64,000 nucleotides of DNA from a bacterium BMS3Abin01 (lineage in GTDB: Bacteria > Actinomycetota > Thermoleophilia > BMS3ABIN01). Position numbers and translations under genes: made by a program. The notes below the pieces were generated by a model. That model made no database searches. It was given only the letters and a program-made list of their open reading frames with translations, and was not told the DNA's origin. The stretch is taken from contig BDUA01000039.1 of the NCBI GenBank assembly GCA_002897715.1, forward strand, positions 244 through 64,243, written 5' to 3'. Shown in pieces: positions 1 through 64,000 of this stretch (its first letter is position 1; each line of letters begins with the position of its first letter).

Positions 1-68
1 ACGTAGAGCCGCTGCCGGCGGGCGGTTTGGAACCGGACGATCGGGGGACGATTCCCAGTAGATAATCC

Positions 69-512
69 TCAGACAGGCGCCGGATCCGAGAACCAGTGAG
101 GGTTGCTGCCTTCGTCGAGACAGCTGGCGTTGTTCACCGCTGTGAACCTGCTGACGCCCGGCGACACGTAATAGGTGAAGCTGTAGGCCAGGGAGCCGTC
201 AACGGTGAACTCACCCAGTGCCACCGGCAACGGCCCCAGGGGCAGGACTCCGTAGGTAGCCGAACCGCTGGTGACCTCTCCGGCCAGACACGAACCCGTA
301 CCCAGGTTCCTCACCCGGTAATCGACCATCAGCCGCCACTGCTGATAGGCGGCGAAGCTGGGCCAGTATGTTTTCGTGTTCGCCAGCGTCAACCGGGGCG
401 AGGTCACGGTGAACGACCATGTCTGCTCGGCAACCAGTCCGTCCAGGTCGGCGGCGACGATCTGTACCTGGTGCGTTCCGTCGTCAAGGCCGTGGTCCGT
501 TTCTGGCGCCAT
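69..512 (-). CDS. C-terminal continuation of the secreted beta-rich protein. Possible pseudogene or readthrough partner of 516..899
   Basis: Same reading frame as the upstream ORF. Composition is beta-strand rich (T/S/V/Y-rich, Ig-like). No independent ribosome-binding site was evaluated. Confidence 0.4.
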   Translation of the reverse strand: MAPETDHGLDDGTHQVQIVAADLDGLVAEQTWSFTVTSPRLTLANTKTYWPSFAAYQQWRLMVDYRVRNLGTGSCLAGEVTSGSATYGVLPLGPLPVALGEFTVDGSLAYSFTYYVSPGVSRFTAVNNASCLDEGSNPHWFSDPAPV

Positions 513-515
513 CCG

Positions 516-899
516 TTACTGGACCAGACCGCCGTTGATGTTGGCGCCGGCGGTGATATCCGCGCCGTCCAGGTAGACATGGACGGATGCCTGGTCTACA
601 CCCACCCCCTTATCAACGACCTCGGCGGATACCGGCGCCCAGGAGTTGTTCACCGTCGCCCCCGGTATCGGCTGCAGGTCGTCGATCGCAGGCGGATTAA
701 TATCGATACGGGCCTGATAGATATCCCAGTTGCCGGCGCGCTTGTCCACCCAGACCACGGTCCGGCGGCCGCTGATGGCGAAGTTGACCTGATCCAACGG
801 GTCTGACACCACCGGTGACTCGCCGTAAACGGCATATGCCGGGAGCACCAGGGCCAGGGCCAGAAACAGCCCGAGAACAAAAACCGTGTTTTTTCTCAA
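516..899 (-). CDS. Secreted protein, signal peptide plus one PD40/TolB-like beta-propeller repeat. An in-frame TAA at 516-518 separates it from ORF 69..512
   Basis: N-terminal hydrophobic signal sequence (VFVLGLFLALALVLPAYA). 'DKRAGNWDIYQARID' resembles a PD40 repeat. Same frame as 69..512, separated only by a TAA stop and one codon. Confidence 0.5.
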   Translation of the reverse strand: MRKNTVFVLGLFLALALVLPAYAVYGESPVVSDPLDQVNFAISGRRTVVWVDKRAGNWDIYQARIDINPPAIDDLQPIPGATVNNSWAPVSAEVVDKGVGVDQASVHVYLDGADITAGANINGGLVQ

Positions 900-1124
900 C
901 TAAGTCCCACCTCATCCCCGCCCTTGCCCTGGTCATCTCCGGTCGTCATGGCAGACCGCCGCAAGCAGAAAGCCCCGGGCAAGCCTTCGGCTATTAGGCT
1001 CGCTCCGGAGCATTCGTCCAAACCAGAATCCCACTTACACTTTCACATGTATTATTTAATTTTACACTCTATCGGCAGAATATCATGATGCAGTTTCTGT
1101 ACGTTCTGGTTAATAATAACCAAA

Positions 1125-2612
1125 TTATTCGCTGGAGACGGCGCCGCGAACCCCCCGCAGCAACCACCAGTCGATGGGTAGCCCCCAGTACTGCCGCCGG
1201 CACCTGGCGGAACTGAGCCCGGTGGCCGCCTTGACATAAGCGGCGCGCAGGCGGCTGCGCGCCGCCCGGCGGCGCACCCATTCGGAGGGATAGCCGTAAA
1301 CCAGGTAGAACTCCCGCTGCTTCATGCGGTTCTGGAAACTCTTGCTCATCCAGGGCAGGCCCCCCTTCACGGTGCTGAACGCTGCCCACTCCTCTAGCGA
1401 GCCGGGGCCTTCAAGCCCCAGTTCCAGGGCACGGTCATACAGAGCGTTGCCCGGCGTGGGCGCGTAGAAGTGCAGCTGCGAATTGTACTCGCCGACGATA
1501 CGCGACACCTGTTCCATCACCTGCCAGGTCTCCTCTATCTCCTGCTCCGACTCGCCCGGGAAACCGACGATGTAGCTGTAGGAGATCTTGACGCCATGCC
1601 GGGTGGCCACCCGCGCCGCCTCCAGGATGTCCCGGGGCTCTATGTCCTTCTGCATGGTATGCAGCTGCGTCTCCGAACCGCTCTCGGCTCCCACCAGGAA
1701 GGCCCAGAGCCCGCTCTGCTTGAGGACGTCGAAGGTGGCGTCCTCGAACTTCCCCAGCTGCGGCGCCCGGGCGTTAGCGGCCCAGCCGAACCGCATTCCC
1801 TTCTCCACCATCTTCTGGGAGATCTCCACCGCGCGGCGTTCGTTGACGAAATAGGTGGAATCGAAATACATTATGCCGTTTACGCCCAGGAAGCTCTCCA
1901 GGAACTCCAGGTCGGCAAGCACCCTGTCAGGGGTATAGGCCTTCCAGCGACGCCCGTAGACCAGAGGCTCGGCGCAGAACTGACAGCGGGACGGGCAGCC
2001 CTGGCTGGAAACATAGTTGATCACGCGCGAACCCACGTGCATGTTGTTCAGGTATCGCCGGGGCTGCTCCAGCTTCTCGTAGGGCAGGCGGGGGAACCGG
2101 TTGATATCCGCCACCTTGCGCCCCGGGTTGGACACGGTCTCGCCTTCACGGGTGAAGGTTATGCCCTCCAGGTCGGAGAAATCCTCGCCCTGGCTCAGCC
2201 GGCCGGCCAGCGCCAGCAACGTCAGCTCCCCCTGGCCCCGCACCACCGCGTCGACGAACCGGTTGCGGCTGGTCTGCTCCGGCAGGATGGAGGGATGGTA
2301 ACCACCCCAGATAATGGGCAGCTTCAAGCCCGCCTGCCTCACGGCTTTCGCCGCCTCCAGCCCGAAATGTATCTGAGGCCCGGTCATGCAGCTGATGCCC
2401 AGCATCAGCGAGCCGCGGCACTCTTCCACCAGGCGCTGGCGCCAGTGCGGTTCCAGGTTGGCGTCCAGCAGCACCACATCGTACCCTTCGGCGAACAGGG
2501 GCGCGGACACCGCCATTATGGGTAGCGGCGCCCAGGTCCAGGGGTGATAGACCTTGTCGAAATGGTTCCTGGGATAAAGCAGGGTGATTTTCTTTCTGTT
2601 ATTCCTGGTCAT
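1125..2612 (-). CDS. Cobalamin-binding (class B) radical SAM enzyme
   Basis: N-terminal B12-binding-like Rossmann region (ITLLYPRNHF...VVLLDAN...IIWGGYHPS). CxxxCxxC motif 'CPSRCQFC' preceded by 'SSQG'. Domain order is typical of B12-rSAM methyltransferases. Confidence 0.8.
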   Translation of the reverse strand: MTRNNRKKITLLYPRNHFDKVYHPWTWAPLPIMAVSAPLFAEGYDVVLLDANLEPHWRQRLVEECRGSLMLGISCMTGPQIHFGLEAAKAVRQAGLKLPIIWGGYHPSILPEQTSRNRFVDAVVRGQGELTLLALAGRLSQGEDFSDLEGITFTREGETVSNPGRKVADINRFPRLPYEKLEQPRRYLNNMHVGSRVINYVSSQGCPSRCQFCAEPLVYGRRWKAYTPDRVLADLEFLESFLGVNGIMYFDSTYFVNERRAVEISQKMVEKGMRFGWAANARAPQLGKFEDATFDVLKQSGLWAFLVGAESGSETQLHTMQKDIEPRDILEAARVATRHGVKISYSYIVGFPGESEQEIEETWQVMEQVSRIVGEYNSQLHFYAPTPGNALYDRALELGLEGPGSLEEWAAFSTVKGGLPWMSKSFQNRMKQREFYLVYGYPSEWVRRRAARSRLRAAYVKAATGLSSARCRRQYWGLPIDWWLLRGVRGAVSSE

Positions 2613-2653
2613 AACCTGCCGTTCTGCCTGGTTTGTTTATTGGCCACAACAGC

Positions 2654-4315
2654 TCACCCGGGGTCCGTCTGGTTCAGCCTGAAGATCATTAGCTCACGAT
2701 CGGTCCCTTTATAAAGAGTCTTGACCAGCACCCATTGCGGGTGTTCATCCGCAGACGACAGCAGCTCGAAAAGTTCCGGCCGCCAGTCAGCAAGCTCCCG
2801 CTTGCCGATCACCAGGTAGTCGACGTCTTTCTCGCGGGCGTAATCAGTGGTGCTTTGATAGTCGGCGTAAGGAAGGATGACCTCTATCCCGTCAGCGTAA
2901 AAAGCCGGAGAATAATACCTGCTGAGTATCCTTTCCCCCGGTCCCGCAGTCTCCTTGATCCACTCACCCGCTACCCGGTATTCAGTCGGATAGCTTTTCC
3001 TCAGCACCGTGGATAACGAGAACAGCAGCAGCGGCGCCAGGACGGCGATACCCACCAGCCAGGGGACCCTGGACCGCCAGGACGAATGGCGTTCCTCGCC
3101 GAAGGACAGGAGTAGTGTCTCATCGCCCCATTGCTCCAGCCGCTGCCAGCCCTGGGCCACCCATATGGCTATCAGGGGCAGGAACGGCAGGAAGAAACGG
3201 TCATGCACATAGAAGGCGATGATGAACAGAGCCGGCAGCATTAGCAGAAGAAAATAGCCGACGCCCGCCGCCCGCCGGCGGTCCCAGCCACTGGCGAACA
3301 GACCAAGGCCCAGCAGCGGCAGCAGCCACAGCGGCAGTATCTTCGGCAGCTCCTCCGTGACAAGGATGTAGCCCTGCCGGGCAAAGACCTTGGTCGCCAG
3401 CACCGGCTCCCTGACGATATTCTTCAAGGGGTCGTTGTATTTATCGAGGCGCAGGGCGACAATGTCCTGTCCGTCGTCGGTGAGCCCCTGAAGCTTCTTC
3501 TCCCAGGCCAGGGTGCCGTAGCTGAGATCATGGGTAGCGGTATAGTAGTTGCCGCCGGTGGTTTTCCCACTATAGGTCCACTCGCCCAGCTCCGCGTGGA
3601 GGAAAACGAAGTAGGGTACGGCGTAAACGGCGAAGCACAGCAGGAAGATCAGCATGGCCTTGATCATCTGGCGCCACAGGCCGAAGTAAATACTCCGCGC
3701 CGCCAGCAGGGCCAGGAAAAGAACAGGATAATAGATGGCCGCGGGATTGGCGAGATAGGCAAGCCCCAGCGAGGCTCCCGCCAGCGTGCTGCATAGCACC
3801 CGGCACCCTCTGATCATGTGGAACCCGAACACAAATGCCAACGTCAGGAAAAAAACGTAGACGCTCTCGTTGTAGATCCTGGATGAGTAGTCAACAACCA
3901 GCGGCAGCACCGCGACGATCGCCGCCGCCATCAGCCCCACCCTCTCGCTGACGAACTCTTTCCCCAGCAGATAGGTCGGCAGCAGGATCAGGCTGCCGAA
4001 GGCTATCACGATCACGTAGGCGGCTACGACATAATCCCTGACAATGGTGGATAAACCGGCTATCAACAAGGGCAGCAACGGTGAGAAGTGGGTAGCGGTC
4101 CTGCCTACCTCGGTGATATCCTTCATGCCGTTTCCGGATACAAGGTCCTGCGCCAGGCGCACATAGGCGGTTTCGTCCAGCATGATCATCTGCCGCGACA
4201 GTACCGCTACGACGCGCACTATCATCGCCAGCAGGATCAGCAGGAACAGGATCCTGCCCGAACTCAGCCGGGGCCTGGTGACTGCATCTCTTGTTGTTTT
4301 CATATTTTCATCCAT
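2654..4315 (-). CDS. GT-C fold membrane glycosyltransferase, ArnT/PMT (GT39/GT83)-like
   Basis: About 11 TM helices. Conserved first-loop 'LDETAY' (DE motif of ArnT/PMT). C-terminal extracytoplasmic soluble domain. Confidence 0.7.
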   Translation of the reverse strand: MDENMKTTRDAVTRPRLSSGRILFLLILLAMIVRVVAVLSRQMIMLDETAYVRLAQDLVSGNGMKDITEVGRTATHFSPLLPLLIAGLSTIVRDYVVAAYVIVIAFGSLILLPTYLLGKEFVSERVGLMAAAIVAVLPLVVDYSSRIYNESVYVFFLTLAFVFGFHMIRGCRVLCSTLAGASLGLAYLANPAAIYYPVLFLALLAARSIYFGLWRQMIKAMLIFLLCFAVYAVPYFVFLHAELGEWTYSGKTTGGNYYTATHDLSYGTLAWEKKLQGLTDDGQDIVALRLDKYNDPLKNIVREPVLATKVFARQGYILVTEELPKILPLWLLPLLGLGLFASGWDRRRAAGVGYFLLLMLPALFIIAFYVHDRFFLPFLPLIAIWVAQGWQRLEQWGDETLLLSFGEERHSSWRSRVPWLVGIAVLAPLLLFSLSTVLRKSYPTEYRVAGEWIKETAGPGERILSRYYSPAFYADGIEVILPYADYQSTTDYAREKDVDYLVIGKRELADWRPELFELLSSADEHPQWVLVKTLYKGTDRELMIFRLNQTDPG

Positions 4316-4327
4316 CAGGTTGGTCCT

Positions 4328-6187
4328 TCAGTCCACTCTTCTATAGACCTTTATGCCGTCCTCTTCGAATATCAGCCGGTAGGGGCTGCCCGGAGCGACC
4401 ACGAAGCTGAAGGACCCCTCGTCATTATAAAGCGGGTTCCCGAACGGCTTCAGGATCACATAATCGGCTCGCTCCAGCTGTTCCAGGCCCTGCGGCAGCC
4501 GGTCCGGTTCCTCCGGTACTGCCCAGATCAGCGGCTCATACAGGCCCCAGCGCGATGAGAGCCGCGGAAAGACCCGTCCGTCGTTGGAGGCCACAGGAGC
4601 GTCCGCGGGCACCATATCGATCGCCTTGTCCAGGGCTGCTGCCGCCGCCGGCTTCCCCAGCGGCAGGTTATAGGTCCACAGGTGCGCGGCTGAACCGATC
4701 AGGGTAATGAATATCACCGAGAATATTATAGCTGTTCTGCGTCGATCCGCTGCCGGAACCCTTTGCTGCGCCCTGTTGATGAAACTGACGATACCCAGCC
4801 AGAGTGCTGATACTATCAAAACCGAGTAATGGGCGATCCCCCCCGCCGCCAGGGAAACATCATTGCTGCGCGCTAAGAATGTCGCCAGGTTCGGCAGTGC
4901 GAAGATACTCACCAGGCTGGTCCAGGGCAGGACCAGACCCATGGGCATGAGCAGATTGTAAACATAGCTTTTCTGCAAACGCCAGGTCTCCTCCAGGGCA
5001 TAAAGGGGGTGGCCTGCTATCGTTTTAACCATTTGCGCCGGCGAGTCGCCGAAATGCCCGTAATAAAAATTAAACACCCAGTGTTCGGTCGTGGCCGCGA
5101 ATATCAGTACCACCACCGACTGCCAGACGATCCAGGCCGCGAACGGCGCCACAACCCATTTCCAGGGCATGCGCTTCAATAACGAATAGAAGGAGAAGAC
5201 CAGGGCCACCGGGATAAAGTCTTCCCGAACCGTCAACACCATCAACAGAAAAAACATGAACAGGCCGAACCGCTTCTCCATGAAGAAATAAAAAGCCGCG
5301 AAGAAGAACACAGCGACGAAAACCACTTCATAACCTGAGGTAAAGTGCTGTGAGACTATCTCCGGATGGAACAGGAACGCCGCCGACAGCAACAGCCCGG
5401 CAATCCCGCTGCCGGTGAGCCGGCGGACACAATAAAACAGCGGGACCGCGGCCAGGGCCAGCGCCAGGCTCCTCAGCACCAGGATCGTTATCGGCGACTG
5501 GTACAGGGCATAAACCGGAAGGATCATCAACAGGAACGGCGATACGTGGGTGCTCAGGTAGCTACCGGAGGTCTCCTCCAGGGATGAATAAAAAAAATCG
5601 CCCCGAAGCGTCGCCCACAGGGTCTGATTGTACTGGGCCAGGTCACTGTGATAGCGGAACTGGCTGTAAGCCAGCAGGGCGAGCCCGGCGAACACCACAA
5701 AATACAGGGCCGTCCCCCCCCAGAGTATGCGTACTGAGTTTTTCTCCAGGGCGGCGGTCACCCTGTCTGAGCGCCGCCAGAATAACAGCAGCTTTATGCA
5801 GATGCTGCCGGCCACCGAGAGTCCCAGCAGCCATAGACAGAGCGCGGCCAGCCGGGTGGGCGATGGGTTCCCTTTCAGAAAGGAACTGAACACCCTGTGG
5901 CTGAGGTACGGCGAGGATAACGGGAAAACAATGAAAGGCACAAGGGAGACGGCGACCTTGCACGATGCATCCTGCAGGGGGAGGCCCGTCAACCTGGAAA
6001 CAATCCCGGATTCCGCCAGCCACACCGCCATCAGTCCCAGAGCCGCCGCCAGGACCGCCGCCAGCCGTGCCCCGGGCGCCCAGCCCAGCGCGCCCGTCAG
6101 CGCCCAGGCGAAGACCCCGCAACCCGCCGACAGCGCCGGCGGCAGCCAGGCCGTCAGGCGTTTTCTCAGGAGGACGGCTGCAGACAA
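4328..6187 (-). CDS. Large polytopic membrane protein with C-terminal extracytoplasmic domain (DUF2079-like / possible GT-C transferase)
   Basis: More than 12 predicted TM segments followed by a ~150-aa soluble C-terminus. No catalytic motif recognised. Confidence 0.5.
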   Translation of the reverse strand: MSAAVLLRKRLTAWLPPALSAGCGVFAWALTGALGWAPGARLAAVLAAALGLMAVWLAESGIVSRLTGLPLQDASCKVAVSLVPFIVFPLSSPYLSHRVFSSFLKGNPSPTRLAALCLWLLGLSVAGSICIKLLLFWRRSDRVTAALEKNSVRILWGGTALYFVVFAGLALLAYSQFRYHSDLAQYNQTLWATLRGDFFYSSLEETSGSYLSTHVSPFLLMILPVYALYQSPITILVLRSLALALAAVPLFYCVRRLTGSGIAGLLLSAAFLFHPEIVSQHFTSGYEVVFVAVFFFAAFYFFMEKRFGLFMFFLLMVLTVREDFIPVALVFSFYSLLKRMPWKWVVAPFAAWIVWQSVVVLIFAATTEHWVFNFYYGHFGDSPAQMVKTIAGHPLYALEETWRLQKSYVYNLLMPMGLVLPWTSLVSIFALPNLATFLARSNDVSLAAGGIAHYSVLIVSALWLGIVSFINRAQQRVPAADRRRTAIIFSVIFITLIGSAAHLWTYNLPLGKPAAAAALDKAIDMVPADAPVASNDGRVFPRLSSRWGLYEPLIWAVPEEPDRLPQGLEQLERADYVILKPFGNPLYNDEGSFSFVVAPGSPYRLIFEEDGIKVYRRVD

Positions 6188-7296
6188 TCCTGGTGCTCCT
6201 GTAGGAAGGCCAGAATGGTATCGATCACCTGGCCGAGCTGTGCCTGGTCGATCTCAGGGAAAACGGGCAGCGAAAGGATCTCCTTCACTATCCGTTCAGT
6301 GACCGGCAGGACCATACCCCCCGTCTCATCTGCATAAGCCGGCTGCTTATGCACCGGGACCGGATAGTGGACCAGGGTCCGCACCCCCCTGGTTGACAGG
6401 TACGACTGCAGTTCATCCCGCCTGGCTGTGCGGATAACGAACAGATGATAAACATGGCGACCCCATTCCCGCTCCACCGGCAGTATCAATCCCGAGCCGG
6501 ACAGCCCCCGGCGATAAACAGACGCCGCCCGCCGGCGCCTGTTCGAATATTCATCCAGCCTCTTCAGCTTTACCCGTAGTATTGCCGCCTGTATCTCGTC
6601 CAGCCGGCTGACGTCGCCCTTGTAGATGTTCAGGTATCGCTGCTGGCCCTGGCCGCAGTTGGCCAGGGAGCGGATCTTGGCCGCCAGGCCGCTGTCGGCG
6701 GTAACCACGGCGCCGCCATCGCCGCAAGCCCCCAGGTTCTTTGTGGGATAAAAACTGAAACAGCCCACGGTACCGATGGTCCCGGCGGCGCGCCCCTTGT
6801 ACGCGGCGCCATGGGCCTGGGCACAATCCTCTATCACGGCCAGTCCGTGTTCCCCGGCAAAAGCCATAATGGGGTCCATGTCCGCCGGATGTCCATAAAG
6901 ATGCACCGGCATGACCGCCCTGGTCCGGTCGGTCCTCACCCTTTCCAGCCCCTCCGTATTCATGCAGTATGTATCCTCATCCACATCCAGGAGAACCGGC
7001 CTGGCCCCGGTCTTGGAGATGGCCAGGGCCGTGTTCACCGCAGTATGGGAAACGGTGACCACCTCGTCACCGGCACCGATGTCCAGCGCCTTGAGCGCCA
7101 GGTACAAGGCATCGGTTCCGGAATTCACTGTGGCGACCTCCACCCCTCCCAGCCAGCGTCCGAATTCTTCCTCAAAGGCTTCTACGTTTTCACCCAGCAC
7201 GAAACAGCCGCCGGCAAGTACCCGGGAGACAGCCGCGTCTATCTCGTCTTTAAGGTCTTCATAACCGGCCTTCAGATCGATATAAGGAACATCCAT
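6166..7296 (-). CDS. DegT/DnrJ/EryC1/StrS (ArnB-like) PLP-dependent sugar aminotransferase
   Basis: Fold-type I aminotransferase signature: 'VLGENVEAFEEEFGRWLG', 'VNSGTDALYLAL', 'VTVSHTAV', 'FSFYPTKNLGACGDGG' (lysine region). Confidence 0.85.
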   Translation of the reverse strand: MDVPYIDLKAGYEDLKDEIDAAVSRVLAGGCFVLGENVEAFEEEFGRWLGGVEVATVNSGTDALYLALKALDIGAGDEVVTVSHTAVNTALAISKTGARPVLLDVDEDTYCMNTEGLERVRTDRTRAVMPVHLYGHPADMDPIMAFAGEHGLAVIEDCAQAHGAAYKGRAAGTIGTVGCFSFYPTKNLGACGDGGAVVTADSGLAAKIRSLANCGQGQQRYLNIYKGDVSRLDEIQAAILRVKLKRLDEYSNRRRRAASVYRRGLSGSGLILPVEREWGRHVYHLFVIRTARRDELQSYLSTRGVRTLVHYPVPVHKQPAYADETGGMVLPVTERIVKEILSLPVFPEIDQAQLGQVIDTILAFLQEHQDCLQPSS

Positions 7297-7298
7297 GA

Positions 7299-8390
7299 CT
7301 AGATGAATTCCAGGTGTTTCCGGTTTTCAACTATCCAGTCGCGCGCCAGCACGGCCGCCTCGTGGAACGGACAGTCGAACACGGCGCATTCCCTGGGCCT
7401 GGTGGCGTGAAACGCATCGAGGTGACGCCGGCTGTACCAGATCTCCGGAAAGCTCTTGTTATAGACATTGCCGATGCGGTGTGTTTTCTTGCGATGATGG
7501 AAAAAGGCGCAGAGGTACATGGTGCCGGTGGCGTCGATCACCGGATGGATGGGGTTGAGAAAGCAGCGTCCGATGACTTTCGTCTTTTCCAGGCTGCCGA
7601 AAACCTGGAATGATTCATCCGAGAGCTCCATGGCCCGCTGCGCGACTTCGCCGGCACGCTCCAGCTCATCGCCTTCCAGGGTGAACTTGCTGGCGCGCAG
7701 TGCCTTGTATTGAAGGTAATCCAGCCCCATGTCCCTGGCAAGCTCCGCGGCGACAGCCAGCTCCGGCCAGTTCTTGCTGGAAACCAGGTATTTAGCGCCG
7801 ATGGTGGCGCTGCCGTATTTTAACCGCCGCGCCGCGCCTTCCCCTTCCCCGGTTGTCCTGGTTCTCCGGTCTGCCAGATCCTCAAGATTCCTGACAAGGG
7901 TTTCGAACTCATCCCGCCCATGGATCTTCCGGTAGGTTTCCCGGGTGCCCGCGTCAAAGGCCACCCGCAGGAACAGCAGATTCTGCACCAGGAACTCCGA
8001 CAGCTCGTCGTTCAGCAGGGTGCCATTGGTGAACATCCCCACTTTCAGGCCCCGGCTGCGCATGAAGGCTATCGCCGGGACGATGCTGGGGTAAAGCAGC
8101 GGCTCCCCCCCTCCCGATATCTCCACTCCCTCCACCCCCAGCTCGGCTATGTCGGTCACGACCTCCTTGAAAATTTCGAAATCAAGAAAGCGCTCCTCGT
8201 CTTTGTGCATATACCGGGAATGGCAGCCGGCACAGGCGTGGTTGCAGGTATTGGACAGGAAGAACTCCATGGTGCGGGGAACGGGCATCTTGCCCTCCAG
8301 TATCTGCCGCACCTCGTGGTAGCAGGAAAGGATCTTCATCGCCCCGATGGGGATCTTGTCTACGCTAATCATGGTCAGCTTTCCGGTCAT
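7299..8390 (-). CDS. Radical SAM enzyme with C-terminal Cys-rich SPASM/twitch-like extension
   Basis: 'CNHACAGC' CxxxCxxC motif. Additional C-terminal cysteines (CFLNP...CAFF...CAVFDC). Translationally coupled to the downstream GT2. Confidence 0.75.
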   Translation of the reverse strand: MTGKLTMISVDKIPIGAMKILSCYHEVRQILEGKMPVPRTMEFFLSNTCNHACAGCHSRYMHKDEERFLDFEIFKEVVTDIAELGVEGVEISGGGEPLLYPSIVPAIAFMRSRGLKVGMFTNGTLLNDELSEFLVQNLLFLRVAFDAGTRETYRKIHGRDEFETLVRNLEDLADRRTRTTGEGEGAARRLKYGSATIGAKYLVSSKNWPELAVAAELARDMGLDYLQYKALRASKFTLEGDELERAGEVAQRAMELSDESFQVFGSLEKTKVIGRCFLNPIHPVIDATGTMYLCAFFHHRKKTHRIGNVYNKSFPEIWYSRRHLDAFHATRPRECAVFDCPFHEAAVLARDWIVENRKHLEFI

Positions 8391-9180
8391 AGGTCTTTGT
8401 CCGTTCGGCGGCCGTGGCCGGCAACCGTCCCTTCAGGAACCGGTTGAAACGACGCTTGACCCTGATCGTCCCCACCAGCATCTTCACGCTCTCTTTCCAG
8501 ACATCGGTCTCGCCGCTGGTAGTATCATGACGCCAGGGCAATCCCACCTCCACAACCCTGTACCCACATGCGTTTGCCTGGGCGACCAGCTCCGTCAACA
8601 GCTCGAAACCATCGGACCGCAGGTCGACATCCGCCAGAATCTTCCGGTAAAAGGCCATAAAACCTGTCTGGGTATCGGTAATGTCGAGGTGAAACAACAG
8701 GCGTGTCAGCAGAGTGTAGCCGCGGCTGAATATCCGGCGCTTCAACGGATAGTCGGCCCGGATACCGGCATACCTCGACCCCACGGCCATGTCGGCTCCC
8801 TCCAGTGATTCTAGCAGTTCCGGCAGAGTCCTCTCCGGCGGCATCGCCATGTCGGCGTCCATCTGAAAGATTATCTCTCCCGCGGCGATCCCGTACATCT
8901 GCCGGTATGTGAACCCCGCCCCCCGGTTGGGGTAGTGGCTGGCCACCTTTACCGCCGCATCCTCCCCGGCCAATCTCCTTAACGACTCCAGGGTGCCGTC
9001 GGTGCTGCCGTCATCGCCGAAAATGATCTCGTAGGTCACCGGCAGCGCCCGACAGGCCTCCTTGAGCTTCTCGTAACTGCTCCTGATGATCGTTGCTTCG
9101 TTAAAGCAGGGAACCAGCACGCTTATCCGTGGTCCCTCACCTGCTTCGGCCCGGGGATGATCCGGTTCGACGGCGTTCAC
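8365..9180 (-). CDS. GT2 glycosyltransferase, polyprenyl-phosphate sugar synthase (Dpm1/ArnC)-like
   Basis: 'ISVLVPCFNEA', 'DDGSTDGT' and a DxD region. ~270 aa soluble GT-A fold. GTG start overlaps the TGA stop of the upstream radical SAM gene (GTGA). Confidence 0.75.
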   Translation of the reverse strand: MNAVEPDHPRAEAGEGPRISVLVPCFNEATIIRSSYEKLKEACRALPVTYEIIFGDDGSTDGTLESLRRLAGEDAAVKVASHYPNRGAGFTYRQMYGIAAGEIIFQMDADMAMPPERTLPELLESLEGADMAVGSRYAGIRADYPLKRRIFSRGYTLLTRLLFHLDITDTQTGFMAFYRKILADVDLRSDGFELLTELVAQANACGYRVVEVGLPWRHDTTSGETDVWKESVKMLVGTIRVKRRFNRFLKGRLPATAAERTKTYDRKADHD

Positions 9181-10619
9181 AGAAGATCCTTCCGGTGATT
9201 ATCGCGGCGGGAGGCCACCACGTACCGCAGGAACTCCCTGGAAGCCCTGATGCTCTCACCGGGATGGCGGGTCAGACTCCCTATCTTCCTGGCGATATAG
9301 GCGGGGTTTAAATAATAGCGGCGGTAGAACTCCGCCTCCCGGCCGGTGCCGGCCTGATTCCTGAATTCACAGGTATAGGGCTTCAGGGAAAAGACGATGT
9401 TGTCCTTCTCCCGCTCGAACAGCTCCGTATTGGGGTAGGGAACCAGAGTGGAGACGGCGATGAATTCCAGTTTCAGCTTCTTTGCCAGGGCGATGCTCTG
9501 CTCGAAATCCGCCCGCTCCTCCACCGGGGACCCCACGATGAACCAGCCGACCATCTCCAGGCCGCTCTGCCGTACTTCCCTGAGGTTGTCCATTACCGCA
9601 TCCAGCCGGTAACCACGCTTGAGGTAATCGATCACTTTCTGTGAGCCGCTCTCGATGCCCACATAGATGCGGCGGCAGCCCGCATCCCGCAGTGCCGCGG
9701 CCACCTCCCCGTCAATGGTATTGGGACGGGTGAGACAGCTCCAGGTTATCTCGCTGGAGAGGTCACGCAGCCCGGCGCATATCTGCAGCGCTCTCTCCCG
9801 GGAGGCGGTAAAGGTATCGTCCATGAAACGGAAGTACCTGATGCCGGAGCCCTCCACCGCCGACCTCACCTCACTGACCACATGTTCTGCGGAAGCCTTG
9901 ACGAACTTGCGGCCGTAGGTCCTGACACAATACACGCAGGGGAACGGGCATCCCCTCGAAGACTGGAAGGTGGTATAGGGGTGGCCGAAAAACGGCTCGC
10001 CGTAGCGGGAATGGTCGATGGCGGCCTGGTCGGCGAACGGCAGTTCGTCCAGAGATTCGATCCGCTGATAATCGGCGGGGATGAACTGCCCGTCATCTTT
10101 CATGGCAGCCACACCGTCACCTTCCAGCGGTTGATTGTTCATCAGCCTCTGGAGAGCCTTGCGGAAGGAGTTGTCCGGCTCGCCGACCAGCACAAAATCG
10201 GTTTCCGTCGCCCTCAGGCATTCGTGGCTGAAACTGCTGGGAAGGTGGCCGAAGGTGCCCACCATCGCTCCCGGTAACTCCTTTTTCAGTCTTGCCATGA
10301 ATTCCACGTCATTATCGAAGAATTCGATCGCCATAATGGCGACGACCATATCGGGATCGTATCTTCCGGCCTGCTCCAGTGCTTCTTCCGCTGACAAGGC
10401 CTCGGCGATGCAGTCCATCAGACGCACCTGGCAACCACCCTCCGCCCTGGCCTGCGCCGACAGATACATCAGTTCCATGGGGGGGAACAGAAAGTTTGGC
10501 GCGTTGTATGAGCAGACATAACGCCGGATAATCTGGGACCGGTAAGGGGGATTGATAAGAAGTACTTTCAAATCACACCGTCCGGGTAAGTAAATATGCT
10601 GTGTATGGTAGTATAGCAA
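9177..10619 (-). CDS. Cobalamin-binding (class B) radical SAM enzyme
   Basis: 'LKVLLINPPY' B12-binding-like N-terminus. 'SSRGCPFPCVYC' radical SAM motif. Confidence 0.8.
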   Translation of the reverse strand: MLYYHTQHIYLPGRCDLKVLLINPPYRSQIIRRYVCSYNAPNFLFPPMELMYLSAQARAEGGCQVRLMDCIAEALSAEEALEQAGRYDPDMVVAIMAIEFFDNDVEFMARLKKELPGAMVGTFGHLPSSFSHECLRATETDFVLVGEPDNSFRKALQRLMNNQPLEGDGVAAMKDDGQFIPADYQRIESLDELPFADQAAIDHSRYGEPFFGHPYTTFQSSRGCPFPCVYCVRTYGRKFVKASAEHVVSEVRSAVEGSGIRYFRFMDDTFTASRERALQICAGLRDLSSEITWSCLTRPNTIDGEVAAALRDAGCRRIYVGIESGSQKVIDYLKRGYRLDAVMDNLREVRQSGLEMVGWFIVGSPVEERADFEQSIALAKKLKLEFIAVSTLVPYPNTELFEREKDNIVFSLKPYTCEFRNQAGTGREAEFYRRYYLNPAYIARKIGSLTRHPGESIRASREFLRYVVASRRDNHRKDLL

Positions 10620-10663
10620 GGCATGGAGGAATACATCGGCACATCCCCCCCTGGTTTTCAGTC

Positions 10664-11059
10664 ATGATCTTCATGATTATCGGCATTACTTTACTGGCGA
10701 GCACGGCCGATGTCATGCTGAAGGTCGGCGCCTCCCGGGCCGGCGGCGCCTTGACCGACCCGCTGGTCCTTATCCAGATCCCCTGGGTCTGGCTGGGCGC
10801 GATACTTGGACTCGCCGCCATGGCCCTGTGGATCTACGTTCTGAGCAAACATCACATCAGCCATGCCTATCCGATATTCGTAGGCATGACCTTCATTAAT
10901 ATTTCGCTGGCCGCCGGCATCTACCTCGACGAGAGGTACAGCGTCAGGCGGCTGTCCGGCACCGTGATGGTTCTGGCGGGTATTGTCGTTGTTCACATCT
11001 TTTCCCGGGATCTCGCCCCGGCCTCACCGCGGCGGCGGGAGCGGGGGAAACAGGATTGA
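10664..11059 (+). CDS. Small 4-TM EamA/SMR-like membrane protein, ArnE-like flippase subunit
   Basis: ~130 aa with four hydrophobic helices. Adjacent to, and coupled with, a second paralogous small 4-TM gene, as in arnE/arnF. Start chosen at the internal Met after the divergent promoter; the track ORF starts at 10601. Confidence 0.55.
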   Translation: MIFMIIGITLLASTADVMLKVGASRAGGALTDPLVLIQIPWVWLGAILGLAAMALWIYVLSKHHISHAYPIFVGMTFINISLAAGIYLDERYSVRRLSGTVMVLAGIVVVHIFSRDLAPASPRRRERGKQD

Positions 11060-11060
11060 C

Positions 11061-11426
11061 ATGGATGCCGCCTGGATCCCGCTGGTACTCTCCGTCTCGC
11101 TTTTCGCGGCCCTGGGCAACACGCTGTTAAAGCTGGGGGCGGACCGCGGGCCGGGTGAAGCGCCCATCACTATCGGCACCCTTCACCATACACTGCTGAA
11201 ACCGGTGATTATCGTCGGTGTCGCCGCCTATGCCGTCTCTCAGGTGTTGTGGATCACGGAGCTGAGGGTTACCGACCTCTCGCTTGCCTATCCTCTGCAG
11301 ATCGGCCTTAATTTCACCATGATCACCGGTATCGCCCGGCTCTACCTGAAGGAACCGATGTCCACCGGGAAGCTGATGGGCATAGCCCTGATCCTGGCGG
11401 GTATCGTCCTGGTGACCACCGGCTGA
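11061..11426 (+). CDS. Small 4-TM EamA/SMR-like membrane protein, ArnF-like flippase subunit
   Basis: ATG at 11061 lies 1 nt after the upstream TGA, with a 'GGGGGAAACAGGA' Shine-Dalgarno-like stretch upstream. Four TM helices. Confidence 0.55.
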   Translation: MDAAWIPLVLSVSLFAALGNTLLKLGADRGPGEAPITIGTLHHTLLKPVIIVGVAAYAVSQVLWITELRVTDLSLAYPLQIGLNFTMITGIARLYLKEPMSTGKLMGIALILAGIVLVTTG

Positions 11427-11450
11427 GGCAAAACCGGCATGGTTTGAACC

Positions 11451-12866
11451 TCAGGCCCAATGAAGGAAATCCTTCGCCATGCGCGCCAGGGCGCCGATGT
11501 CCCCGGTGGACTTTATCTTTCCCAGCGTTTTCATGACCACATGCGGCTGGCGATAGAAGCTCAGATAAGCCCGGTCCCTGGCGGCCATGACCTGTTCAGT
11601 GCTCAGTGAGGGCGTAGAAAGGATAGAGGTGTTCTGCTCGAAGTATTTCCAGTCCGTCTCACCGAGCCATCCGTTCTCGATGCTCTGTTCGTAAAGTTCG
11701 GAGCCGGGGAAGGCGACGGCGCAATAGAACTGCGCATAGTCCAGCCTGAGGAACCTGGCGAGATCTATCGTCATTTGCAGCGATTCCTCTGTTTCACCGG
11801 GCAGGCCCAGGATGCAGTGACCGGTTACTTCCAGCCCCACCTCATGGGCCATCCTCACGGCGGTGACCACATCGGTGATAGTGGTTTTCTTTTTTACCGC
11901 GTCCAGTATCTCCTGGCTGCCGCTCTCGATGCCGAACCCGATCATCCAGCAGCCGGCTTCCTTGATGGTCCTTAAAAACTCGGGGGATACCGTATCCACC
12001 CGGCTGTTACATACCCAGCTGACGTCCAGGTTGCGATCGATCATCTCCCGGGCGGTGGCTATCGCGTAATCCTGGTCATTGGTGAAGGACTCCGCCCAGA
12101 ACAGGAAATCCCGAATACCGAAGCTGTCCCTGATCCAGGATATCTCGTCCACGATCCTGGCGGGAGACCGTTTGCGTACCCTGGCCCCGTAATAAGCCTT
12201 GCTGGCGCAGAAGGTGCAGGCGTAGGGACAGCCGCGGGCGCTGGCGACCAGCAGGTACCGCTTGCCGGTGAAGGGCAGCCGGTAGCGGCCGGTGTCCACC
12301 AGGTCCCAGGCCGGGAACGGCAGCTCGTCCAGATCCTCGATGAACGGCCGCCTCTCATTATGGTGGACGATACCGTCCCGGCGATAGGAGAGCCCCGGGA
12401 TACCTTCCAGAGACCTGTCCTCGCTTATGGCCGCGGCCGCGTCCCGTATGGAGTATTCCGGTTCGCCGCGAACGATGATGTCCAGCCGGTCGTTGATGGC
12501 AAAACATTCATCCGGCAGGGTGCTGGGATGTATGCCCATGACCAGCGTCCGGCAGGCGGGAGCGGCGTCCTTTACCAGCGCCGCCACGGCGATATCCTGA
12601 TCGATGGAGGTGGTAGCCGTGTTTATCACCACCAGCGACGGCTGCCAGTCCCTGACCTCCCGGCTGACATCCTCGCCGCTGATATCCTCGACGCTGCCGT
12701 CGCGTATCCTGACTTCGAACCCCTCGTCCCTCAGCACGGCGGCGACGGTCGCCAGGGACACCGGCGACCATACGGTCGTCCAGGCGTCGGTCCTCTGCAT
12801 GCAACGCCCCTCCCTGATGACGTTCACCCCCTGCTCCGGCGGCGGGTTCAGTAACAGCACTCTCAT
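11451..12866 (-). CDS. Cobalamin-binding (class B) radical SAM enzyme
   Basis: 'MRVLLLNPPP' B12-binding-like N-terminus. 'SARGCPYACTFC' motif. Confidence 0.8.
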   Translation of the reverse strand: MRVLLLNPPPEQGVNVIREGRCMQRTDAWTTVWSPVSLATVAAVLRDEGFEVRIRDGSVEDISGEDVSREVRDWQPSLVVINTATTSIDQDIAVAALVKDAAPACRTLVMGIHPSTLPDECFAINDRLDIIVRGEPEYSIRDAAAAISEDRSLEGIPGLSYRRDGIVHHNERRPFIEDLDELPFPAWDLVDTGRYRLPFTGKRYLLVASARGCPYACTFCASKAYYGARVRKRSPARIVDEISWIRDSFGIRDFLFWAESFTNDQDYAIATAREMIDRNLDVSWVCNSRVDTVSPEFLRTIKEAGCWMIGFGIESGSQEILDAVKKKTTITDVVTAVRMAHEVGLEVTGHCILGLPGETEESLQMTIDLARFLRLDYAQFYCAVAFPGSELYEQSIENGWLGETDWKYFEQNTSILSTPSLSTEQVMAARDRAYLSFYRQPHVVMKTLGKIKSTGDIGALARMAKDFLHWA

Positions 12867-12901
12867 GTGATGATCATCATCCGGATCAACCTCTCAACCT
12901 C

Positions 12902-14281
12902 TCAATTGCTGTAGGAGATCAGGGCCTTCAGTATCTCTTTTACCTGGCCGGGCCGCGTATTGCGGAGCAGATGCCACATCTGATGGGGGCGTCCGTAGAA
13001 TCTCAGAACCGACCGGCGCTGCCAGCGATTCAGCTGCCTGGCATCAAGATCCCCCATCGGGAACGGCGTGAAATAGTTGAAAGCCCTGTAATCTATGCTT
13101 CCATCCCGGGAACGGTCCAGTACCTGCTCCTGAAAGATGGCCGATCCGGGCAGGGGAGCCAGCAGGCCGAAATTGGCCCGGTCGAAAGGAACCTTCAGGG
13201 CAAAGGATACGGTCTCCTTGATGGTATCCACCGTCTCTCCCGGCAGGCCGATGATGAAGAAGCCGTTGGTCTCGATGCCGTGACCTTTGACCATCTCCAC
13301 CTTGCCGGCCACTTTTTCCAGGTTCAGCCTCTTGTGGTTGATGTCCAGCACCTTCTGGCTGCCGGATTCGATGCCGAACCCCAGGGCGTAACAACCGGAG
13401 CGCCGCATCAGGTCCAGCAGTTCATCGTCCAGCGAATCGATGCGCACGCCGTTGGGTGTGCTCCAGACGATATCCAGCCCGCGCCGCAGCATCTCTTCAC
13501 AGATGGCGGCCGCATGGCTGCGCTTCAGGGTGAAATTATCATCCTCGAAATGTATCTCCTGCACCTGGTAATCCTTAACCAGCATCTCAATCTCATCCAC
13601 CACGTTCTCCGGCGACCGCGTCCGCCATCTCTTCCCCCAAAGGGTGGTAGAGGCGCAGAAAGTACAGTCAAAGGGGCAGCCGCGGCTGGTCATGACCGAA
13701 CCCACGGGAAACTTCCGGGAAAGCAGCTGGTGCGGCAGGTCCGGATATGTGCGGGGGTCCATCAGCTCCCATGCCGGAAAGGGCAGGGAATCCAGGTCTT
13801 CGATGAATGGCGAGCGCCGGCTGCAGCTGACCTCATCACCGACCAGCCGGCAGACACTCGCCAGCTCACCGTCAGGGCTGCGGCCGGCCGCCAGCGCATC
13901 GACTACCCGGGGGAACACCAGCTCCGCCTCGCCGATGATCCCCAGCGGCACCCCCAGGTTCTTCAGAGCGTCATCGGGGACCGCCGTGACATGGGGACCG
14001 CCGATCACCAGCGGTACGGACGGCAATTTCTGCTTGATGGCGGCAATCAGCTCCTGGGCGGGAAGATAGGCGGTGCTGAGGATGCTGATACCTATGAGGT
14101 CGGGCTTCAGCAGGGCAAGCTCCCTGACCCCGCTCTCGGCGCCCAGCCGCCGCCTGGCGAGATCCAGCAGCGCCACCTCGTGGCCTCTTTGCTGGACACA
14201 GGCCGCCAGATAACCCAGCCCCAGGGGTGGGGTTACAGTGTGGGCGCTTGAGTTGGGAGCAACCAGGACTACTTTCATCAC
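12902..14281 (-). CDS. Cobalamin-binding (class B) radical SAM enzyme
   Basis: 'MKVVLVAPNSS...IGGPHVT' B12-binding-like N-terminus. 'TSRGCPFDCTFC' motif. Confidence 0.8.
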   Translation of the reverse strand: MMKVVLVAPNSSAHTVTPPLGLGYLAACVQQRGHEVALLDLARRRLGAESGVRELALLKPDLIGISILSTAYLPAQELIAAIKQKLPSVPLVIGGPHVTAVPDDALKNLGVPLGIIGEAELVFPRVVDALAAGRSPDGELASVCRLVGDEVSCSRRSPFIEDLDSLPFPAWELMDPRTYPDLPHQLLSRKFPVGSVMTSRGCPFDCTFCASTTLWGKRWRTRSPENVVDEIEMLVKDYQVQEIHFEDDNFTLKRSHAAAICEEMLRRGLDIVWSTPNGVRIDSLDDELLDLMRRSGCYALGFGIESGSQKVLDINHKRLNLEKVAGKVEMVKGHGIETNGFFIIGLPGETVDTIKETVSFALKVPFDRANFGLLAPLPGSAIFQEQVLDRSRDGSIDYRAFNYFTPFPMGDLDARQLNRWQRRSVLRFYGRPHQMWHLLRNTRPGQVKEILKALISYSN

Positions 14282-14306
14282 AAGGGGCGGCGATATCCGG
14301 ACTGTC

Positions 14307-14993
14307 TTATTTGATAAGGTTCTTGATCAGGCACCAGACATACCTGTAGGCGACCTTCCACACCACGATCTGGGATTCACCTGCACGTCGCTGATATTCA
14401 TGAGTGGGAACTTCGGAGATACGGAAGCCCCGCCTCAGGCACTTCATTATCATTTCCTGCTCGATGGTGAAAATATCTTCTGTCATCATGATGGTCCGCG
14501 CCGCCTCGGTGGAAATGGCCCGGAAACCGTTCTGGCTATCGGTCAGCTTGACATGCCAGCGGTAATTGATCGACAGGGTGATTATGGAACTGCCGGTGCT
14601 GCGGATAAATTTGCCCATGTCACCGAAAAGCTCGTCGCTGCCGCCCTTCCAGCGTGAGCCGACCACCAGATCGGACCTCCCTTCGGCAATGGGGGCCACC
14701 AGCGCCGGGATATCATCCGGGTCGTGTGACAGGTCGGCGTCGATGAAGACCAGGATATCCCCCCGGGCGACCTCGATAGCCTTCCTGATGCCATCGCCCT
14801 TGCCATGGCCATCATCCAGGACTACGGTGGCGCCCAGCGATTCTGCTATCTGCCGCGTACGGTCCTGGGAGTGACCATCCACCACCAGGGTCTCATCAGC
14901 GTGCGGCATCACACCGGTTACCGCTTCTTCGATAGTGGCCTGTTCATTGCGCGTCATGATGGCCACTGTCACTTTTTTATCGTTACCTGCCAA
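14307..14993 (-). CDS. GT2 glycosyltransferase, polyprenyl-phosphate sugar synthase (Dpm1/ArnC)-like
   Basis: 'KVTVAIMTRNE', 'VVDGHSQDRT' and 'FIDADLSHDP' (DxD). Start refined to TTG at 14991-14993, preceded by AAGGAG at 7-nt spacing. The track ORF extends to 15116 and would overlap the upstream gene by 34 nt. Confidence 0.7.
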   Translation of the reverse strand: MAGNDKKVTVAIMTRNEQATIEEAVTGVMPHADETLVVDGHSQDRTRQIAESLGATVVLDDGHGKGDGIRKAIEVARGDILVFIDADLSHDPDDIPALVAPIAEGRSDLVVGSRWKGGSDELFGDMGKFIRSTGSSIITLSINYRWHVKLTDSQNGFRAISTEAARTIMMTEDIFTIEQEMIMKCLRRGFRISEVPTHEYQRRAGESQIVVWKVAYRYVWCLIKNLIK

Positions 14994-15082
14994 ACGATTG
15001 CTCCTTGGAATTAGAGGGTAGCATACGCCCCTGACTATCGCTACGCAGCCGTCTCGCGGCCCTTTCTCCCGGCTATGCCGGT

Positions 15083-15910
15083 TCAGGCCATGAAGGGGGA
15101 CCCGATGAAGGCACACAGTCCGTTGACGAATTTATCTCTTTCCCTGCCGCGAATCACATCGGAGGTCTCGTTCCTCACCGGACTGTCGGTCACCAGCAGC
15201 GCCATGGCGGTCTTCAGGCCCATATAGTTTGCCAGAGCGAACTGGCTGGACGCTTCCAGCTCTACCGCCAGCAGACCGTCCCGGTTCCAGGATGAGATTA
15301 GCTCCTCCGTCTCCCGGAAGACGGCGCCGGTGGTAACAATGGGCCCCTGTCTGACCGGTAACCCCCGCCCGTCGAGAAAACCGGCAAGAGCGGCGGTAAG
15401 CTCGGGGTCCGCCGGAACCAAGTCACCGTACTCATAGCCGTAATGGAGCGACAGGCAGTCGCCCGCCCGGGAGGACTCGGCCACGATGATGTCACCGCAG
15501 TCGATATCCTCCTGCAGGGCGCCGCAGGTGCCCAGGCCGATGACCGTATCGACGCGGGTGAACTTCAGGCTGCGCATGATGCCCTCCAGGATGACCGTCC
15601 CCGGCGGCACCCGCATATAGCCCACCAGCCGGCCACCGATATAGCCCGTGTACAGGGCGCCGAAATGCTTATGGCTACCCAGCAGGGGGCTGAGGAAATC
15701 CTCGCCCAGGGCCAGCAACATTACCCTGGGGGTAAAATCATGGGGGTCGCTTCCCTGGAAGACCCAGCGCTCAGAGGCGAAACGGATGAATTTTTCTTCC
15801 CAGTTGGTCATCATGTCTCCATTTACAATTTCATTATCCTTAAGCCACTCCCGTTCGTGTCCCGCCGCCCCCGGTGCCTGTATCATATCCCCCATCCGGA
15901 AACCGGACAA
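15083..15910 (-). CDS. MTA/SAH (5'-deoxyadenosine) nucleosidase family protein (Pfs/MtnN-like) with N-terminal extension
   Basis: Aligns by eye to E. coli MTAN: 'VIGLGTCGAL' vs 'SGIGKVAAAL', 'GDIIVAE...GYEYGDL' vs 'GDIVVSD...GYEYGQL', 'AVELEASS' vs 'AVEMEATA'. Confidence 0.75.
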   Translation of the reverse strand: MSGFRMGDMIQAPGAAGHEREWLKDNEIVNGDMMTNWEEKFIRFASERWVFQGSDPHDFTPRVMLLALGEDFLSPLLGSHKHFGALYTGYIGGRLVGYMRVPPGTVILEGIMRSLKFTRVDTVIGLGTCGALQEDIDCGDIIVAESSRAGDCLSLHYGYEYGDLVPADPELTAALAGFLDGRGLPVRQGPIVTTGAVFRETEELISSWNRDGLLAVELEASSQFALANYMGLKTAMALLVTDSPVRNETSDVIRGRERDKFVNGLCAFIGSPFMA

Positions 15911-16012
15911 CGCCGGCCGTAGCCGCTGGACTTCCGCCAGGGACTTCCATGTTCCATAACATGGTCGCGGGACGCAAGGACAGTCCCGCCGGCTGGACAG
16001 CGGGCGCCGCCG

Positions 16013-18562
16013 CTACACAGTGTAATCGCCGTGGATGAATCGCCGCGCATATTCGTCAGCGACCGCATCGCTGATCAACGGCGCATCCAGCTGGCGGGTA
16101 TAGGCCATGAGCCTGCCGACCTGATCCAGGACGCGCAGGGCTTCCGCCTCGTTCACGTTGGTGACCACGCCCGTGATCAAGTCTCCCTTTATCTCGGTCA
16201 CAAAACCAAAATGCCGGAGTATGGTTTCCAGCATGTGGACCCGCCGCACCCGTTTGGAGACGGCCGCCGCCCCGCCCAGAAAGCGGAAATAGACGTGATT
16301 ATTGACGGATTTGGTATCGACGAAAGCGTCGACTATGGTGAAATGGTAACCGAAACGTACGGCCAGGTTCAGGTAGCGCCGCGATATCACGGCCAGGTTT
16401 ATATGGACGCTGTCCTGGATATCCCCGGTGCGCATGCTGGCGGTCATCAGGTCCGACAGGCTGACGTTGCCTACGCTCTGGCGCCAGGCGCCCGGATGGG
16501 TCATCCCTTCAAGAACGGCCCGCAACGGCGCCGAATTCACCTGCTCCATGGAAACCTTTTTTTCCGTATCCGGCTTCAACCCGTCGCCGATGTCGATAAC
16601 ATGTATGTCTTCCATCAGGGAGATATCCAGCTGTTTGAGCGAAGCCCGCCGGTCGGCATACCGCGAGGAGTCGATCAGCTTCTGCATCGATTTTTCGTGC
16701 ATGAACCTGAGGATATCGTGGACGGTGCGGCAGCGTTCCGGCAGGAAATCATCGGTAAAGGGATTTACCAGGTTCAGCGGCGCGATGAACTTCATGATGT
16801 ATTTTTTCCGGCGGAACTCGAACAGCTCTTCCAGCTTGATGAAACTGTCGTGATGCCCGCCGATGATTCCAGTGGCCACCCCCCGGTACACCACCATGCC
16901 GCCATCCTCGCCGGCCTTCAGGGTGATCTCCTCGCCGGACTTTATCAGGTCGGTGGCGTTGCCGGCATTGACCACAGTAGGAACCCTGAACTCGCGGCTG
17001 ACTGAAGCCATATGGCTGGTGGCGTTGCCCGAATCGGTGATAATGGCCGCGGCGTAGGGCATGACGCGGACGAACTGGGGTGAATCGTTGCGCGCGACCA
17101 GTATGGCCCCCCAGGGAAAATCATCAAGGGTCGACGTTTCATCAACCATAAACGCCCTGCCGCCCACAACCCCCGGATAAACCACTATGCCCTGGTCGTG
17201 CATAAGCACCGGGTGCTCTCCGGCCGGTTGTGCGTCCACTGTTTTCGTGGTCTCCCCGCCGGCGGGCTCCTGTATCCTGAGGAGCCGTGACTGCAGGATA
17301 ACCACCCGTCCGTTCCGATCCAGCGCCCATTCGATATCCTGGGGCTCATGGTAAAAGTTCTCGATCTTCATCGCCTGCCGGGACAGCTCAGCCAGCTGTT
17401 CCTCATTGAGCGAGGGGGCGCGCTGCCGGTCGGCGGACACCTCACGCTCCTCCAGCCCGCCCGCCGCGGCCATAACGGCCATGGTGTCCTTCTTCCCCAG
17501 CCTGATCTCTTCCGGCTGGAAGGGGGGTGTCTTTTTTACCCGGAACGTATCCGCTTCGGTGAGATTGTCCACCACGGAGGTTCCCAGCCCCCAGGCGGAG
17601 TTGATCAGCATCGACTGCCGGTCTTTACCCATGGGGTTGACTGTATAAGCCACACCACTGGCGACGGCGTCCACCATGGCTATGACCCCCACTGCCATCC
17701 TCATGGCGGCGGGGCTGTAGTTGAGGTTCAGCTGATAGGCGATAGCATCTTCGGAGAACAGGCTGGCGACGACCCGGCGGTAAGCGTCCAGAACGGCGTC
17801 CACGTCAGGGGATACGTTCAATACGGTCTCGAACTGGCCGGCGAAAGAGAAGACCTCATCTTCCTCTTCACCGCTGCTGCGCACCGCCAGGCTGCAGGCG
17901 CCTTCACATTCCTGCCGCAGCCTTCCCAGCGCCTCCTCCACTTCCCTCTTCAGGGAGTCCGGGAACCCGCCCGCCATTACGCGGGCGCGCAGCTCCGCCA
18001 GCATGCCGGGCTCGTACTCATGTTCTTCCAGCTCGGCGAGGTCCTGGTCCAGATGGTTATGCCTGATGAAGTCATCGTAAGCGTGAACGGTGAGGACGAA
18101 CCCATCGGGGACCGCCAGCCCCACGGCGTTCTTTACCTGGGAAAGGTGGTAATTCTTGCCCCCCACCGCTTTCGCCGCCTCCGGCAGGATATCATCGAAG
18201 GATATCAGCCGCCGCTGAGCCCTCTTTGCCTGAGGGTTGAGCAGCTCCCGGATATGCAGGTCGATGCTGTTGAAAACCGGTTCAAGCTGCGGATACTGGC
18301 CATCAGTAAGCCGGTTGAAATCCGCCAGGGAAACCCGCATGGCCGTAGCCAGCTCGCTGTAGGCCTCCCGCATATAGGCGATGTCGAACAGGTACCCCCC
18401 GCTCATCTTTTCGCTCATGTCATTAATGATCTTCAGAGCGCGGTCGTTATCATCGAGGATCTTCTTGTAACCCTGGAATACGGACTGGATATTGACATGC
18501 CTGACTTGCAACTGACTTCCGTATCGCCCCAGCAGGGACCGCATTTTCTTCAGTATGGCCAT
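16013..18562 (-). CDS. PEP synthase / pyruvate phosphate dikinase family phosphotransferase (PPDK_N ATP-grasp + phosphohistidine swivel domain + divergent C-terminal domain)
   Basis: 'GGKNYHLSQVKNAVGLAVPDGFVLT' PPDK_N signature. Mobile-domain 'DSGNATSHMASVSREFRVPTVV' (TSHAAI-like phospho-His). The ~330-aa C-terminus does not resemble the canonical PEP-utilising TIM barrel. Confidence 0.7.
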   Translation of the reverse strand: MAILKKMRSLLGRYGSQLQVRHVNIQSVFQGYKKILDDNDRALKIINDMSEKMSGGYLFDIAYMREAYSELATAMRVSLADFNRLTDGQYPQLEPVFNSIDLHIRELLNPQAKRAQRRLISFDDILPEAAKAVGGKNYHLSQVKNAVGLAVPDGFVLTVHAYDDFIRHNHLDQDLAELEEHEYEPGMLAELRARVMAGGFPDSLKREVEEALGRLRQECEGACSLAVRSSGEEEDEVFSFAGQFETVLNVSPDVDAVLDAYRRVVASLFSEDAIAYQLNLNYSPAAMRMAVGVIAMVDAVASGVAYTVNPMGKDRQSMLINSAWGLGTSVVDNLTEADTFRVKKTPPFQPEEIRLGKKDTMAVMAAAGGLEEREVSADRQRAPSLNEEQLAELSRQAMKIENFYHEPQDIEWALDRNGRVVILQSRLLRIQEPAGGETTKTVDAQPAGEHPVLMHDQGIVVYPGVVGGRAFMVDETSTLDDFPWGAILVARNDSPQFVRVMPYAAAIITDSGNATSHMASVSREFRVPTVVNAGNATDLIKSGEEITLKAGEDGGMVVYRGVATGIIGGHHDSFIKLEELFEFRRKKYIMKFIAPLNLVNPFTDDFLPERCRTVHDILRFMHEKSMQKLIDSSRYADRRASLKQLDISLMEDIHVIDIGDGLKPDTEKKVSMEQVNSAPLRAVLEGMTHPGAWRQSVGNVSLSDLMTASMRTGDIQDSVHINLAVISRRYLNLAVRFGYHFTIVDAFVDTKSVNNHVYFRFLGGAAAVSKRVRRVHMLETILRHFGFVTEIKGDLITGVVTNVNEAEALRVLDQVGRLMAYTRQLDAPLISDAVADEYARRFIHGDYTV

Positions 18563-18568
18563 TACGGT

Positions 18569-18943
18569 TTAGGGCTTATCATCCGGGATCAACGCTTTCC
18601 GGATCGACTCCTTCAGTTCCTTGATCCTGACCGGCTTGGGAAAGAAGTCGAATACGTCCTCCTTGATGGCTTCGATGGCCACGTCCAGGTTGGCAAAAGC
18701 GGTTATCATGATGACCTTGGTATTGGGATACAGCTTCTTCACCGTCCTTAGAACCTCCAGGCCGTCGATATTCTTCATTTTCAGGTCGGTTACCACTACA
18801 TCGAAGGGCTGCTCCTCCAGCTTCTTCAGAGCCGGGCCGGCGTTTAGGAAAGTCTCCACCTCGTAGCCCTCTTCCTCCAGTGATATCTTGGCCATGTCTC
18901 CAACTATTTTCTCATCATCTATGATCATGATCCTGTGACTCAT
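18569..18943 (-). CDS. Stand-alone response regulator receiver domain (CheY-like)
   Basis: 'IMIIDDE...VVTDLKM...IMITA' with conserved Asp/Lys positions. No output domain. Confidence 0.85.
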   Translation of the reverse strand: MSHRIMIIDDEKIVGDMAKISLEEEGYEVETFLNAGPALKKLEEQPFDVVVTDLKMKNIDGLEVLRTVKKLYPNTKVIMITAFANLDVAIEAIKEDVFDFFPKPVRIKELKESIRKALIPDDKP

Positions 18944-20349
18944 GCGCTCCCTTTCTCCTGGTCGTTGACAGGTAGCTGAATAGTGAATGTAGTGCCCAAC
19001 CCCATGCGGCTGTCAACCTTGATATTACCGCCATGGGATTTGATGATACTGTAGCTCACCGACAGGCCCAGGCCGGTCCCTCCCTCCTCCTTGGTGCTGA
19101 AGAACGGATCGAATATATGGGGGATGTATTCGGAAGGTATCCCCTTGCCGGTGTCAGTAATCCTTATCTCCACCATGCCGTTTTCCGAATCAAGGCTGGT
19201 TCTTACGGTAAGCCGGCCCTCCGGCCGCATGGCCTGGGCGGCGTTGACAAACAGGTTTACCAGGACCTGCTGCATCTGGTTTTCATCCAGTAACAGCCGC
19301 GGCAACCCTTCGGCCAGCTCCACGCGGCTTTTGATATTGGCCACATTCAGGCTGTTCTGTACCAGCAGCAGCGCCTTCCTCAACAGCTCGTTGATGTCCA
19401 CTTCGCTGAGCCTGGGCTCCCTGGGTTTGGCAAAATCCAGAAGGTTATCGACTATCTGCTTGATCCGCTCCGACTCCTGGTCCACTTTCTCCATGAACTC
19501 CCGCCTCTGGGACGGGCTCAACTTGTCGTACATCTCTTCATATGTCTGGGCGATCATGGAGATATTGTTGACCGGGTTGTTGAGTTCATGCGCCACTCCG
19601 GCAACCAGTACGCCCATGGAGGCCAGCTTCTTGGACTGGATCAGTTCTTCTTCCCGCTGCTCCAGCTCCTCCGACATGGTGTTGATCGCCTCGATGACCA
19701 CCCCGAACTCGTCCCGGCGTATAGACGACTCGATCTTGCTGTAATCACCGGCGGCGATCGATCTGGCCTGGAGCTCTATGTACTTTATGGGCTTCAGAAC
19801 CATCCGGGAAACCACCCGGCTGACAATCAGCGCCGTCACTATCACGGCGAAGAAGGATGAGAACAGCAGCAGCTTGGACCGGTTGATGATGTTGCTGATA
19901 TGCTCCCGCTCCAGCTTGGTGATGCGGGAGGAGGTCTCCTCCAGATCATGTCCCTTCGCCCTGATATTGTCCGCGATCTGCTGGTTCCAGGAGTCATTAT
20001 CGATCGCCTCCGTTACCGCCACGTTATAATCGTAGAGTCCCTTTTCAAGCTGGTTATAACCTGACTCACCGATAACGGGGATAATGTCATCCTTCACCTC
20101 ATCCAGTACATCGTTAGCCTTGGAGATGTTGGTCTTGATCTCGTACAGGGCGGTGATGTTGTTAAACAGGAAATAGTTCTTTTCCGAGAGCCTCATCTCC
20201 AGAAAGGAAGTATTGAGGTCGTCGGCTATCTCCAGGAACCTTTGCTTGGAGCTGACGCTGTTCAGTGACTGGATGGCGGAACCACCGATGATCACGATGA
20301 GCACCAGGTAGATCGCGTTCAGGAGGATGATTTTTCGTTCGATCTTCAT
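18940..20349 (-). CDS. Sensor histidine kinase with extracytoplasmic sensor domain
   Basis: Two TM segments flank a ~150-aa sensor domain. H-box 'HELNNPVNNI'. HATPase_c 'DTGKGIP...GGTGLGLSVS'. Confidence 0.85.
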   Translation of the reverse strand: MKIERKIILLNAIYLVLIVIIGGSAIQSLNSVSSKQRFLEIADDLNTSFLEMRLSEKNYFLFNNITALYEIKTNISKANDVLDEVKDDIIPVIGESGYNQLEKGLYDYNVAVTEAIDNDSWNQQIADNIRAKGHDLEETSSRITKLEREHISNIINRSKLLLFSSFFAVIVTALIVSRVVSRMVLKPIKYIELQARSIAAGDYSKIESSIRRDEFGVVIEAINTMSEELEQREEELIQSKKLASMGVLVAGVAHELNNPVNNISMIAQTYEEMYDKLSPSQRREFMEKVDQESERIKQIVDNLLDFAKPREPRLSEVDINELLRKALLLVQNSLNVANIKSRVELAEGLPRLLLDENQMQQVLVNLFVNAAQAMRPEGRLTVRTSLDSENGMVEIRITDTGKGIPSEYIPHIFDPFFSTKEEGGTGLGLSVSYSIIKSHGGNIKVDSRMGLGTTFTIQLPVNDQEKGSA

Positions 20350-20352
20350 TAT

Positions 20353-21444
20353 TTATCGCACCGGGTCGGACAGCAGCCGTTCCAGCTTCGGTTCTTCCTT
20401 TCGGGTTGGCAGATACCATTGCAGCCCGTCGATGATCATCGTCCCGCCGGCCAGTATCAATATCAGACCCCACAAGGACACCATGTCCACCTGGAAATAA
20501 CGAACCAGGCCCAGGCCGATACCCAGAAAGACGATCCCGGTCCTGATGAAAGCCAGGCCGGTCCGCGCCCGGGCATACAGGGTCCTGTAGCAGGCGGCCA
20601 ATGTTCGTTGGGCGGCCAGTATATCGCGTTCACGGGCCAGGTGCGTCCGTTCACGGCTTTCCGGTTCCGGCCGCAACAGGGAACAGTAGCTGGGCAGAAA
20701 ATCTGTCAGCCGCGACAGCATGGTTGCCTTTGTTCTGGGCCTGGGCGCGTAATCAACCTGGTAGTCTTCCACGAAGCGCAGCGCCGCCCCCGTCACCTCA
20801 ACCAGGGTCTGCGGGCCCGGGGACCTCATCATCAAACGGCGCAGCTTCAGGTAAAGATAAAGCCCCACGCCGGTAATGGCTATTCCCGATACCAGCAGGA
20901 CCCAGTAAACAAGCTGGGTGAAGGTGAAGCTCCACCCCAGCACGGCGGAGGCGCTGGCCAGGGTGACGAAACCCAGCCCCCACCTGAGGACCGACAGCGA
21001 CACCCTGATCTTGGCGAGATCGGTGCGGTAGCAGGCCAGCCTGGTCCTCCAGGTAGCCATGGTGTTGCGCCAGTATGCCAGTCCGGTGCGTTCGGTGCCG
21101 ATGATCTCACCGGGCGGCGCGTTCAGATAGTCATCGATCATCCACCTGATATGCGATTCCGGAGCCACGCGCAACTCGTAGGGAGCGCCCCGGACCACCT
21201 TCCTCACCACTTCCATGTCAACATTTTCGGGGTCGGCGACCGCGACCACGATCCGGTCGCCATCCTTGATCACCGGGAACACCAGCGCCCGCGCCAGCAG
21301 ATCCGGATCCATGCCCTCCAGCAGTTCCGGCGGCACCGGCAGCCGTTCATCGTACTGGATGGACTCAATCCCGTATCTTCGCGACAGCTCCTTCAGAGCC
21401 TCCCCGCAGTCAGCCCAGTCCTGCTCCTGATCATAGGTCGTCAT
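20353..21444 (-). CDS. Membrane protein with N-terminal GspE/PilB N-terminal-like (T2SSE_N, second half) domain and tandem DUF202 (YidH-like) repeats
   Basis: 'ELLEGMDPDLLARALVFPVIKDGDRIVVAVADPENVDMEVVRKVVRGAPYELRVAPESHIRW' resembles the T2SSE_N fold. Repeated 'ERTxLAxxRTxLA' DUF202 units, each followed by TM helix pairs. Start moved to the Met at 21442-21444 to avoid a 125-nt overlap; the track start is 21555. Confidence 0.55.
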   Translation of the reverse strand: MTTYDQEQDWADCGEALKELSRRYGIESIQYDERLPVPPELLEGMDPDLLARALVFPVIKDGDRIVVAVADPENVDMEVVRKVVRGAPYELRVAPESHIRWMIDDYLNAPPGEIIGTERTGLAYWRNTMATWRTRLACYRTDLAKIRVSLSVLRWGLGFVTLASASAVLGWSFTFTQLVYWVLLVSGIAITGVGLYLYLKLRRLMMRSPGPQTLVEVTGAALRFVEDYQVDYAPRPRTKATMLSRLTDFLPSYCSLLRPEPESRERTHLARERDILAAQRTLAACYRTLYARARTGLAFIRTGIVFLGIGLGLVRYFQVDMVSLWGLILILAGGTMIIDGLQWYLPTRKEEPKLERLLSDPVR

Positions 21445-22747
21445 GGCTGAACACCACCTTACTCCAGCGACTTGCGGGTACGCCATAATTGGGCATGCCG
21501 ATCTCAAGGTCGCCGTAACAATAGGGGAACTGCTCCCTGACCTTCTCGGAAACACGGAACCAGCGCAATCCGTCCAGGATGAGCGTCATTCCCAGCATTA
21601 CCATGATAACCTCTATAATCACCCACATCAGACCGCCCGGCAGGAAGGTGATCAGACCCGCCCCAACCGCTGATATGCTGGTGCCGGTGCGGATAAAGGC
21701 AAGCCCGGTCCTGGAATGGGCCATCACCACCCTTAATCGCGACATCAGGTTCCGGCGCTCCGCCAGAACGGTCCGCTCCAGCGCCAGCCCGGTTGTACCC
21801 CATACACCGGGGGCGTGAGACGCTTTAACCGGCGGATAGGTATCCCGGAAACGATTGAGCGGCGGAAATTCAATATCCCAGATATTCTTTTCCTTGAGGG
21901 ACTTCCTGAATATCCTCATGGCTTTACTGCCGGCGCGATAGCCGGGTACGTACCAGTAAAACCCCTCCAGAGCCATGGCCGAGCCCACCACTATCAGGAA
22001 GATGTCGAAATAGGTCCAGACGCTGGCCGGAAAGCTCCTGATGAGGGCCAGCCCCAGTCCGGCAAAAGCCACGCCGGAGCGGGTAAAAGCCAGGCCGATG
22101 CGCGTTTTGGCCATGATCGTCCTCAGCGAAGCATAGGCGGTGCGGTCCTCTGCCATGTCGGTGCGGTCGTTGGCCAGGAACCTCCGGCGCTCCACCGGCG
22201 CCAGTTCGTTCCAGCCGGCGCGGAGCTGCTCCGCGCCCCTGACCGCGTCGCTACGGAAATAACGGGGGTCCGTGAGCTCGTCCGCTACGCCCAGCACAGT
22301 TACTCCCGGCTCCCTGGGAGTACTCTCGTAACCCAGATTACGGGCAGCGTCCTTGCGCACCGGTAAATACCATCTGAGGCCGTCAAGGATCATCACCACC
22401 CCCGCCGCCAACAGCGCCAGGTCGAGCGTCAGGATGACGGCTCCGGTGCCGAAAAACCGCGTAAAGGAAACGGCGATGGTTACCATGGCGATGCCGGTAC
22501 GGAAGAACGCCAGGCCGGTCCTGCCCTTTGCCAGAGCGGTCCGCTGTGAAGACAGCGCCGACCGGCGGCCGGACAGATGGGTCCGTACCTTCGCCAGAGG
22601 TGTCCTGCCGGCGAAAGGAGGGAACCCCGGGTTCAGGTCCTGCCGGACCCCGGTGGTCTGGGTTTCCCCGGTAGATTCGCCGGAAGAATATGCCCCCCCG
22701 GTCATCAAGCCTGATTCCGCTTCATCGGAGTGATTACTCTGTCGCAA
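21431..22747 (-). CDS. Membrane protein with three or four tandem DUF202 (YidH-like) repeats
   Basis: Repeated 'NDRTxxAxxRTxxAxxRTGLAFxRTG' units, each followed by two TM helices. Paralogous to the adjacent gene. Confidence 0.6.
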   Translation of the reverse strand: MRQSNHSDEAESGLMTGGAYSSGESTGETQTTGVRQDLNPGFPPFAGRTPLAKVRTHLSGRRSALSSQRTALAKGRTGLAFFRTGIAMVTIAVSFTRFFGTGAVILTLDLALLAAGVVMILDGLRWYLPVRKDAARNLGYESTPREPGVTVLGVADELTDPRYFRSDAVRGAEQLRAGWNELAPVERRRFLANDRTDMAEDRTAYASLRTIMAKTRIGLAFTRSGVAFAGLGLALIRSFPASVWTYFDIFLIVVGSAMALEGFYWYVPGYRAGSKAMRIFRKSLKEKNIWDIEFPPLNRFRDTYPPVKASHAPGVWGTTGLALERTVLAERRNLMSRLRVVMAHSRTGLAFIRTGTSISAVGAGLITFLPGGLMWVIIEVIMVMLGMTLILDGLRWFRVSEKVREQFPYCYGDLEIGMPNYGVPASRWSKVVFSHDDL

Positions 22748-22886
22748 ATGATCAAATCTGTGATACAGATAACTTCATAAACTATAATTATATAACGTTT
22801 AGCTGCGACATTTATATATGGAGGCACCCCCGGGAATCCGGCGAAGATATGTATGCCGGTAAAAACCGCTTTCCACAGGTAACTCA

Positions 22887-24332
22887 TTGGCTGACAGAAG
22901 CAGAGTACCACTTAACGCTGTCCTGCTGAGCACATCCCAGTTCCTCCGGGCGGTCATCGGTTTCCTTTTTTTCCTGTTTCTGGCCCGCCGCCTGGGACCG
23001 GTCGATTACGGCAGGTATATGTTCGCCTTCGCCCTGGCGGAGATCTTCTCCATCATGGGCGACTTCGGCCTCCACGAATACTCCATCCGGGAATTCGCCC
23101 GCCGACCTGAGCTGCTTGCCCGGCGGTTGCCCGGCATCCTGGGACTTAAAACGGTACTGTCCTGCCTCTCCGCCGCAGTCATGATCGCCCTGGTGCCGCT
23201 GCTGGGCCGGGACCCCGCCACCTCGCTGGCGGTGACCGCCTTCGCCCTGGCCCAGATAGGCTATTCCTGGTACTACGCGGCCACCATCGCCTACTCGGTA
23301 AAGCAGGACCTGCATATCCAGGCGTTGCTCTGGCTGCTGCAGAAGTTCTTCTTCGTCGCCGCCGGCGTGGCCGTGATACTGGCCGGACGCGGCTTCGTCG
23401 CCGTGGCCTTCAGCAACACCCTGGTACAGTTCGCCGGCGGCCTGGTGGCGGTGGCCATCGTCCTGAAGAAATACGGGCCCTTCGTCCGCTCCCTTGACCA
23501 CCAGCGATGGCTGGGCTACCTGAAGGCCGCCCTGCCCTTCGGCCTCATCGTCGCCTTCTACCTGGTCTATTTCCGGGTGGACAGCGTGATGATCTCCTTC
23601 TTCCGCGGTGATGCCGAAGTGGGCCAGTACAACGCCGCCTACAGCCTGGCGTCGGCGATGATGTTCGCCCCCGCCGGCCTGGTCGCCGCCCTGTTCCCCC
23701 GGCTGGCCGGTACCTACCGCTCTCCCGGAGACAACCTGGACGCGCCGTTCCAGCGGGCCGCCCGCTGGTTGCTGGTGATGTCACTGCCCCTGGCGGTGGG
23801 GGGCTGGCTGCTGGCGGACCAGCTCATGGTCTGGCTGCTGGGCGCCACCTACCTCCCGGCGGCCTCGGCGCTGAAGATACTGGCGTGGACCCTGCCCGTC
23901 TGGTTCATCACCTTCCTGCAGGGCAACCTGCTCACCATCATCGAACGGCAGAAGGCGGTGGCGGTGGTGGGCTTCGTCAACATGACGGCCAACGTGGTGC
24001 TGAACCTGATAATCATCCCCCGCTACGGTTTCGCCGGCGCCGCCGCCACCACCCTGGCTACGGAGGTCATCGGTATGGCCCAGATGTTCTACCTGCTCCG
24101 GCGCAACATCACCCTGACACGGACCGCCCTCACCGCCGCTTCCATCGGCGCCCTGTCCGCGCTGACCGGGGCACTCATCTGGCAGCTGCGTGACAATCTG
24201 CATGTCCTGGGGGTTATCCTCATCGCCACTGTGTTTTATGGAACGGCGGTGATGGGGCTGAAGATCATACGCCCGTCCGAGCTGAAGGCGCTGCTGGGCC
24301 GCGGACGCCCCGGTGGCGGCGGTGAAGGCTAG
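22887..24332 (+). CDS. Wzx-type oligosaccharide/polysaccharide flippase (MOP superfamily)
   Basis: ~480 aa with 12-14 TM helices. Composition typical of a 'polysaccharide biosynthesis protein'. Located in a GT/Wzy context. Confidence 0.7.
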   Translation: MADRSRVPLNAVLLSTSQFLRAVIGFLFFLFLARRLGPVDYGRYMFAFALAEIFSIMGDFGLHEYSIREFARRPELLARRLPGILGLKTVLSCLSAAVMIALVPLLGRDPATSLAVTAFALAQIGYSWYYAATIAYSVKQDLHIQALLWLLQKFFFVAAGVAVILAGRGFVAVAFSNTLVQFAGGLVAVAIVLKKYGPFVRSLDHQRWLGYLKAALPFGLIVAFYLVYFRVDSVMISFFRGDAEVGQYNAAYSLASAMMFAPAGLVAALFPRLAGTYRSPGDNLDAPFQRAARWLLVMSLPLAVGGWLLADQLMVWLLGATYLPAASALKILAWTLPVWFITFLQGNLLTIIERQKAVAVVGFVNMTANVVLNLIIIPRYGFAGAAATTLATEVIGMAQMFYLLRRNITLTRTALTAASIGALSALTGALIWQLRDNLHVLGVILIATVFYGTAVMGLKIIRPSELKALLGRGRPGGGGEG

Positions 24333-25453
24333 GCCTTCTTTTCGGACCTGCCGCCAGGGCCGGCGGCGGCCTCGTCCAGCCGCGCCGCCACGAAATCGGC
24401 TATCTCCCGCCTGAATCGTTCTTTGGAGAATGAAGCAGCGTGCCGCGACAGCTTTGCCGCATCGAAATCCCCGGGGGCGAAGCGTGATACCCCCTCGATC
24501 AGGGAGGCGACCGTGGGCTCGGGGAACAGTACGCCGGTCTCGCCGTCGATCACCGTCTCCAGCAGCCCGCCGCGGCCCAGCCCGATCACCGGCTTGCCGG
24601 CGGCCATGGCCTCCACCGGAACGATGCCGAAGTCCTCTTCGCCCGGGAACACCAGCGCCACGCACCCGTCTATCAGCTCCGGCACCTGCTCGTCGAAGGC
24701 GTAGCCGCTGAACCGGACATTCGCCGCCGCCATGCGTTCCAGCCGCTTCCGCTCCGGACCGTCGCCCACTACCTTGAGCGGCAGACCCAGGCGGGAGAAG
24801 GCCTCCACCGCCAGTTCCACGCGCTTGTAGGCCACCAGTCGCGACAGCACCAGGAAGTAGCTTCCCTGTTTCCCGCGGGGCGGGAATCGTTCCACGTCCA
24901 CCGGGGGGTTGATTACCGTCGCCTGGCGACGGTAATACTTGGCTATCTTGGCGGCGATGTTCCGCGAGTTGGCGATGAAGTGATCCACCCGGTCCGCCGC
25001 CAGCCGGTCCCACAGGCGCAGGTAGTGGAGCACCAGGTTGCTGCCGGCTCTGGCCACCGGGTTGGCGAACCGGAGGCGCGCGTCCAGATGCGGCTCCCAG
25101 GCGTAGCGCAGGGGCGTGTGGCAATAACAGACATGCAGCGTCCCGGGCCCGGTGAGGATACCCTTGGCGCAGGCCGAGCTGGAGGAGAGAACCAGGTCGT
25201 AAGCGGAGAAATCAAAGGATTCAAAAGCCAGGGGGAAAAGGGGTATGTACCTCTGCGCCACCTGGTGCAGAAAGGGCAGCTTCTGCACGAACGAAGTACG
25301 CACGTCCCAGGACATAACCGAATCCGGCAGGTTACGGCTGGAAAGAAAGCTGGTATAGACCGGGGCGTCCGGGTAAACCTCCAGGAACGCCTCCACCACC
25401 CGCTCGGACCCGCCCAGCGTCGTCAGCCATTCATGTGAGATCGCGACCTTCAA
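24329..25453 (-). CDS. GT4 (GT-B fold) glycosyltransferase
   Basis: 'EDFGIVPVEAMAAGKPVI' EX7E-like C-terminal motif. N-terminal 'KVAISHEWLTTLGGSERV'. Confidence 0.8.
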   Translation of the reverse strand: MKVAISHEWLTTLGGSERVVEAFLEVYPDAPVYTSFLSSRNLPDSVMSWDVRTSFVQKLPFLHQVAQRYIPLFPLAFESFDFSAYDLVLSSSSACAKGILTGPGTLHVCYCHTPLRYAWEPHLDARLRFANPVARAGSNLVLHYLRLWDRLAADRVDHFIANSRNIAAKIAKYYRRQATVINPPVDVERFPPRGKQGSYFLVLSRLVAYKRVELAVEAFSRLGLPLKVVGDGPERKRLERMAAANVRFSGYAFDEQVPELIDGCVALVFPGEEDFGIVPVEAMAAGKPVIGLGRGGLLETVIDGETGVLFPEPTVASLIEGVSRFAPGDFDAAKLSRHAASFSKERFRREIADFVAARLDEAAAGPGGRSEKKA

Positions 25454-25638
25454 GTAGACCCCCTGTCAATGCCATCTGTCTATCTGTCGGCGCCGGCGGG
25501 GAAAAATTCAGCCCCGGCGCCCGGCCGTCCCGGCCGTCTTCATTTGAGAATAGCCGCCAGAAAGCATATACTTTTTGTAGGAATTATTCAGTAACGGATG
25601 ATATTGTGTGTTGTTCAGCGAATACCTTGAAGCGGTAC

Positions 25639-26589
25639 ATGGCCCCAGCAAAGTCTCAGAAAAGCATGGACGAAGCTATCATCAAAGCGCTCTGTTACGC
25701 TGATATCTTCAACTTCCCCTTGACCCTCGAAGAGATCGTCCGTTTCGTCCCCGGGACCGAGCTCAGCATCGATGAAGCCGCCAGCCGGATCAGCAACAGC
25801 AAACCGCTGGGCAGGGTCGTGAAGAAGAACACCCACATGTTCTACCTTGAAGGCAGGGAGGCCAACTGCCGGGTGCGGCAGGACCGTGAGCCCGTCTCCA
25901 AACAGAAGCTGGAGATAGCCCTCCGGCGCCTCATCCCCCTGCAGGGCATACCCTTCCTGCGGACAGCTCTGATAACCGGCGCCCTGGCGGCTTTCAACTC
26001 CCCCGAGGGCGACGATGTGGATCTGCTTATCATCAGCGCCCCACGGCGTGTATGGACCACTTATTTCTTCCTGCGCGTCTGGCGCCTGTTCGGACACAAC
26101 CCGGACATCTGCTTCAACATGTTCCTCAGCGAGGGAAACCTGGAGCTGGAAGGCGGCAATCAGAATTTCTTCTACGCCCGCGAGATACTGGGCGGCATAA
26201 AGGTATTCAACGAGACCGGCACCTTCGACCGCTTCCTGGACAGGAATCCCTGGGTCTACGATTTCTTCCCCTCCTACATCGCCGACGGCGAGCGCCTGGG
26301 CTTCCGCATCTGCCGCAGCCCGCGCTGGCGACGGCGCCAGGCGAAGCTGGAGCGCCTGCTGAGCGGCTTTCCGGGGGACCTGCTGGAATACGCGGTGCGG
26401 AAGGCGCAGTACCGGCAGATGGTGAAATCCACCCCGGGCGCCGCCGAACGCATGGACTCCAGGCGCATCAAGCTTCACAAGAGCGACAACCGCCCGCCCA
26501 TCCTCAACAGGTACGAACAGAACGTGCGGCACTGGCTGGACCGGTACAACCGTCCGTCCCGGGGAAAAAGGAAGAAGGAGCGGGCCTGA
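25639..26589 (+). CDS. Hypothetical protein, possible nucleotidyltransferase-fold (Pol-beta/LicD-like) enzyme
   Basis: 'GALAAFNSPEGDDVDLLIISAP' fits the G[SA]x9-13DxD NTase motif. Start set at the ATG at 25639; the track ORF starts earlier in a low-complexity region. Confidence 0.4.
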   Translation: MAPAKSQKSMDEAIIKALCYADIFNFPLTLEEIVRFVPGTELSIDEAASRISNSKPLGRVVKKNTHMFYLEGREANCRVRQDREPVSKQKLEIALRRLIPLQGIPFLRTALITGALAAFNSPEGDDVDLLIISAPRRVWTTYFFLRVWRLFGHNPDICFNMFLSEGNLELEGGNQNFFYAREILGGIKVFNETGTFDRFLDRNPWVYDFFPSYIADGERLGFRICRSPRWRRRQAKLERLLSGFPGDLLEYAVRKAQYRQMVKSTPGAAERMDSRRIKLHKSDNRPPILNRYEQNVRHWLDRYNRPSRGKRKKERA

Positions 26590-26602
26590 GCCCGGGCAGT
26601 CC

Positions 26603-28009
26603 TCAGGCGTCCCGCTTCACGAAAGCGATCAGCGTCTTCAGCATTATCTTGACGTCAAACCAGGGGCTCCAGTTCTCGATATAGTAGATGTCGTATTCAG
26701 CCCGCTCACTGATGTCCGTATCACCCCTGAGACCGTTTATCTGGGCCCAGCCCGTCAGGCCCGGCCGGACCCGGTGGCGGCTGGAGTAGGAAGGGATCCT
26801 TCGGGAGAACTTCCTGGCGTGATCCGGCTGCTCCGGCCGCGGCCCGACCAGGCTCATGTCCCCCTGGATGACGTTTATCAGCTGCGGCAGTTCATCGATG
26901 GCGAGAGGCCGGATCACCCTTCCCACCCTGGTGCGCCTGGCGTCACCGGCGGTGGTCCATCCTTGCGCCTCCCGGTCTGAACCTTTCCTCATGGAGCGGA
27001 ACTTGAGCATCTCAAAAGGCTTCTCGTTCTTGCCCAGCCGCGTCTGCCGGTAGAGCAGGGGGCCCCGCGAATCTATCTTGATAGCCAGCGCCGTCAGCAG
27101 CAGCACCGGGGACAACAGCACCAGCAGCAGTAGCGATATGACTATATCCATGCCGCGCTTGACGAAGCCCTGCAACCCGCTGATGTTGCTGCGCTGGAGC
27201 CCCACTACGGGAAGGCCGCGGATATGCTCCACGCCCACCCGGTCGCTGAACAGTTCATAGAGCCGCGGTACGATGGTGAAATCGACCCCGTAGGGGAAGC
27301 ACCGCTCCATGAGCTCCACCGTCTTGTCGTGCCGGTCGCGGGAGAAGGCCACCACCATGTGCTGGATGCCCTGCTCTTCCAGTACCTCCTCCAGTTTGCT
27401 GTAATCTTGGTACACCGGGTAGGAGCCCAGCTCCCGGGCCTGCCCGGACGGCTTCTCGTCGAGGAAGCCGACGAAGTTCAGACCCAGTTCGGGGTTGCGG
27501 ATGAGCTTGCGCGCGCAGGATACACCCACGGTCCCGGCGCCCAGCACCAGGGTGTTCTTGGCATAGCGTCCATGCCGCCGCCCCGATTTCTGCAGCATGT
27601 AGATCAACAGGCGCAACAGGGAGACGGAGAAGATGACACAGACCCATGAAATGACGATGACGTTACGCGAGTAATGGGTCGGGGGGAAGATGAATATGGT
27701 GAGCGCCAGCAGCATCAGTGATGCCTCGGTGATGGCCGAGAATATCTGCGGCAGTACCTCCAGCAGGCTGAGGTTGAGCCGGAAACGGTAGAGTCCGTGC
27801 AGTTTGAACAACAGCCAGTACAGCGGCAGGATCACCAACGCTATCGCCATGTAAAACTCAAATGACGGGGCGGCCTCTCCCACATCCTCATACCTGATGC
27901 CGAACTGGAAATATATCGCCCAGGCAAGGCGGTAGCCGGCCAGCACGCCAAGGAAATCGCCGACAACCAGCGAGATCTGAGTGAAACGGTGTGAAGTCAA
28001 TATATTCAT
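26603..28009 (-). CDS. Polyprenyl-phosphate glycosyl-1-phosphate transferase (WbaP/WcaJ-like bacterial sugar transferase), pathway-initiating enzyme
   Basis: Four N-terminal TM helices plus a central NAD-binding-like region. C-terminal 'bacterial sugar transferase' signature: 'KRGMDIVISLLLL...DSRGPLLYRQTRLGKNEKPFEMLKFRSM...DELPQLINVIQGDMSLVGPRP'. Confidence 0.85.
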   Translation of the reverse strand: MNILTSHRFTQISLVVGDFLGVLAGYRLAWAIYFQFGIRYEDVGEAAPSFEFYMAIALVILPLYWLLFKLHGLYRFRLNLSLLEVLPQIFSAITEASLMLLALTIFIFPPTHYSRNVIVISWVCVIFSVSLLRLLIYMLQKSGRRHGRYAKNTLVLGAGTVGVSCARKLIRNPELGLNFVGFLDEKPSGQARELGSYPVYQDYSKLEEVLEEQGIQHMVVAFSRDRHDKTVELMERCFPYGVDFTIVPRLYELFSDRVGVEHIRGLPVVGLQRSNISGLQGFVKRGMDIVISLLLLVLLSPVLLLTALAIKIDSRGPLLYRQTRLGKNEKPFEMLKFRSMRKGSDREAQGWTTAGDARRTRVGRVIRPLAIDELPQLINVIQGDMSLVGPRPEQPDHARKFSRRIPSYSSRHRVRPGLTGWAQINGLRGDTDISERAEYDIYYIENWSPWFDVKIMLKTLIAFVKRDA

Positions 28010-28145
28010 TACCCACTAAACCGGTCGATGCTCAGGATTATGCCGATGCCACATTCTAGGGCTTTTAACGGACTTCCCCAAACAGGGCCAAGTCCTCCGC
28101 TGTGATTCCTGTCGGTTTTCACAAGGTAGTGCTAAAATCGGGGGC

Positions 28146-29273
28146 ATGCTGAGCATAGGGATCAACGGTCGCTCCATATTCCGTCAACTCACCGGCGTCC
28201 AGCACTACGCGATAGAGATCTCGCAGGCGCTTTGCGCCCTCCAGCCGGAGGATACCCGCTTTACGGTATTCGCCGGACGCGAAGGCCGCTCTCTTCCGGA
28301 GACCGGCATGCCCGTCTCATCAGGCTTCTTCCCGGCCGACGGGCCGGTGCGGGGGATCCTGTGGGAACAGGCGCTCCTCCGCAGGATGGTCCGCAAGGCC
28401 GGGGTCGATGTACTTTTCAATCCCGGCAATGTCGCCCCCCTGTTCCCGGGGGTCACCAGCGTAGTCACCATCCATGACCTTGCTTTTCTCCTGTTCCCCG
28501 GGTTCTTCTCCCGGAGCTTCGCCCGCTACTACCGCGAGGCGATCCCCAGGATAGCCGCCCGCGCCGGCGCCATAATCACTGATTCAAACAGTACCAGGGA
28601 TGACCTGCTGAACCACTATGCCCTTCAACCCGGTAAGATCTCGGTAGTGCCGCTGGGGGTGTCTCCCAGGTTCCGCGTCAGGCCGTCCGAGGAGAAACTG
28701 CGGGAGATACGGAAGCGGTATGGCCTCCCAGCCAGGTTCTTTCTTTCCATCTCCAGTTTTGAGCCGCGAAAGAATCTGCGGGCCCTGGTCAAGGCCTTCC
28801 GGCTCCTGTCGGCGGATGTCCTCAACGAATATGGTCTGGTGCTGACCGGCGCCGGTGGACATGTGTTCGCCGACGACGGCACCGCGGCGGAGATTTCAAA
28901 GCTGGAGAGCGGCAATGTGATAACTACCGGCTACGTGCCCGCGGATGACCTGATAGCCATATACCATCTCGCCGCCGCACTGGTATATCCCTCACTGTAC
29001 GAGGGATTCGGCCTGCCGGTCCTGGAAGCGATGGCATCGTCCACTCCCGTTATCACCTCCGACCGCTCGGCACTGCCCGAGGTCGCCGGTCACGCCGCCA
29101 TACTGATAGACCCGGAAGATACCGAGCAGCTGACCGCGGCCATGGAACTCATCGCCACTGATTCCGGCACCAGGAATCTCCTGGTGGAGCGCGGCAGGAA
29201 GAGGTCCGCCCTGTATACCTGGGAGGATTCTGCCGAGAAGACACTGGCCGTCATCCGGTCCGTGGCCGATTGA
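28146..29273 (+). CDS. GT4 (GT-B fold) glycosyltransferase
   Basis: 'EGFGLPVLEAMASSTPVITSD' motif. Confidence 0.8.
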   Translation: MLSIGINGRSIFRQLTGVQHYAIEISQALCALQPEDTRFTVFAGREGRSLPETGMPVSSGFFPADGPVRGILWEQALLRRMVRKAGVDVLFNPGNVAPLFPGVTSVVTIHDLAFLLFPGFFSRSFARYYREAIPRIAARAGAIITDSNSTRDDLLNHYALQPGKISVVPLGVSPRFRVRPSEEKLREIRKRYGLPARFFLSISSFEPRKNLRALVKAFRLLSADVLNEYGLVLTGAGGHVFADDGTAAEISKLESGNVITTGYVPADDLIAIYHLAAALVYPSLYEGFGLPVLEAMASSTPVITSDRSALPEVAGHAAILIDPEDTEQLTAAMELIATDSGTRNLLVERGRKRSALYTWEDSAEKTLAVIRSVAD

Positions 29274-29277
29274 GCCA

Positions 29278-31023
29278 TCATGGCTGACGCCCGCCGGTCT
29301 TCCCGGCCGACAGCGACACCAGGCCCAGCAGGATGAACCACATCAGCATCACACCCGTCTGCCATAACGGATACTCGAACATCCCGTGGCCGATATAGGC
29401 GATCATGGACACCAGGAGTCCCAGGGATAACAACCTGACATCGCCGGCAGCCGACCGGTCGCGGGCCGTCTTCACCAGCAACCAGACCGCGGAGGCCAGC
29501 AGGTACACCAAAGCGGCAAGACCGGTTATTCCAGTATTGGCCATGGCATTCAGGAAGATGTTGTGGGCTCCCAGCCTGGGGTCCAGCTCGACGCCCGGCA
29601 GGAACTCCACATATCGTTTTCTGAACTGATCCGGACCCAGACCCAGTATCGGGTTCGCCTTCCAGGCACTGACGGCAGCGCTCCATAGCTGTCTCCTGGG
29701 TATGGACATCGGCGCCGGGTTCCTGTCATAGAACGTGGACGGGGATTCAGGTATGACGAACAGGCTGCTTCCTGATTCCTCGAGATCGACCGGTACCACC
29801 AAGGGACTCACGCCGGTATGTGAGAACGGCGCGTCGATGAACAGTTCATAAACCAGAACATACCTTCCCGGCGTTGCCGGTGTCATGACATCCACATCGA
29901 TATCAACCTCATCCCCCGGATATACATCACGGGGGACATCGGCAACGATCAGCTCCACGTCCTGGTTGACCATCTGCGGATAACTCAACCACCGGTATAC
30001 CACCAGCGCCGGTTCATCTCCCGGACCCGCCCATTTTTCCGTCCCCCGGTTGCTTGCATGGATCCTGGTCGAGATCTTCTCACCCGGTCTGAATTCCGGG
30101 GTAATAGCGGTCAGGGTGTACTCGGCGTTGAAGCGCTGCTCCTGTTCGGCCAGGCCCAGCCTGAAAGCCATGGTATTGCTGAAGACGGCGGAGACACCCA
30201 CCAGAGACACGAAAAAGACCGCCGCCACCGCGAAAGACAGGTAGACGCGGCGCCCGTAGCCGCAGACAGCCGCCAGGACAGCGCCGCCAAGGAGGGTGGC
30301 CGGCGCCACCACATAGGCGCTCCGGGTGTAGGTGTAAGCAATGGCAGCCAGAGGGATGAAGGTGCAAACCAGCGTGAGGACCATCAGCAGCCTTCTCTGT
30401 TTCAGTTCTTTCGCGGTCCCCGCCAGCCACAGGCCGAAAGCAAGCAGCACCGGTATCAACATCTCCAGGTAGAAAGCGAATATCGTCGGGAAGGGAAGCG
30501 TGGATGAGATCCTTACGTTGTAATAGGCGCCGAAGGTGATGATCCTCTCTTTAAAAGGTGAGAGTAGCGCCTTCATGCAGGTCAGGCTGAAGTTCTCCAG
30601 CACCCCCACCAGGGATACCAGCACGACCGTGGCCGCGATGGCGCCGGCGACGACCAGATGCGGCCGGTACCGTCGCGGCAGCCTGGTTATGCCAAAATAT
30701 ACCAGCGTGCCGTAAGTCAGCCTCAGGGAGAACTTGAACGCACTCGGCCGGTCTTCCGATAATGCTGATGAGAGATAGTTGCTGGCCAGGAACAGGATAA
30801 CGGCCAGGTCGAGGGACTTGAGCCTGAATATCCTCCTGCCCGCCTGGAGACCCCAGACTACCGATGTGGCGATAAAGAATCCGACCGCGATCTCGGAGGT
30901 GGTGAATCCTACCGGCCCCAGGGAGAAGACCGGCGTCAGCACCTCCAGCGTAGTCGCGACTATCGCGACCACCGCACCGAACATCACCAGCCTTGCTGGA
31001 AACCGGTCACTATCTGTTCTCAT
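29278..31023 (-). CDS. Wzy/O-antigen ligase family membrane protein with inserted extracytoplasmic beta-rich domain
   Basis: Ten or more TM helices. Wzy_C-like 'GAHNIFLNAMANTGITGL'. A ~130-aa hydrophilic insert sits between TM blocks. Confidence 0.65.
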   Translation of the reverse strand: MRTDSDRFPARLVMFGAVVAIVATTLEVLTPVFSLGPVGFTTSEIAVGFFIATSVVWGLQAGRRIFRLKSLDLAVILFLASNYLSSALSEDRPSAFKFSLRLTYGTLVYFGITRLPRRYRPHLVVAGAIAATVVLVSLVGVLENFSLTCMKALLSPFKERIITFGAYYNVRISSTLPFPTIFAFYLEMLIPVLLAFGLWLAGTAKELKQRRLLMVLTLVCTFIPLAAIAYTYTRSAYVVAPATLLGGAVLAAVCGYGRRVYLSFAVAAVFFVSLVGVSAVFSNTMAFRLGLAEQEQRFNAEYTLTAITPEFRPGEKISTRIHASNRGTEKWAGPGDEPALVVYRWLSYPQMVNQDVELIVADVPRDVYPGDEVDIDVDVMTPATPGRYVLVYELFIDAPFSHTGVSPLVVPVDLEESGSSLFVIPESPSTFYDRNPAPMSIPRRQLWSAAVSAWKANPILGLGPDQFRKRYVEFLPGVELDPRLGAHNIFLNAMANTGITGLAALVYLLASAVWLLVKTARDRSAAGDVRLLSLGLLVSMIAYIGHGMFEYPLWQTGVMLMWFILLGLVSLSAGKTGGRQP

Positions 31024-32149
31024 TTGCGACTTCCCTGAGGAGCGCGAGGGTCTTCCCGGCTACATTCTCCCACTTGAACTGCCGGGCGCGCGCCAGGCCT
31101 TTGTCCCTCAGGCTCTGCGCCAGGCCGGCGTCGCCCAGTATGCGCTCTATGGCCTCGGCCACATCATCCACGCTGAGGGCATTGATATACAGGCCGGCGT
31201 CGCCCACCACCTCGGGCAGCGACGAGTTGCGGGAGACTACTACCGGGGTGCCGGAGGCCATGGCCTCCAACGGCGGCAGGCCGAACCCTTCATACAGCGA
31301 AGGATAGACCAGCGCCTCGGCCTGCCGGTACAGGGGCGGCAGGAACTCATCGGGGACGTATCCGGTGATATGTACCCTCCCCAGCAGGTCACGCCGCTCC
31401 AGTTCGTCGAAGATGGCCTGCGCCATCCAGCCGCGCCTTCCGGCCAGCACCAGATGGATATCCGGCCGCGTGGCTGCCACCTTGTCGAAACCCTTGATCA
31501 GCAGGTTGATGTTCTTTCGAGGCTCCAGGGTCCCCACGAACAGCACATAGGGCCGGAGGATACCGAAATATTCCAGCACCTTGCCGTCATCGGGTCCGGG
31601 TTCGGGACTGAACTCCGGCGAGGCGCCCAGGTGGATGACCTCCACCTTGTCGTCGGGCACACCCATGACCCGGATCAGGTCCAGCTTGGTATTGTTGGAA
31701 TCGGCGATAAGGCGGACACTGCGGCGCGTCGACATCGGCACCAGGCTCCGCGCCCAGACCACATTGCGCAGGGAATGGGTCTTGGGGAACAGCCTGAAGG
31801 AAAGGTCGTGAATGGTGATCACGGTGGGACACGGGGATGCCAGCGCCGAGACGAAATTGGTGAAGAAGCAGACATCGATGCGGTACTTCCTGAGCATGGC
31901 CGGCAGGATGAACTGCCGCCAGGGCTCCTGGAAGCGGAAACCGCTCCTGACAACGGTGACATCCGGGCGCCGGCCTGCCTCCTCCTCGAACCCGGTCTCA
32001 CGATTGCTGAACAGGAAGAGCTCCTCGCCGTCGCCCAGCATGTTCATCATGTTGCGGATGACATGGTGGGTATACCAGTCGACGCCGCTCTTGATGGCCT
32101 GGATAGCCGACAGGTCGGCCCCGATGCGCAATGAATTATCTTCTACCAT
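31010..32149 (-). CDS. GT4 (GT-B fold) glycosyltransferase
   Basis: 'EGFGLPPLEAMASGTPVVVS' motif. Confidence 0.8.
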   Translation of the reverse strand: MVEDNSLRIGADLSAIQAIKSGVDWYTHHVIRNMMNMLGDGEELFLFSNRETGFEEEAGRRPDVTVVRSGFRFQEPWRQFILPAMLRKYRIDVCFFTNFVSALASPCPTVITIHDLSFRLFPKTHSLRNVVWARSLVPMSTRRSVRLIADSNNTKLDLIRVMGVPDDKVEVIHLGASPEFSPEPGPDDGKVLEYFGILRPYVLFVGTLEPRKNINLLIKGFDKVAATRPDIHLVLAGRRGWMAQAIFDELERRDLLGRVHITGYVPDEFLPPLYRQAEALVYPSLYEGFGLPPLEAMASGTPVVVSRNSSLPEVVGDAGLYINALSVDDVAEAIERILGDAGLAQSLRDKGLARARQFKWENVAGKTLALLREVANENR

Positions 32150-32209
32150 ATATCCGCATTTTATCTGCCAGTCGTTACTTATCCAAACACCGTTCTCCCA
32201 TCTCCCGTC

Positions 32210-33316
32210 TCAACCGCCCAGGAAGCGGCGGATGACGTCCCGGTTCGCCTCCTCATCCAGGACCACATAGGAGACGCCGCCGATATACCGGCCGTAGCCC
32301 ACCAGGGTGAAGTTGCGGCTGTTCCCGTCCGGCGTGCGATATTTGCTCCATGCCAGTCTGATCAGGTCGTTGGTGGACATATCAGTAGTCATGTCGCCGA
32401 TTATGGCCGGTCCCACCGCCGGCATCTTCAGCAGGTTGACGGGGCTGGTCAGCTTCTGCTGAAGCGCCTGCATGAACTGCTGCTGGCGCCCCATCCGCTG
32501 GAAGTCGTCATCCGAGTATCTGACGCGGACATAGACCAGCGCCCGTTCGCCGTCCATGTGCTGCAGCCCGGCGTCGAAGTGGACCTGGGTCCACTGCGTG
32601 CCCTCGGGGTACTGGGAATCTATGGCCTTGGGAACGTCGATATCGACGCCGCCCAGGCTGTCAACGATCCCGGGGAACCCGTCGAAGTCCAGTTCCACAT
32701 AATGATTCACCGGCAGGCCGGTGAGCTGTTCCACCGATTCAATCTGCAACGCCGGCCCGCCGTAGGCGTAGGCCGAGTTGATCTTGCCCTCACCGTATCC
32801 GGGGATATCCGCCAGCGTATCTCGCGGAATCGACAGCTGCGAGATAGTCTTGTTCCTGCCGTCGACCCGCATCAGCAGCAGGGTATCGGCCCGCGCCGAC
32901 TCTCCCGGCCGCTGGTCGCTGCCGATGAACAGGATATTCACCGGACTCGACAGCATCCCTCCCGCGGGGGCGTCCAGGGCCTGCCGAGCGTCGGCGGGCA
33001 CCCGCTGGTTGCTGGCGCGCACCGCCTGGTCCAGCCGCCAGTAAAAGATACCGCCTGCCGCCAGCATCATTATCAGCAGCAGCAACAGCGTCACACCGAT
33101 GCGTTTCCACCAGAAGCGGCGTCGGCGCGATGGCGCGGGCGGCGGCGGCTGTCCGGACCGCCCCGGTCCGTCCGTACCCCGCGGCGGCGGCCCTGCCGGC
33201 GGCTGCTCCGTCGGCTGCTGATCCAGCTTGACCGGCCGGCCGAACCGGGAGCGCAGGCGTGAGCTGCGGTAGCGGGTATAGGGCTTGGGTTCTCTGGGCT
33301 TGTTCCTGTCTTTCAA
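32210..33316 (-). CDS. LytR-CpsA-Psr (LCP) family glycopolymer phosphotransferase
   Basis: Basic/proline-rich cytoplasmic N-terminus plus one TM. LCP core 'ILFIGSDQR...RADTLLLMRVD...SIPRDT...INSAYAYGG'. Confidence 0.85.
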   Translation of the reverse strand: MKDRNKPREPKPYTRYRSSRLRSRFGRPVKLDQQPTEQPPAGPPPRGTDGPGRSGQPPPPAPSRRRRFWWKRIGVTLLLLLIMMLAAGGIFYWRLDQAVRASNQRVPADARQALDAPAGGMLSSPVNILFIGSDQRPGESARADTLLLMRVDGRNKTISQLSIPRDTLADIPGYGEGKINSAYAYGGPALQIESVEQLTGLPVNHYVELDFDGFPGIVDSLGGVDIDVPKAIDSQYPEGTQWTQVHFDAGLQHMDGERALVYVRVRYSDDDFQRMGRQQQFMQALQQKLTSPVNLLKMPAVGPAIIGDMTTDMSTNDLIRLAWSKYRTPDGNSRNFTLVGYGRYIGGVSYVVLDEEANRDVIRRFLGG

Positions 33317-33463
33317 TGCGTGATCCGTTCGAGGGGCGCCGGGTAAAGGAAACCTTCAGCGCGCGCTGTCACTGCCGGGTAGTCTTGCAGGTAAAGTGCA
33401 CGGGCGCAAGCGCCGTGCCCGGATAGCTACCGGCGCGCCGCCGGCCGCGGCGGGCGCACCCGG

Positions 33464-33976
33464 TTACAGGCTCAGCTGGAAAACCAGGTGATAAATTACC
33501 ACGGCGCCATAGCAACCTGTGAGCACAGCCATGCCGCGGGTTGCCAGAACAGCCTGGCGGAACCTCCACAGGATGTAGGCGCCGCCGGCGACCACGGCGA
33601 ACTTGCAGGCCATGCCCAGGGGAACACTGATCGCAAACAGGCCGGCCATAGCCGGATTGGCCTCGGTAAAACCCAGCGACAGGGCGCGGGCGGTGAGGAC
33701 GGCATCCAGGGCGTTGAAGGTCAACAGGAGGATGATCATCGCCCAGATAAAGGTGCCGGCGTTGCCGCGCGAAAACCTCTCCGACAGCAGGCCCTCTTCC
33801 AGCTGCAGTTCCGTGGGGATCCAGTTACTGGCGATCCGGCGCTCATTGAACGACCAGTGCCACCAGGGGGTTTTATCCCGACGCCGGTTTGTTATCAGGA
33901 ATCTGCAGTCCCCGCAATCACTATCGCAGGAAGACCGCCAGTTGATATCTGCCATACAGACGAGTTCAGCTGCCAC
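33464..33976 (-). CDS. Small membrane protein with N-terminal Cys cluster and DUF5658-like domain
   Basis: 'CDSDCGDC' Cys-rich head. 'LLLTFNALDAVLTARALSLGFTEANP' resembles DUF5658. Three TM helices. Confidence 0.4.
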   Translation of the reverse strand: MAAELVCMADINWRSSCDSDCGDCRFLITNRRRDKTPWWHWSFNERRIASNWIPTELQLEEGLLSERFSRGNAGTFIWAMIILLLTFNALDAVLTARALSLGFTEANPAMAGLFAISVPLGMACKFAVVAGGAYILWRFRQAVLATRGMAVLTGCYGAVVIYHLVFQLSL

Positions 33977-34170
33977 TTTCTCTTCACTTTCTCTCCCCCC
34001 TGCTTTCAGGCCTCCTCTCTTTTTAACATCCGGAGGCAGGATCCATCAATACCCCTTGGGGTATATTCGGGGAGGGGTTGTGTCCTGTTTGTCAACCCAT
34101 CCCCCGGCTCCACCAACCGCCACCCCTCCCTTGTCATTGACTCCCATGCAGGATAAGTTACACGCTGACA

Positions 34171-35166
34171 ATGGATATACAGGGAATGGAACGCGTAATC
34201 ATGACAGCTGACACGGACAAAATCGTTATCGGAGTCGATGTGGGCGGCACTACCACCACCGCAGGGCTCATCGACTCCGGCCTGAACGTGCTGGAGAGCA
34301 GCGAACGCCAGACGGACACCTCCAGTCAGCAGGCTCTGCTGTCCAGCCTTCAGGATACGGTCCGTGACCTGGCTGCCGCCCTGGACGGTCCGGTGGCTGC
34401 CGTGGGTTTCGGTATCCCCTCCATGATCGACCAGTCCCGCGGCAGGACCGTGATGTCGGTGAATGTCCCCCTTGCCGATTTGGATTTCGTCCAGTACATG
34501 CGGCGCCGTCTGGACATGCCGGTGTTCATCGACAATGACGCCAACGTCGCCGCCCTGGCGGAGGCCCGGGCCGGCGCTGCCCGGGGCGCCAGGCATATGG
34601 TCATGGTGACTCTCGGCACCGGCATCGGCGGCGGCATCATCATCGACGGCCGCGTCTACCGCGGCGCCACGGGCAGCGCCGCCGAGCTGGGACACATGGT
34701 GATAGACGCCAACGGTCCCCAGTGCCCCGGCGCCTGCCCCAACTACGGATGCTTTGAGGCCATGGCCTCCGGGCCGGCGCTGACCCGCTACGCTCGCGAG
34801 GCGGCGACGGCCAACCCCGGCTCACCCCTGGGGCAGGCCGCAGCCGCGGGCGAAAAGCTGGACGGGGCCCTGGTCCAACGGCTGGCGGACGGCGGCGACC
34901 GGGTGTCAGGTGACGTCTTCGACCGCCTGGGCTTCTACCTGGGAGTGGGTATGACCAGTCTGGTCAACATCTTCAACCCGGAATACTTCATTGTCGGCGG
35001 CGGCGTTATGCGCGCCGGCGGCCTGGTACTGGAACCCGCCCTCGAGGTACTGAGGACCCGCGGGCTGAAGCCCAACCGCGATATCGTCCAGGTGAAGGCC
35101 GCCCGGTTCGGCCCCGAGGCCGGCATGCTGGGCGCCGCCTGCCTGGCACTGGAAAGTATGGAGTGA
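34171..35166 (+). CDS. ROK family sugar kinase (glucokinase-like)
   Basis: 'IGVDVGGTTT' ATP-binding motif. ROK glycine-rich and Cys/His zinc motif region (CPGACPNYGC). Confidence 0.8.
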   Translation: MDIQGMERVIMTADTDKIVIGVDVGGTTTTAGLIDSGLNVLESSERQTDTSSQQALLSSLQDTVRDLAAALDGPVAAVGFGIPSMIDQSRGRTVMSVNVPLADLDFVQYMRRRLDMPVFIDNDANVAALAEARAGAARGARHMVMVTLGTGIGGGIIIDGRVYRGATGSAAELGHMVIDANGPQCPGACPNYGCFEAMASGPALTRYAREAATANPGSPLGQAAAAGEKLDGALVQRLADGGDRVSGDVFDRLGFYLGVGMTSLVNIFNPEYFIVGGGVMRAGGLVLEPALEVLRTRGLKPNRDIVQVKAARFGPEAGMLGAACLALESME

Positions 35167-36329
35167 CGACTTTGGGGAAAGTATATTTCGTATCAAGCCG
35201 CGCCGACAGCAAGGACCGCACCCTCACCAAATACCGGCGCCTGGTGAGCGCCCTGGGCCTGCGGCGCATCATAGCTGAAAACGACCTGGTAGCCATCAAG
35301 CTCAGCTTCGGTGAACCGGGGAACTTCACCTACCTGCGCCCCCAGTACGTACGCGTCATCGTCGACGAGGTCAAACGGTTGGGAGGACGGCCCTTCCTCA
35401 CCGATGCCAATACACTGTACGCCGGCGCCCGCCAGAACTCCCGTGACCATCTGATAACCGCCATGGAGAACGGCTTCGGCTACGACGTGACCGGGGCGCC
35501 GGCCGTTATCGCCGACGGGCTCCTGGGGCACGATTACCGGACGGTGTCCATCAGAGGCGAACACTTCGATGAGGTGAAGATCGCCTCCGCGGCCCTGGAC
35601 GCCGATGTCATCATCTCCCTGGCGCACTTCAAGGGTCACATGGTCAGCGGATTCGGCGGCACCCTGAAAAACCTCGGCATGGGGCTGGGCGCCAGGCCCG
35701 GCAAGCAGATGATGCATTCCGGCATCCATCCCCGGGTGACGGCCCGGGAGTGCGAAGGCTGTGCCCGCTGCCTCAAGTGGTGCCCCGAGGGCGCCATCAC
35801 CCTGGTCCCCCGACCTCGCAGCAGGAAGAAGGAAAAGGTGGCGCTCATCGACAGTGGGGCCTGCATCGGCTGCGGCGAGTGCGTAGCCTCCTGCTTTACC
35901 GGCGCCATCGCTATCAACTGGAAGACCGATCCGGCGGTTATGCAGCAGAAGATGGTGGAGTTCGCCCTGGGCGTTCTCCGGGACAAGAAGGGGAAGTTCG
36001 CGGCTATCAACTACATCCTGGATGTCACCCCCGACTGCGACTGCCTGGGCTGGAGCGACAACCCCATCGTCCCCAACATCGGTATCGCCGCCTCCCGCGA
36101 CCCGGTAGCCGTTGACGCCGCCGCACTGGACATGGTCGATCACGCCCGGGGTAGCGCCGACAGCGCCCTGCCGGCATCACGACTCAGCGGCGGAAACAAG
36201 TTCGGCGCCATACACCGGGGTATCGACCCCCGGGCGCAACTGGACCATGGGGAGCGGATCAGACTGGGCAGGAAGAACTATGAACTGGTCAAACTTGACA
36301 AATCCGGTCGCAAAGGGCATAAAGAATAA
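35163..36329 (+). CDS. DUF362 domain protein with 2x[4Fe-4S] ferredoxin-like insert
   Basis: 'CEGCARCLKWCPEGAI' and 'CIGCGECVASC' cluster motifs inside a DUF362-like scaffold. Confidence 0.65.
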   Translation: MTTLGKVYFVSSRADSKDRTLTKYRRLVSALGLRRIIAENDLVAIKLSFGEPGNFTYLRPQYVRVIVDEVKRLGGRPFLTDANTLYAGARQNSRDHLITAMENGFGYDVTGAPAVIADGLLGHDYRTVSIRGEHFDEVKIASAALDADVIISLAHFKGHMVSGFGGTLKNLGMGLGARPGKQMMHSGIHPRVTARECEGCARCLKWCPEGAITLVPRPRSRKKEKVALIDSGACIGCGECVASCFTGAIAINWKTDPAVMQQKMVEFALGVLRDKKGKFAAINYILDVTPDCDCLGWSDNPIVPNIGIAASRDPVAVDAAALDMVDHARGSADSALPASRLSGGNKFGAIHRGIDPRAQLDHGERIRLGRKNYELVKLDKSGRKGHKE

Positions 36330-36369
36330 TAACGTTATCACTTCGAGTTATTCACAGGAGGAAGAACGA

Positions 36370-36540
36370 TGCCCTTTGAGATCTCTGATGAATGTCTCAT
36401 CTGCGGGGTCTGCCTGGACGAATGCCCCGTGGAAGCCATCTCCGAAGGTGAAGACCAGTATTTTATCGATGTCGATGAGTGTACGGACTGCGGTTCCTGC
36501 TATGAGATCTGTCCCAACGATTCCATCAACGAGATGTAGC
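36370..36540 (+). CDS. Small 2x[4Fe-4S] ferredoxin (56 aa), not in the supplied ORF track
   Basis: Manual translation gives MPFEISDECLICGVCLDECPVEAISEGEDQYFIDVDECTDCGSCYEICPNDSINEM. Two CxxCxxCxxxCP motifs. GGAGGAAG sits 6-7 nt upstream of the ATG. Confidence 0.7.
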
Positions 36541-36573
36541 CCGATCCGGCCCCGTATCACCACCGCCAAAGAG

Positions 36574-36604
36574 GAGCGAGGACGCCGTCCTTGCTCTTTC
36601 CGCT
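36574..36604 (+). terminator. Candidate intrinsic terminator hairpin after the ferredoxin gene
   Basis: GAGCGAGGAC-GCCG-GTCCTTGCTC inverted repeat with one G:U, followed by CTTTCC. The U-tract is weak. Confidence 0.35.
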
Positions 36605-36616
36605 GAAGAGGACGGC

Positions 36617-37444
36617 ATGCTCTACGTCTGCCCCACACCCATCGGCAACCTGGGAGACATCACCCTCAGGGTGCTGGAGACGCTGCAGCGGGTGGACCTG
36701 GTTGCCGCCGAGGACACCCGCCGCACGGCACAGCTTCTCAGCCACTTCGATATAAGCAAGCCGCTGCTGAGCTTCTTTGAACATAACGAACTGCGCCGGT
36801 TGCCGGAACTGTTGGACCACCTCAGGGCCGGCAGGGATATCGCCCTGGTCTCGGACGCCGGCATGCCGGGTATCAGCGACCCGGGTTACACGCTCATCCA
36901 CTCCGCCCTGGACGAGGGCCTGGCGGTGGAGGTGCTGCCGGGACCGTCGTCCATCGAAACGGCGCTGGTGTCATCGGGGTTCCCTGCCGACAGCTTCCTG
37001 TTCCGGGGCTACCTGCCGAGGAAGAAGGGCGAACTGCGGCGGGCACTGGAGGAGATCGCCGCGTCCGGGCGCACCTGTGTCACCTTCGAGTCACCGCGGC
37101 GCCTGCGCCACACCCTGGTAGAGGCGGAGACTATCACCGGCATGGGCCATATCGCCGTCTGCCGCGAGCTGACCAAGAGATTCGCCGAAATCAAACGCGG
37201 CCCGGCGTCGGTGCTGCTGGAAAACCTGCCGGATAATATCAAGGGCGAGATAGTGCTGGTGTTCGCGCCGGCGGAGCAGACGGACCTCACCACTACCGAT
37301 CGCCGTCAGCTGGAGCGCGCCGTCAGAGAGCTGCAGGCGGAGGGGCTGTCCACCAGGCGGGTCGCCGAACTGGTTTCCTTCTTCACCGGCGCGCCCCGCA
37401 GAAAAGTCTACGACATGGCCCTGCGATTGAAGGAGGAGCACTAG
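36617..37444 (+). CDS. rsmI: 16S rRNA (cytidine1402-2'-O)-methyltransferase
   Basis: 'LYVCPTPIGNLGDITLRVLETLQRVDLVAAEDTRRT' is diagnostic of the RsmI/tetrapyrrole-methylase fold. Confidence 0.9.
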   Translation: MLYVCPTPIGNLGDITLRVLETLQRVDLVAAEDTRRTAQLLSHFDISKPLLSFFEHNELRRLPELLDHLRAGRDIALVSDAGMPGISDPGYTLIHSALDEGLAVEVLPGPSSIETALVSSGFPADSFLFRGYLPRKKGELRRALEEIAASGRTCVTFESPRRLRHTLVEAETITGMGHIAVCRELTKRFAEIKRGPASVLLENLPDNIKGEIVLVFAPAEQTDLTTTDRRQLERAVRELQAEGLSTRRVAELVSFFTGAPRRKVYDMALRLKEEH

Positions 37445-38097
37445 ACCGGTTCCGCCGTCAGAATCTCGAACAGTCCCCTGCCGGCCGCCTGACGCCGGAT
37501 TATGCGGAACCCCGATGACTCCATCTCCCGGGACAGGCCACGAGCCCACATGTCGGTCAGGGTCTCTGTCTCCGCCAGCTTGACCACCGCCATGCCCAGC
37601 CGCGTGAAGGTCGTGTCCGGCCGACGCAGGTCCGCCACCACCAGCCTGCCGCCGTCAGCCAGCACCCGGCGCATCTCCATCAGGGCGTTCTCCCGTCCCC
37701 GACGGTTCATCTCGTGAACGGCCAGCGAACTGGTGACTCGGTCGAAGGCGGTATCGCCAAAGGGGAGGTCCTCGGCGTTGGCATTGATGAATTCCAGACC
37801 AGCAGACCCTGCCTTGCGGCGGGCTACTTCCAGCATCCCGTCCGCCAGGTCCGTGCCCACCACCCGGCCTCCGGGCCCGGCACGGCCCGCCAGCAGCAGC
37901 GCCAGGGTGCCCGTGCCGCAATTGACATCGAGCACAGCGTGCCCCGGCTGGATATCAGCTGCTTCGGCTATGGCCTCCCGGAAGGTCCGCTCGCCGCCTA
38001 TCAGTCTGAAGGCGGCGCGCAGGCCGCCGTCATAGAAGCGGGCCAACCGGCCGAATTCGTCGCGGTAGTAACCGGAAGTCCTGTTGCCGCCGGCCAC
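37441..38097 (-). CDS. Class I SAM-dependent methyltransferase
   Basis: 'VLDVNCGTGTLALLLA' motif I. Confidence 0.8.
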   Translation of the reverse strand: MAGGNRTSGYYRDEFGRLARFYDGGLRAAFRLIGGERTFREAIAEAADIQPGHAVLDVNCGTGTLALLLAGRAGPGGRVVGTDLADGMLEVARRKAGSAGLEFINANAEDLPFGDTAFDRVTSSLAVHEMNRRGRENALMEMRRVLADGGRLVVADLRRPDTTFTRLGMAVVKLAETETLTDMWARGLSREMESSGFRIIRRQAAGRGLFEILTAEPV

Positions 38098-38104
38098 GAC
38101 CGCC

Positions 38105-39400
38105 TCAGTCCTGCTGGCTTACCTGGTACAGCTTGCGGTAGATAGTGCTGTTGCGGGTGAAGACATATGAGCGGTAGAAGCTCTTCATGTAAACCAACGA
38201 TCGTATGCCCCGCTTGACGATGGCCGGGATGGAGTAGACCTTCTCGCAGGCCCAGTTGTAGCCCTGCTGCAGCTCCGCGGCCGTCATCTTCTTGGGGATG
38301 AAAGTGACATTGCCCACGTCGTATTTCTCCCAGTGCGAATGGATGATCCTCCCCCGGGATTCCAGTTCGGACCGGATGGCCGTTCCCGGATAAGGTGTCA
38401 GCACGGTCAACTGCGGACAATCGATGTTGTTGCGCTTGATAAATTTCACCGTTTTCTTGAACACCGACTTGTCGTCGCCGTCGAAACCGAACACGAAGCA
38501 GCCGATAAGCCCGATCTTGTAGGAATGAAAGACCTTGATCTTGTCCTCATATTCGGCGACGCGGTTGGAGGCCTTCTTGCCCATGCCCTCGATGTTCTCG
38601 TCCGAAAGGGACTCAAAACCCACCAGCATGCCGGCGCAACCGCTCCTTTGCGCCAGATCCATCAGCTCCGGGTCGTCGGCCATATCGATAGACCCCTGGC
38701 TCAGCCAGTGGATACCCAGCGGCTCCAGCGCCCGGAACAGCCTTTTGGCGTACTTCTTGTTGGCGGTAATGTTGTTATCGGTGAAGAAGACAAAGCGGTG
38801 CTGGGCGTCACGCACCTCCTTCACTACTTCCTCCACCGGACGAAAGCGCATGCGCGGCCCGTAAAAGACAGTGGTGGAACAGAAGGAACAGCGGTAGGGG
38901 CACCCCCGCGATGTCTCCACCTTGGGGATGTTGAGGTAGGCATCCTCCTTCATCAGGTCGCGCCGGGGCATCGGCAGTCCCACCAGGTCCGGCTTGACCT
39001 CCGCCAGGTAACGCGATTGCATACCGCCGTCCTCCAGGTCGGCCAGCAGCTGCGGCCAGCTGTCCTCGGACTCGCCCACGACCACGGCATCGGCGTGCGC
39101 GGCGGCCTCCTCGGCCATCAGCGACGGATGCACGCCACCGAGCACCACCTTCTTGCCGCGGCGGCGGAACTCGTCGGCGATCTCGTAAGCCCGCGGCGCC
39201 GTCGGCGTCAGTGCCGTAATGGATATCAGATCCGCGTCCACGTTGAAGTCCAGAGGCTCCACATTCTCGTCGATCACGCTCACCTGGTGCTTCGACGGGG
39301 TCAGCGCCGCCATCAGCGGCAGCGTTAACTGACTCATATAGATACGTCCGCGGGTCTTAACATTGGACTTATGATAAGGTTGGATTATTAGGATTTTCAT
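38105..39400 (-). CDS. Cobalamin-binding (class B) radical SAM enzyme
   Basis: 'MKILIIQPYH' start at 39400, with GGGAG 6 nt upstream. 'TSRGCPYRCSFC' motif. Confidence 0.8.
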   Translation of the reverse strand: MKILIIQPYHKSNVKTRGRIYMSQLTLPLMAALTPSKHQVSVIDENVEPLDFNVDADLISITALTPTAPRAYEIADEFRRRGKKVVLGGVHPSLMAEEAAAHADAVVVGESEDSWPQLLADLEDGGMQSRYLAEVKPDLVGLPMPRRDLMKEDAYLNIPKVETSRGCPYRCSFCSTTVFYGPRMRFRPVEEVVKEVRDAQHRFVFFTDNNITANKKYAKRLFRALEPLGIHWLSQGSIDMADDPELMDLAQRSGCAGMLVGFESLSDENIEGMGKKASNRVAEYEDKIKVFHSYKIGLIGCFVFGFDGDDKSVFKKTVKFIKRNNIDCPQLTVLTPYPGTAIRSELESRGRIIHSHWEKYDVGNVTFIPKKMTAAELQQGYNWACEKVYSIPAIVKRGIRSLVYMKSFYRSYVFTRNSTIYRKLYQVSQQD

Positions 39401-39519
39401 GGCAGACTCCCGATATTGACCTCTATGAACTCTAGCAACAAGACGGAACGCAAACAAGGAGCGCCGCTACCTATGGTTCCAGCCCCCGGGGTGACCGGCC
39501 CCAAACCGATAAGACAGAG

Positions 39520-40872
39520 ATGCTTACACCTGAACGAGTGGTAAAATTGGCTGAAGTGATACCTTTCCGCGGCCTGCGGTATAACCGGGATGCGATAGCC
39601 GACCTCTCCCGGGTTGTATCCCCTCCCTACGATATCATCAGCCCTGAGCGTCAGAAGCACTTCCACGACAAGCACACCCGTAACGCCATCCATCTGGAAT
39701 ACGGGCTGGAGCTGCCCGATGATGACGGCGACAACAACCGCTACGCGCGCGCCGCGGCCAACCTCGACCGCTGGCTTCAGGACAGGATACTGGTTCCGGA
39801 GCCGTCCCCCGCTTTTTACTTCTGTCGCGAGGAATACAGTATCCCCGGCGGCGGCCGGGCTGTACGCGACGGTTTCATCGGCGCCGTACGCCTGGTGGAT
39901 TTTTCCCGGGGGATAGTCCTCCCCCATGAGCGCACCCACTCCGGCCCCAAGGAGGACCGCCTCAAACTGCTGGAAGCTACCGGCGCCAATCTCAGCCCCG
40001 TCTACAGCCTCTATCCCGACGCCGACCTGAAAGTCGACTCGCTGCTTAAGGAAGCCACCGCGTCCCGTGACCCCGACATCGATTTCACCGATGAGGCCGG
40101 GACGCGCCAGATGCTCTGGGTTATCGACGACCCGGCTATCACCTCGTCCCTGAGCGCGGCCCTGTCTGAACGCAACCTGTTCATCGCCGACGGCCACCAT
40201 CGCTACGAGACCGCCCTGGCTTACAGTCAGGCGCGCCACGCCGCCGGCGACGCCCAGGGCCTTCCCCATGATTACCTGATGATGTACCTGTCCAGCCTGG
40301 ACGATGAAAGTCAGCCCATCCTGCCGGTGCACCGCTTCGTCTTCGGGCTGGCAAGGGAGACGCTGGCGCAATGGAAAAGGAAGCTGGCGGGCGATTTCCA
40401 TATTACGGCCGTGCCCGGCAGCGGCGGCGATGGCGCCGCCTCCCTGATATCCAGCCTGGAAGCCGCCCCCGCGGACCGCAACGCCTTCGGCATATATATC
40501 GCCGCCGGCGACAGCTGCTATTTACTGACGGCCCGTCGCCCCCGGCCCCTGATAAGTCCGGATGACAGCGACCGTTCGCCCGCATGGCGCTCACTGGATG
40601 TGGCTGTCCTGGATCGCCTGGTGTTCGCGGAGACGCTCGGCATGACCCCGGGAGGGAACAACGCCGGCGCCGGGGTCCGTTACGTCGAGCGTACCGACCA
40701 GGCGCTGTCGGAGATCGACCGGGGCGGTTTCGATATCGCTTTCTTCGTCAGGCCGACGACCATGGCGGAGATCAGGAGCGTCGCCCAGGCGGGTGATAAG
40801 ATGCCGCAGAAGTCCACTTATTTCTTCCCCAAGCCCCTCACCGGACTGGTCTTCCGCAGCTTTGCCTACTAG
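39520..40872 (+). CDS. DUF1015 family protein
   Basis: N-terminal 'FRGLRYNRDAIADLSRVVSPPYDIISPE' is characteristic of DUF1015. Confidence 0.7.
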   Translation: MLTPERVVKLAEVIPFRGLRYNRDAIADLSRVVSPPYDIISPERQKHFHDKHTRNAIHLEYGLELPDDDGDNNRYARAAANLDRWLQDRILVPEPSPAFYFCREEYSIPGGGRAVRDGFIGAVRLVDFSRGIVLPHERTHSGPKEDRLKLLEATGANLSPVYSLYPDADLKVDSLLKEATASRDPDIDFTDEAGTRQMLWVIDDPAITSSLSAALSERNLFIADGHHRYETALAYSQARHAAGDAQGLPHDYLMMYLSSLDDESQPILPVHRFVFGLARETLAQWKRKLAGDFHITAVPGSGGDGAASLISSLEAAPADRNAFGIYIAAGDSCYLLTARRPRPLISPDDSDRSPAWRSLDVAVLDRLVFAETLGMTPGGNNAGAGVRYVERTDQALSEIDRGGFDIAFFVRPTTMAEIRSVAQAGDKMPQKSTYFFPKPLTGLVFRSFAY

Positions 40873-40873
40873 C

Positions 40874-41872
40874 ATGACCGGTTTTCTTCTGTTAATCAGC
40901 CTGATCGTCATCCTGGGCGGATGCGAGGGTTTCACCAACGGCGTCGAGTGGTTCGGCAAGAAGTACGGCCTGGGAGAAGGCGCTGTGGGCAGCGTCCTGG
41001 CCGCCGTGGGCACTGCCCTGCCGGAGACCCTTATCCCCTTCGTGGCCATCGTCTTCTCCACCGGAAAGCACTCCGAGGACATCGGCATCGGCGCCATCCT
41101 CGGCGCCCCCTTCATGCTGTCCACCCTGGCCATGTTCGTAACCGGCGCCGCCCTGGTAATCTTCCATTTCACCCGCGGGCGGGAGCTGGACCCCCGGGTC
41201 AACGCCAACATCATCGGCCGGGATCTGCTGTTCTTCATCCCGTTTTATGCCATCGCGGTGGCCGCCGGGGTGCTGCACAACTACGCGCTCAGATGGGTCA
41301 TCGCCGCCGGTCTGTTCATCGGTTACGGGATTTATGTCTATATCACCCTCAAATCTGAAGGCGACCTGGAGGGCCATACCCGGCCGCTGTATCTCGCCAG
41401 CTCCCATCCACCCAGCCTGCCGCGGCTGCGCTGGATCCTGCTGCAGGTATTCATCTCCCTGAGCGCCATCATCGGCGGCGCCTACCTCTTCGTCGGCGCC
41501 GTCAACGAACTGGCCGTATACCTGGGAGTGTCGGCGCTGGTGATATCGATGCTGATAACCCCCATCGCCACCGAGCTGCCGGAGAAATTCAACAGCGTCC
41601 TGTGGATACGCAGCCGCAAGGATACGCTGGCCCTGGGCAACATCACCGGCGCCATGGTCTTCCAGAGCACCTTCCCGGTCACCATCGGCCTGCTGCTGAC
41701 CGATTGGAAGTTGGGTAAAGTCTCCATCCTCAGCGCCGTGTTCGCCCTGGGTTCGGCATCGCTGATGCTGTTCTGGATCAGGTTGAGGAAGACCATCTCC
41801 TGGTGGATGCTGTTGCTGGGAGGGGTCTGGTATGTCGTGTTCGTAGCCCTGGTGCTCAGATACGCCATCTGA
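40874..41872 (+). CDS. Ca2+:cation antiporter (CaCA/YrbG-like) membrane protein
   Basis: Two internally repeated alpha-repeat halves: 'GVEWFGKKYGLGEGAVGSVLAAVGTALPE' and 'GNITGAMVFQSTFPVTIGLLL'. Start at 40874; the track start overlaps the upstream gene. Confidence 0.75.
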   Translation: MTGFLLLISLIVILGGCEGFTNGVEWFGKKYGLGEGAVGSVLAAVGTALPETLIPFVAIVFSTGKHSEDIGIGAILGAPFMLSTLAMFVTGAALVIFHFTRGRELDPRVNANIIGRDLLFFIPFYAIAVAAGVLHNYALRWVIAAGLFIGYGIYVYITLKSEGDLEGHTRPLYLASSHPPSLPRLRWILLQVFISLSAIIGGAYLFVGAVNELAVYLGVSALVISMLITPIATELPEKFNSVLWIRSRKDTLALGNITGAMVFQSTFPVTIGLLLTDWKLGKVSILSAVFALGSASLMLFWIRLRKTISWWMLLLGGVWYVVFVALVLRYAI

Positions 41873-42009
41873 CTGCGACCGTTCCGCCTTGCCGCTGTCG
41901 CCGGCTTCATCCCGCCGCGGCACTGTGCTACACTATTCCACCGGTCAGGCGTGCGGCCAACGGTCGGACCGGCCCGCGGTGAACCGTCCGGCCTGTATTC
42001 AACATAGAT

Positions 42010-42085
<76 letters not shown>

Positions 42086-42100
42086 GATACCTGCCTGTCC

Positions 42101-43420
42101 CTACTTAACTTTTCCCGTGAACATGGGGATGCCCACACGCTTGCGGGCGGTCTCTCCCCTGAACAGATCCCCCTTGCGCGCCGGCGCGTCGCCGCGCTCT
42201 CCCAGGTGCTGCCCGAACCTGTGGGCGGCGAAACTGGAGCCCAGGAAAAGCGTATGCTTGCCGTACTTGAGACGCACCCCATCCACCGCCGCGTAGACCC
42301 GCCCCACCTTCTCTATCTGCGCCGTCATCCCGAACAGGTCCGGCTGGAGGATGACATCATCCTCCAGCTTGAACAGCACCACCCCCGTGGAGCGGTAGAG
42401 CTTCCCCGGGTTGAACAGCCGCTCGAAGGCCGGCTCCAGGGCGGCCAGCACCTGGTGGGGAAAGGCGGTGGGACGCGAGAAGCGGACCTCGGCGCCCGCA
42501 CCGCGAAAGTCCCGGGTCTTCAGGAAACATACGGCCCGGCCCGCCGCCAGATGATAGCGCCGCGCCTTCATGGTGGCGTTCTCCACGTTCTTGGAAAGCT
42601 GGGCGAAGACGAACTCCCGGTCTCCCGACGGCGGCGTGAAGGTCTTCATCTTCCGGATGGAGCCGTAGGTCTCTTTTTCCTCCGTCTCCAGGCCGATGAC
42701 AGCCTCACCGTTGAGCTCCCGCCAGGTTTCCTGAAAGGGTTTGCTGAACCGTTCCTTCACCCACACCTCGTCCTTGAGGGCGAACTGCAGCGCCGTGCTT
42801 ACCCCCTGCTTGCCCAGGAAGGCGGTGGTCTGGGGTCCTATCCCCCATACCCTGTCCACCGGCAACCGCTCCAGGTAGCGGGCGATGTCCCGGCCGGGGA
42901 CCGCCGTCAGCCCCGACGGCTTCTTCCACTTGGAGGCTATCTTGGCGATGGTCTTGTTGGGGGCCAGCCCCACGGAGAAGGTGAAGCCGAAACAGCGTTC
43001 CAACTCCTCCTTCATGGCCCGGGCGATACCCGGATAGCCCATACGCAACGGCCGGCGCATGCCGGTGATGTCGGCGAAACACTCGTCGATGCCGTATTCC
43101 TCCACCTCCGGCGTGTACTTGCGCACGATGCTGAAAAAACGCCGGGAGAGCAGGCTGTAGGTCTCGTAGTCCGAGGGCAGGAACACCGCGTCGGGACACA
43201 GGCGCCTCACCTCGGAGAGGCGCATGGCACGCTCCACGCCGCGGGCCTTGGCCTCATAGCTCATGGACGCCACGATATTGCGCTCCTTGCCGGTAATGAC
43301 CGGCCGCCCCTTGAGTTCCGGGTTGCGCGACTGCTCCACGGCGGCGAAAAAGGCGTCAGCGTCGATATGGATGATGGCTCGCGGATAGGAGCCGATGGCG
43401 ATTACCCTGTCGTTTCCCAC
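42101..43420 (-). CDS. Y-family (DinB/UmuC-like) translesion DNA polymerase, second gene of the lexA operon
   Basis: 'AIIHIDADAFFAAVE' and 'YGIDECFADITG' catalytic D/D/E motifs. Extended C-terminus (~440 aa total). Start tentatively at GTG 43418-43420, because the track ATG at 43591 lies 135 nt inside lexA. Confidence 0.7.
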   Translation of the reverse strand: MGNDRVIAIGSYPRAIIHIDADAFFAAVEQSRNPELKGRPVITGKERNIVASMSYEAKARGVERAMRLSEVRRLCPDAVFLPSDYETYSLLSRRFFSIVRKYTPEVEEYGIDECFADITGMRRPLRMGYPGIARAMKEELERCFGFTFSVGLAPNKTIAKIASKWKKPSGLTAVPGRDIARYLERLPVDRVWGIGPQTTAFLGKQGVSTALQFALKDEVWVKERFSKPFQETWRELNGEAVIGLETEEKETYGSIRKMKTFTPPSGDREFVFAQLSKNVENATMKARRYHLAAGRAVCFLKTRDFRGAGAEVRFSRPTAFPHQVLAALEPAFERLFNPGKLYRSTGVVLFKLEDDVILQPDLFGMTAQIEKVGRVYAAVDGVRLKYGKHTLFLGSSFAAHRFGQHLGERGDAPARKGDLFRGETARKRVGIPMFTGKVK

Positions 43421-43455
43421 GATAAACCGGTTTCGTCGGGACCACCGGAGCGGTC

Positions 43456-44025
43456 TCAGTATTTCCGGATCACCGCCTTCACTACCGCCGCCGCCCTGAG
43501 CTCCTTCTCCGGGTAGATCGGCTTGTACCTGCGATTGGCGGCCTCCAGATACACCTTGCCGCCCCGCTGGCGAAAATACTTCATGGTCCACTCGCCGTCC
43601 ACCTCGGCGATGATGATGTCACCGTCCTTCTCCCGCACGCCCCGCTCCACCAGGACCATGTCCCCCGGCATGATGCCGGCATCGATCATGGAATCTCCCT
43701 GCACCTTGAGCATGAAGGTGGCCCCCGGTCGTTCCACCAGGAACTCGTCCAGGGTCATGGTGTCCAGCAGCTCCTCCTCCGCCGGTGAAGGCCAGCCGGC
43801 GCTCACCGCTCCCAGCAGGGTGACACTGTGGAAGCGCCTGCCCGGCAACAGCCGGCCGGTCTCGTCCCGCTCCACCAGCCCCAGCTCCACCAGGCGGTTC
43901 ACCAGCTTGTGAGTACTGCCCTTGGAACTGAGCCCCGCCGCCCTGGCTATCTCGCTATGGCTGGGCATGCGCCGGTGGGCACGGTAGAAATCCCTTATCT
44001 TGTCGAAATGTCTGGGCGTCTCCAT
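43456..44025 (-). CDS. lexA: LexA transcriptional repressor (SOS regulator)
   Basis: wHTH N-terminus 'MPSHSEIARAAGLSSKGSTHKLVNRLVELGL'. S24 peptidase 'VQGDSMIDAGIMPGDMVLVER' Ser/Lys dyad region. Start set at 'METPRHFDKIRDF' (ATG 44023-44025) rather than the track TTG at 44064. Confidence 0.85.
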   Translation of the reverse strand: METPRHFDKIRDFYRAHRRMPSHSEIARAAGLSSKGSTHKLVNRLVELGLVERDETGRLLPGRRFHSVTLLGAVSAGWPSPAEEELLDTMTLDEFLVERPGATFMLKVQGDSMIDAGIMPGDMVLVERGVREKDGDIIIAEVDGEWTMKYFRQRGGKVYLEAANRRYKPIYPEKELRAAAVVKAVIRKY

Positions 44026-44066
44026 GACAGGAACAGTATAGGCGTACGTTCGTACGCCTGTCAAGA
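44026..44066 (-). promoter_or_regulatory. lexA promoter with SOS-box-like 8-2-8 palindrome in the spacer
   Basis: Minus strand reads TTGACA-GGCGTACGAACGTACGCC-TATACT, with the ATG 9 nt downstream. Perfect inverted repeat GGCGTACG-AA-CGTACGCC between a consensus -35 and a near-consensus -10. Confidence 0.65.
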
Positions 44067-44106
44067 AGATGCCTCCGGGCGGAGGGAAACCGTGGACAGC
44101 GGCCTA

Positions 44107-45681
44107 TCAACCGCCGGGGTATGGAGCCGGGATCAGGTATGTCTCACCGCTGCCGGCCATGGCGGTGGCGAAGAGCGTGGAGCGGAACGAATCTACTCCC
44201 TGGGGAATCCTGTATTTGAGGGTGAAGGAGCTTCCCTGGCTGCCGGGGTCAACGATCCCCGTCGCCAGCGGCAGTGGCGTCGTCATAGCCGCGCCACCGC
44301 TCTCTATGGAGCCGACGATAGTGAGCTCCTGGATGAAAACTTCCTGGCTGGTGATCCTGTAATCAACCGACAACTCCCCCGACTGGTAATCCGCATAGGA
44401 TGACCAGTATATATTTGTTGCGGCGATACCAAAGTTATTGTCTATCACTACTCCGATCTCCGCAGTACCGGCATTGCCGGCGGCATCGTATGCAACCGCC
44501 CTCAGGACGTGGGGGCCGCTGGCAAAACCCCCGGTCGCCAGGTCAAAGTCATAAGGCGCGGCGGTTCTGACGCCCGCCAGGTTATCGCCGACATAGAGCT
44601 CCACCCTGGAGACCGCATCATTGTCCGAGGCGGCTGTGACAACGGTCACCGTATCCGACAGGCTGGCTCCCGGGAGCGGCGAGTCGATGGAAACGGTCGG
44701 CGCGGTGACATCCGGAGCCTTGGCGGCGTTACGGAAGGCCTCGAGGCTCCCCGGAGAGCTATTGACTCGCCAGTCAGTTTCCTTGTTGGTATCGAACCAG
44801 ACCAGGCTCTCGATCCTGGGGAACCTGACCGGAAGGCTGGCAAACGTGTCGGTTATCCAGCCGGGTTTGCTGCCACCCAGCTCGGCTGACGCGGTCTCGC
44901 ACACCATGACCGGTTTGCCGCTACGCGCGGTGAACTCATCGTAGCTGGGTCCGAAGATGGCAGCGAAATCCCGCCATACAGAGGTCCATTCCGGCGTGTT
45001 TTGCGTCGTGCCCCAGTTGTATCCGTCCAGGCCCAGATAATCGATATAGGCATCACCGGGATAATATGTGCTGAAGGTACCGGCGGCGCCCGCAGCGTCG
45101 CTATTGGCATTCGGTGACCAGACGAACTCCACGTTCGCGGCGCCCTCCTGGACGAAGATGTCGTGAATATGACGCCAGGCCGGGATGAAGTCCGAAGGCT
45201 GGTTGCCGTTGGCCGTGCCCGACCAGACGGTCCAGTCACCATTCATCTCGGGCATCGGCCGGAAACGGACCGGATAGCCGAAGTCTCTCAGTTGACGCGC
45301 CCAACGGTGGATGTCGCCGTCGAAGTTGCCGCTGGTTATATTCCGCAGCTGATAGTCGGGCTGGTTGATCAGGTCGGCGGCGCCGGGGTCCCATGGCTCC
45401 CAGGTCACCATTATGATCTTTCCCTGCTGGGAGATAGAACGTAAAGCGCCCGCGTTGAAGTCGTCACCAATAGCGTAGAAAGAATGAAAGATGTCGACGG
45501 CGCGACCGGTATCGTTCTCGAAGCTCCCCAGGTCTCCCGGATTCTCAAGGAATACCCCCAGCTTGAAGCCCGGAGCGGTAGCAGCATCAGCGCTGTCGTT
45601 ACTTACCATTAACACGCCCGCGAGAAGCAGCGGCAGAAAAGCGATTGTGATTAAAGATCGGAGCGAACTCATTGAAGTCAA
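44107..45681 (-). CDS. Secreted glycoside hydrolase family 26 (beta-mannanase-like) with C-terminal Ig-like domains
   Basis: Signal peptide. 'VRFRPMPEMNGDW' (GH26 acid/base region) and 'VMVCETAS' (nucleophile region). C-terminal beta-rich repeats. Confidence 0.7.
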   Translation of the reverse strand: MTSMSSLRSLITIAFLPLLLAGVLMVSNDSADAATAPGFKLGVFLENPGDLGSFENDTGRAVDIFHSFYAIGDDFNAGALRSISQQGKIIMVTWEPWDPGAADLINQPDYQLRNITSGNFDGDIHRWARQLRDFGYPVRFRPMPEMNGDWTVWSGTANGNQPSDFIPAWRHIHDIFVQEGAANVEFVWSPNANSDAAGAAGTFSTYYPGDAYIDYLGLDGYNWGTTQNTPEWTSVWRDFAAIFGPSYDEFTARSGKPVMVCETASAELGGSKPGWITDTFASLPVRFPRIESLVWFDTNKETDWRVNSSPGSLEAFRNAAKAPDVTAPTVSIDSPLPGASLSDTVTVVTAASDNDAVSRVELYVGDNLAGVRTAAPYDFDLATGGFASGPHVLRAVAYDAAGNAGTAEIGVVIDNNFGIAATNIYWSSYADYQSGELSVDYRITSQEVFIQELTIVGSIESGGAAMTTPLPLATGIVDPGSQGSSFTLKYRIPQGVDSFRSTLFATAMAGSGETYLIPAPYPGG

Positions 45682-46135
45682 GTCTCCTGGTCGGCAGCCA
45701 AGCTGTCATAGCCCCGGTGGACCTTAGACCTTTGGCTTTGCGCCGCCCCGTTTCCGGGGTTTTGCCTTTTTCACAGGGGCCCGGCTTCTCCCAATACCCA
45801 AACCCGTGTCTGTAAGCTATATCGGAAATGATCTTGAGAATATTAACCGCACAGACATCGACGGTTTGAGCGGTTATAGCCCCGTTTTTCGGAAACGGCG
45901 GCACGGTGGAAGCGGCATCCGGCCGGATAGGCGGCAATCAGGTGAGTTCCGTATTGAAATAATCGTACATTTATGAGACTATTACTTTGTTTTGGGGCAC
46001 TGTTGCACTTATTGAAGGCGGGAAAAGCGGGGGCATGGCTGGCCTGAGCGGAGCCTGGGCCGTAAGATGTTGGCCGGGATTAAGCAGGTTTATAGTCCCG
46101 CCGGAAATGTAGATCAGCTATAGAGAATTAAAAAA

Positions 46136-47266
46136 ATGTCTGATTGCCCCAGCAACAACAGAGATATTGCAGGCATGAATATCGTGGTTTTAGTGCCTGC
46201 CCATAACGAGGAAGAATCAGTCGAGGCCACCGTCTCGTCTTTATTGTCGCAAAGCCGGTTACCGGACCTGGTCGTCGTGATTTGCGATAACTGCACGGAC
46301 GATACGGAAGACGTGGCCAGCATCTTCACCTATCATCCGAATTTCCGTTTACTCCGAACCGTCGACAACACCCACCGGAAATCGGGCGCGCTCAACCTGG
46401 CCTACTCGAAATTCTGCGACGATGCCGATCTCATCATCACGGTCGATGCCGACACCATCCTCTCACCGACAGCAATCGAGAACTGGGAGCGGGAGTTTGA
46501 AGCCGATCCTGATCTGGGCGGTTCCGTGGCCAGATTCACCATACGCGGCACAGACATCCTCAGCAGGCTGCAGCGAAACGAGTATGCTCGCGGCATCGAC
46601 ATGGGATTGCGCCGGGGATGGACCTCCGTGCTGGGCGGCGCCGCCAGCGCCCTCAGAAAATCCGTTATGGATCGGGTGGCGGCGCTGCAGGACGGGCGTT
46701 CCGGCCCCTGGACCTACGCCTCGCTGGTGGAAGACTTCGAGCTGACTTACAAAATACACAGCTTCGGATGCCGCTGCTGCATCTCCCCCACCGTGCGTGC
46801 TTACACCGATTCGATGAAAACCATCCGGTCGCTGTGGGGCCAGCGCATGAAATGGCAGGTCGGCACCGTATCGGAGCTGTTCAAGGTAGGCATCAACAAG
46901 GTATCCCTGCTTCAATGGTACTCCCAGATCCAGGGAATGCTCGTCGTCGTTATCAGGATCCTTTGGTTGTATCTGATGGCTACCGCCATCGCTGCCGGAC
47001 ATCTCACTTTCAATCTGTGGTGGATCTGGATTCTCATACCGGTGATCATCACCGCCAATGAATTCAAGCACGCCCTTCGGATCCCCCATCGAGACCGGTG
47101 GGACCTGGTAATCGTTTTAACGGTCTTACCGGTCGAGCTCTTCTCGTGGCTACGCATGGGGTGGTTCGTTGCCGGCTGGTGGAAAGCCGTGATGGCCAAC
47201 ATCACCGGCCGTCAGAAAGACTGGTGGGCAATGCAATATCAAGCCGAGAGAGGGGGTGATAGATAA
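46136..47266 (+). CDS. GT2 glycosyltransferase with C-terminal TM helices, processive synthase-like (NodC/PgaC/cellulose-synthase-like)
   Basis: 'VLVPAHNEE', 'DNCTDDT' and 'TVDADT' (DxD). 'GQRMKWQ' resembles the Q(Q/R)xRW motif. Three to four C-terminal TM helices. Confidence 0.7.
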   Translation: MSDCPSNNRDIAGMNIVVLVPAHNEEESVEATVSSLLSQSRLPDLVVVICDNCTDDTEDVASIFTYHPNFRLLRTVDNTHRKSGALNLAYSKFCDDADLIITVDADTILSPTAIENWEREFEADPDLGGSVARFTIRGTDILSRLQRNEYARGIDMGLRRGWTSVLGGAASALRKSVMDRVAALQDGRSGPWTYASLVEDFELTYKIHSFGCRCCISPTVRAYTDSMKTIRSLWGQRMKWQVGTVSELFKVGINKVSLLQWYSQIQGMLVVVIRILWLYLMATAIAAGHLTFNLWWIWILIPVIITANEFKHALRIPHRDRWDLVIVLTVLPVELFSWLRMGWFVAGWWKAVMANITGRQKDWWAMQYQAERGGDR

Positions 47267-47427
47267 TGAATTACGGAACAGGATCTACATTGAGTACCGC
47301 CTCGCTGCCTGTAACAGGCCTTGCGTTCAACTATCCGCTATGGATCATAGTCACCGTGGCCACCGGGCTGTTTGTTGTTGGGGCGCTGGTATCCCTGATA
47401 AGGAAACCGGGGGAGAACCGGCCGTAA
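47266..47427 (+). CDS. 53-aa single-TM peptide resembling an isolated LPXTG sorting signal, translationally coupled to the GT2
   Basis: ATG overlaps the GT2 stop (TAATG). 'AGGGGGTGA' Shine-Dalgarno 6 nt upstream. Sequence MNYGTGSTLSTAS-LPVTG-[26 hydrophobic]-IRKPGENRP. Absent from the track (<60 aa). Confidence 0.5.
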   Translation: MNYGTGSTLSTASLPVTGLAFNYPLWIIVTVATGLFVVGALVSLIRKPGENRP

Positions 47428-47593
47428 TGACTGTAAACGTTCCGAGCCCGCGGGGTATATCCCGGCATACCCCTTGCAAGAGCCGTTTCCCGGTTCAGCA
47501 GGGTTCGCCTGCCGGGCCCGGCCGTTCTGAATAGAAAACATGCGGGGACACTGAGTACGAGGATGACAAACAATAAAGTGAAGCGGTAAGCAA

Positions 47594-49342
47594 ATGGACA
47601 GGCAACAGGAAACAGCCACCGGCCGGAAGCTGATGCGCTTGTTGACAGATATGGTGACAGAGAGGGGCTCCGGGTTTAAATACCGTCTTTTCTTTTCGAT
47701 TGCGGTATCTGTTTTTCTGTTTTCCGCCCATACGGCCTTCGCGGCCCAGACCTATGTCTCGCTAACCTTCGATGACGGCCGGGCCAGCCAGGTCAACGCC
47801 GGACCCATACTGGAGGCTTATGGCGTCCAGGGCACCTTCTACATCATCTCCGGCGACCTGGGCAGCGACCCGTATTACATGTCGCTGGACCAGGCCTACG
47901 GTCTGGCGGCGGCGGGGAATGAAATAGGCGGGCACACCCGCACGCACCCCGACCTGACGCAACTCCCGGAGAGCGCGGCGGCTGAAGATATCTGCGGCGA
48001 CCAGCAGCAGTTGCAAAGCTGGGGCTTCCCCGCGGTGTCGTTTGCTTACCCCTTCGGCGCCACCAACCCGGCTGTGGAAGCGATCGTAAGCAGCTGCAAG
48101 GAGCGCGGCTACAGCGTGTCGGCGGATTATTCCAGCGCCCGCATCGTCGGCGGCCTGCAATGTCCCGGCTGCGATGTTGCCGAGAGCCTGCCGCCACAGG
48201 ATGCTTTTTCCATACGCACCGCCGGTGACGGCCCCAAAAACTCGACGACCCTGGATGACCTCAAATCCATGGTCATCCAGGCGGAGGCAACTGGTGGCTG
48301 GCTGGTGATCCCCTTCCATTCAGTATGCTCCGCACCCGGCACGGCGCCCGTACCCGGTGACGCCAGCGACTGCGGCGGCTTGTACTCCACCTCTTACGAC
48401 GACCTCGATCAGTTCGTCCAGTGGTTGAGCGGACGTTCCGGTTCGGGTACGACGATCAAGACGGTCGGTGAGGTCATGCAGATGTCGTTCCCACCACCGC
48501 CGCCGCCCGTCCCCGCCGGGCCGAACCTGGTGTTGAACCCTTCCCTGGAACTGGATGCGAACGTCGATGACATACCTGACGGATTCCTTCTCAGCGGCTA
48601 TGGCGCCAATATATATAGCTATTCCCGCGTTAATTCCGGCGCCCATTCCGGCACTTACGCCGAGCGGCTGACCATTGCCTCCCTGAGCAGCGGCGACCGT
48701 AAGCTGATTACGACCCAGGACCTGAGCAGCTGGAACATTTTCGCCGTTCCGGGCGAGAGTTATGAGACCTCGGTCTGGTACCGGTCCGACGTGCCCATCC
48801 TGCTCATCGCTTTTTACCATGATGCCGGTGGCTGGCACTACTGGAGTGAAAGCCCCCAGGCGGCCGCTTCCGGCTCCTGGACGGAACTGAACTGGCGTAC
48901 CCCGCCGATGCCAGCGGGCGCAGATTACTGGAGTTTCGGGCCGGCGCTCCTCCAGGCCGGGACCATGACCATTGACGACTTCAGCGCCGCCATGGCCAAT
49001 GACGGCGGCAACGCCTGTGAGAACGCCAGGCCCGCGCTGTCATTGAGCAATACCTCCGTTTACTGGGCCAGCTTCACCGACTACCAGTCCAATGAACTGA
49101 GCGTGGATTTCGACATGACCAACACCGGTTCCACGACATCCTACAACGTACAGGTGGAAGACCTGCCGGCGACCAACGGCGTCATCTGCGTCACTTCGCC
49201 GCCCCTGCTGCTGGGCCATATCCCGCCGGGCGGCTTACGGTCATTCACGGTCAGATACAGCATTCCGCCGGGCGCCAACAGCTTCCGGGCGTCGGTTTCC
49301 GCTTCGGCCGAGGATGGCTGCGCCGCCAGCTACCGCTATTGA
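47594..49342 (+). CDS. Secreted polysaccharide deacetylase (CE4, NodB homology domain) with C-terminal beta-rich domains
   Basis: Signal peptide. 'VSLTFDDGRASQ' (motif 1, Asp-Asp), 'GHTRTHPDL' (His motif), 'FAYPFGATN'. ~300-aa C-terminal extension. Confidence 0.8.
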   Translation: MDRQQETATGRKLMRLLTDMVTERGSGFKYRLFFSIAVSVFLFSAHTAFAAQTYVSLTFDDGRASQVNAGPILEAYGVQGTFYIISGDLGSDPYYMSLDQAYGLAAAGNEIGGHTRTHPDLTQLPESAAAEDICGDQQQLQSWGFPAVSFAYPFGATNPAVEAIVSSCKERGYSVSADYSSARIVGGLQCPGCDVAESLPPQDAFSIRTAGDGPKNSTTLDDLKSMVIQAEATGGWLVIPFHSVCSAPGTAPVPGDASDCGGLYSTSYDDLDQFVQWLSGRSGSGTTIKTVGEVMQMSFPPPPPPVPAGPNLVLNPSLELDANVDDIPDGFLLSGYGANIYSYSRVNSGAHSGTYAERLTIASLSSGDRKLITTQDLSSWNIFAVPGESYETSVWYRSDVPILLIAFYHDAGGWHYWSESPQAAASGSWTELNWRTPPMPAGADYWSFGPALLQAGTMTIDDFSAAMANDGGNACENARPALSLSNTSVYWASFTDYQSNELSVDFDMTNTGSTTSYNVQVEDLPATNGVICVTSPPLLLGHIPPGGLRSFTVRYSIPPGANSFRASVSASAEDGCAASYRY

Positions 49343-49377
49343 AACCGGCGTGATCCTTCCGTCAGGTCTGCGGCTCA

Positions 49378-50949
49378 TCACCGGCCCGGATCCCCACCGG
49401 CTCTTTCCAGAGTGTAGATACCCCCGTCATCCAGCCAGACCGTCTGCTCGATATGGGCGGCTCGCCGCAGGTCGTCGACAGTAAATAAATAGTCGCCCTT
49501 TATCTTGTCGAACCAGACCAGGCATGCCTCGCCCTCTTCCGGCCATCTGCCCCTGAGCTGTGAAAGGTCGTTGAGCGCATCCGGGGAGTTGACGTTTGAT
49601 TTCAGCGGGGCCATCCTGGCGTGAAGACCGGCCAGGATGTAGGCGACATCCGGTCCGTTCGTGTAATAGGTACACCCGGACCCCGGACCCGGATGATCGA
49701 CAAGGTACTGAACAGTGTCGCTGCCTTTCCAGTATTTACCGTTATAACCCCATCCCCCTTCGCTGATATGTTTCTCCACCAGCGATAATGTCGCTGTCGC
49801 CGGATAGACCATGAAGATAATAATCACGGCTGCCAGGGAAAGATCGACCAGCCTCTGCGGAAAACGCCGGCCCAGTATAACCGAGGCCCGGCCCACCAGT
49901 AACAGCAGCAGCAGAAGTACGGGGACAGCAACCGGGGACAGCAACCGGTTGCCGATCTCATCGAAGCCGATAATCGATGAATATCCGGCCAGGAAACCGG
50001 TATAGCCGGCTACCAGCAGGAGAATCGGGCCTATATCCTGTAGCGTGGCTCTCATCTTCGACCTGTTGGCCCAAAGGGCTGCTCCGGCCAGGAAGCTGAC
50101 CGCCAGGCCTGCCAGCACCACCATGGCATCGTTCCCGGTGACCGTTTCCGGAACAAACCAGTGGAGAAGGGTTTTCAGGGTGAGCATCAGGTTCTGCGAT
50201 AACGAGTAGACCGATGAGGTCCGTGAGCCGAAGGTGACGCCGGCAACATGATAGTTCCTCATCGCCCAGATTCCCAGCGGCAGGATGGAGATAGGCAGAA
50301 ACAGGGCAAGGTGCCGGATCCTTGTCTTCATATCCTTGGGGCTGAACAGCAGGATGCTGACAACCCCTGCCGGAACGAGGACGGCGCCGATGTATCTTGT
50401 CATGCAGGCCAACGCCACCGACACCGACAGGAGCACTATGGAGCGGGTTTCACCTTCTTCCTGATATGACCGGAAGTTGATCAGATACAGGAGAATAAAA
50501 CAGATGAACAGAAGCTCCGACCATGCCATCAGGGAGACTTCGACCAGCGCTACCGAAACCAGCAAAAAGGCCGTGCCCAGGAACGCCAGGAACAGGGACG
50601 GCTTCAGGTATTCGAAGAGCAGCAACCCGGACATGTATATGACCAGCCCGAACAGGCAGGCGTTGATAATCGGGGCCGCTGTCAGTGGATCGATTCCCAG
50701 AAAGACATTGGTAACCGCCAACAGCAGGGGATAAAGCGGCGGCTGCACTACCAGCGGCAAACCATTATAACTCATCACCCCGGCGCCACTGGCGATATTC
50801 CTGGCGGTGCCTATGTACCCCACCGAATCCGGCGACAGCCCGGCGCCATACCAGTGCGTCGCCAGCATTATCAGGCTGAACCCCGCCAGCGCCAGCGCGC
50901 CCAGAAGCAGCTTCTTCTTCATTTTACTCATCACTGCATACTCTGTCAC
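49378..50949 (-). CDS. GT-C fold membrane glycosyltransferase (ArnT/PMT/GT39-like)
   Basis: 11-13 TM helices. N-terminal loop 'GLSPDSVGYIGTARNIASG' resembles the GT-C first-loop motif. C-terminal soluble domain. Confidence 0.6.
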   Translation of the reverse strand: MTEYAVMSKMKKKLLLGALALAGFSLIMLATHWYGAGLSPDSVGYIGTARNIASGAGVMSYNGLPLVVQPPLYPLLLAVTNVFLGIDPLTAAPIINACLFGLVIYMSGLLLFEYLKPSLFLAFLGTAFLLVSVALVEVSLMAWSELLFICFILLYLINFRSYQEEGETRSIVLLSVSVALACMTRYIGAVLVPAGVVSILLFSPKDMKTRIRHLALFLPISILPLGIWAMRNYHVAGVTFGSRTSSVYSLSQNLMLTLKTLLHWFVPETVTGNDAMVVLAGLAVSFLAGAALWANRSKMRATLQDIGPILLLVAGYTGFLAGYSSIIGFDEIGNRLLSPVAVPVLLLLLLLVGRASVILGRRFPQRLVDLSLAAVIIIFMVYPATATLSLVEKHISEGGWGYNGKYWKGSDTVQYLVDHPGPGSGCTYYTNGPDVAYILAGLHARMAPLKSNVNSPDALNDLSQLRGRWPEEGEACLVWFDKIKGDYLFTVDDLRRAAHIEQTVWLDDGGIYTLERAGGDPGR

Positions 50950-51235
50950 GACAAACCGGGGTTTTCCAGTAAACCCCTCCCAGTGCCGGACCGGTGGGAG
51001 AGTCGCAAGTTTAAATAACCCCCATCCGTGGGATAAAAAATAAGGATCCTTTTCCCCGGCGGCACATCACGGTACCTGTTTTCCCCATCATGGCCGATAA
51101 CAATTGGGATCGGTAATGTCTGCATGGGAAGCAGTCAAGGCTTGACTGTGCTAAAATAGCCGCTTGGCATTTTCCGGTAACGGGCAAAAAAAGGAAAAGG
51201 CAATACCGAATAGAAAGATAGAGCAAGTGACAACG

Positions 51236-52303
51236 ATGACTGAACTTCCTATTGAATTGACTCAAAACCTGATAACACAGGGGCACGAGAAAGGGTTTCT
51301 CACCCTGGACGACATCGCCGACGCTCTGCAGGAAGCAGATCTGTCTACAGAGCAGATAGAGGATGTCTACTCGCGCATCGCCGATGACGGCATCGATATC
51401 ATCGAAAGCCCTGACGGTGGCGATGCCGGCAAGGAGCCCGCGGAGGCGGTCAAGGAAACCCCGGCCGACCGGCCGACGGCCACTGATGACTCCCTGCGCA
51501 TGTATCTCAGGGACATCGGCCGTATCCCCCTTCTTTCGGCCGCCCAGGAAGTATCGCTGGCCAAACGTATGGAACGCGGCGACATGGAGGCTAAAAGCCG
51601 GCTGGTGGAAGCCAACCTGCGCCTCGTCGTCAGCATAGCCAAGCGCTATCTCGGGCGGGGGCTCTCATTCCTCGATCTGATTCAGGAAGGAAACCTCGGC
51701 CTCATCCGCGCTGTGGAGAAGTTCGATTACCGTCGTGGCTATAAATTCTCAACTTACGCCACCTGGTGGATACGCCAGGCGGTGACCCGCGCCATCGCCG
51801 ACCAGGCGCGCACCATCCGCATCCCGGTCCATATGGTGGAGAAGCTGAACCATCTGGTCAGGGCCAAGCGCCAGCTGATTCAGGACCTGGGACGGGAACC
51901 GACGCCCGAGGAGATCGCCAAGGTGATGGACACGTCACTGGACAAGGTCCAGCACCTGATCAAGATCTCCCAGAGCCCGGTGAGCCTGGAAAAGCCGGTC
52001 GGCGACGAAGAGGAGGCGGAACTGGGAGATTTCCTGGAGGACGAAGGCACCCCCAAGCCCATGGAAGCCGCTGTCTCGGAGATAAAGAAGGATGACCTCA
52101 ACAAGGTCCTGGAATCGCTGCCTCACCGCGAGCGCAAGATCCTGGAGCTTCGTTACGGGCTCAACGGCGAGCACCCCCGCACCCTGGAACAGATCGGGCG
52201 CAGGTTCGGTGTCACCCGTGAGCGGATCCGTCAGATAGAGGCCAACACCCTCTCGCGTCTGAAGGAACTGCAGGAGACGCAGCACCTGCGCGAGAGCGCC
52301 TGA
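51236..52303 (+). CDS. rpoD: Primary RNA polymerase sigma-70 factor
   Basis: Region 1.1 '[12 protein letters not shown]', region 2 '[59 protein letters not shown]', and regions 3 and 4. Start at ATG 51236; the track TTG at 51164 is probably artefactual. Confidence 0.9.
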
Positions 52304-52332
52304 TCCAACCACGACGCCCAGCGGGGATTGCG

Positions 52333-52956
52333 CTACGGCGCCTGCAGTACTCCCGAACCAGCCTGTTCCATGAACTGCTTGGATTCCTGGCCGATGGTCG
52401 AGTTGGGATCGAGGTCGTATGAATGCTGCCAGGCGGCTACCGCCTCATCGGTCTTCTCCAGACGGCTCAATACTACTCCGTACACATGCCAGCCCCGCTG
52501 GTTGGATGGTGAAGCGATGGTGACCGCCTTCAGTTCACGCTCCGCTACTTCGAACATCAGCAGGTTGTAATAGGTATAGCCGAGATCGATGCGGACATCC
52601 GCGTCATCCGGCTTCAGTTGCAAGTATCTCTGGTATGCGTCCGCCGCCGCCTTATAGCTGCGGAAGGAGCCGTTGACATCGCCGCCCTCCGACTGCAACA
52701 TGCCTAGTTCCAGGTAGGCATTGCCCAGGTTCTCCAATGCCAGCGCATCGCCGGCGTCGCTGTCGACCAGCGCTTGTGTCTGATCGATGACCTGCTGCTT
52801 GTCGGTTATCTCCAGCTGGATCGCCTGATTCTGTCCGCCGGTATCGTCCGTACTGCTGCTGTCGCCCTGGCTCAACCACCCGGTGATCAGGTAGCCGGCG
52901 ATGACCGCCCCGGCGATGACCGGTATCATCAGCAACCATTTCCAGTAATCCTTCAT
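52333..52956 (-). CDS. Membrane-anchored tetratricopeptide repeat protein
   Basis: N-terminal TM followed by TPR-like repeats (ALENLGNAYLELG, AADAYQRYLQL). Confidence 0.65.
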   Translation of the reverse strand: MKDYWKWLLMIPVIAGAVIAGYLITGWLSQGDSSSTDDTGGQNQAIQLEITDKQQVIDQTQALVDSDAGDALALENLGNAYLELGMLQSEGGDVNGSFRSYKAAADAYQRYLQLKPDDADVRIDLGYTYYNLLMFEVAERELKAVTIASPSNQRGWHVYGVVLSRLEKTDEAVAAWQHSYDLDPNSTIGQESKQFMEQAGSGVLQAP

Positions 52957-53540
52957 CAGTTATCCACCAGGTGCTGTATCAGCTGGAAATTGGATGGTCC
53001 CAGCTGGCCGACGACCCGCTCGACGATAACACCGTCCTTGTCGATAATGAAACTCTCGGGGAACTTGCTCGACTGGAAGAGGCCACCCACATTCTTGTCG
53101 GGATCCAGCAGGATCGGGAAGGTCAGCCCGTACTCCTTTACGAACGGCTCCACCTCGGTCTCACCCAGCCGGTCCTGGCTTACGGCCAGGATCTCGAACG
53201 GCTGGTCCTTGAGATTCTGGTACTGTCTCTCCATGTAGGGCATCTCCTCCCGGCAGGGGTTACACCATGTGGCCCATATATTCACCAGCACCACCTTGCC
53301 GCGCAGGTCGGAAAGTGATATCTGTCCGCCGTCCAGGGTCTGCAGGGTAAAGTCCGGGGCCATGTCGCCCTCCATCAGCGGCGGCGTCTTCTCAGCCTGG
53401 TAGATGAAGAAACCGCCCACCGCCACAGCGATAATGACGGCGAAAGCGATCAGGGCGATGATGATATCCCGTGCCTGCCACGCCTCTTCCGGCTCTACCG
53501 GCACTGCGTGACCTGCATTCTTGTCTTGTTCTTCGCTCAT
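52956..53540 (-). CDS. TlpA/ResA-like membrane-anchored thiol-disulfide oxidoreductase
   Basis: 'APDFTL...GKVVLVNIWATWCNPCREEMP' thioredoxin fold with a WCxxC active site. N-terminal TM anchor. Confidence 0.85.
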   Translation of the reverse strand: MSEEQDKNAGHAVPVEPEEAWQARDIIIALIAFAVIIAVAVGGFFIYQAEKTPPLMEGDMAPDFTLQTLDGGQISLSDLRGKVVLVNIWATWCNPCREEMPYMERQYQNLKDQPFEILAVSQDRLGETEVEPFVKEYGLTFPILLDPDKNVGGLFQSSKFPESFIIDKDGVIVERVVGQLGPSNFQLIQHLVDN

Positions 53541-53728
53541 TGTTTACACATCATTTACTCATGCGGTTTCAAAAGACGCCGCTTCAGACAGGGCTGTGTG
53601 TCCTGGCGTCGGCGACGCATTCAAGGTGGGCTCCATACAGAAAAAAGTGGTTCAAGGTAATAAGATATTAGCATCTGCGAGCCGCAATCGACAACACGCC
53701 GGCAAACGGAAAGCCCTGCGGCCGCACA

Positions 53729-54661
53729 TCATACATTGATAGCCGGCATCCACTTCTGTAGCCACTGGGTCATGATCTCCATCTCTCCGGTGGCGAGCAT
53801 CAATCCGAACAGTATGAGCAGTATGCCGGAGCCGATCTTGATGGCGCCGAAATGCCGCTTGATGGAATCGAAGGTACCGACCATCCTGGTGAACAGGAAT
53901 CCGGCGAGGACGAAGGGTGCGCCCATACCCAGGCCATAGACGAACATCAGGCTGGCGCCGGCGGCGGGGCTCTGTGTCCCTATGGCGAGCATGATCACCG
54001 AGCCCAGCAGGGGGCCGGTGCACGGTCCGATCCCCAGGGAGAATACCATCCCCGCCAGGATCACACCGACCAGGCTCGCAGGTTTCTTCAACAGCCGGAA
54101 GCGCCTTTCCTTTTCCAGGAAATCCAGGGGAAACAGGCCGACGGCGAATACCGCCAGGACGGTCAGGCCGACCAGCAGATAGACGATCGCATCCTGCGCG
54201 GTGTTGGTGCTGGTATCCCTGACGGCATAGGCGAATGCCAGGAAAAGAAACAGGCCGAGCAGCAGCAGTGACAGATACTTGGCCTTTCTCTCCCGGTACC
54301 TGAGAGCCTCTCCCACCATATAGGCGCCGAAGCCGGTCAACAGGGTCCCGGCAAGAACCTCCAGGAAATGCTTCCCCTCACCTGTGCTGCTGGTGAAGAA
54401 GTTGATAAAGTCGCCCAGCGCGCTGCCGGCCAGACCGGCGGCCGCCCCCTGCAGCGCGAAGAAGACGGTGAAACCGGCGACGAAAGCCAGGCTGGCAATG
54501 GCGACCTTCCTGGTCTTGGTGCCCAGTTCATCGATGCCCACTCCGGAAATGAATGACAGGTAGCCGGGAAGCAGGGGCAGGACGCAGGGAGACAGGAATG
54601 ACGCCAGACCGGCGATGAAGGCCCACACGAATGCGATTAATGATACCTCGGTTATCTGCAA
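53729..54661 (-). CDS. ccdA: Cytochrome c biogenesis / disulfide-reductant transporter CcdA (DsbD core) family
   Basis: 'FIAGLASFLSPCVLPLLPGYLSFISG' with the conserved Cys in TM1. Second Cys in a mid TM ('GIGPCTGPLLG'). Confidence 0.8.
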   Translation of the reverse strand: MQITEVSLIAFVWAFIAGLASFLSPCVLPLLPGYLSFISGVGIDELGTKTRKVAIASLAFVAGFTVFFALQGAAAGLAGSALGDFINFFTSSTGEGKHFLEVLAGTLLTGFGAYMVGEALRYRERKAKYLSLLLLGLFLFLAFAYAVRDTSTNTAQDAIVYLLVGLTVLAVFAVGLFPLDFLEKERRFRLLKKPASLVGVILAGMVFSLGIGPCTGPLLGSVIMLAIGTQSPAAGASLMFVYGLGMGAPFVLAGFLFTRMVGTFDSIKRHFGAIKIGSGILLILFGLMLATGEMEIMTQWLQKWMPAINV

Positions 54662-54825
54662 CTCGGGGTTCCCGCCTTTTGGTCAGGCCGGCCGGCCGGG
54701 AGATATGAGCGGGAGATAGATGACGGTCTGTCTCCCGGTACAGTGGAATAGTTCAAAATACAGAAACAAGTTTGTGAATCATTACCAGGGGGTTTGTTCA
54801 ATATAGCACACGCTTTCAGGGGTTA

Positions 54826-55593
54826 TCAACGTCGCTCTGGACGGGTGTGGATCCAGACCAGGGCAACAGCCGCCGCTATAGCCGTCGCCAGCGCCAGGAG
54901 CCGCTGCTGTGTCTGGCCGTCGCGCTGGAAACGCACGAACTCCACCAGGAACCGTTCCGTCCCCGCCATTACCAGATAAGCACAGAAAAGCTCCCAGTCC
55001 CGCTTTAGCCGGGGCCAGAGGAAGAGCAGTACGAAGAAGATGAGAATGGCGGCGCCCACCTCGTACAGCTGGGTCGGCTGCACCGTGATCCCCGGCGGCG
55101 TCGGTGGTGAGCCCCGGGGGAAACCCATCGCCCACGGTAGCGTCGAGGTTATGCCGTAATCGTCACCATTTAGAAAACAGCCCATGCGGCCGAAAGCGTA
55201 GCCCAGCGCTATGGCCGGCGCCGCCGCGTCCAGCACCTTGCCCCAGGGCAGCTTCAGGAAGGTCATGACCATGAGCGCCGTCACCAGGCCGCCCACCATG
55301 CCGCCGTACCATACCAGGCCGGCCCCGCTGAAGGCACTCCTGAGCGGGGTGTCTCCCAGCTCGCTCAGATTCAGCAACAGGTAGTGTATCTTGCTGCCCA
55401 GCACCCCTCCTACAGCTGTGGCGATAACCAGCCAGAAGAGGTTCTCCGTATCCAGCCCCTTGCGCCTGAAGCCGTAATAGGCGGCGATCCCGGCGGCCAG
55501 GAACCCGAGCGCCATCATCAGCCCGAAGGTATGAATGGTGAAAGGTCCTATGGAAAGAAGTTCTGGATACATCGTTATCAATGACTTTATCAT
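54826..55593 (-). CDS. lgt: Prolipoprotein diacylglyceryl transferase
   Basis: 'IGPFTIHTFGLMMALGFL', 'PTQLYE' and 'GDDYG' Lgt signatures. True start possibly at the 'MYPELL' Met (55572). Confidence 0.8.
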   Translation of the reverse strand: MIKSLITMYPELLSIGPFTIHTFGLMMALGFLAAGIAAYYGFRRKGLDTENLFWLVIATAVGGVLGSKIHYLLLNLSELGDTPLRSAFSGAGLVWYGGMVGGLVTALMVMTFLKLPWGKVLDAAAPAIALGYAFGRMGCFLNGDDYGITSTLPWAMGFPRGSPPTPPGITVQPTQLYEVGAAILIFFVLLFLWPRLKRDWELFCAYLVMAGTERFLVEFVRFQRDGQTQQRLLALATAIAAAVALVWIHTRPERR

Positions 55594-55669
55594 ATTACTC
55601 TAAAGGAACTAATAAGGCCCTAAAGGTTTTATTAGGTTCTGCCGATAGCGGGCTTGAAGAAAGTCGTAC

Positions 55670-55760
55670 CACACTCGACAAAGGCAAACCCGTCGTGAGG
55701 CGGGGACGCAAAGCCAGGGGTCTCCGGTTGGGAGACAGCCCAGCCGCCGAAGCTTTTTGA
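55670..55760 (+). ncRNA. Candidate cyclic-di-GMP-I (GEMM) riboswitch in the leader of the surface-protein cluster
   Basis: 'AAAGGCAAACC', then the GNRA hairpin CGUC-GUGA-GGCG, then 'GGGACGCAAAGCC' + AGGGG. Then hairpin GUCUCC-GGUUG-GGAGAC and 'CAGCCCAGCCGCC'. Matches the Vc2-type GEMM core '...GGCAAACC...GAAA...GGGACGCAAAGCC...GG' by eye. Confidence 0.55.
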
Positions 55761-55938
55761 ACGAAGCTCGCTGGACTGGGCTTTTCAGTATTGAGGCCCT
55801 GGTGGAGTGATACGCAAGTTCAATTGCTTTGGCATCGCCAGGCGATTGAACTTTTTTATTGCCGGCACCAGTGGGACAGGGGATGAATCTTGGTAATTCT
55901 TGGTTGTTAAAGCGCGAGACAGAAAGGGGTGCACATAG

Positions 55939-56538
55939 GTGAAACGTTCAACGAAAATTGCTCTTCTGGCAGCAGGCACTACTCTAATCCTGGTCATGGC
56001 CCTTACTTCAGCGGTATACGGGGCCTCGTCGGCATCAGACCCCGTAGCGGTTACCCTGACGGTGGATGACTATATCTCCCTCAGCAACCCGGGCGATGTA
56101 GCACTGGCGAACATCGCCGGTACCGGCGGCTCGGCGGAAAACAGCGCCACCTGGACCGTAGCCACCAATAACGACGCCGGCTACAAGCTGGAGGTCTCCG
56201 CCTCCGGGACGCCGGCCATGACCAAGGGCGGCGACTCCTTCGCCGACCTGGTCGACGGCGGCACTCCCATTCCCTGGTCGGTGGCGTCAGCCGACTCCGC
56301 ATTTGGTTTCAGCGCCGAGGGCACGGCCACGTCCTCCTCGCTGTGGGGAACCCCCAGCACCGGCTCCGGCAAGTACCGCGGCTTCAGCGGCGGAACCGCC
56401 ATCGAGGTCGCCAACGACAGCAATGAGACCAGCGGTGAGGACACCACCATCTACTTCAAGGCCGAAGTAGGCGCCAGCCACCTGCAGGCCAGCGGTTCCT
56501 ACGCCGCCAACCTGACAGTCACAGCCACTACGCTGTAA
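55939..56538 (+). CDS. Secreted 199-aa beta-rich protein, possible divergent WxL-like cell-surface domain
   Basis: GTG start with AAAGGGGTG Shine-Dalgarno. Signal peptide. 'SATWTVATN', 'IPWSVAS', and C-terminal 'SYAANLTVTATTL' reminiscent of WxL motifs (YSATLTWTL). Confidence 0.4.
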   Translation: MKRSTKIALLAAGTTLILVMALTSAVYGASSASDPVAVTLTVDDYISLSNPGDVALANIAGTGGSAENSATWTVATNNDAGYKLEVSASGTPAMTKGGDSFADLVDGGTPIPWSVASADSAFGFSAEGTATSSSLWGTPSTGSGKYRGFSGGTAIEVANDSNETSGEDTTIYFKAEVGASHLQASGSYAANLTVTATTL

Positions 56539-56674
56539 TTGCATATATAACTTAATAGCAACAGATCAACGCAACATGTTTCAGACAGAAGCTCCCCTTC
56601 CGGGAGCTTCTGTCTTTGGCAAAGTCTGTCTTGCAGGAAAGCCGTTTGATAAAGCGAAGTCTACACCCCAGTAA

Positions 56675-58069
56675 GTGGCAATAAAAAAACAACACGTGAA
56701 TTCGCAGACAACAAACCCGGTTAACGCTGCTTGCTGCCACGAGAGGGCATCGGGCGCGGGAAGGTTATGGCGAGGCCTGTTCTCCGGAGCCATAGCCTTG
56801 ATTGTGTTGCTGTTTATTACCGTCACCATACCCGCCGGCGCCCGGGCCTACACCGTGGAAAAACACGACGACCAGGTGACCGGCCAGATTGTCATCTCCC
56901 CCACCAAGATCGAACTCAACCTGGATCCGGGCGATACGGCCACCGCCGAGGTGGTATTGGTGAACCGCACCGGCGAGCCCGTCACTTTCCAGTTCTCCGC
57001 TGAGGACTTCGAGGGCTCCCATGATGCCTCACAGGCTACGGTCTTTCTGGGCGATGAGTTGAGCCCCAGAGGCGCCAGCCGGTGGCTCCACCCTGAAGTC
57101 AGCAGTATCGTGCTCGACAACGGCGAGACGCTCACCATGGCTGTCGAGGTATCCGTACCTCCCGGCGCCGAGCCCGGAGGCCACTATGCCGCCCTGTTCG
57201 CCTCGCGGACCACTGATCAATATGATAACGGCACCGCCATCAAGGTAACCGAGCGGCTGGGTACATTGTTCCTGATCAAGGTTACCGGCGCCATAGACGA
57301 AGCGGGAACATTGGATACGCCGGAGGTCAAGGGCTTCCTGGAGTACGGGCCGGTTTACATCGGCCTGGTGTTCAACAACCAAGGCAACATCCATCTTAAG
57401 CCGTCGGGGAAGGTGACCGTCCGCAACCTGCTGGGTCAGACAGTCGCAGAGATCCCCGTGGAAGAATGGATAGTCCTGCCTGACTCGTCGCGCCGCACCC
57501 TTGTAAAATGGGACCGTCACTACCTGCTGGGGCGCTACACGGCCACAGCCGAGATCACCTACGGCGACAGCGGCACCATCCTCATGTCCCAGAGTTCCTT
57601 CTGGGTGATCCCCTGGAAGATAATCCTCACACTTGTTCTCGGCCTGCTGCTTCTGGGCTTCATTATCAACAAACTGTACTGGCGGTCGGCGAAGCGTGAA
57701 CAGCCCGGCGACGGCACCGCGGATGAGCCGCCCCGGGTTGGCGCCCCGGCGGCACAACCGGACGAGCAGGCCCAGCCGCCCCATCAGGAGACCATGCCCC
57801 TGGAGCCCGTGGTACCCGATAGCTATATCGCCCTCAACGAGCTGTTCCCTTCCATGGGCGATGACCAGGTCATCAATCTGGATGACGCCGAGACCCACAG
57901 GCTGGTGCGGGAGATGATCAACAACAAACTGGATCTGGCGCGATCCTACCAGAAGCAGGGCATGACCGAAGCGGCGCGCTACGAACTGTATGAGGCTCGG
58001 GCCGCAGCCCAACGTATCGGGCTGCTGTCGGAGATCGGCATCATCGATGATCTGCTGATCTGGCTCTAG
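56675..58069 (+). CDS. Membrane-anchored cell-surface protein (signal peptide, ~280-aa beta domain, C-proximal TM after conserved 'WVIPWK', Pro-rich cytoplasmic tail), DUF916/DUF3324-like architecture
   Basis: Architecture matches the paralogue at 61843..62700: 'ISPTKIELNLDPGDTATAEVVLVNRTGEPV' vs 'VSPTVISPTIAAGDETRETVVLHNLSGRAL'. Conserved Trp-rich segment before the TM. Confidence 0.45.
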   Translation: MAIKKQHVNSQTTNPVNAACCHERASGAGRLWRGLFSGAIALIVLLFITVTIPAGARAYTVEKHDDQVTGQIVISPTKIELNLDPGDTATAEVVLVNRTGEPVTFQFSAEDFEGSHDASQATVFLGDELSPRGASRWLHPEVSSIVLDNGETLTMAVEVSVPPGAEPGGHYAALFASRTTDQYDNGTAIKVTERLGTLFLIKVTGAIDEAGTLDTPEVKGFLEYGPVYIGLVFNNQGNIHLKPSGKVTVRNLLGQTVAEIPVEEWIVLPDSSRRTLVKWDRHYLLGRYTATAEITYGDSGTILMSQSSFWVIPWKIILTLVLGLLLLGFIINKLYWRSAKREQPGDGTADEPPRVGAPAAQPDEQAQPPHQETMPLEPVVPDSYIALNELFPSMGDDQVINLDDAETHRLVREMINNKLDLARSYQKQGMTEAARYELYEARAAAQRIGLLSEIGIIDDLLIWL

Positions 58070-58440
58070 GGCCGGCGGCGCTTCGCTGATTGACATCCTG
58101 TAGCTAAAATGATAGCGTCATTGTTGCCGGTTCAAGCGTTTTACGGAGGCAGTGGCGATCATCCCCGGGCGTTGGTATCTCTTTCCTATGGTAGCTGTGA
58201 CGATGTTGGCAGCTTCTGCGGTCCTGCTGTTTTTCACCGTGGCCCCACCTTCCCTGGCCGCGTCTCGCTCCCGGCCCGCCATGGAGGCGGGACATACCCG
58301 GGTGACCGTCCGGGTGACCAGTTCCCTGGCTGTATCCACTGATGGCAGTGCCGAAGCCTCGGGGCCGGTGATCCGTATCAGGGGCCCTCAACCCGCAACC
58401 GTCTCCTTCCTGGTGATGGACGGCTGAGCGTTCCGGTCTT

Positions 58441-61400
58441 TTATTCCGGATAGGCGGTATAGACCACGTTAGCGGTGTAACTGCCGGAGACAGACGGCGC
58501 CGGCACGACCAGACGGTAGTCGAACAGAAACGAGGCGCCGGCGGTCGCGGGCAGTCCGTCGGCTACGATCGTGCTCGCCGGGGTCTTCACAAACGGCTGA
58601 TAGGCCGATGGCGCCTGAGCGTTCTGCTTCCAGCCCAGGTTCACGATATCGATGAAATTGGCCGGATTGGACTGCAACAGATCCCCGTCAGACGCGACTT
58701 TCAGCCCCCAGGTGACATTGGACTTGACCGTGAGCCTGGCGGCATAAGCCGGAGACGAAGCATCCCCTACGTAATAGGTCGTACCCTCACTGACATTGCC
58801 GAAACCCACCGAGCTGGTACCCGGGGTGCCGTCACGGTTCCAGGTATCGTCGATGGTCACGGTTATGGAGCCCGGCGCCGGCACGTACTCGATCACCAGC
58901 TTGGGCCTGAGGGACGGATCGGCGCTGAAGTCGGATGAATAGAACAGTTTAACGTCAGACTCCGCCGGGTTCTCCACATCCTTCTTGATGATCATCCCCC
59001 TGTTGGTTACCGTGCCGTTCACCCATGACTGGGTCAACGCCGCAAGGTCCCAATCGACCCAGACCGCGGTCGCCGCCGGTGCCACGGCGCTGGCGCTGAC
59101 GGTGGCGTTGAAGTCCCCGCCGGGGCTGGCCCAGCTGCTGCTGCCGTCGTAGGTATTCCAGGTGGCCCCGTCACCGCTCTGGGTCCAGTAGCCGGTGCCC
59201 TCCGTCCAGTCGCGGGTAAGATAGTGCACGTCCATGGTCGGGGTGCTGGTATCCCCCTGACCCGCCTGGTAGAGCGACAGCGTTGCCGAGTTGATCGTCG
59301 ACCCGGTGGGTATGGCTGACAGGTCAAAACGAAGGTTGCAGCGTATGTTCCCCCAGAAGGAAGTGGGATAATCCCCCGCCAGCAGCCATGTCGTCGCGCC
59401 CGAGTTCAGGTCCGGCCGGTAGCTCTGCAGGGTATCGTCCACACCGTCGGCCGGCCCGGGCTGGATCACCATCTGGATGGCGGCCTGGAAGACATAGTCA
59501 CCGGAAACGGTCTCGTTGCCGGATGGGTCGATGGTTCTGACCCGGTAATGGTAGACGGTGCCCGCGGTCAGACCGGACAGGGACACCACGTGCTGGTTGC
59601 TGATGGCCGTGTCCAGAGTAGTGGTCGAACCATAACTGGTGGTGGTGCCGTATTCCACCTGGGATGTTCCCCCTTCGCAACTGGACCATTTTATGTCGGC
59701 TGTGGTGGTAGTGATGTTCTCAGCCCGGACCTCGCCCAGGTTGGGGGGCGTGACATCGTCGCCCAGCCATTCGATGGTCAGCTTGGGTCTTAACGTACGG
59801 TCCACCACGTATTCGGAGGAGTAGAATTCCTTGGCGTCACTGCCGGTGGGGCTCTCCGGATCCTGTTTGATGAGGACACCGAAATTGTCAACAGTGCCGT
59901 CTATCCAGTCCCGGGTGAGCGCAGCCAGATCCCAGTCCACCCAGACACCGGTGACCCCGGGCGCCACGGCGCTGGCGCCGGCGGTGGCGTTGAAATCCCC
60001 GCCGGGGCTGGTCCAGCTGTTGCTGCCGTCGTAGGTGTCCCAGGTGGCCCCGTCGCCGGTTACCGATCCGCTGCCGGTCCCTTCACTCCAGTCGCCGGTC
60101 AGATAGTGGGCATCCAGGTCAGGGGTACTGCTGTCCCCCTGACCCATCTGGTACAGTGACATGGTAGCGCTGTTGATGGTGGCGCCGGCCGGTATGAAAC
60201 CCAGGTCGAAATCCAGCAGGGACCGCATGGTCCCCCAGTCGGCGCCCGGCAGGTCGCCGACCTGGAGGCTGGTCTCGGCGCCCCGGTTCCATGCAGGCCG
60301 TGAGCTGCCGATATACGTGTCCCTGGCCATGGCGGGAAAGGGCTGCAGAACGGTGATGTTGGCGGTCCTGAAGCTGTTCTCCGCCGAGTAGGAGATGTTA
60401 CCGGCCCGGTCCGCCGAACGCACACGGTAATAATAGGTAGTCGATTCCTGCAAGCCGGAGATGGGTTGGCTGTGGCCGGTCAGCATGGTGCTGTCCAGCG
60501 GCGTCGACCAGGTATATACGCCGGAACTGGTGCCATATTCCACCTGGGAGTCGGCGGCCTCGTCCGTGGTCCAGGTGATGATGACGTTGCTGCTGGCTAT
60601 ATTGCCCGCCTGCACTGCGGAGATCACCGGAAAGGTATTGTCAACATTAACCTGGATGGAAGACACCGCCGTGTTGTAAGCACGGTCCGTCGCCGTCAGG
60701 CGCAGGGTATAGAGGCCGTCGCTGACGGCGGCCGTGTCCCAGGTGCCCAGCAGGCCCGCCAGCACCGGGCTGGCGCCGATGGTAATCTGCGTCCACGAGA
60801 CCGGCGCCGCACCGGCGCCGTACTCCAGCAGGTAGTTATAGAAGCTGTAAGCGTCGTCTACCGTGCCCCGTACCGGCAGCGAACCAGAGACCCAGTCGCC
60901 GTCTGACGGGTCGGAGATGATGGCGGTGGGCGCGGAGGCGTCTATCTGGAGCATGCGTGACTGCCTCTGGATATCGTCGCCGGTGGCAGACAGCAGCCGC
61001 GTTCTCAGCCAGTACCAGTCACCGTCGGTAAGACCACCGGCCGGCAGGGTAAGCTGGAAATCATACCAGTTGCCGTTCCGGGTCACGGCAGGCGCCGCCC
61101 ACGACTTCACGCTGCTGTTGGTAAATCTCCGCAGCCGCTGCTGGCCGCTGCCGGTTAATATCTGGTCGTAGTCCGCCCCCGTGCCCCAGGCGCGGATGTA
61201 TACGGTGGCGCCGGGGGCAAAGGTGTAGGATTCATCTGTTCGCGCCGCATCGCTGTAAATTCTGGCGTACTGGTTTAGGCCGTACAGCGATATCTGCTGC
61301 TCGAACTGAACACGGGGGCCGCTGCCGCCGTTTCTCACCCTTCCCCATATTTTCATATAGTCTGACTGGCCGGCGGGGATGGTCACCTGGGACGTATAGA

Positions 61401-61788
61401 TATATGGCGCGGTGAAAGTGACCTGGGTCCAGTTGGCAACCCGGATATTGGTGTTCTGGTAGCGGCGTAACCGCATCCTGTTTCTCTTGCCGGAAACAGC
61501 GCCGACGCGGTCGGTCGTCACCCGCACATAGACCGTATCGCCCGGGTTGAACTCGGTGGTGTGAACCATACAGGCGGCATCGGCGCAGATCTCGATAATA
61601 TCGCCGTTGGCTTCGGTGTAGGGAGCATCCGGCCCCAGGACCGCCTGGGAGCGGTAGGCCGTCAGGAAAAAAACGGCCGCAGCCGCGGCCAGCACCAGCA
61701 GGACGCCGGCAAACGCCCTCCCTGGCTCCACCTGGTTATGATAATCATGCCGGCGGTCTTGCGCACCGGTTTCGGGCCCGTCTGCCAA
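58441..61788 (-). CDS. Giant (1115 aa) secreted/anchored protein with fibronectin type III domains and two tandem ~215-aa repeats
   Basis: N-terminal signal anchor. FN3-like 'VEYGTSSGVYTW...YYYRVRSADRAGN' and 'VEYGTTTSYGSTT...YHYRVRTIDPSGN'. Two repeats about 70% identical, 'SLLDFDLGFIPAGATINSATMSLYQMGQGDSSTPDLDAHYLTGDWSEGTG...RPKLTIEW' and 'RFDLSAIPTGSTINSATLSLYQAGQGDTSTPTMDVHYLTRDWTEGTG...RPKLVIEY'. Confidence 0.7.
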   Translation of the reverse strand: MADGPETGAQDRRHDYHNQVEPGRAFAGVLLVLAAAAAVFFLTAYRSQAVLGPDAPYTEANGDIIEICADAACMVHTTEFNPGDTVYVRVTTDRVGAVSGKRNRMRLRRYQNTNIRVANWTQVTFTAPYIYTSQVTIPAGQSDYMKIWGRVRNGGSGPRVQFEQQISLYGLNQYARIYSDAARTDESYTFAPGATVYIRAWGTGADYDQILTGSGQQRLRRFTNSSVKSWAAPAVTRNGNWYDFQLTLPAGGLTDGDWYWLRTRLLSATGDDIQRQSRMLQIDASAPTAIISDPSDGDWVSGSLPVRGTVDDAYSFYNYLLEYGAGAAPVSWTQITIGASPVLAGLLGTWDTAAVSDGLYTLRLTATDRAYNTAVSSIQVNVDNTFPVISAVQAGNIASSNVIITWTTDEAADSQVEYGTSSGVYTWSTPLDSTMLTGHSQPISGLQESTTYYYRVRSADRAGNISYSAENSFRTANITVLQPFPAMARDTYIGSSRPAWNRGAETSLQVGDLPGADWGTMRSLLDFDLGFIPAGATINSATMSLYQMGQGDSSTPDLDAHYLTGDWSEGTGSGSVTGDGATWDTYDGSNSWTSPGGDFNATAGASAVAPGVTGVWVDWDLAALTRDWIDGTVDNFGVLIKQDPESPTGSDAKEFYSSEYVVDRTLRPKLTIEWLGDDVTPPNLGEVRAENITTTTADIKWSSCEGGTSQVEYGTTTSYGSTTTLDTAISNQHVVSLSGLTAGTVYHYRVRTIDPSGNETVSGDYVFQAAIQMVIQPGPADGVDDTLQSYRPDLNSGATTWLLAGDYPTSFWGNIRCNLRFDLSAIPTGSTINSATLSLYQAGQGDTSTPTMDVHYLTRDWTEGTGYWTQSGDGATWNTYDGSSSWASPGGDFNATVSASAVAPAATAVWVDWDLAALTQSWVNGTVTNRGMIIKKDVENPAESDVKLFYSSDFSADPSLRPKLVIEYVPAPGSITVTIDDTWNRDGTPGTSSVGFGNVSEGTTYYVGDASSPAYAARLTVKSNVTWGLKVASDGDLLQSNPANFIDIVNLGWKQNAQAPSAYQPFVKTPASTIVADGLPATAGASFLFDYRLVVPAPSVSGSYTANVVYTAYPE

Positions 61789-61842
61789 ATCTTCTACCTC
61801 CCAGGGAATCCCCCACAGAACGAGTTACCGCAGGGGGATTTT

Positions 61843-62700
61843 CTACTGCCCTTTTCGCCAGTTTGGAGGTAAAACATTAGCCACACCGGCAGAGGCGAAC
61901 ATGCCCGCCGCCGCCGCCAGTGATACCGCCGCCAGCGCCAGGAGAAAACGCCAGGGGGCGATGATGAGCCACGCCTTGTGTTCAACGGGAGCACCCACAC
62001 CCGTATCGATGAAAAGGGTTACCCGGCCGAGGGAGAATGCCGGCGTATCGGCCCACACCAAACGCATGCTGGTGCTCTCGCCCACAGCCAGTTCCCCGCT
62101 GCCGGCGGACAGTTTCCTGTCCCGCGCCAGCAAGCCGGAATATTCCATGCCACCGGCCATCCTGGTGGGAAACCTGCCGTTGTTACGGCCGGCCACGGTG
62201 AACAGTATGGGGCTGCCGGCGTCGACCAGGTGAGGAGTGTGAAAAATGGTCTGATCCACCGGGACGATCACCTCGATCTCCAGGTTGACCCCCACCTGCC
62301 CGGCGATGGAGACGTCCTGCTCCCTGGCCGGGGCCGCCAGAAACAGGATGGTGCCATCCACCCTGCCCGCCACTGCCTCCCGGCCGGCGGCCACCCTCAC
62401 TGACACCGGGACGGATTCTCCAGCCGCTATGGTCATCTCGGCCGGCTCCACCCCGGCGGTGACGCCACCCCCTTCAACCCCGCTCAACTCCACCTTGGCC
62501 CGGATCCCGAGCGCCCTGCCCGACAGGTTGTGCAACACCACCGTTTCCCTGGTCTCATCGCCGGCGGCGATGGTGGGGCTGATGACCGTCGGGCTCACCT
62601 GCAGACCCACTTCTTCCCGGGCAAGCGACCCGCCGGTATTGAACAGGGTCAGGAAGACACCGATGCTGACCGCTGTTAGTGTAGCCAAGAACCTGGACAT
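61843..62700 (-). CDS. Membrane-anchored cell-surface protein, paralogue of 56675..58069 (DUF916/DUF3324-like architecture)
   Basis: Signal peptide, beta-rich domain, 'AWLIIAPWRF' + TM near the C-terminus. Confidence 0.45.
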   Translation of the reverse strand: MSRFLATLTAVSIGVFLTLFNTGGSLAREEVGLQVSPTVISPTIAAGDETRETVVLHNLSGRALGIRAKVELSGVEGGGVTAGVEPAEMTIAAGESVPVSVRVAAGREAVAGRVDGTILFLAAPAREQDVSIAGQVGVNLEIEVIVPVDQTIFHTPHLVDAGSPILFTVAGRNNGRFPTRMAGGMEYSGLLARDRKLSAGSGELAVGESTSMRLVWADTPAFSLGRVTLFIDTGVGAPVEHKAWLIIAPWRFLLALAAVSLAAAAGMFASAGVANVLPPNWRKGQ

Positions 62701-62743
62701 GCAGGCCTACTTCTGCATGAAGGGATATTTCACCTGCAAAAAG

Positions 62744-64000
62744 TCACTTTTTCCTCGAAAGGAGCAGAGGCTTGAGCGCCTTGCCGGTGTATGATTTTCG
62801 CACCCGGATGATCTCTTCCGGCGTTCCCGCCGCCACCACATCACCACCGGCGTCGCCACCCTCCGGACCCAGGTCGATGATGAAGTCGGCGCATTTGATC
62901 ACATCGAGGTTGTGCTCGATCACCACCACCGTGTTACCGGCGTCCACCAGGCGCTGCAGAACCTCCAGCAGCTTCTCGATATCGGCGAAGTGCAGCCCCG
63001 TGGTCGGTTCATCAAGGATATACAGGGTACGGCCGGTGGCTATCTTGTTGAGCTCGGATGATAGCTTGATTCGCTGAGCCTCGCCGCCGGAGAGGGTGGT
63101 GGCCGGCTGACCCAGGCGGATATAGCCTAGCCCCACATCCACCATCGTCTGCAGGCGCCTGACTATCACGGGGATGGCGGCGAAGAATTCCAGCGCCTGG
63201 GCTACGCTCATGTCCAGCACATCGGCGATGTTCTTCCCCTTGAACCTCACTTCCAGGGTCTCACGGTCGTAGCGTCTGCCCCTGCAGACCTCACAAGGCA
63301 CATAGATGTCGGGCAGGAAGTGCATCTCGATCTTGATGGTGCCGTCGCCGCGGCAGGCCTCGCAGCGCCCTCCCTTAACGTTGAAACTGAACCTTCCCGG
63401 TTTGTAGCCGCGCACCTTGGCCTCCGGCGTCACGGCGTACAGCCGGCGTATATGGTCGAAAACACCGGTATAGGTGGCAGGGTTGGAACGGGGCGTACGA
63501 CCGATGGGAGACTGGTCGATGTTGATTACCTTGTCCAGCTGTTCCTTGCCGTCGATGCCGTCGTGTTTGCCGGGAGCCACCTGGGAACGGTATACATCCT
63601 GTGCCAGGGAACGGTACAGTACATCGTTTACCAGGGTGGATTTTCCCGAACCGGATACGCCGGTGACACAGACGAAGCGACCCAGGGGGATCACCACATC
63701 GATGGACTTGAGGTTGTGTTCACTGGCGCCCCTGATGGTCACCTGTCCGTCGCCGGCGGGACGGCGCTCCGGCACCTCGATGGCGCGCCTGCCGGTGAGA
63801 TAGGCGGCGGTGAGACTCTGGCGACACTTAAGGATGCTGGCCATGGTCCCCTGGGCCACCAGCTCTCCCCCGCGCTCCCCGGCTCCCGGCCCCATGTCGA
63901 CGACATGGTCGGCGGCGCGCATGGTCTCCTCGTCGTGCTCTACCACCAGCACCGTATTGCCCAGGTCGCGCAGGCGGTGCAGGGTATCGATGAGCTTCCG
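62744..64000 (-). CDS. uvrA: Excinuclease ABC subunit A (C-terminal part; gene continues beyond the window end)
   Basis: '[33 protein letters not shown]', '[13 protein letters not shown]' (second Walker A), '[15 protein letters not shown]' (ABC signature), zinc-finger CxxC pairs. Open frame runs to position 64000. Confidence 0.9.

Follow-up and report, generated by a model that had tools for sequence, protein, structure and literature searches.

A putative, deeply divergent WxL/WxLIP-type surface display cluster with a c-di-GMP-I-GGC riboswitch in an uncultured marine actinobacterium

RESULTS

Genes of the locus and their conserved order

The window analyzed here, a stretch of 64,000 nucleotides of DNA with a GC content of 0.606, comes from "bacterium BMS3Abin01," an uncultured marine actinobacterium related to Thermoleophilia/Gaiellales MAGs. 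It contains a four-gene cluster at positions 55939 to 62700, the GC content of which was 0.621 and not the ~65% given in a first-pass annotation. Genes A (55939-56538; 199 amino acids [aa]) and B (56675-58069; 464 aa) are located on the plus strand, and genes C (58441-61788; 1115 aa) and D (61843-62700; 285 aa) on the minus strand, with D directly upstream of C. The coordinates and orientations in that annotation were thereby confirmed. It had missed a fifth, conserved ORF, which we named E (58152-58427, plus strand; ~91 aa) and which encodes a signal-peptide-like N terminus and a ~45-aa beta-rich tail ending with ...VSFLVMDG. Using tblastn, ORF E was detected at the same position in locus L010 (43% identity over 91 aa; E = 2e-13) and in loci L014, L016, and L059. 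The public records inspected show no gene call for it, and its product bears no resemblance to the CscD/LPXTG proteins of Firmicutes.

Orthologues with the same gene order were found on 8 to 10 independent MAG contigs, showing that A to D are not chance ORFs. The C and D orthologues were at the same position in loci L010, L013, L016, and L059. In those loci of marine actinobacterial MAGs that have enough upstream sequence, the A-type gene was directly 5' of the B-type gene. The gene order was kept across two phyla: in the closer Patescibacteria loci, the B-type gene had an A-type gene directly upstream in 36 cases and directly downstream in 34, the usual order being A-B-A'. [quoted passage not shown] We conclude that the A-B partnership and the gene order are conserved. 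The A/B variant is common in ultrasmall Patescibacteria and occurs also in some Actinomycetota.

A riboswitch and a terminator precede gene A

The c-di-GMP-I-GGC riboswitch variant was reportedly defined in a paper by Weinberg from 2017; no report on its ligand was found in the accessible literature. Its covariance model (RF03167) identified an aptamer at positions 55674-55752 on the plus strand, with full model coverage (73.9 bits versus a gathering score of 59; E = 6.7e-18). The aptamer lies in the 5' UTR of gene A and ends 186 nt upstream of the start codon. It is followed by an intrinsic terminator at 55816-55861 (plus strand), the expression platform of the riboswitch, in which RNA folding and a terminator scan revealed a ~17-bp hairpin and then U6. 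Of 10 related actinobacterial loci, 9 likewise had an RF03167 match ahead of their A orthologue, and 8 of 9 orthologous loci had a hairpin with U5-9 at 50 to 80 nt past the aptamer, the stem sequences differing between loci. The riboswitch and the terminator ahead of gene A are real, in line with the riboswitch control first suspected for this region. The riboswitch does not precede the D-C pair, which is encoded on the opposite strand.

A second hairpin, with a perfect 14-bp stem, is located between genes A and B (56583-56615, plus strand). At this position, all 8 orthologous loci compared had a GC-rich hairpin of 12 to 17 bp, again with differing stem sequences. Possibly, it acts as an attenuator or as a 3' stabilizer and thus sets the A:B ratio. 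A precedent for cyclic-dinucleotide control of a WxL gene exists in L. plantarum (PMC13522541). In the window, a second c-di-GMP riboswitch was found ~10 kb away, before a gene for a GH26 hydrolase beside genes for a GT2 glycosyltransferase and a polysaccharide deacetylase, where it fronts a neighboring exopolysaccharide-type locus.

Proteins B and D are WxLIP homologues according to profile comparison

In protein B, a signal peptide is followed by two Ig-like domains, one PGBD-like and one HBD-like, a PWK motif with a transmembrane (TM) helix (~307-341), a Pro-rich linker, and a C-terminal cytoplasmic helical domain of ~85 aa (cytoplasmic tail, ~120 aa in all), which has no counterpart in known WxLIPs. 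Hydrophobic segments were found at residues 30-61 and 307-336, and the corresponding helices of the model span residues 30-51 and 314-341. The start codon is uncertain (GTG at 56675 or TTG at 56798); public calls use the TTG, resulting in 423 aa. In protein D, a signal peptide precedes two beta domains, and a PWR motif leads into the C-terminal TM helix; hydrophobic segments were found at residues 1-22 and 243-277. Thus, the signal peptide, beta domain, W motif, and C-proximal TM segment noticed at first in two proteins of the cluster were seen in B and D, with PWK or PWR just ahead of the TM helix.

The Pfam models named in the first-pass annotation, PF13731 (WxL), PF06030 (DUF916), and PF11797 (DUF3324), gave no threshold match to any of the proteins A to D. 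In particular, neither B nor D matched PF06030 at E ≤ 1, and neither matched PF11797. The link to known families is visible only through intermediate homologues, profiles, and structure. Indeed, PF06030 matched 40 of 87 members of the B family (best E = 3.3e-11), and an HMM search with the B-family profile matched the solved EfmWxLIP1 of E. faecium (9i25_C; E = 3.7e-5). When the B family was compared with 12 annotated Firmicute WxLIPs using hhalign, probabilities of 99.5 to 99.8% were obtained (E = 2.7e-22) over 260 to 319 columns, covering both Ig-like domains. Protein D matched the B family with 96.3%, and the profile of its orthologues matched the B family with 99.4 to 99.8% and the Firmicute WxLIPs with 90 to 93% (E = 4e-7).

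The AF2 model of B (pLDDT, 87.9) was used for a Foldseek search. The top matches were the WxLIP entries 9i1y and 9i25_C (E = 1e-12), and next came the chaperones CfaA, CsuC, Caf1M, and PapD, with E values of 1e-9 to 1e-7 for the chaperone-usher chaperones. A PapD-like fold had been raised as an alternative to the WxLIP assignment; the resemblance to PapD-type chaperones exists, but it is no rival, because WxLIP itself is PapD-like in fold. On the basis of profile comparison, the sequence match to a solved protein, and structure, we conclude that B is a homologue of WxLIP (DUF916-DUF3324-TM). As judged from the profiles, D is a divergent WxLIP paralogue. These results upheld the early view of a Csc/WxL-like cluster with a DUF916/DUF3324-like layout. 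One B homologue is named "P pilus assembly chaperone PapD" in IMG, and some are named "COG1470 family protein" at NCBI.

The first domain of the B model contains a long beta-hairpin (residues 168-205; positions 57176-57289, plus strand) with strands at residues 168-184 and 187-203. It holds the most conserved motif of the family, RxGTLFLxxVxG, and L198, L200, and G205 are invariant or nearly so. For WxLIP, AlphaFold2 predicts a hairpin that is inserted into WxL and pairs in parallel with a WxL strand (PMC10599100). Because of this prediction, and of the G1 strand of PapD-type chaperones, the hairpin of B is by analogy a candidate donor strand.

Protein C probably ends with a divergent WxL domain

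Protein C starts with a TM or signal anchor and a repeated module, continues with an Ig-like domain and two units of FN3-like plus DNRLRE modules, and has a WxL-like C terminus. It matched the DNRLRE model NF033679 in two stretches (170.8 bits versus a cutoff of 34); further matches were to PurAcPhosph_N, FN3, and Disaggr_repeat. The first description as a protein with FN3 and repeats was correct with respect to the FN3-like modules and a tandem duplication of 289 aa (residues 387-675 and 682-969; 53.6% identity; E = 1e-90), but it missed the WxL-like C terminus (residues ~966-1115; positions 58444-58893, minus strand).

Using hhalign, a profile of the C-terminal 150 residues from eight orthologues was compared with 22 annotated WxL domains. 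The match reached 88.7% in local mode (E = 2.6e-6) and 85.6% in global mode (E = 6e-7), and reversed controls gave 0.1%. PF13731 was not matched by the C termini of C and seven orthologues at E ≤ 10. The two Trp-x-Leu motifs are absent as a pair: motif 1 (...NVTW-G-LKVAS) has W-G-L, while motif 2 (...SGSYTANVVYTAYPE) has V-Y-T-A and no Trp. PF13731-positive Paenibacillus WxL proteins also show Y or A at motif 2 (...FTYTATSGI). The profile data suggest that C probably ends with a divergent domain homologous to WxL, which would therefore make C the large WxL component.

Protein A belongs to a separate domain family

Protein A contains a signal peptide and a single C-terminal domain of ~180 residues, which we refer to as the A-type domain, and nothing else. 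It carries W72-T-V and W113-S-V, and its C-terminal end is ...YAANLTVTATTL. All 62 close homologues are named hypothetical, and none of them had any Pfam match. A search with the A-type profile yielded 1,146 representative proteins (clusters at 50% identity; a lower bound). The proteins that carry it are 119 to 1909 aa long and include both small, domain-only proteins and large multidomain proteins. The domain end coincided with the last residue in 160 of 180 proteins and was one residue short of it in 19 more. Thus, the A-type domain is WxL-like in its behavior, being strictly C-terminal in both small and large proteins. In the large proteins, the HMM matches mostly began at profile positions 20 to 30.

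With a narrow profile, A matched small WxL domains with 64 to 70% at best (hhalign; reversed controls, 0.1 to 0.5%), while a broader profile gave 3 to 40%, and the result thus depends on the alignment. For calibration, true WxL subgroups recognized one another at 94 to 99%. PF13731 was not matched by A or its 62 homologues (E ≤ 1) or by 118 distant family members (E ≤ 0.01), and the two Trp-x-Leu motifs are absent, the aligned positions being W113-S-V and T-V194-T. Of the initial view of A as WxL-like, the secretion and the Trp-x-V motifs stand, but A belongs to a separate domain family without database annotation, and its relation to WxL is weak. Possibly, A is a very divergent small WxL-type domain.

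The AF2 model of A (pLDDT, 90.9) had chaperone-usher pilins as its best PDB fold matches (E = 7e-4; TM score, 0.37 to 0.5; large rmsd). They made up most of the top 50 matches, which also included the fiber subunits TasA and CanA and among which there was no solved WxL chain. Since the model resembles chaperone-usher pilins, it suggests that A may dock by strand complementation. Residues 35-45 in the N-terminal segment show alternating hydrophobics and have no partner strand in the model.

DISCUSSION

A riboswitch-gated display module

We consider it reasonably likely that the locus encodes a cell-surface display module of the WxL/WxLIP (Csc-like) type that is deeply divergent and that has two anchor-client pairs and riboswitch gating. 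We infer that D pairs physically with C and B with A. D would hold the large C protein at the cell surface via the C-terminal WxL-like domain of C, and the FN3 and DNRLRE modules would point outward as the adhesive or glycan-binding part. Similarly, B, with its added cytoplasmic helical domain, would hold the small secreted A protein. Docking would occur by strand complementation, in which the hairpin in the first Ig domain of the anchor fills the open edge or groove of the client's beta-sandwich, as modeled on the Enterococcus WxLIP-WxL prediction and on PapD-type chaperones with pilins. The riboswitch would gate transcription of A via the intrinsic terminator, and B and E would be transcribed by read-through past the conserved hairpin. 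In this way, the module may be linked to the switch between a sessile and a motile lifestyle that cyclic dinucleotides govern, with a ligand and a sign of regulation that are presumptive. The second c-di-GMP riboswitch, at the neighboring exopolysaccharide-type locus, points the same way.

In the first-pass annotation, such a layout was considered unusual for a high-GC genome. This argument is weaker now, because the GC content is 62%, because PGAP already annotates DUF916 proteins in cultured high-GC actinobacteria (Clavibacter, Streptomyces, Nonomuraea, and Cellulosimicrobium), and because a gene next to the Clavibacter DUF916 gene is WxL-like.

Alternative explanations

Rather unlikely, in our estimation, is an usherless fiber or pilus that is formed by donor-strand exchange, with A as the polymerizing subunit and B as a membrane-tethered PapD-like chaperone or platform. 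Large proteins with A-type or WxL-type ends would then be tip adhesins, because they combine N-terminal binding domains with a C-terminal pilin-like domain, like FimH and PapG, and the A-B hairpin would set a high A:B ratio, as for papA. This would fit the conservation of the hairpin 3' of gene A, the pilin, TasA, and CanA matches of A, the chaperones that come after WxLIP among the matches of B, the PapD name of one homologue in IMG, and the unpartnered residues 35-45 of A. However, the fold matches of A are weak, the cluster has no usher or other polymerization factor, and no report of fibers was found in the papers on WxL clusters that were consulted. Furthermore, the N-terminal strand belongs to the A-type domain in the large proteins too, and it is therefore no extension specific to polymerizing subunits.

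A more general proposal, which we regard as similarly doubtful, is that WxL/WxLIP clusters and the A/B variant are the monoderm counterpart of chaperone-usher systems. By donor-strand complementation, a membrane-tethered PapD-like chaperone would hold, and possibly polymerize, pilin-like subunits, the large proteins would be tip adhesins, and, in the present lineage, a cyclic-dinucleotide riboswitch would turn the system on or off. If this were true, the A-type family, which comprises 1,146 or more clusters at 50% identity, would form a major unrecognized class of surface-fiber or adhesin subunits, including those of ultrasmall bacteria attached to host bacteria (episymbionts).

It is also unlikely that the main role of the cluster is to process or bind glycans as a surface complex, in which the DNRLRE/disaggregatase-like modules of C bind or remodel the cell's own exopolysaccharide or environmental polysaccharide, A, B, and D serve as scaffolds, and the whole is coregulated with the neighboring EPS locus. 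The two DNRLRE/Disaggr_repeat modules in C argue for such a role, but to our knowledge the function of DNRLRE is itself uncharacterized, and no catalytic domain was detected in A to D. The enzyme genes behind the second c-di-GMP riboswitch and the position of the Clavibacter DUF916 locus among GH43 and sugar-transporter genes are in line with it, as is the carbohydrate utilization proposed for the csc clusters of Lactobacillus plantarum by Siezen et al. in 2006 (PMC1534035). Since the glycan explanation is about the cargo and not about the assembly mechanism, it is compatible with the display module and does not exclude it.

Finally, that A to D are unrelated Ig-like/COG1470-type envelope proteins, neighbors by chance without a common functional module and WxL-like only through a convergent beta-sandwich, would agree with the failed direct Pfam searches, the COG1470 names, and the weak statistics for A versus WxL, but it is highly improbable and largely refuted by the gene order conserved across two phyla and by the profile results (≥99.5% for B versus Firmicute WxLIPs over both domains; 88.7% for the C terminus of C versus WxL, with clean reversed controls), and a solved WxLIP is the top structural match of B.

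Comparison with known systems

The WxL clusters are among the closest known systems. As in these, the anchor combines a signal peptide and two Ig-like domains with a TM helix toward the C terminus, and the clients are one small, domain-only protein and one large protein with N-terminal binding modules, the client domain being extremely C-terminal. The genes are adjacent, and in Patescibacteria the client-anchor-client order is identical. For B and D, homology to WxLIP was demonstrated; for the C terminus of C, homology to WxL is probable. In contrast to known WxL clusters, Pfam models miss every one of these window proteins, the small client A is from a separate unannotated family and lacks the canonical W-x-L pair, two anchors are encoded on opposite strands, and B has an added cytoplasmic domain. 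Moreover, an LPXTG (CscD-like) protein is missing and another small secreted ORF is found instead, the cluster belongs to a marine actinobacterial MAG and not to a gut or food Firmicute, and control is by a c-di-GMP-type riboswitch. Hassan et al. (2023) defined a WxL cluster as at least one WxLIP and at least two WxL proteins within four genes (PMC10599100). Within five genes, we found the WxLIP homologues B and D, the probable WxL protein C, and the possibly WxL-like A; the locus corresponds to this definition only if A counts as WxL.

Like the chaperones of chaperone-usher pili (PapD, CfaA, CsuC, Caf1M), B has a two-Ig fold with a long conserved hairpin, and like the pilins (CfaB, PapA, FimA), A is a pilin-like beta-sandwich, so that strand complementation is plausible. 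The large clients, in which binding domains at the N terminus are combined with a "pilin-like" domain at the C terminus, recall two-domain tip adhesins. Unlike chaperone-usher pili, the locus has no outer membrane or periplasm to serve and no usher (a domain search of A to D revealed no usher domain), and its "chaperone" is membrane-anchored, as is D. The likeness does not go beyond the fold (B, E = 1e-9; A, E = 7e-4), and polymerization is hypothetical here.

Among the surface adhesins and pilins under c-di-GMP riboswitch control are pilA1 and CD2831 in Clostridioides difficile and Cap in Bacillus thuringiensis. The locus shares with them a riboswitch of the cyclic-di-GMP class and a terminator directly upstream of a gene for a secreted surface protein. 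It differs in the riboswitch, which is of the GGC variant of class I, in the cargo, which is WxL/WxLIP-like instead of a sortase substrate or type IV pilin, and in the phylum. Taken together, the locus would represent a form of the WxL surface cluster of lactic acid bacteria that is very divergent and has gone unannotated in an uncultured marine actinobacterium.

Layout and conservation of the locus

Four substantial ORFs were confirmed in the region singled out by the first-pass annotation. Genes A (55939-56538, + strand, 199 aa) and B (56675-58069, + strand, 464 aa) are convergent toward C (58441-61788, - strand, 1115 aa) and D (61843-62700, - strand, 285 aa), and C is located directly downstream of D. 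GC content is 0.621 across the cluster and 0.606 across the window, below the value of about 0.65 given previously. Over the 90% of A that it covers, a database protein named for bacterium BMS3Abin01 is 100% identical to A. The contig was seen again in marine metagenomes, and the nearest relatives of A and B are in MAGs labelled Thermoleophilia, Gaiellales or Actinomycetes. The cluster lies between housekeeping genes: lgt, ccdA and resA-like genes at one end, uvrA/uvrB at the other. Several orthologous MAG contigs (L010, L013, L016 and L059) share the order lgt - riboswitch - A - B - <C - <D - <uvrA. We conclude that this is a stable chromosomal locus and no island.

Between B and C lies a small ORF, E (58152-58427, + strand, ~91 aa), for which the public records inspected contain no call. 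Its N-terminus is signal-peptide-like, and its beta-rich tail of ~45 aa ends in ...VSFLVMDG. By tblastn, the position of E is kept in L010 (43% identity, E 2e-13), L014, L016 and L059; no likeness to Firmicute CscD/LPXTG proteins was detected.

B and D are WxLIP homologues

Scanned directly against Pfam and NCBIfam, A to D showed no WxL (PF13731), DUF916 (PF06030) or DUF3324 (PF11797) match, and nothing relevant came up for B and D. Sub-threshold matches of B to NPCBM_assoc and FixG_C, and of D to choice-of-anchor D, were set aside as generic Ig-like or spurious. The link to WxLIP came instead from the homologues of B, profile comparison and structure. The distant homologues of B are mainly from Patescibacteria (30-36% identity), and some are named 'DUF916 domain-containing' and carry PF06030. 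This model, now WxLIP_PGBD, is matched by 40 of the 87 aligned B-family members. Furthermore, the B-family profile found the solved Enterococcus faecium protein EfmWxLIP1 (9i25_C, 9i1y) with an E value of 3.7e-5. When the B family was compared by hhalign with 12 Firmicute 'DUF916 and DUF3324' proteins (WxL and WxLIP reference sequences were taken from annotated Firmicute plasmid records), values of 99.5-99.8% were obtained (E 2.7e-22), and the alignment of 260-319 columns covered both Ig-like domains and extended into the TM region. Against the B family, the single D sequence scored 96.3% and a five-orthologue D profile 99.4-99.8%; this profile also reached 90-93% against the Firmicute WxLIPs. 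In both proteins, a signal peptide is present and a 'PWK/PWR' motif leads into a C-proximal TM helix.

Structure prediction for B by AF2 (pLDDT 87.9) agreed with this assignment. The best PDB matches of the model were 'WxLIP from Enterococcus faecium' (9i1y, 9i25_C; E 1e-12), followed by the PapD-type chaperones CfaA, CsuC, Caf1M, PapD and DraB (E 1e-9 to 1e-6). B and D are therefore WxLIP homologues, as the DUF916/DUF3324-like layout noticed earlier had suggested, and the structural comparison of B places the solved WxLIP ahead of the PapD-like chaperones.

Unlike the ~320-aa Patescibacteria and ~340-aa Firmicute WxLIP proteins, B continues beyond the membrane (residues ~340-464, ~57690-58069, + strand) with a Pro-rich linker and a cytoplasmic helical domain of ~85 aa, which was modelled with pLDDT >90. 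Pfam and PDB sequence searches with this tail gave no match. The domain may connect the surface module with some intracellular component.

C resembles a large WxL protein

From N- to C-terminus, C comprises a hydrophobic anchor, a repeated N-terminal module, an Ig-like region, a tandem duplication and a final domain of ~150 aa. Its description as an FN3 plus tandem-repeat protein holds: each duplicated unit consists of an FN3-like (PurAcPhosph_N) and a DNRLRE part (NF033679, 170.8 bits), and the two copies share 53.6% identity across 289 aa. PF13731 did not detect the final domain. Nevertheless, when the domain was profiled from 8 orthologues and compared with 22 annotated WxL domains, the match was 88.7% in local mode (E 2.6e-6) and 85.6% in global mode (E 6e-7), and reversed-sequence controls stayed at 0.1%. 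In the alignment, '...NVTW-G-LKVAS' falls on WxL motif 1 and '...SGSYTANVVYTAYPE' on the C-terminal motif. Based on this match, C appears to be the counterpart of a 'large WxL' protein, in which binding modules are followed by a C-terminal WxL domain.

A carries an unannotated C-terminal domain

All 62 close homologues of A are named 'hypothetical', and none of them has a Pfam match; a sub-threshold hit to Peptidase inhibitor I66 (19.8 bits at a cut-off of 27, in 11 of the 62) was considered generic or spurious. An exhaustive search with the A profile retrieved 1,146 representative proteins at E<=1e-3, including 571 at E<=1e-10. Among the best 150 of the 1,146, lengths range from 105 to 1909 aa, and larger A-type proteins carry N-terminal Laminin_G_3, DUF2341, beta-propeller or other modules. 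The end of the A-type domain was the last residue in 160 of 180 proteins and one residue short of it in 19. PF13731 was found in none of the 118 A-type proteins scanned, and database names in the family are uniformly 'hypothetical' or 'uncharacterized'. A-type domains thus constitute a large partner-domain family without annotation in the databases queried.

The top PDB matches of the A model (AF2, pLDDT 90.9) were the chaperone-usher pilins CfaB, CS20, CS17, PapE, PapA, FimA and CsuA/B, and the fibre subunits TasA and CanA were also among the matches, all of which were weak (best E 7e-4, TM 0.37-0.5). No solved WxL chain was present in the top 50, and a search of PDB sequences with the A profile found nothing. 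In profile comparisons, the outcome varied with the alignment used. A narrow actinobacterial profile of A reached 64-70% against small WxL domains (E 5e-6 to 7e-5; reversed controls 0.1-0.5%), placing W113-S-V on WxL motif 1 and ...LTV194 on motif 2, whereas a broad profile reached only 3-40%; bona fide WxL subgroups compared with each other gave 94-99%. Because of this spread, the earlier view of A as WxL-like stands only in part: A is possibly, but not demonstrably, a very remote WxL relative. Likewise, the C-terminus of C matched the A-type profile at only 4-10%, and the two client domains do not demonstrably belong to one shared family.

The arrangement of A and B genes is conserved in Patescibacteria

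A genome scan seeded with the single B protein yielded 80 loci. In the actinobacterial loci, A directly precedes B. Among the closer Patescibacteria loci, the usual order is A (~220 aa) - B (~320 aa) - A' (~255 aa), A' being a second A-type gene; an A-type gene was found directly upstream of B 36 times and directly downstream 34 times. This order is the same as that of the small WxL - WxLIP - large WxL genes in Firmicutes, exemplified by Listeria (L091) and E. mundtii (L097), and, if A-type proteins count as WxL, it would fit the published definition of a WxL cluster, in which one WxLIP is accompanied by two WxL proteins (PMC10599100). More distant Patescibacteria loci (L060-L089) contain tandem WxLIP-like B-B pairs, e.g., ~340 aa plus ~555 aa, next to which no A-type gene was detectable; the client may have diverged beyond detection, or these loci may be arranged differently. 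In the window, each anchor adjoins one client (A by B, C by D), suggesting that A-B and D-C are two cognate pairs.

WxL-type loci in other bacteria, including high-GC ones

WxL clusters have been described almost only from Lactobacillales and Bacillales (PMC10599100). The first-pass annotation considered such a cluster unusual in a high-GC genome. This argument is weaker than it seemed: in a tblastn search of plasmids, we found 'DUF916 domain-containing protein' annotated by PGAP in the high-GC Clavibacter, Streptomyces, Nonomuraea and Cellulosimicrobium, as well as in Deinococcus and Paenibacillus. In the Clavibacter phaseoli plasmid pCCh (L007, 5101-6915), a 208-aa 'hypothetical protein' is encoded directly upstream of the DUF916 gene; it is WxL-like by hhalign (85-92%), a relationship that Pfam misses. 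This pair is located among GH43 glycosidase and sugar ABC-transporter genes.

The Paenibacillus urinalis plasmid NZ_CP118105.1 (L008, 2894-10774) harbors a PF13731-positive cluster with the order DUF916 - WxL - 1048-aa RCC1-repeat protein, the last with a weak WxL match. The PF13731-positive WxL protein of the Paenibacillus locus ends in ...FTYTATSGI, which appears intermediate between the classic ...TWTLSDAP and ...LTVTATTL of A. A homologue search with it returned 19 close relatives only, and its profile missed even the solved E. faecium WxL chain among PDB sequences, indicating that WxL sequences are very divergent. The L008 cluster lies ~1.3 kb downstream of genes for a GGDEF-domain protein and an HD-domain phosphohydrolase, with two small unrelated genes between; this position hints at a tie between WxL-type clusters and c-di-GMP signalling.

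A conserved riboswitch precedes gene A

Riboswitch control of the cluster, proposed earlier, was supported by Rfam: a c-di-GMP-I-GGC aptamer (RF03167; 55674-55752, + strand) scored 73.9 bits at a gathering score of 59. It ends 186 nt upstream of the A start codon and is followed by a terminator hairpin of 17 bp plus U6 (~55816-55861, + strand). In 9 of 10 related loci, RF03167 also precedes the A orthologue, and a hairpin with U-tract follows the aptamer in 8 of 9 loci, with varying stem sequences. The element is therefore a conserved riboswitch, predicted to work via transcription termination. The locus offers a natural cargo with which the GGC variant of the c-di-GMP-I class, so far poorly characterised, can be studied.

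A second hairpin, with a perfect 14-bp stem (56583-56615, + strand), lies between A and B, ~45 nt past the A stop codon. A GC-rich hairpin of 12-17 bp follows A in all 8 orthologous loci; its stem sequences vary, and a conserved stretch (UGAUUGUAUA...AAUAGCAACACGUCAACGCAA) precedes it. The hairpin may act as an attenuator or mRNA stabiliser and could set a high A:B ratio.

Elsewhere in the window, a canonical c-di-GMP-I riboswitch (RF01051; 45690-45776, - strand; 83.1 bits) is located directly upstream of the gene for a secreted GH26 and Big_7 protein (44107-45681, - strand). This gene adjoins those for a GT2 glycosyltransferase (46136-47266) and a polysaccharide deacetylase (47594-49342); a PMT_2-like membrane protein is encoded nearby (49378-50949), and the group looks like an exopolysaccharide locus controlled by a cyclic dinucleotide. 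Judged by eye, a C-terminal domain of ~100 aa is common to the GH26 protein and the deacetylase. Evidently, the host places several surface or matrix functions under c-di-GMP-I-class riboswitches. A tRNA gene (42010-42082, + strand) is followed by ORFs whose translations, judged by eye, suggest a DinB-like Y-family polymerase (42101-43591, - strand) and a LexA-like repressor (43456-44064, - strand); this would be an SOS module (42010-44064) between the exopolysaccharide locus and the remaining window.

Proposed docking mechanism and comparison with known systems

In summary, reading the locus as a Csc/WxL-like cluster was right in substance but needs correction in detail. New in this WxL/WxLIP-type locus are the previously unrecognised client-domain family and the riboswitch control. 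The accessible WxL literature does not mention that WxL/WxLIP extends to Actinomycetota and Patescibacteria: we found no paper on actinobacterial or Patescibacteria WxL versions, or on DUF916 in Patescibacteria. WxL clusters have been discussed as animal-host interaction factors (PMC10599100). Here, the anchor and client module is present in free-living marine Actinomycetota, in a form that current domain models miss, and is very common in Patescibacteria; such a spread speaks for an ancient and general function in cell-surface organisation rather than for a specialisation to animal hosts.

In Enterococcus, the first WxLIP domain is predicted by AlphaFold2 to insert a long hairpin into WxL; pairing in parallel with a WxL strand, this hairpin would complete the WxL beta-sandwich (PMC10599100). 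PDB 9i25 is a deposited complex of WxLIP with long WxL. The first domain of modelled B has a long hairpin (residues 168-203), and its second strand holds the most conserved motif of the family, RxGTLFLxxVxG. Considering that the anchor fold is PapD-like, that A resembles pilins in fold and that the large clients are laid out like tip adhesins, we propose that strand complementation would allow B and D to hold A and C at the membrane or wall interface. A literature search found no paper linking WxL to a donor-strand mechanism.

A, with its pilin-like fold, might also polymerise as a fibre subunit, although we regard this as unlikely. One prediction of the fibre model, an N-terminal extension in small subunits only, was not borne out by the HMM matches in the large proteins and A', which begin mostly at positions 20-30. 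The N-terminal strand of A was accordingly rejected as a donor extension peculiar to small subunits, because the large proteins and A' have it too.

Docking by strand complementation is suggested at the fold level by the similarity of the anchor to PapD-type chaperones and of the client to pilins. A more far-reaching and less likely reading is that of a donor-strand system in monoderm cells, akin in principle to chaperone-usher pili. Strand-complementation docking would join Gram-positive surface display to Gram-negative pilus assembly.
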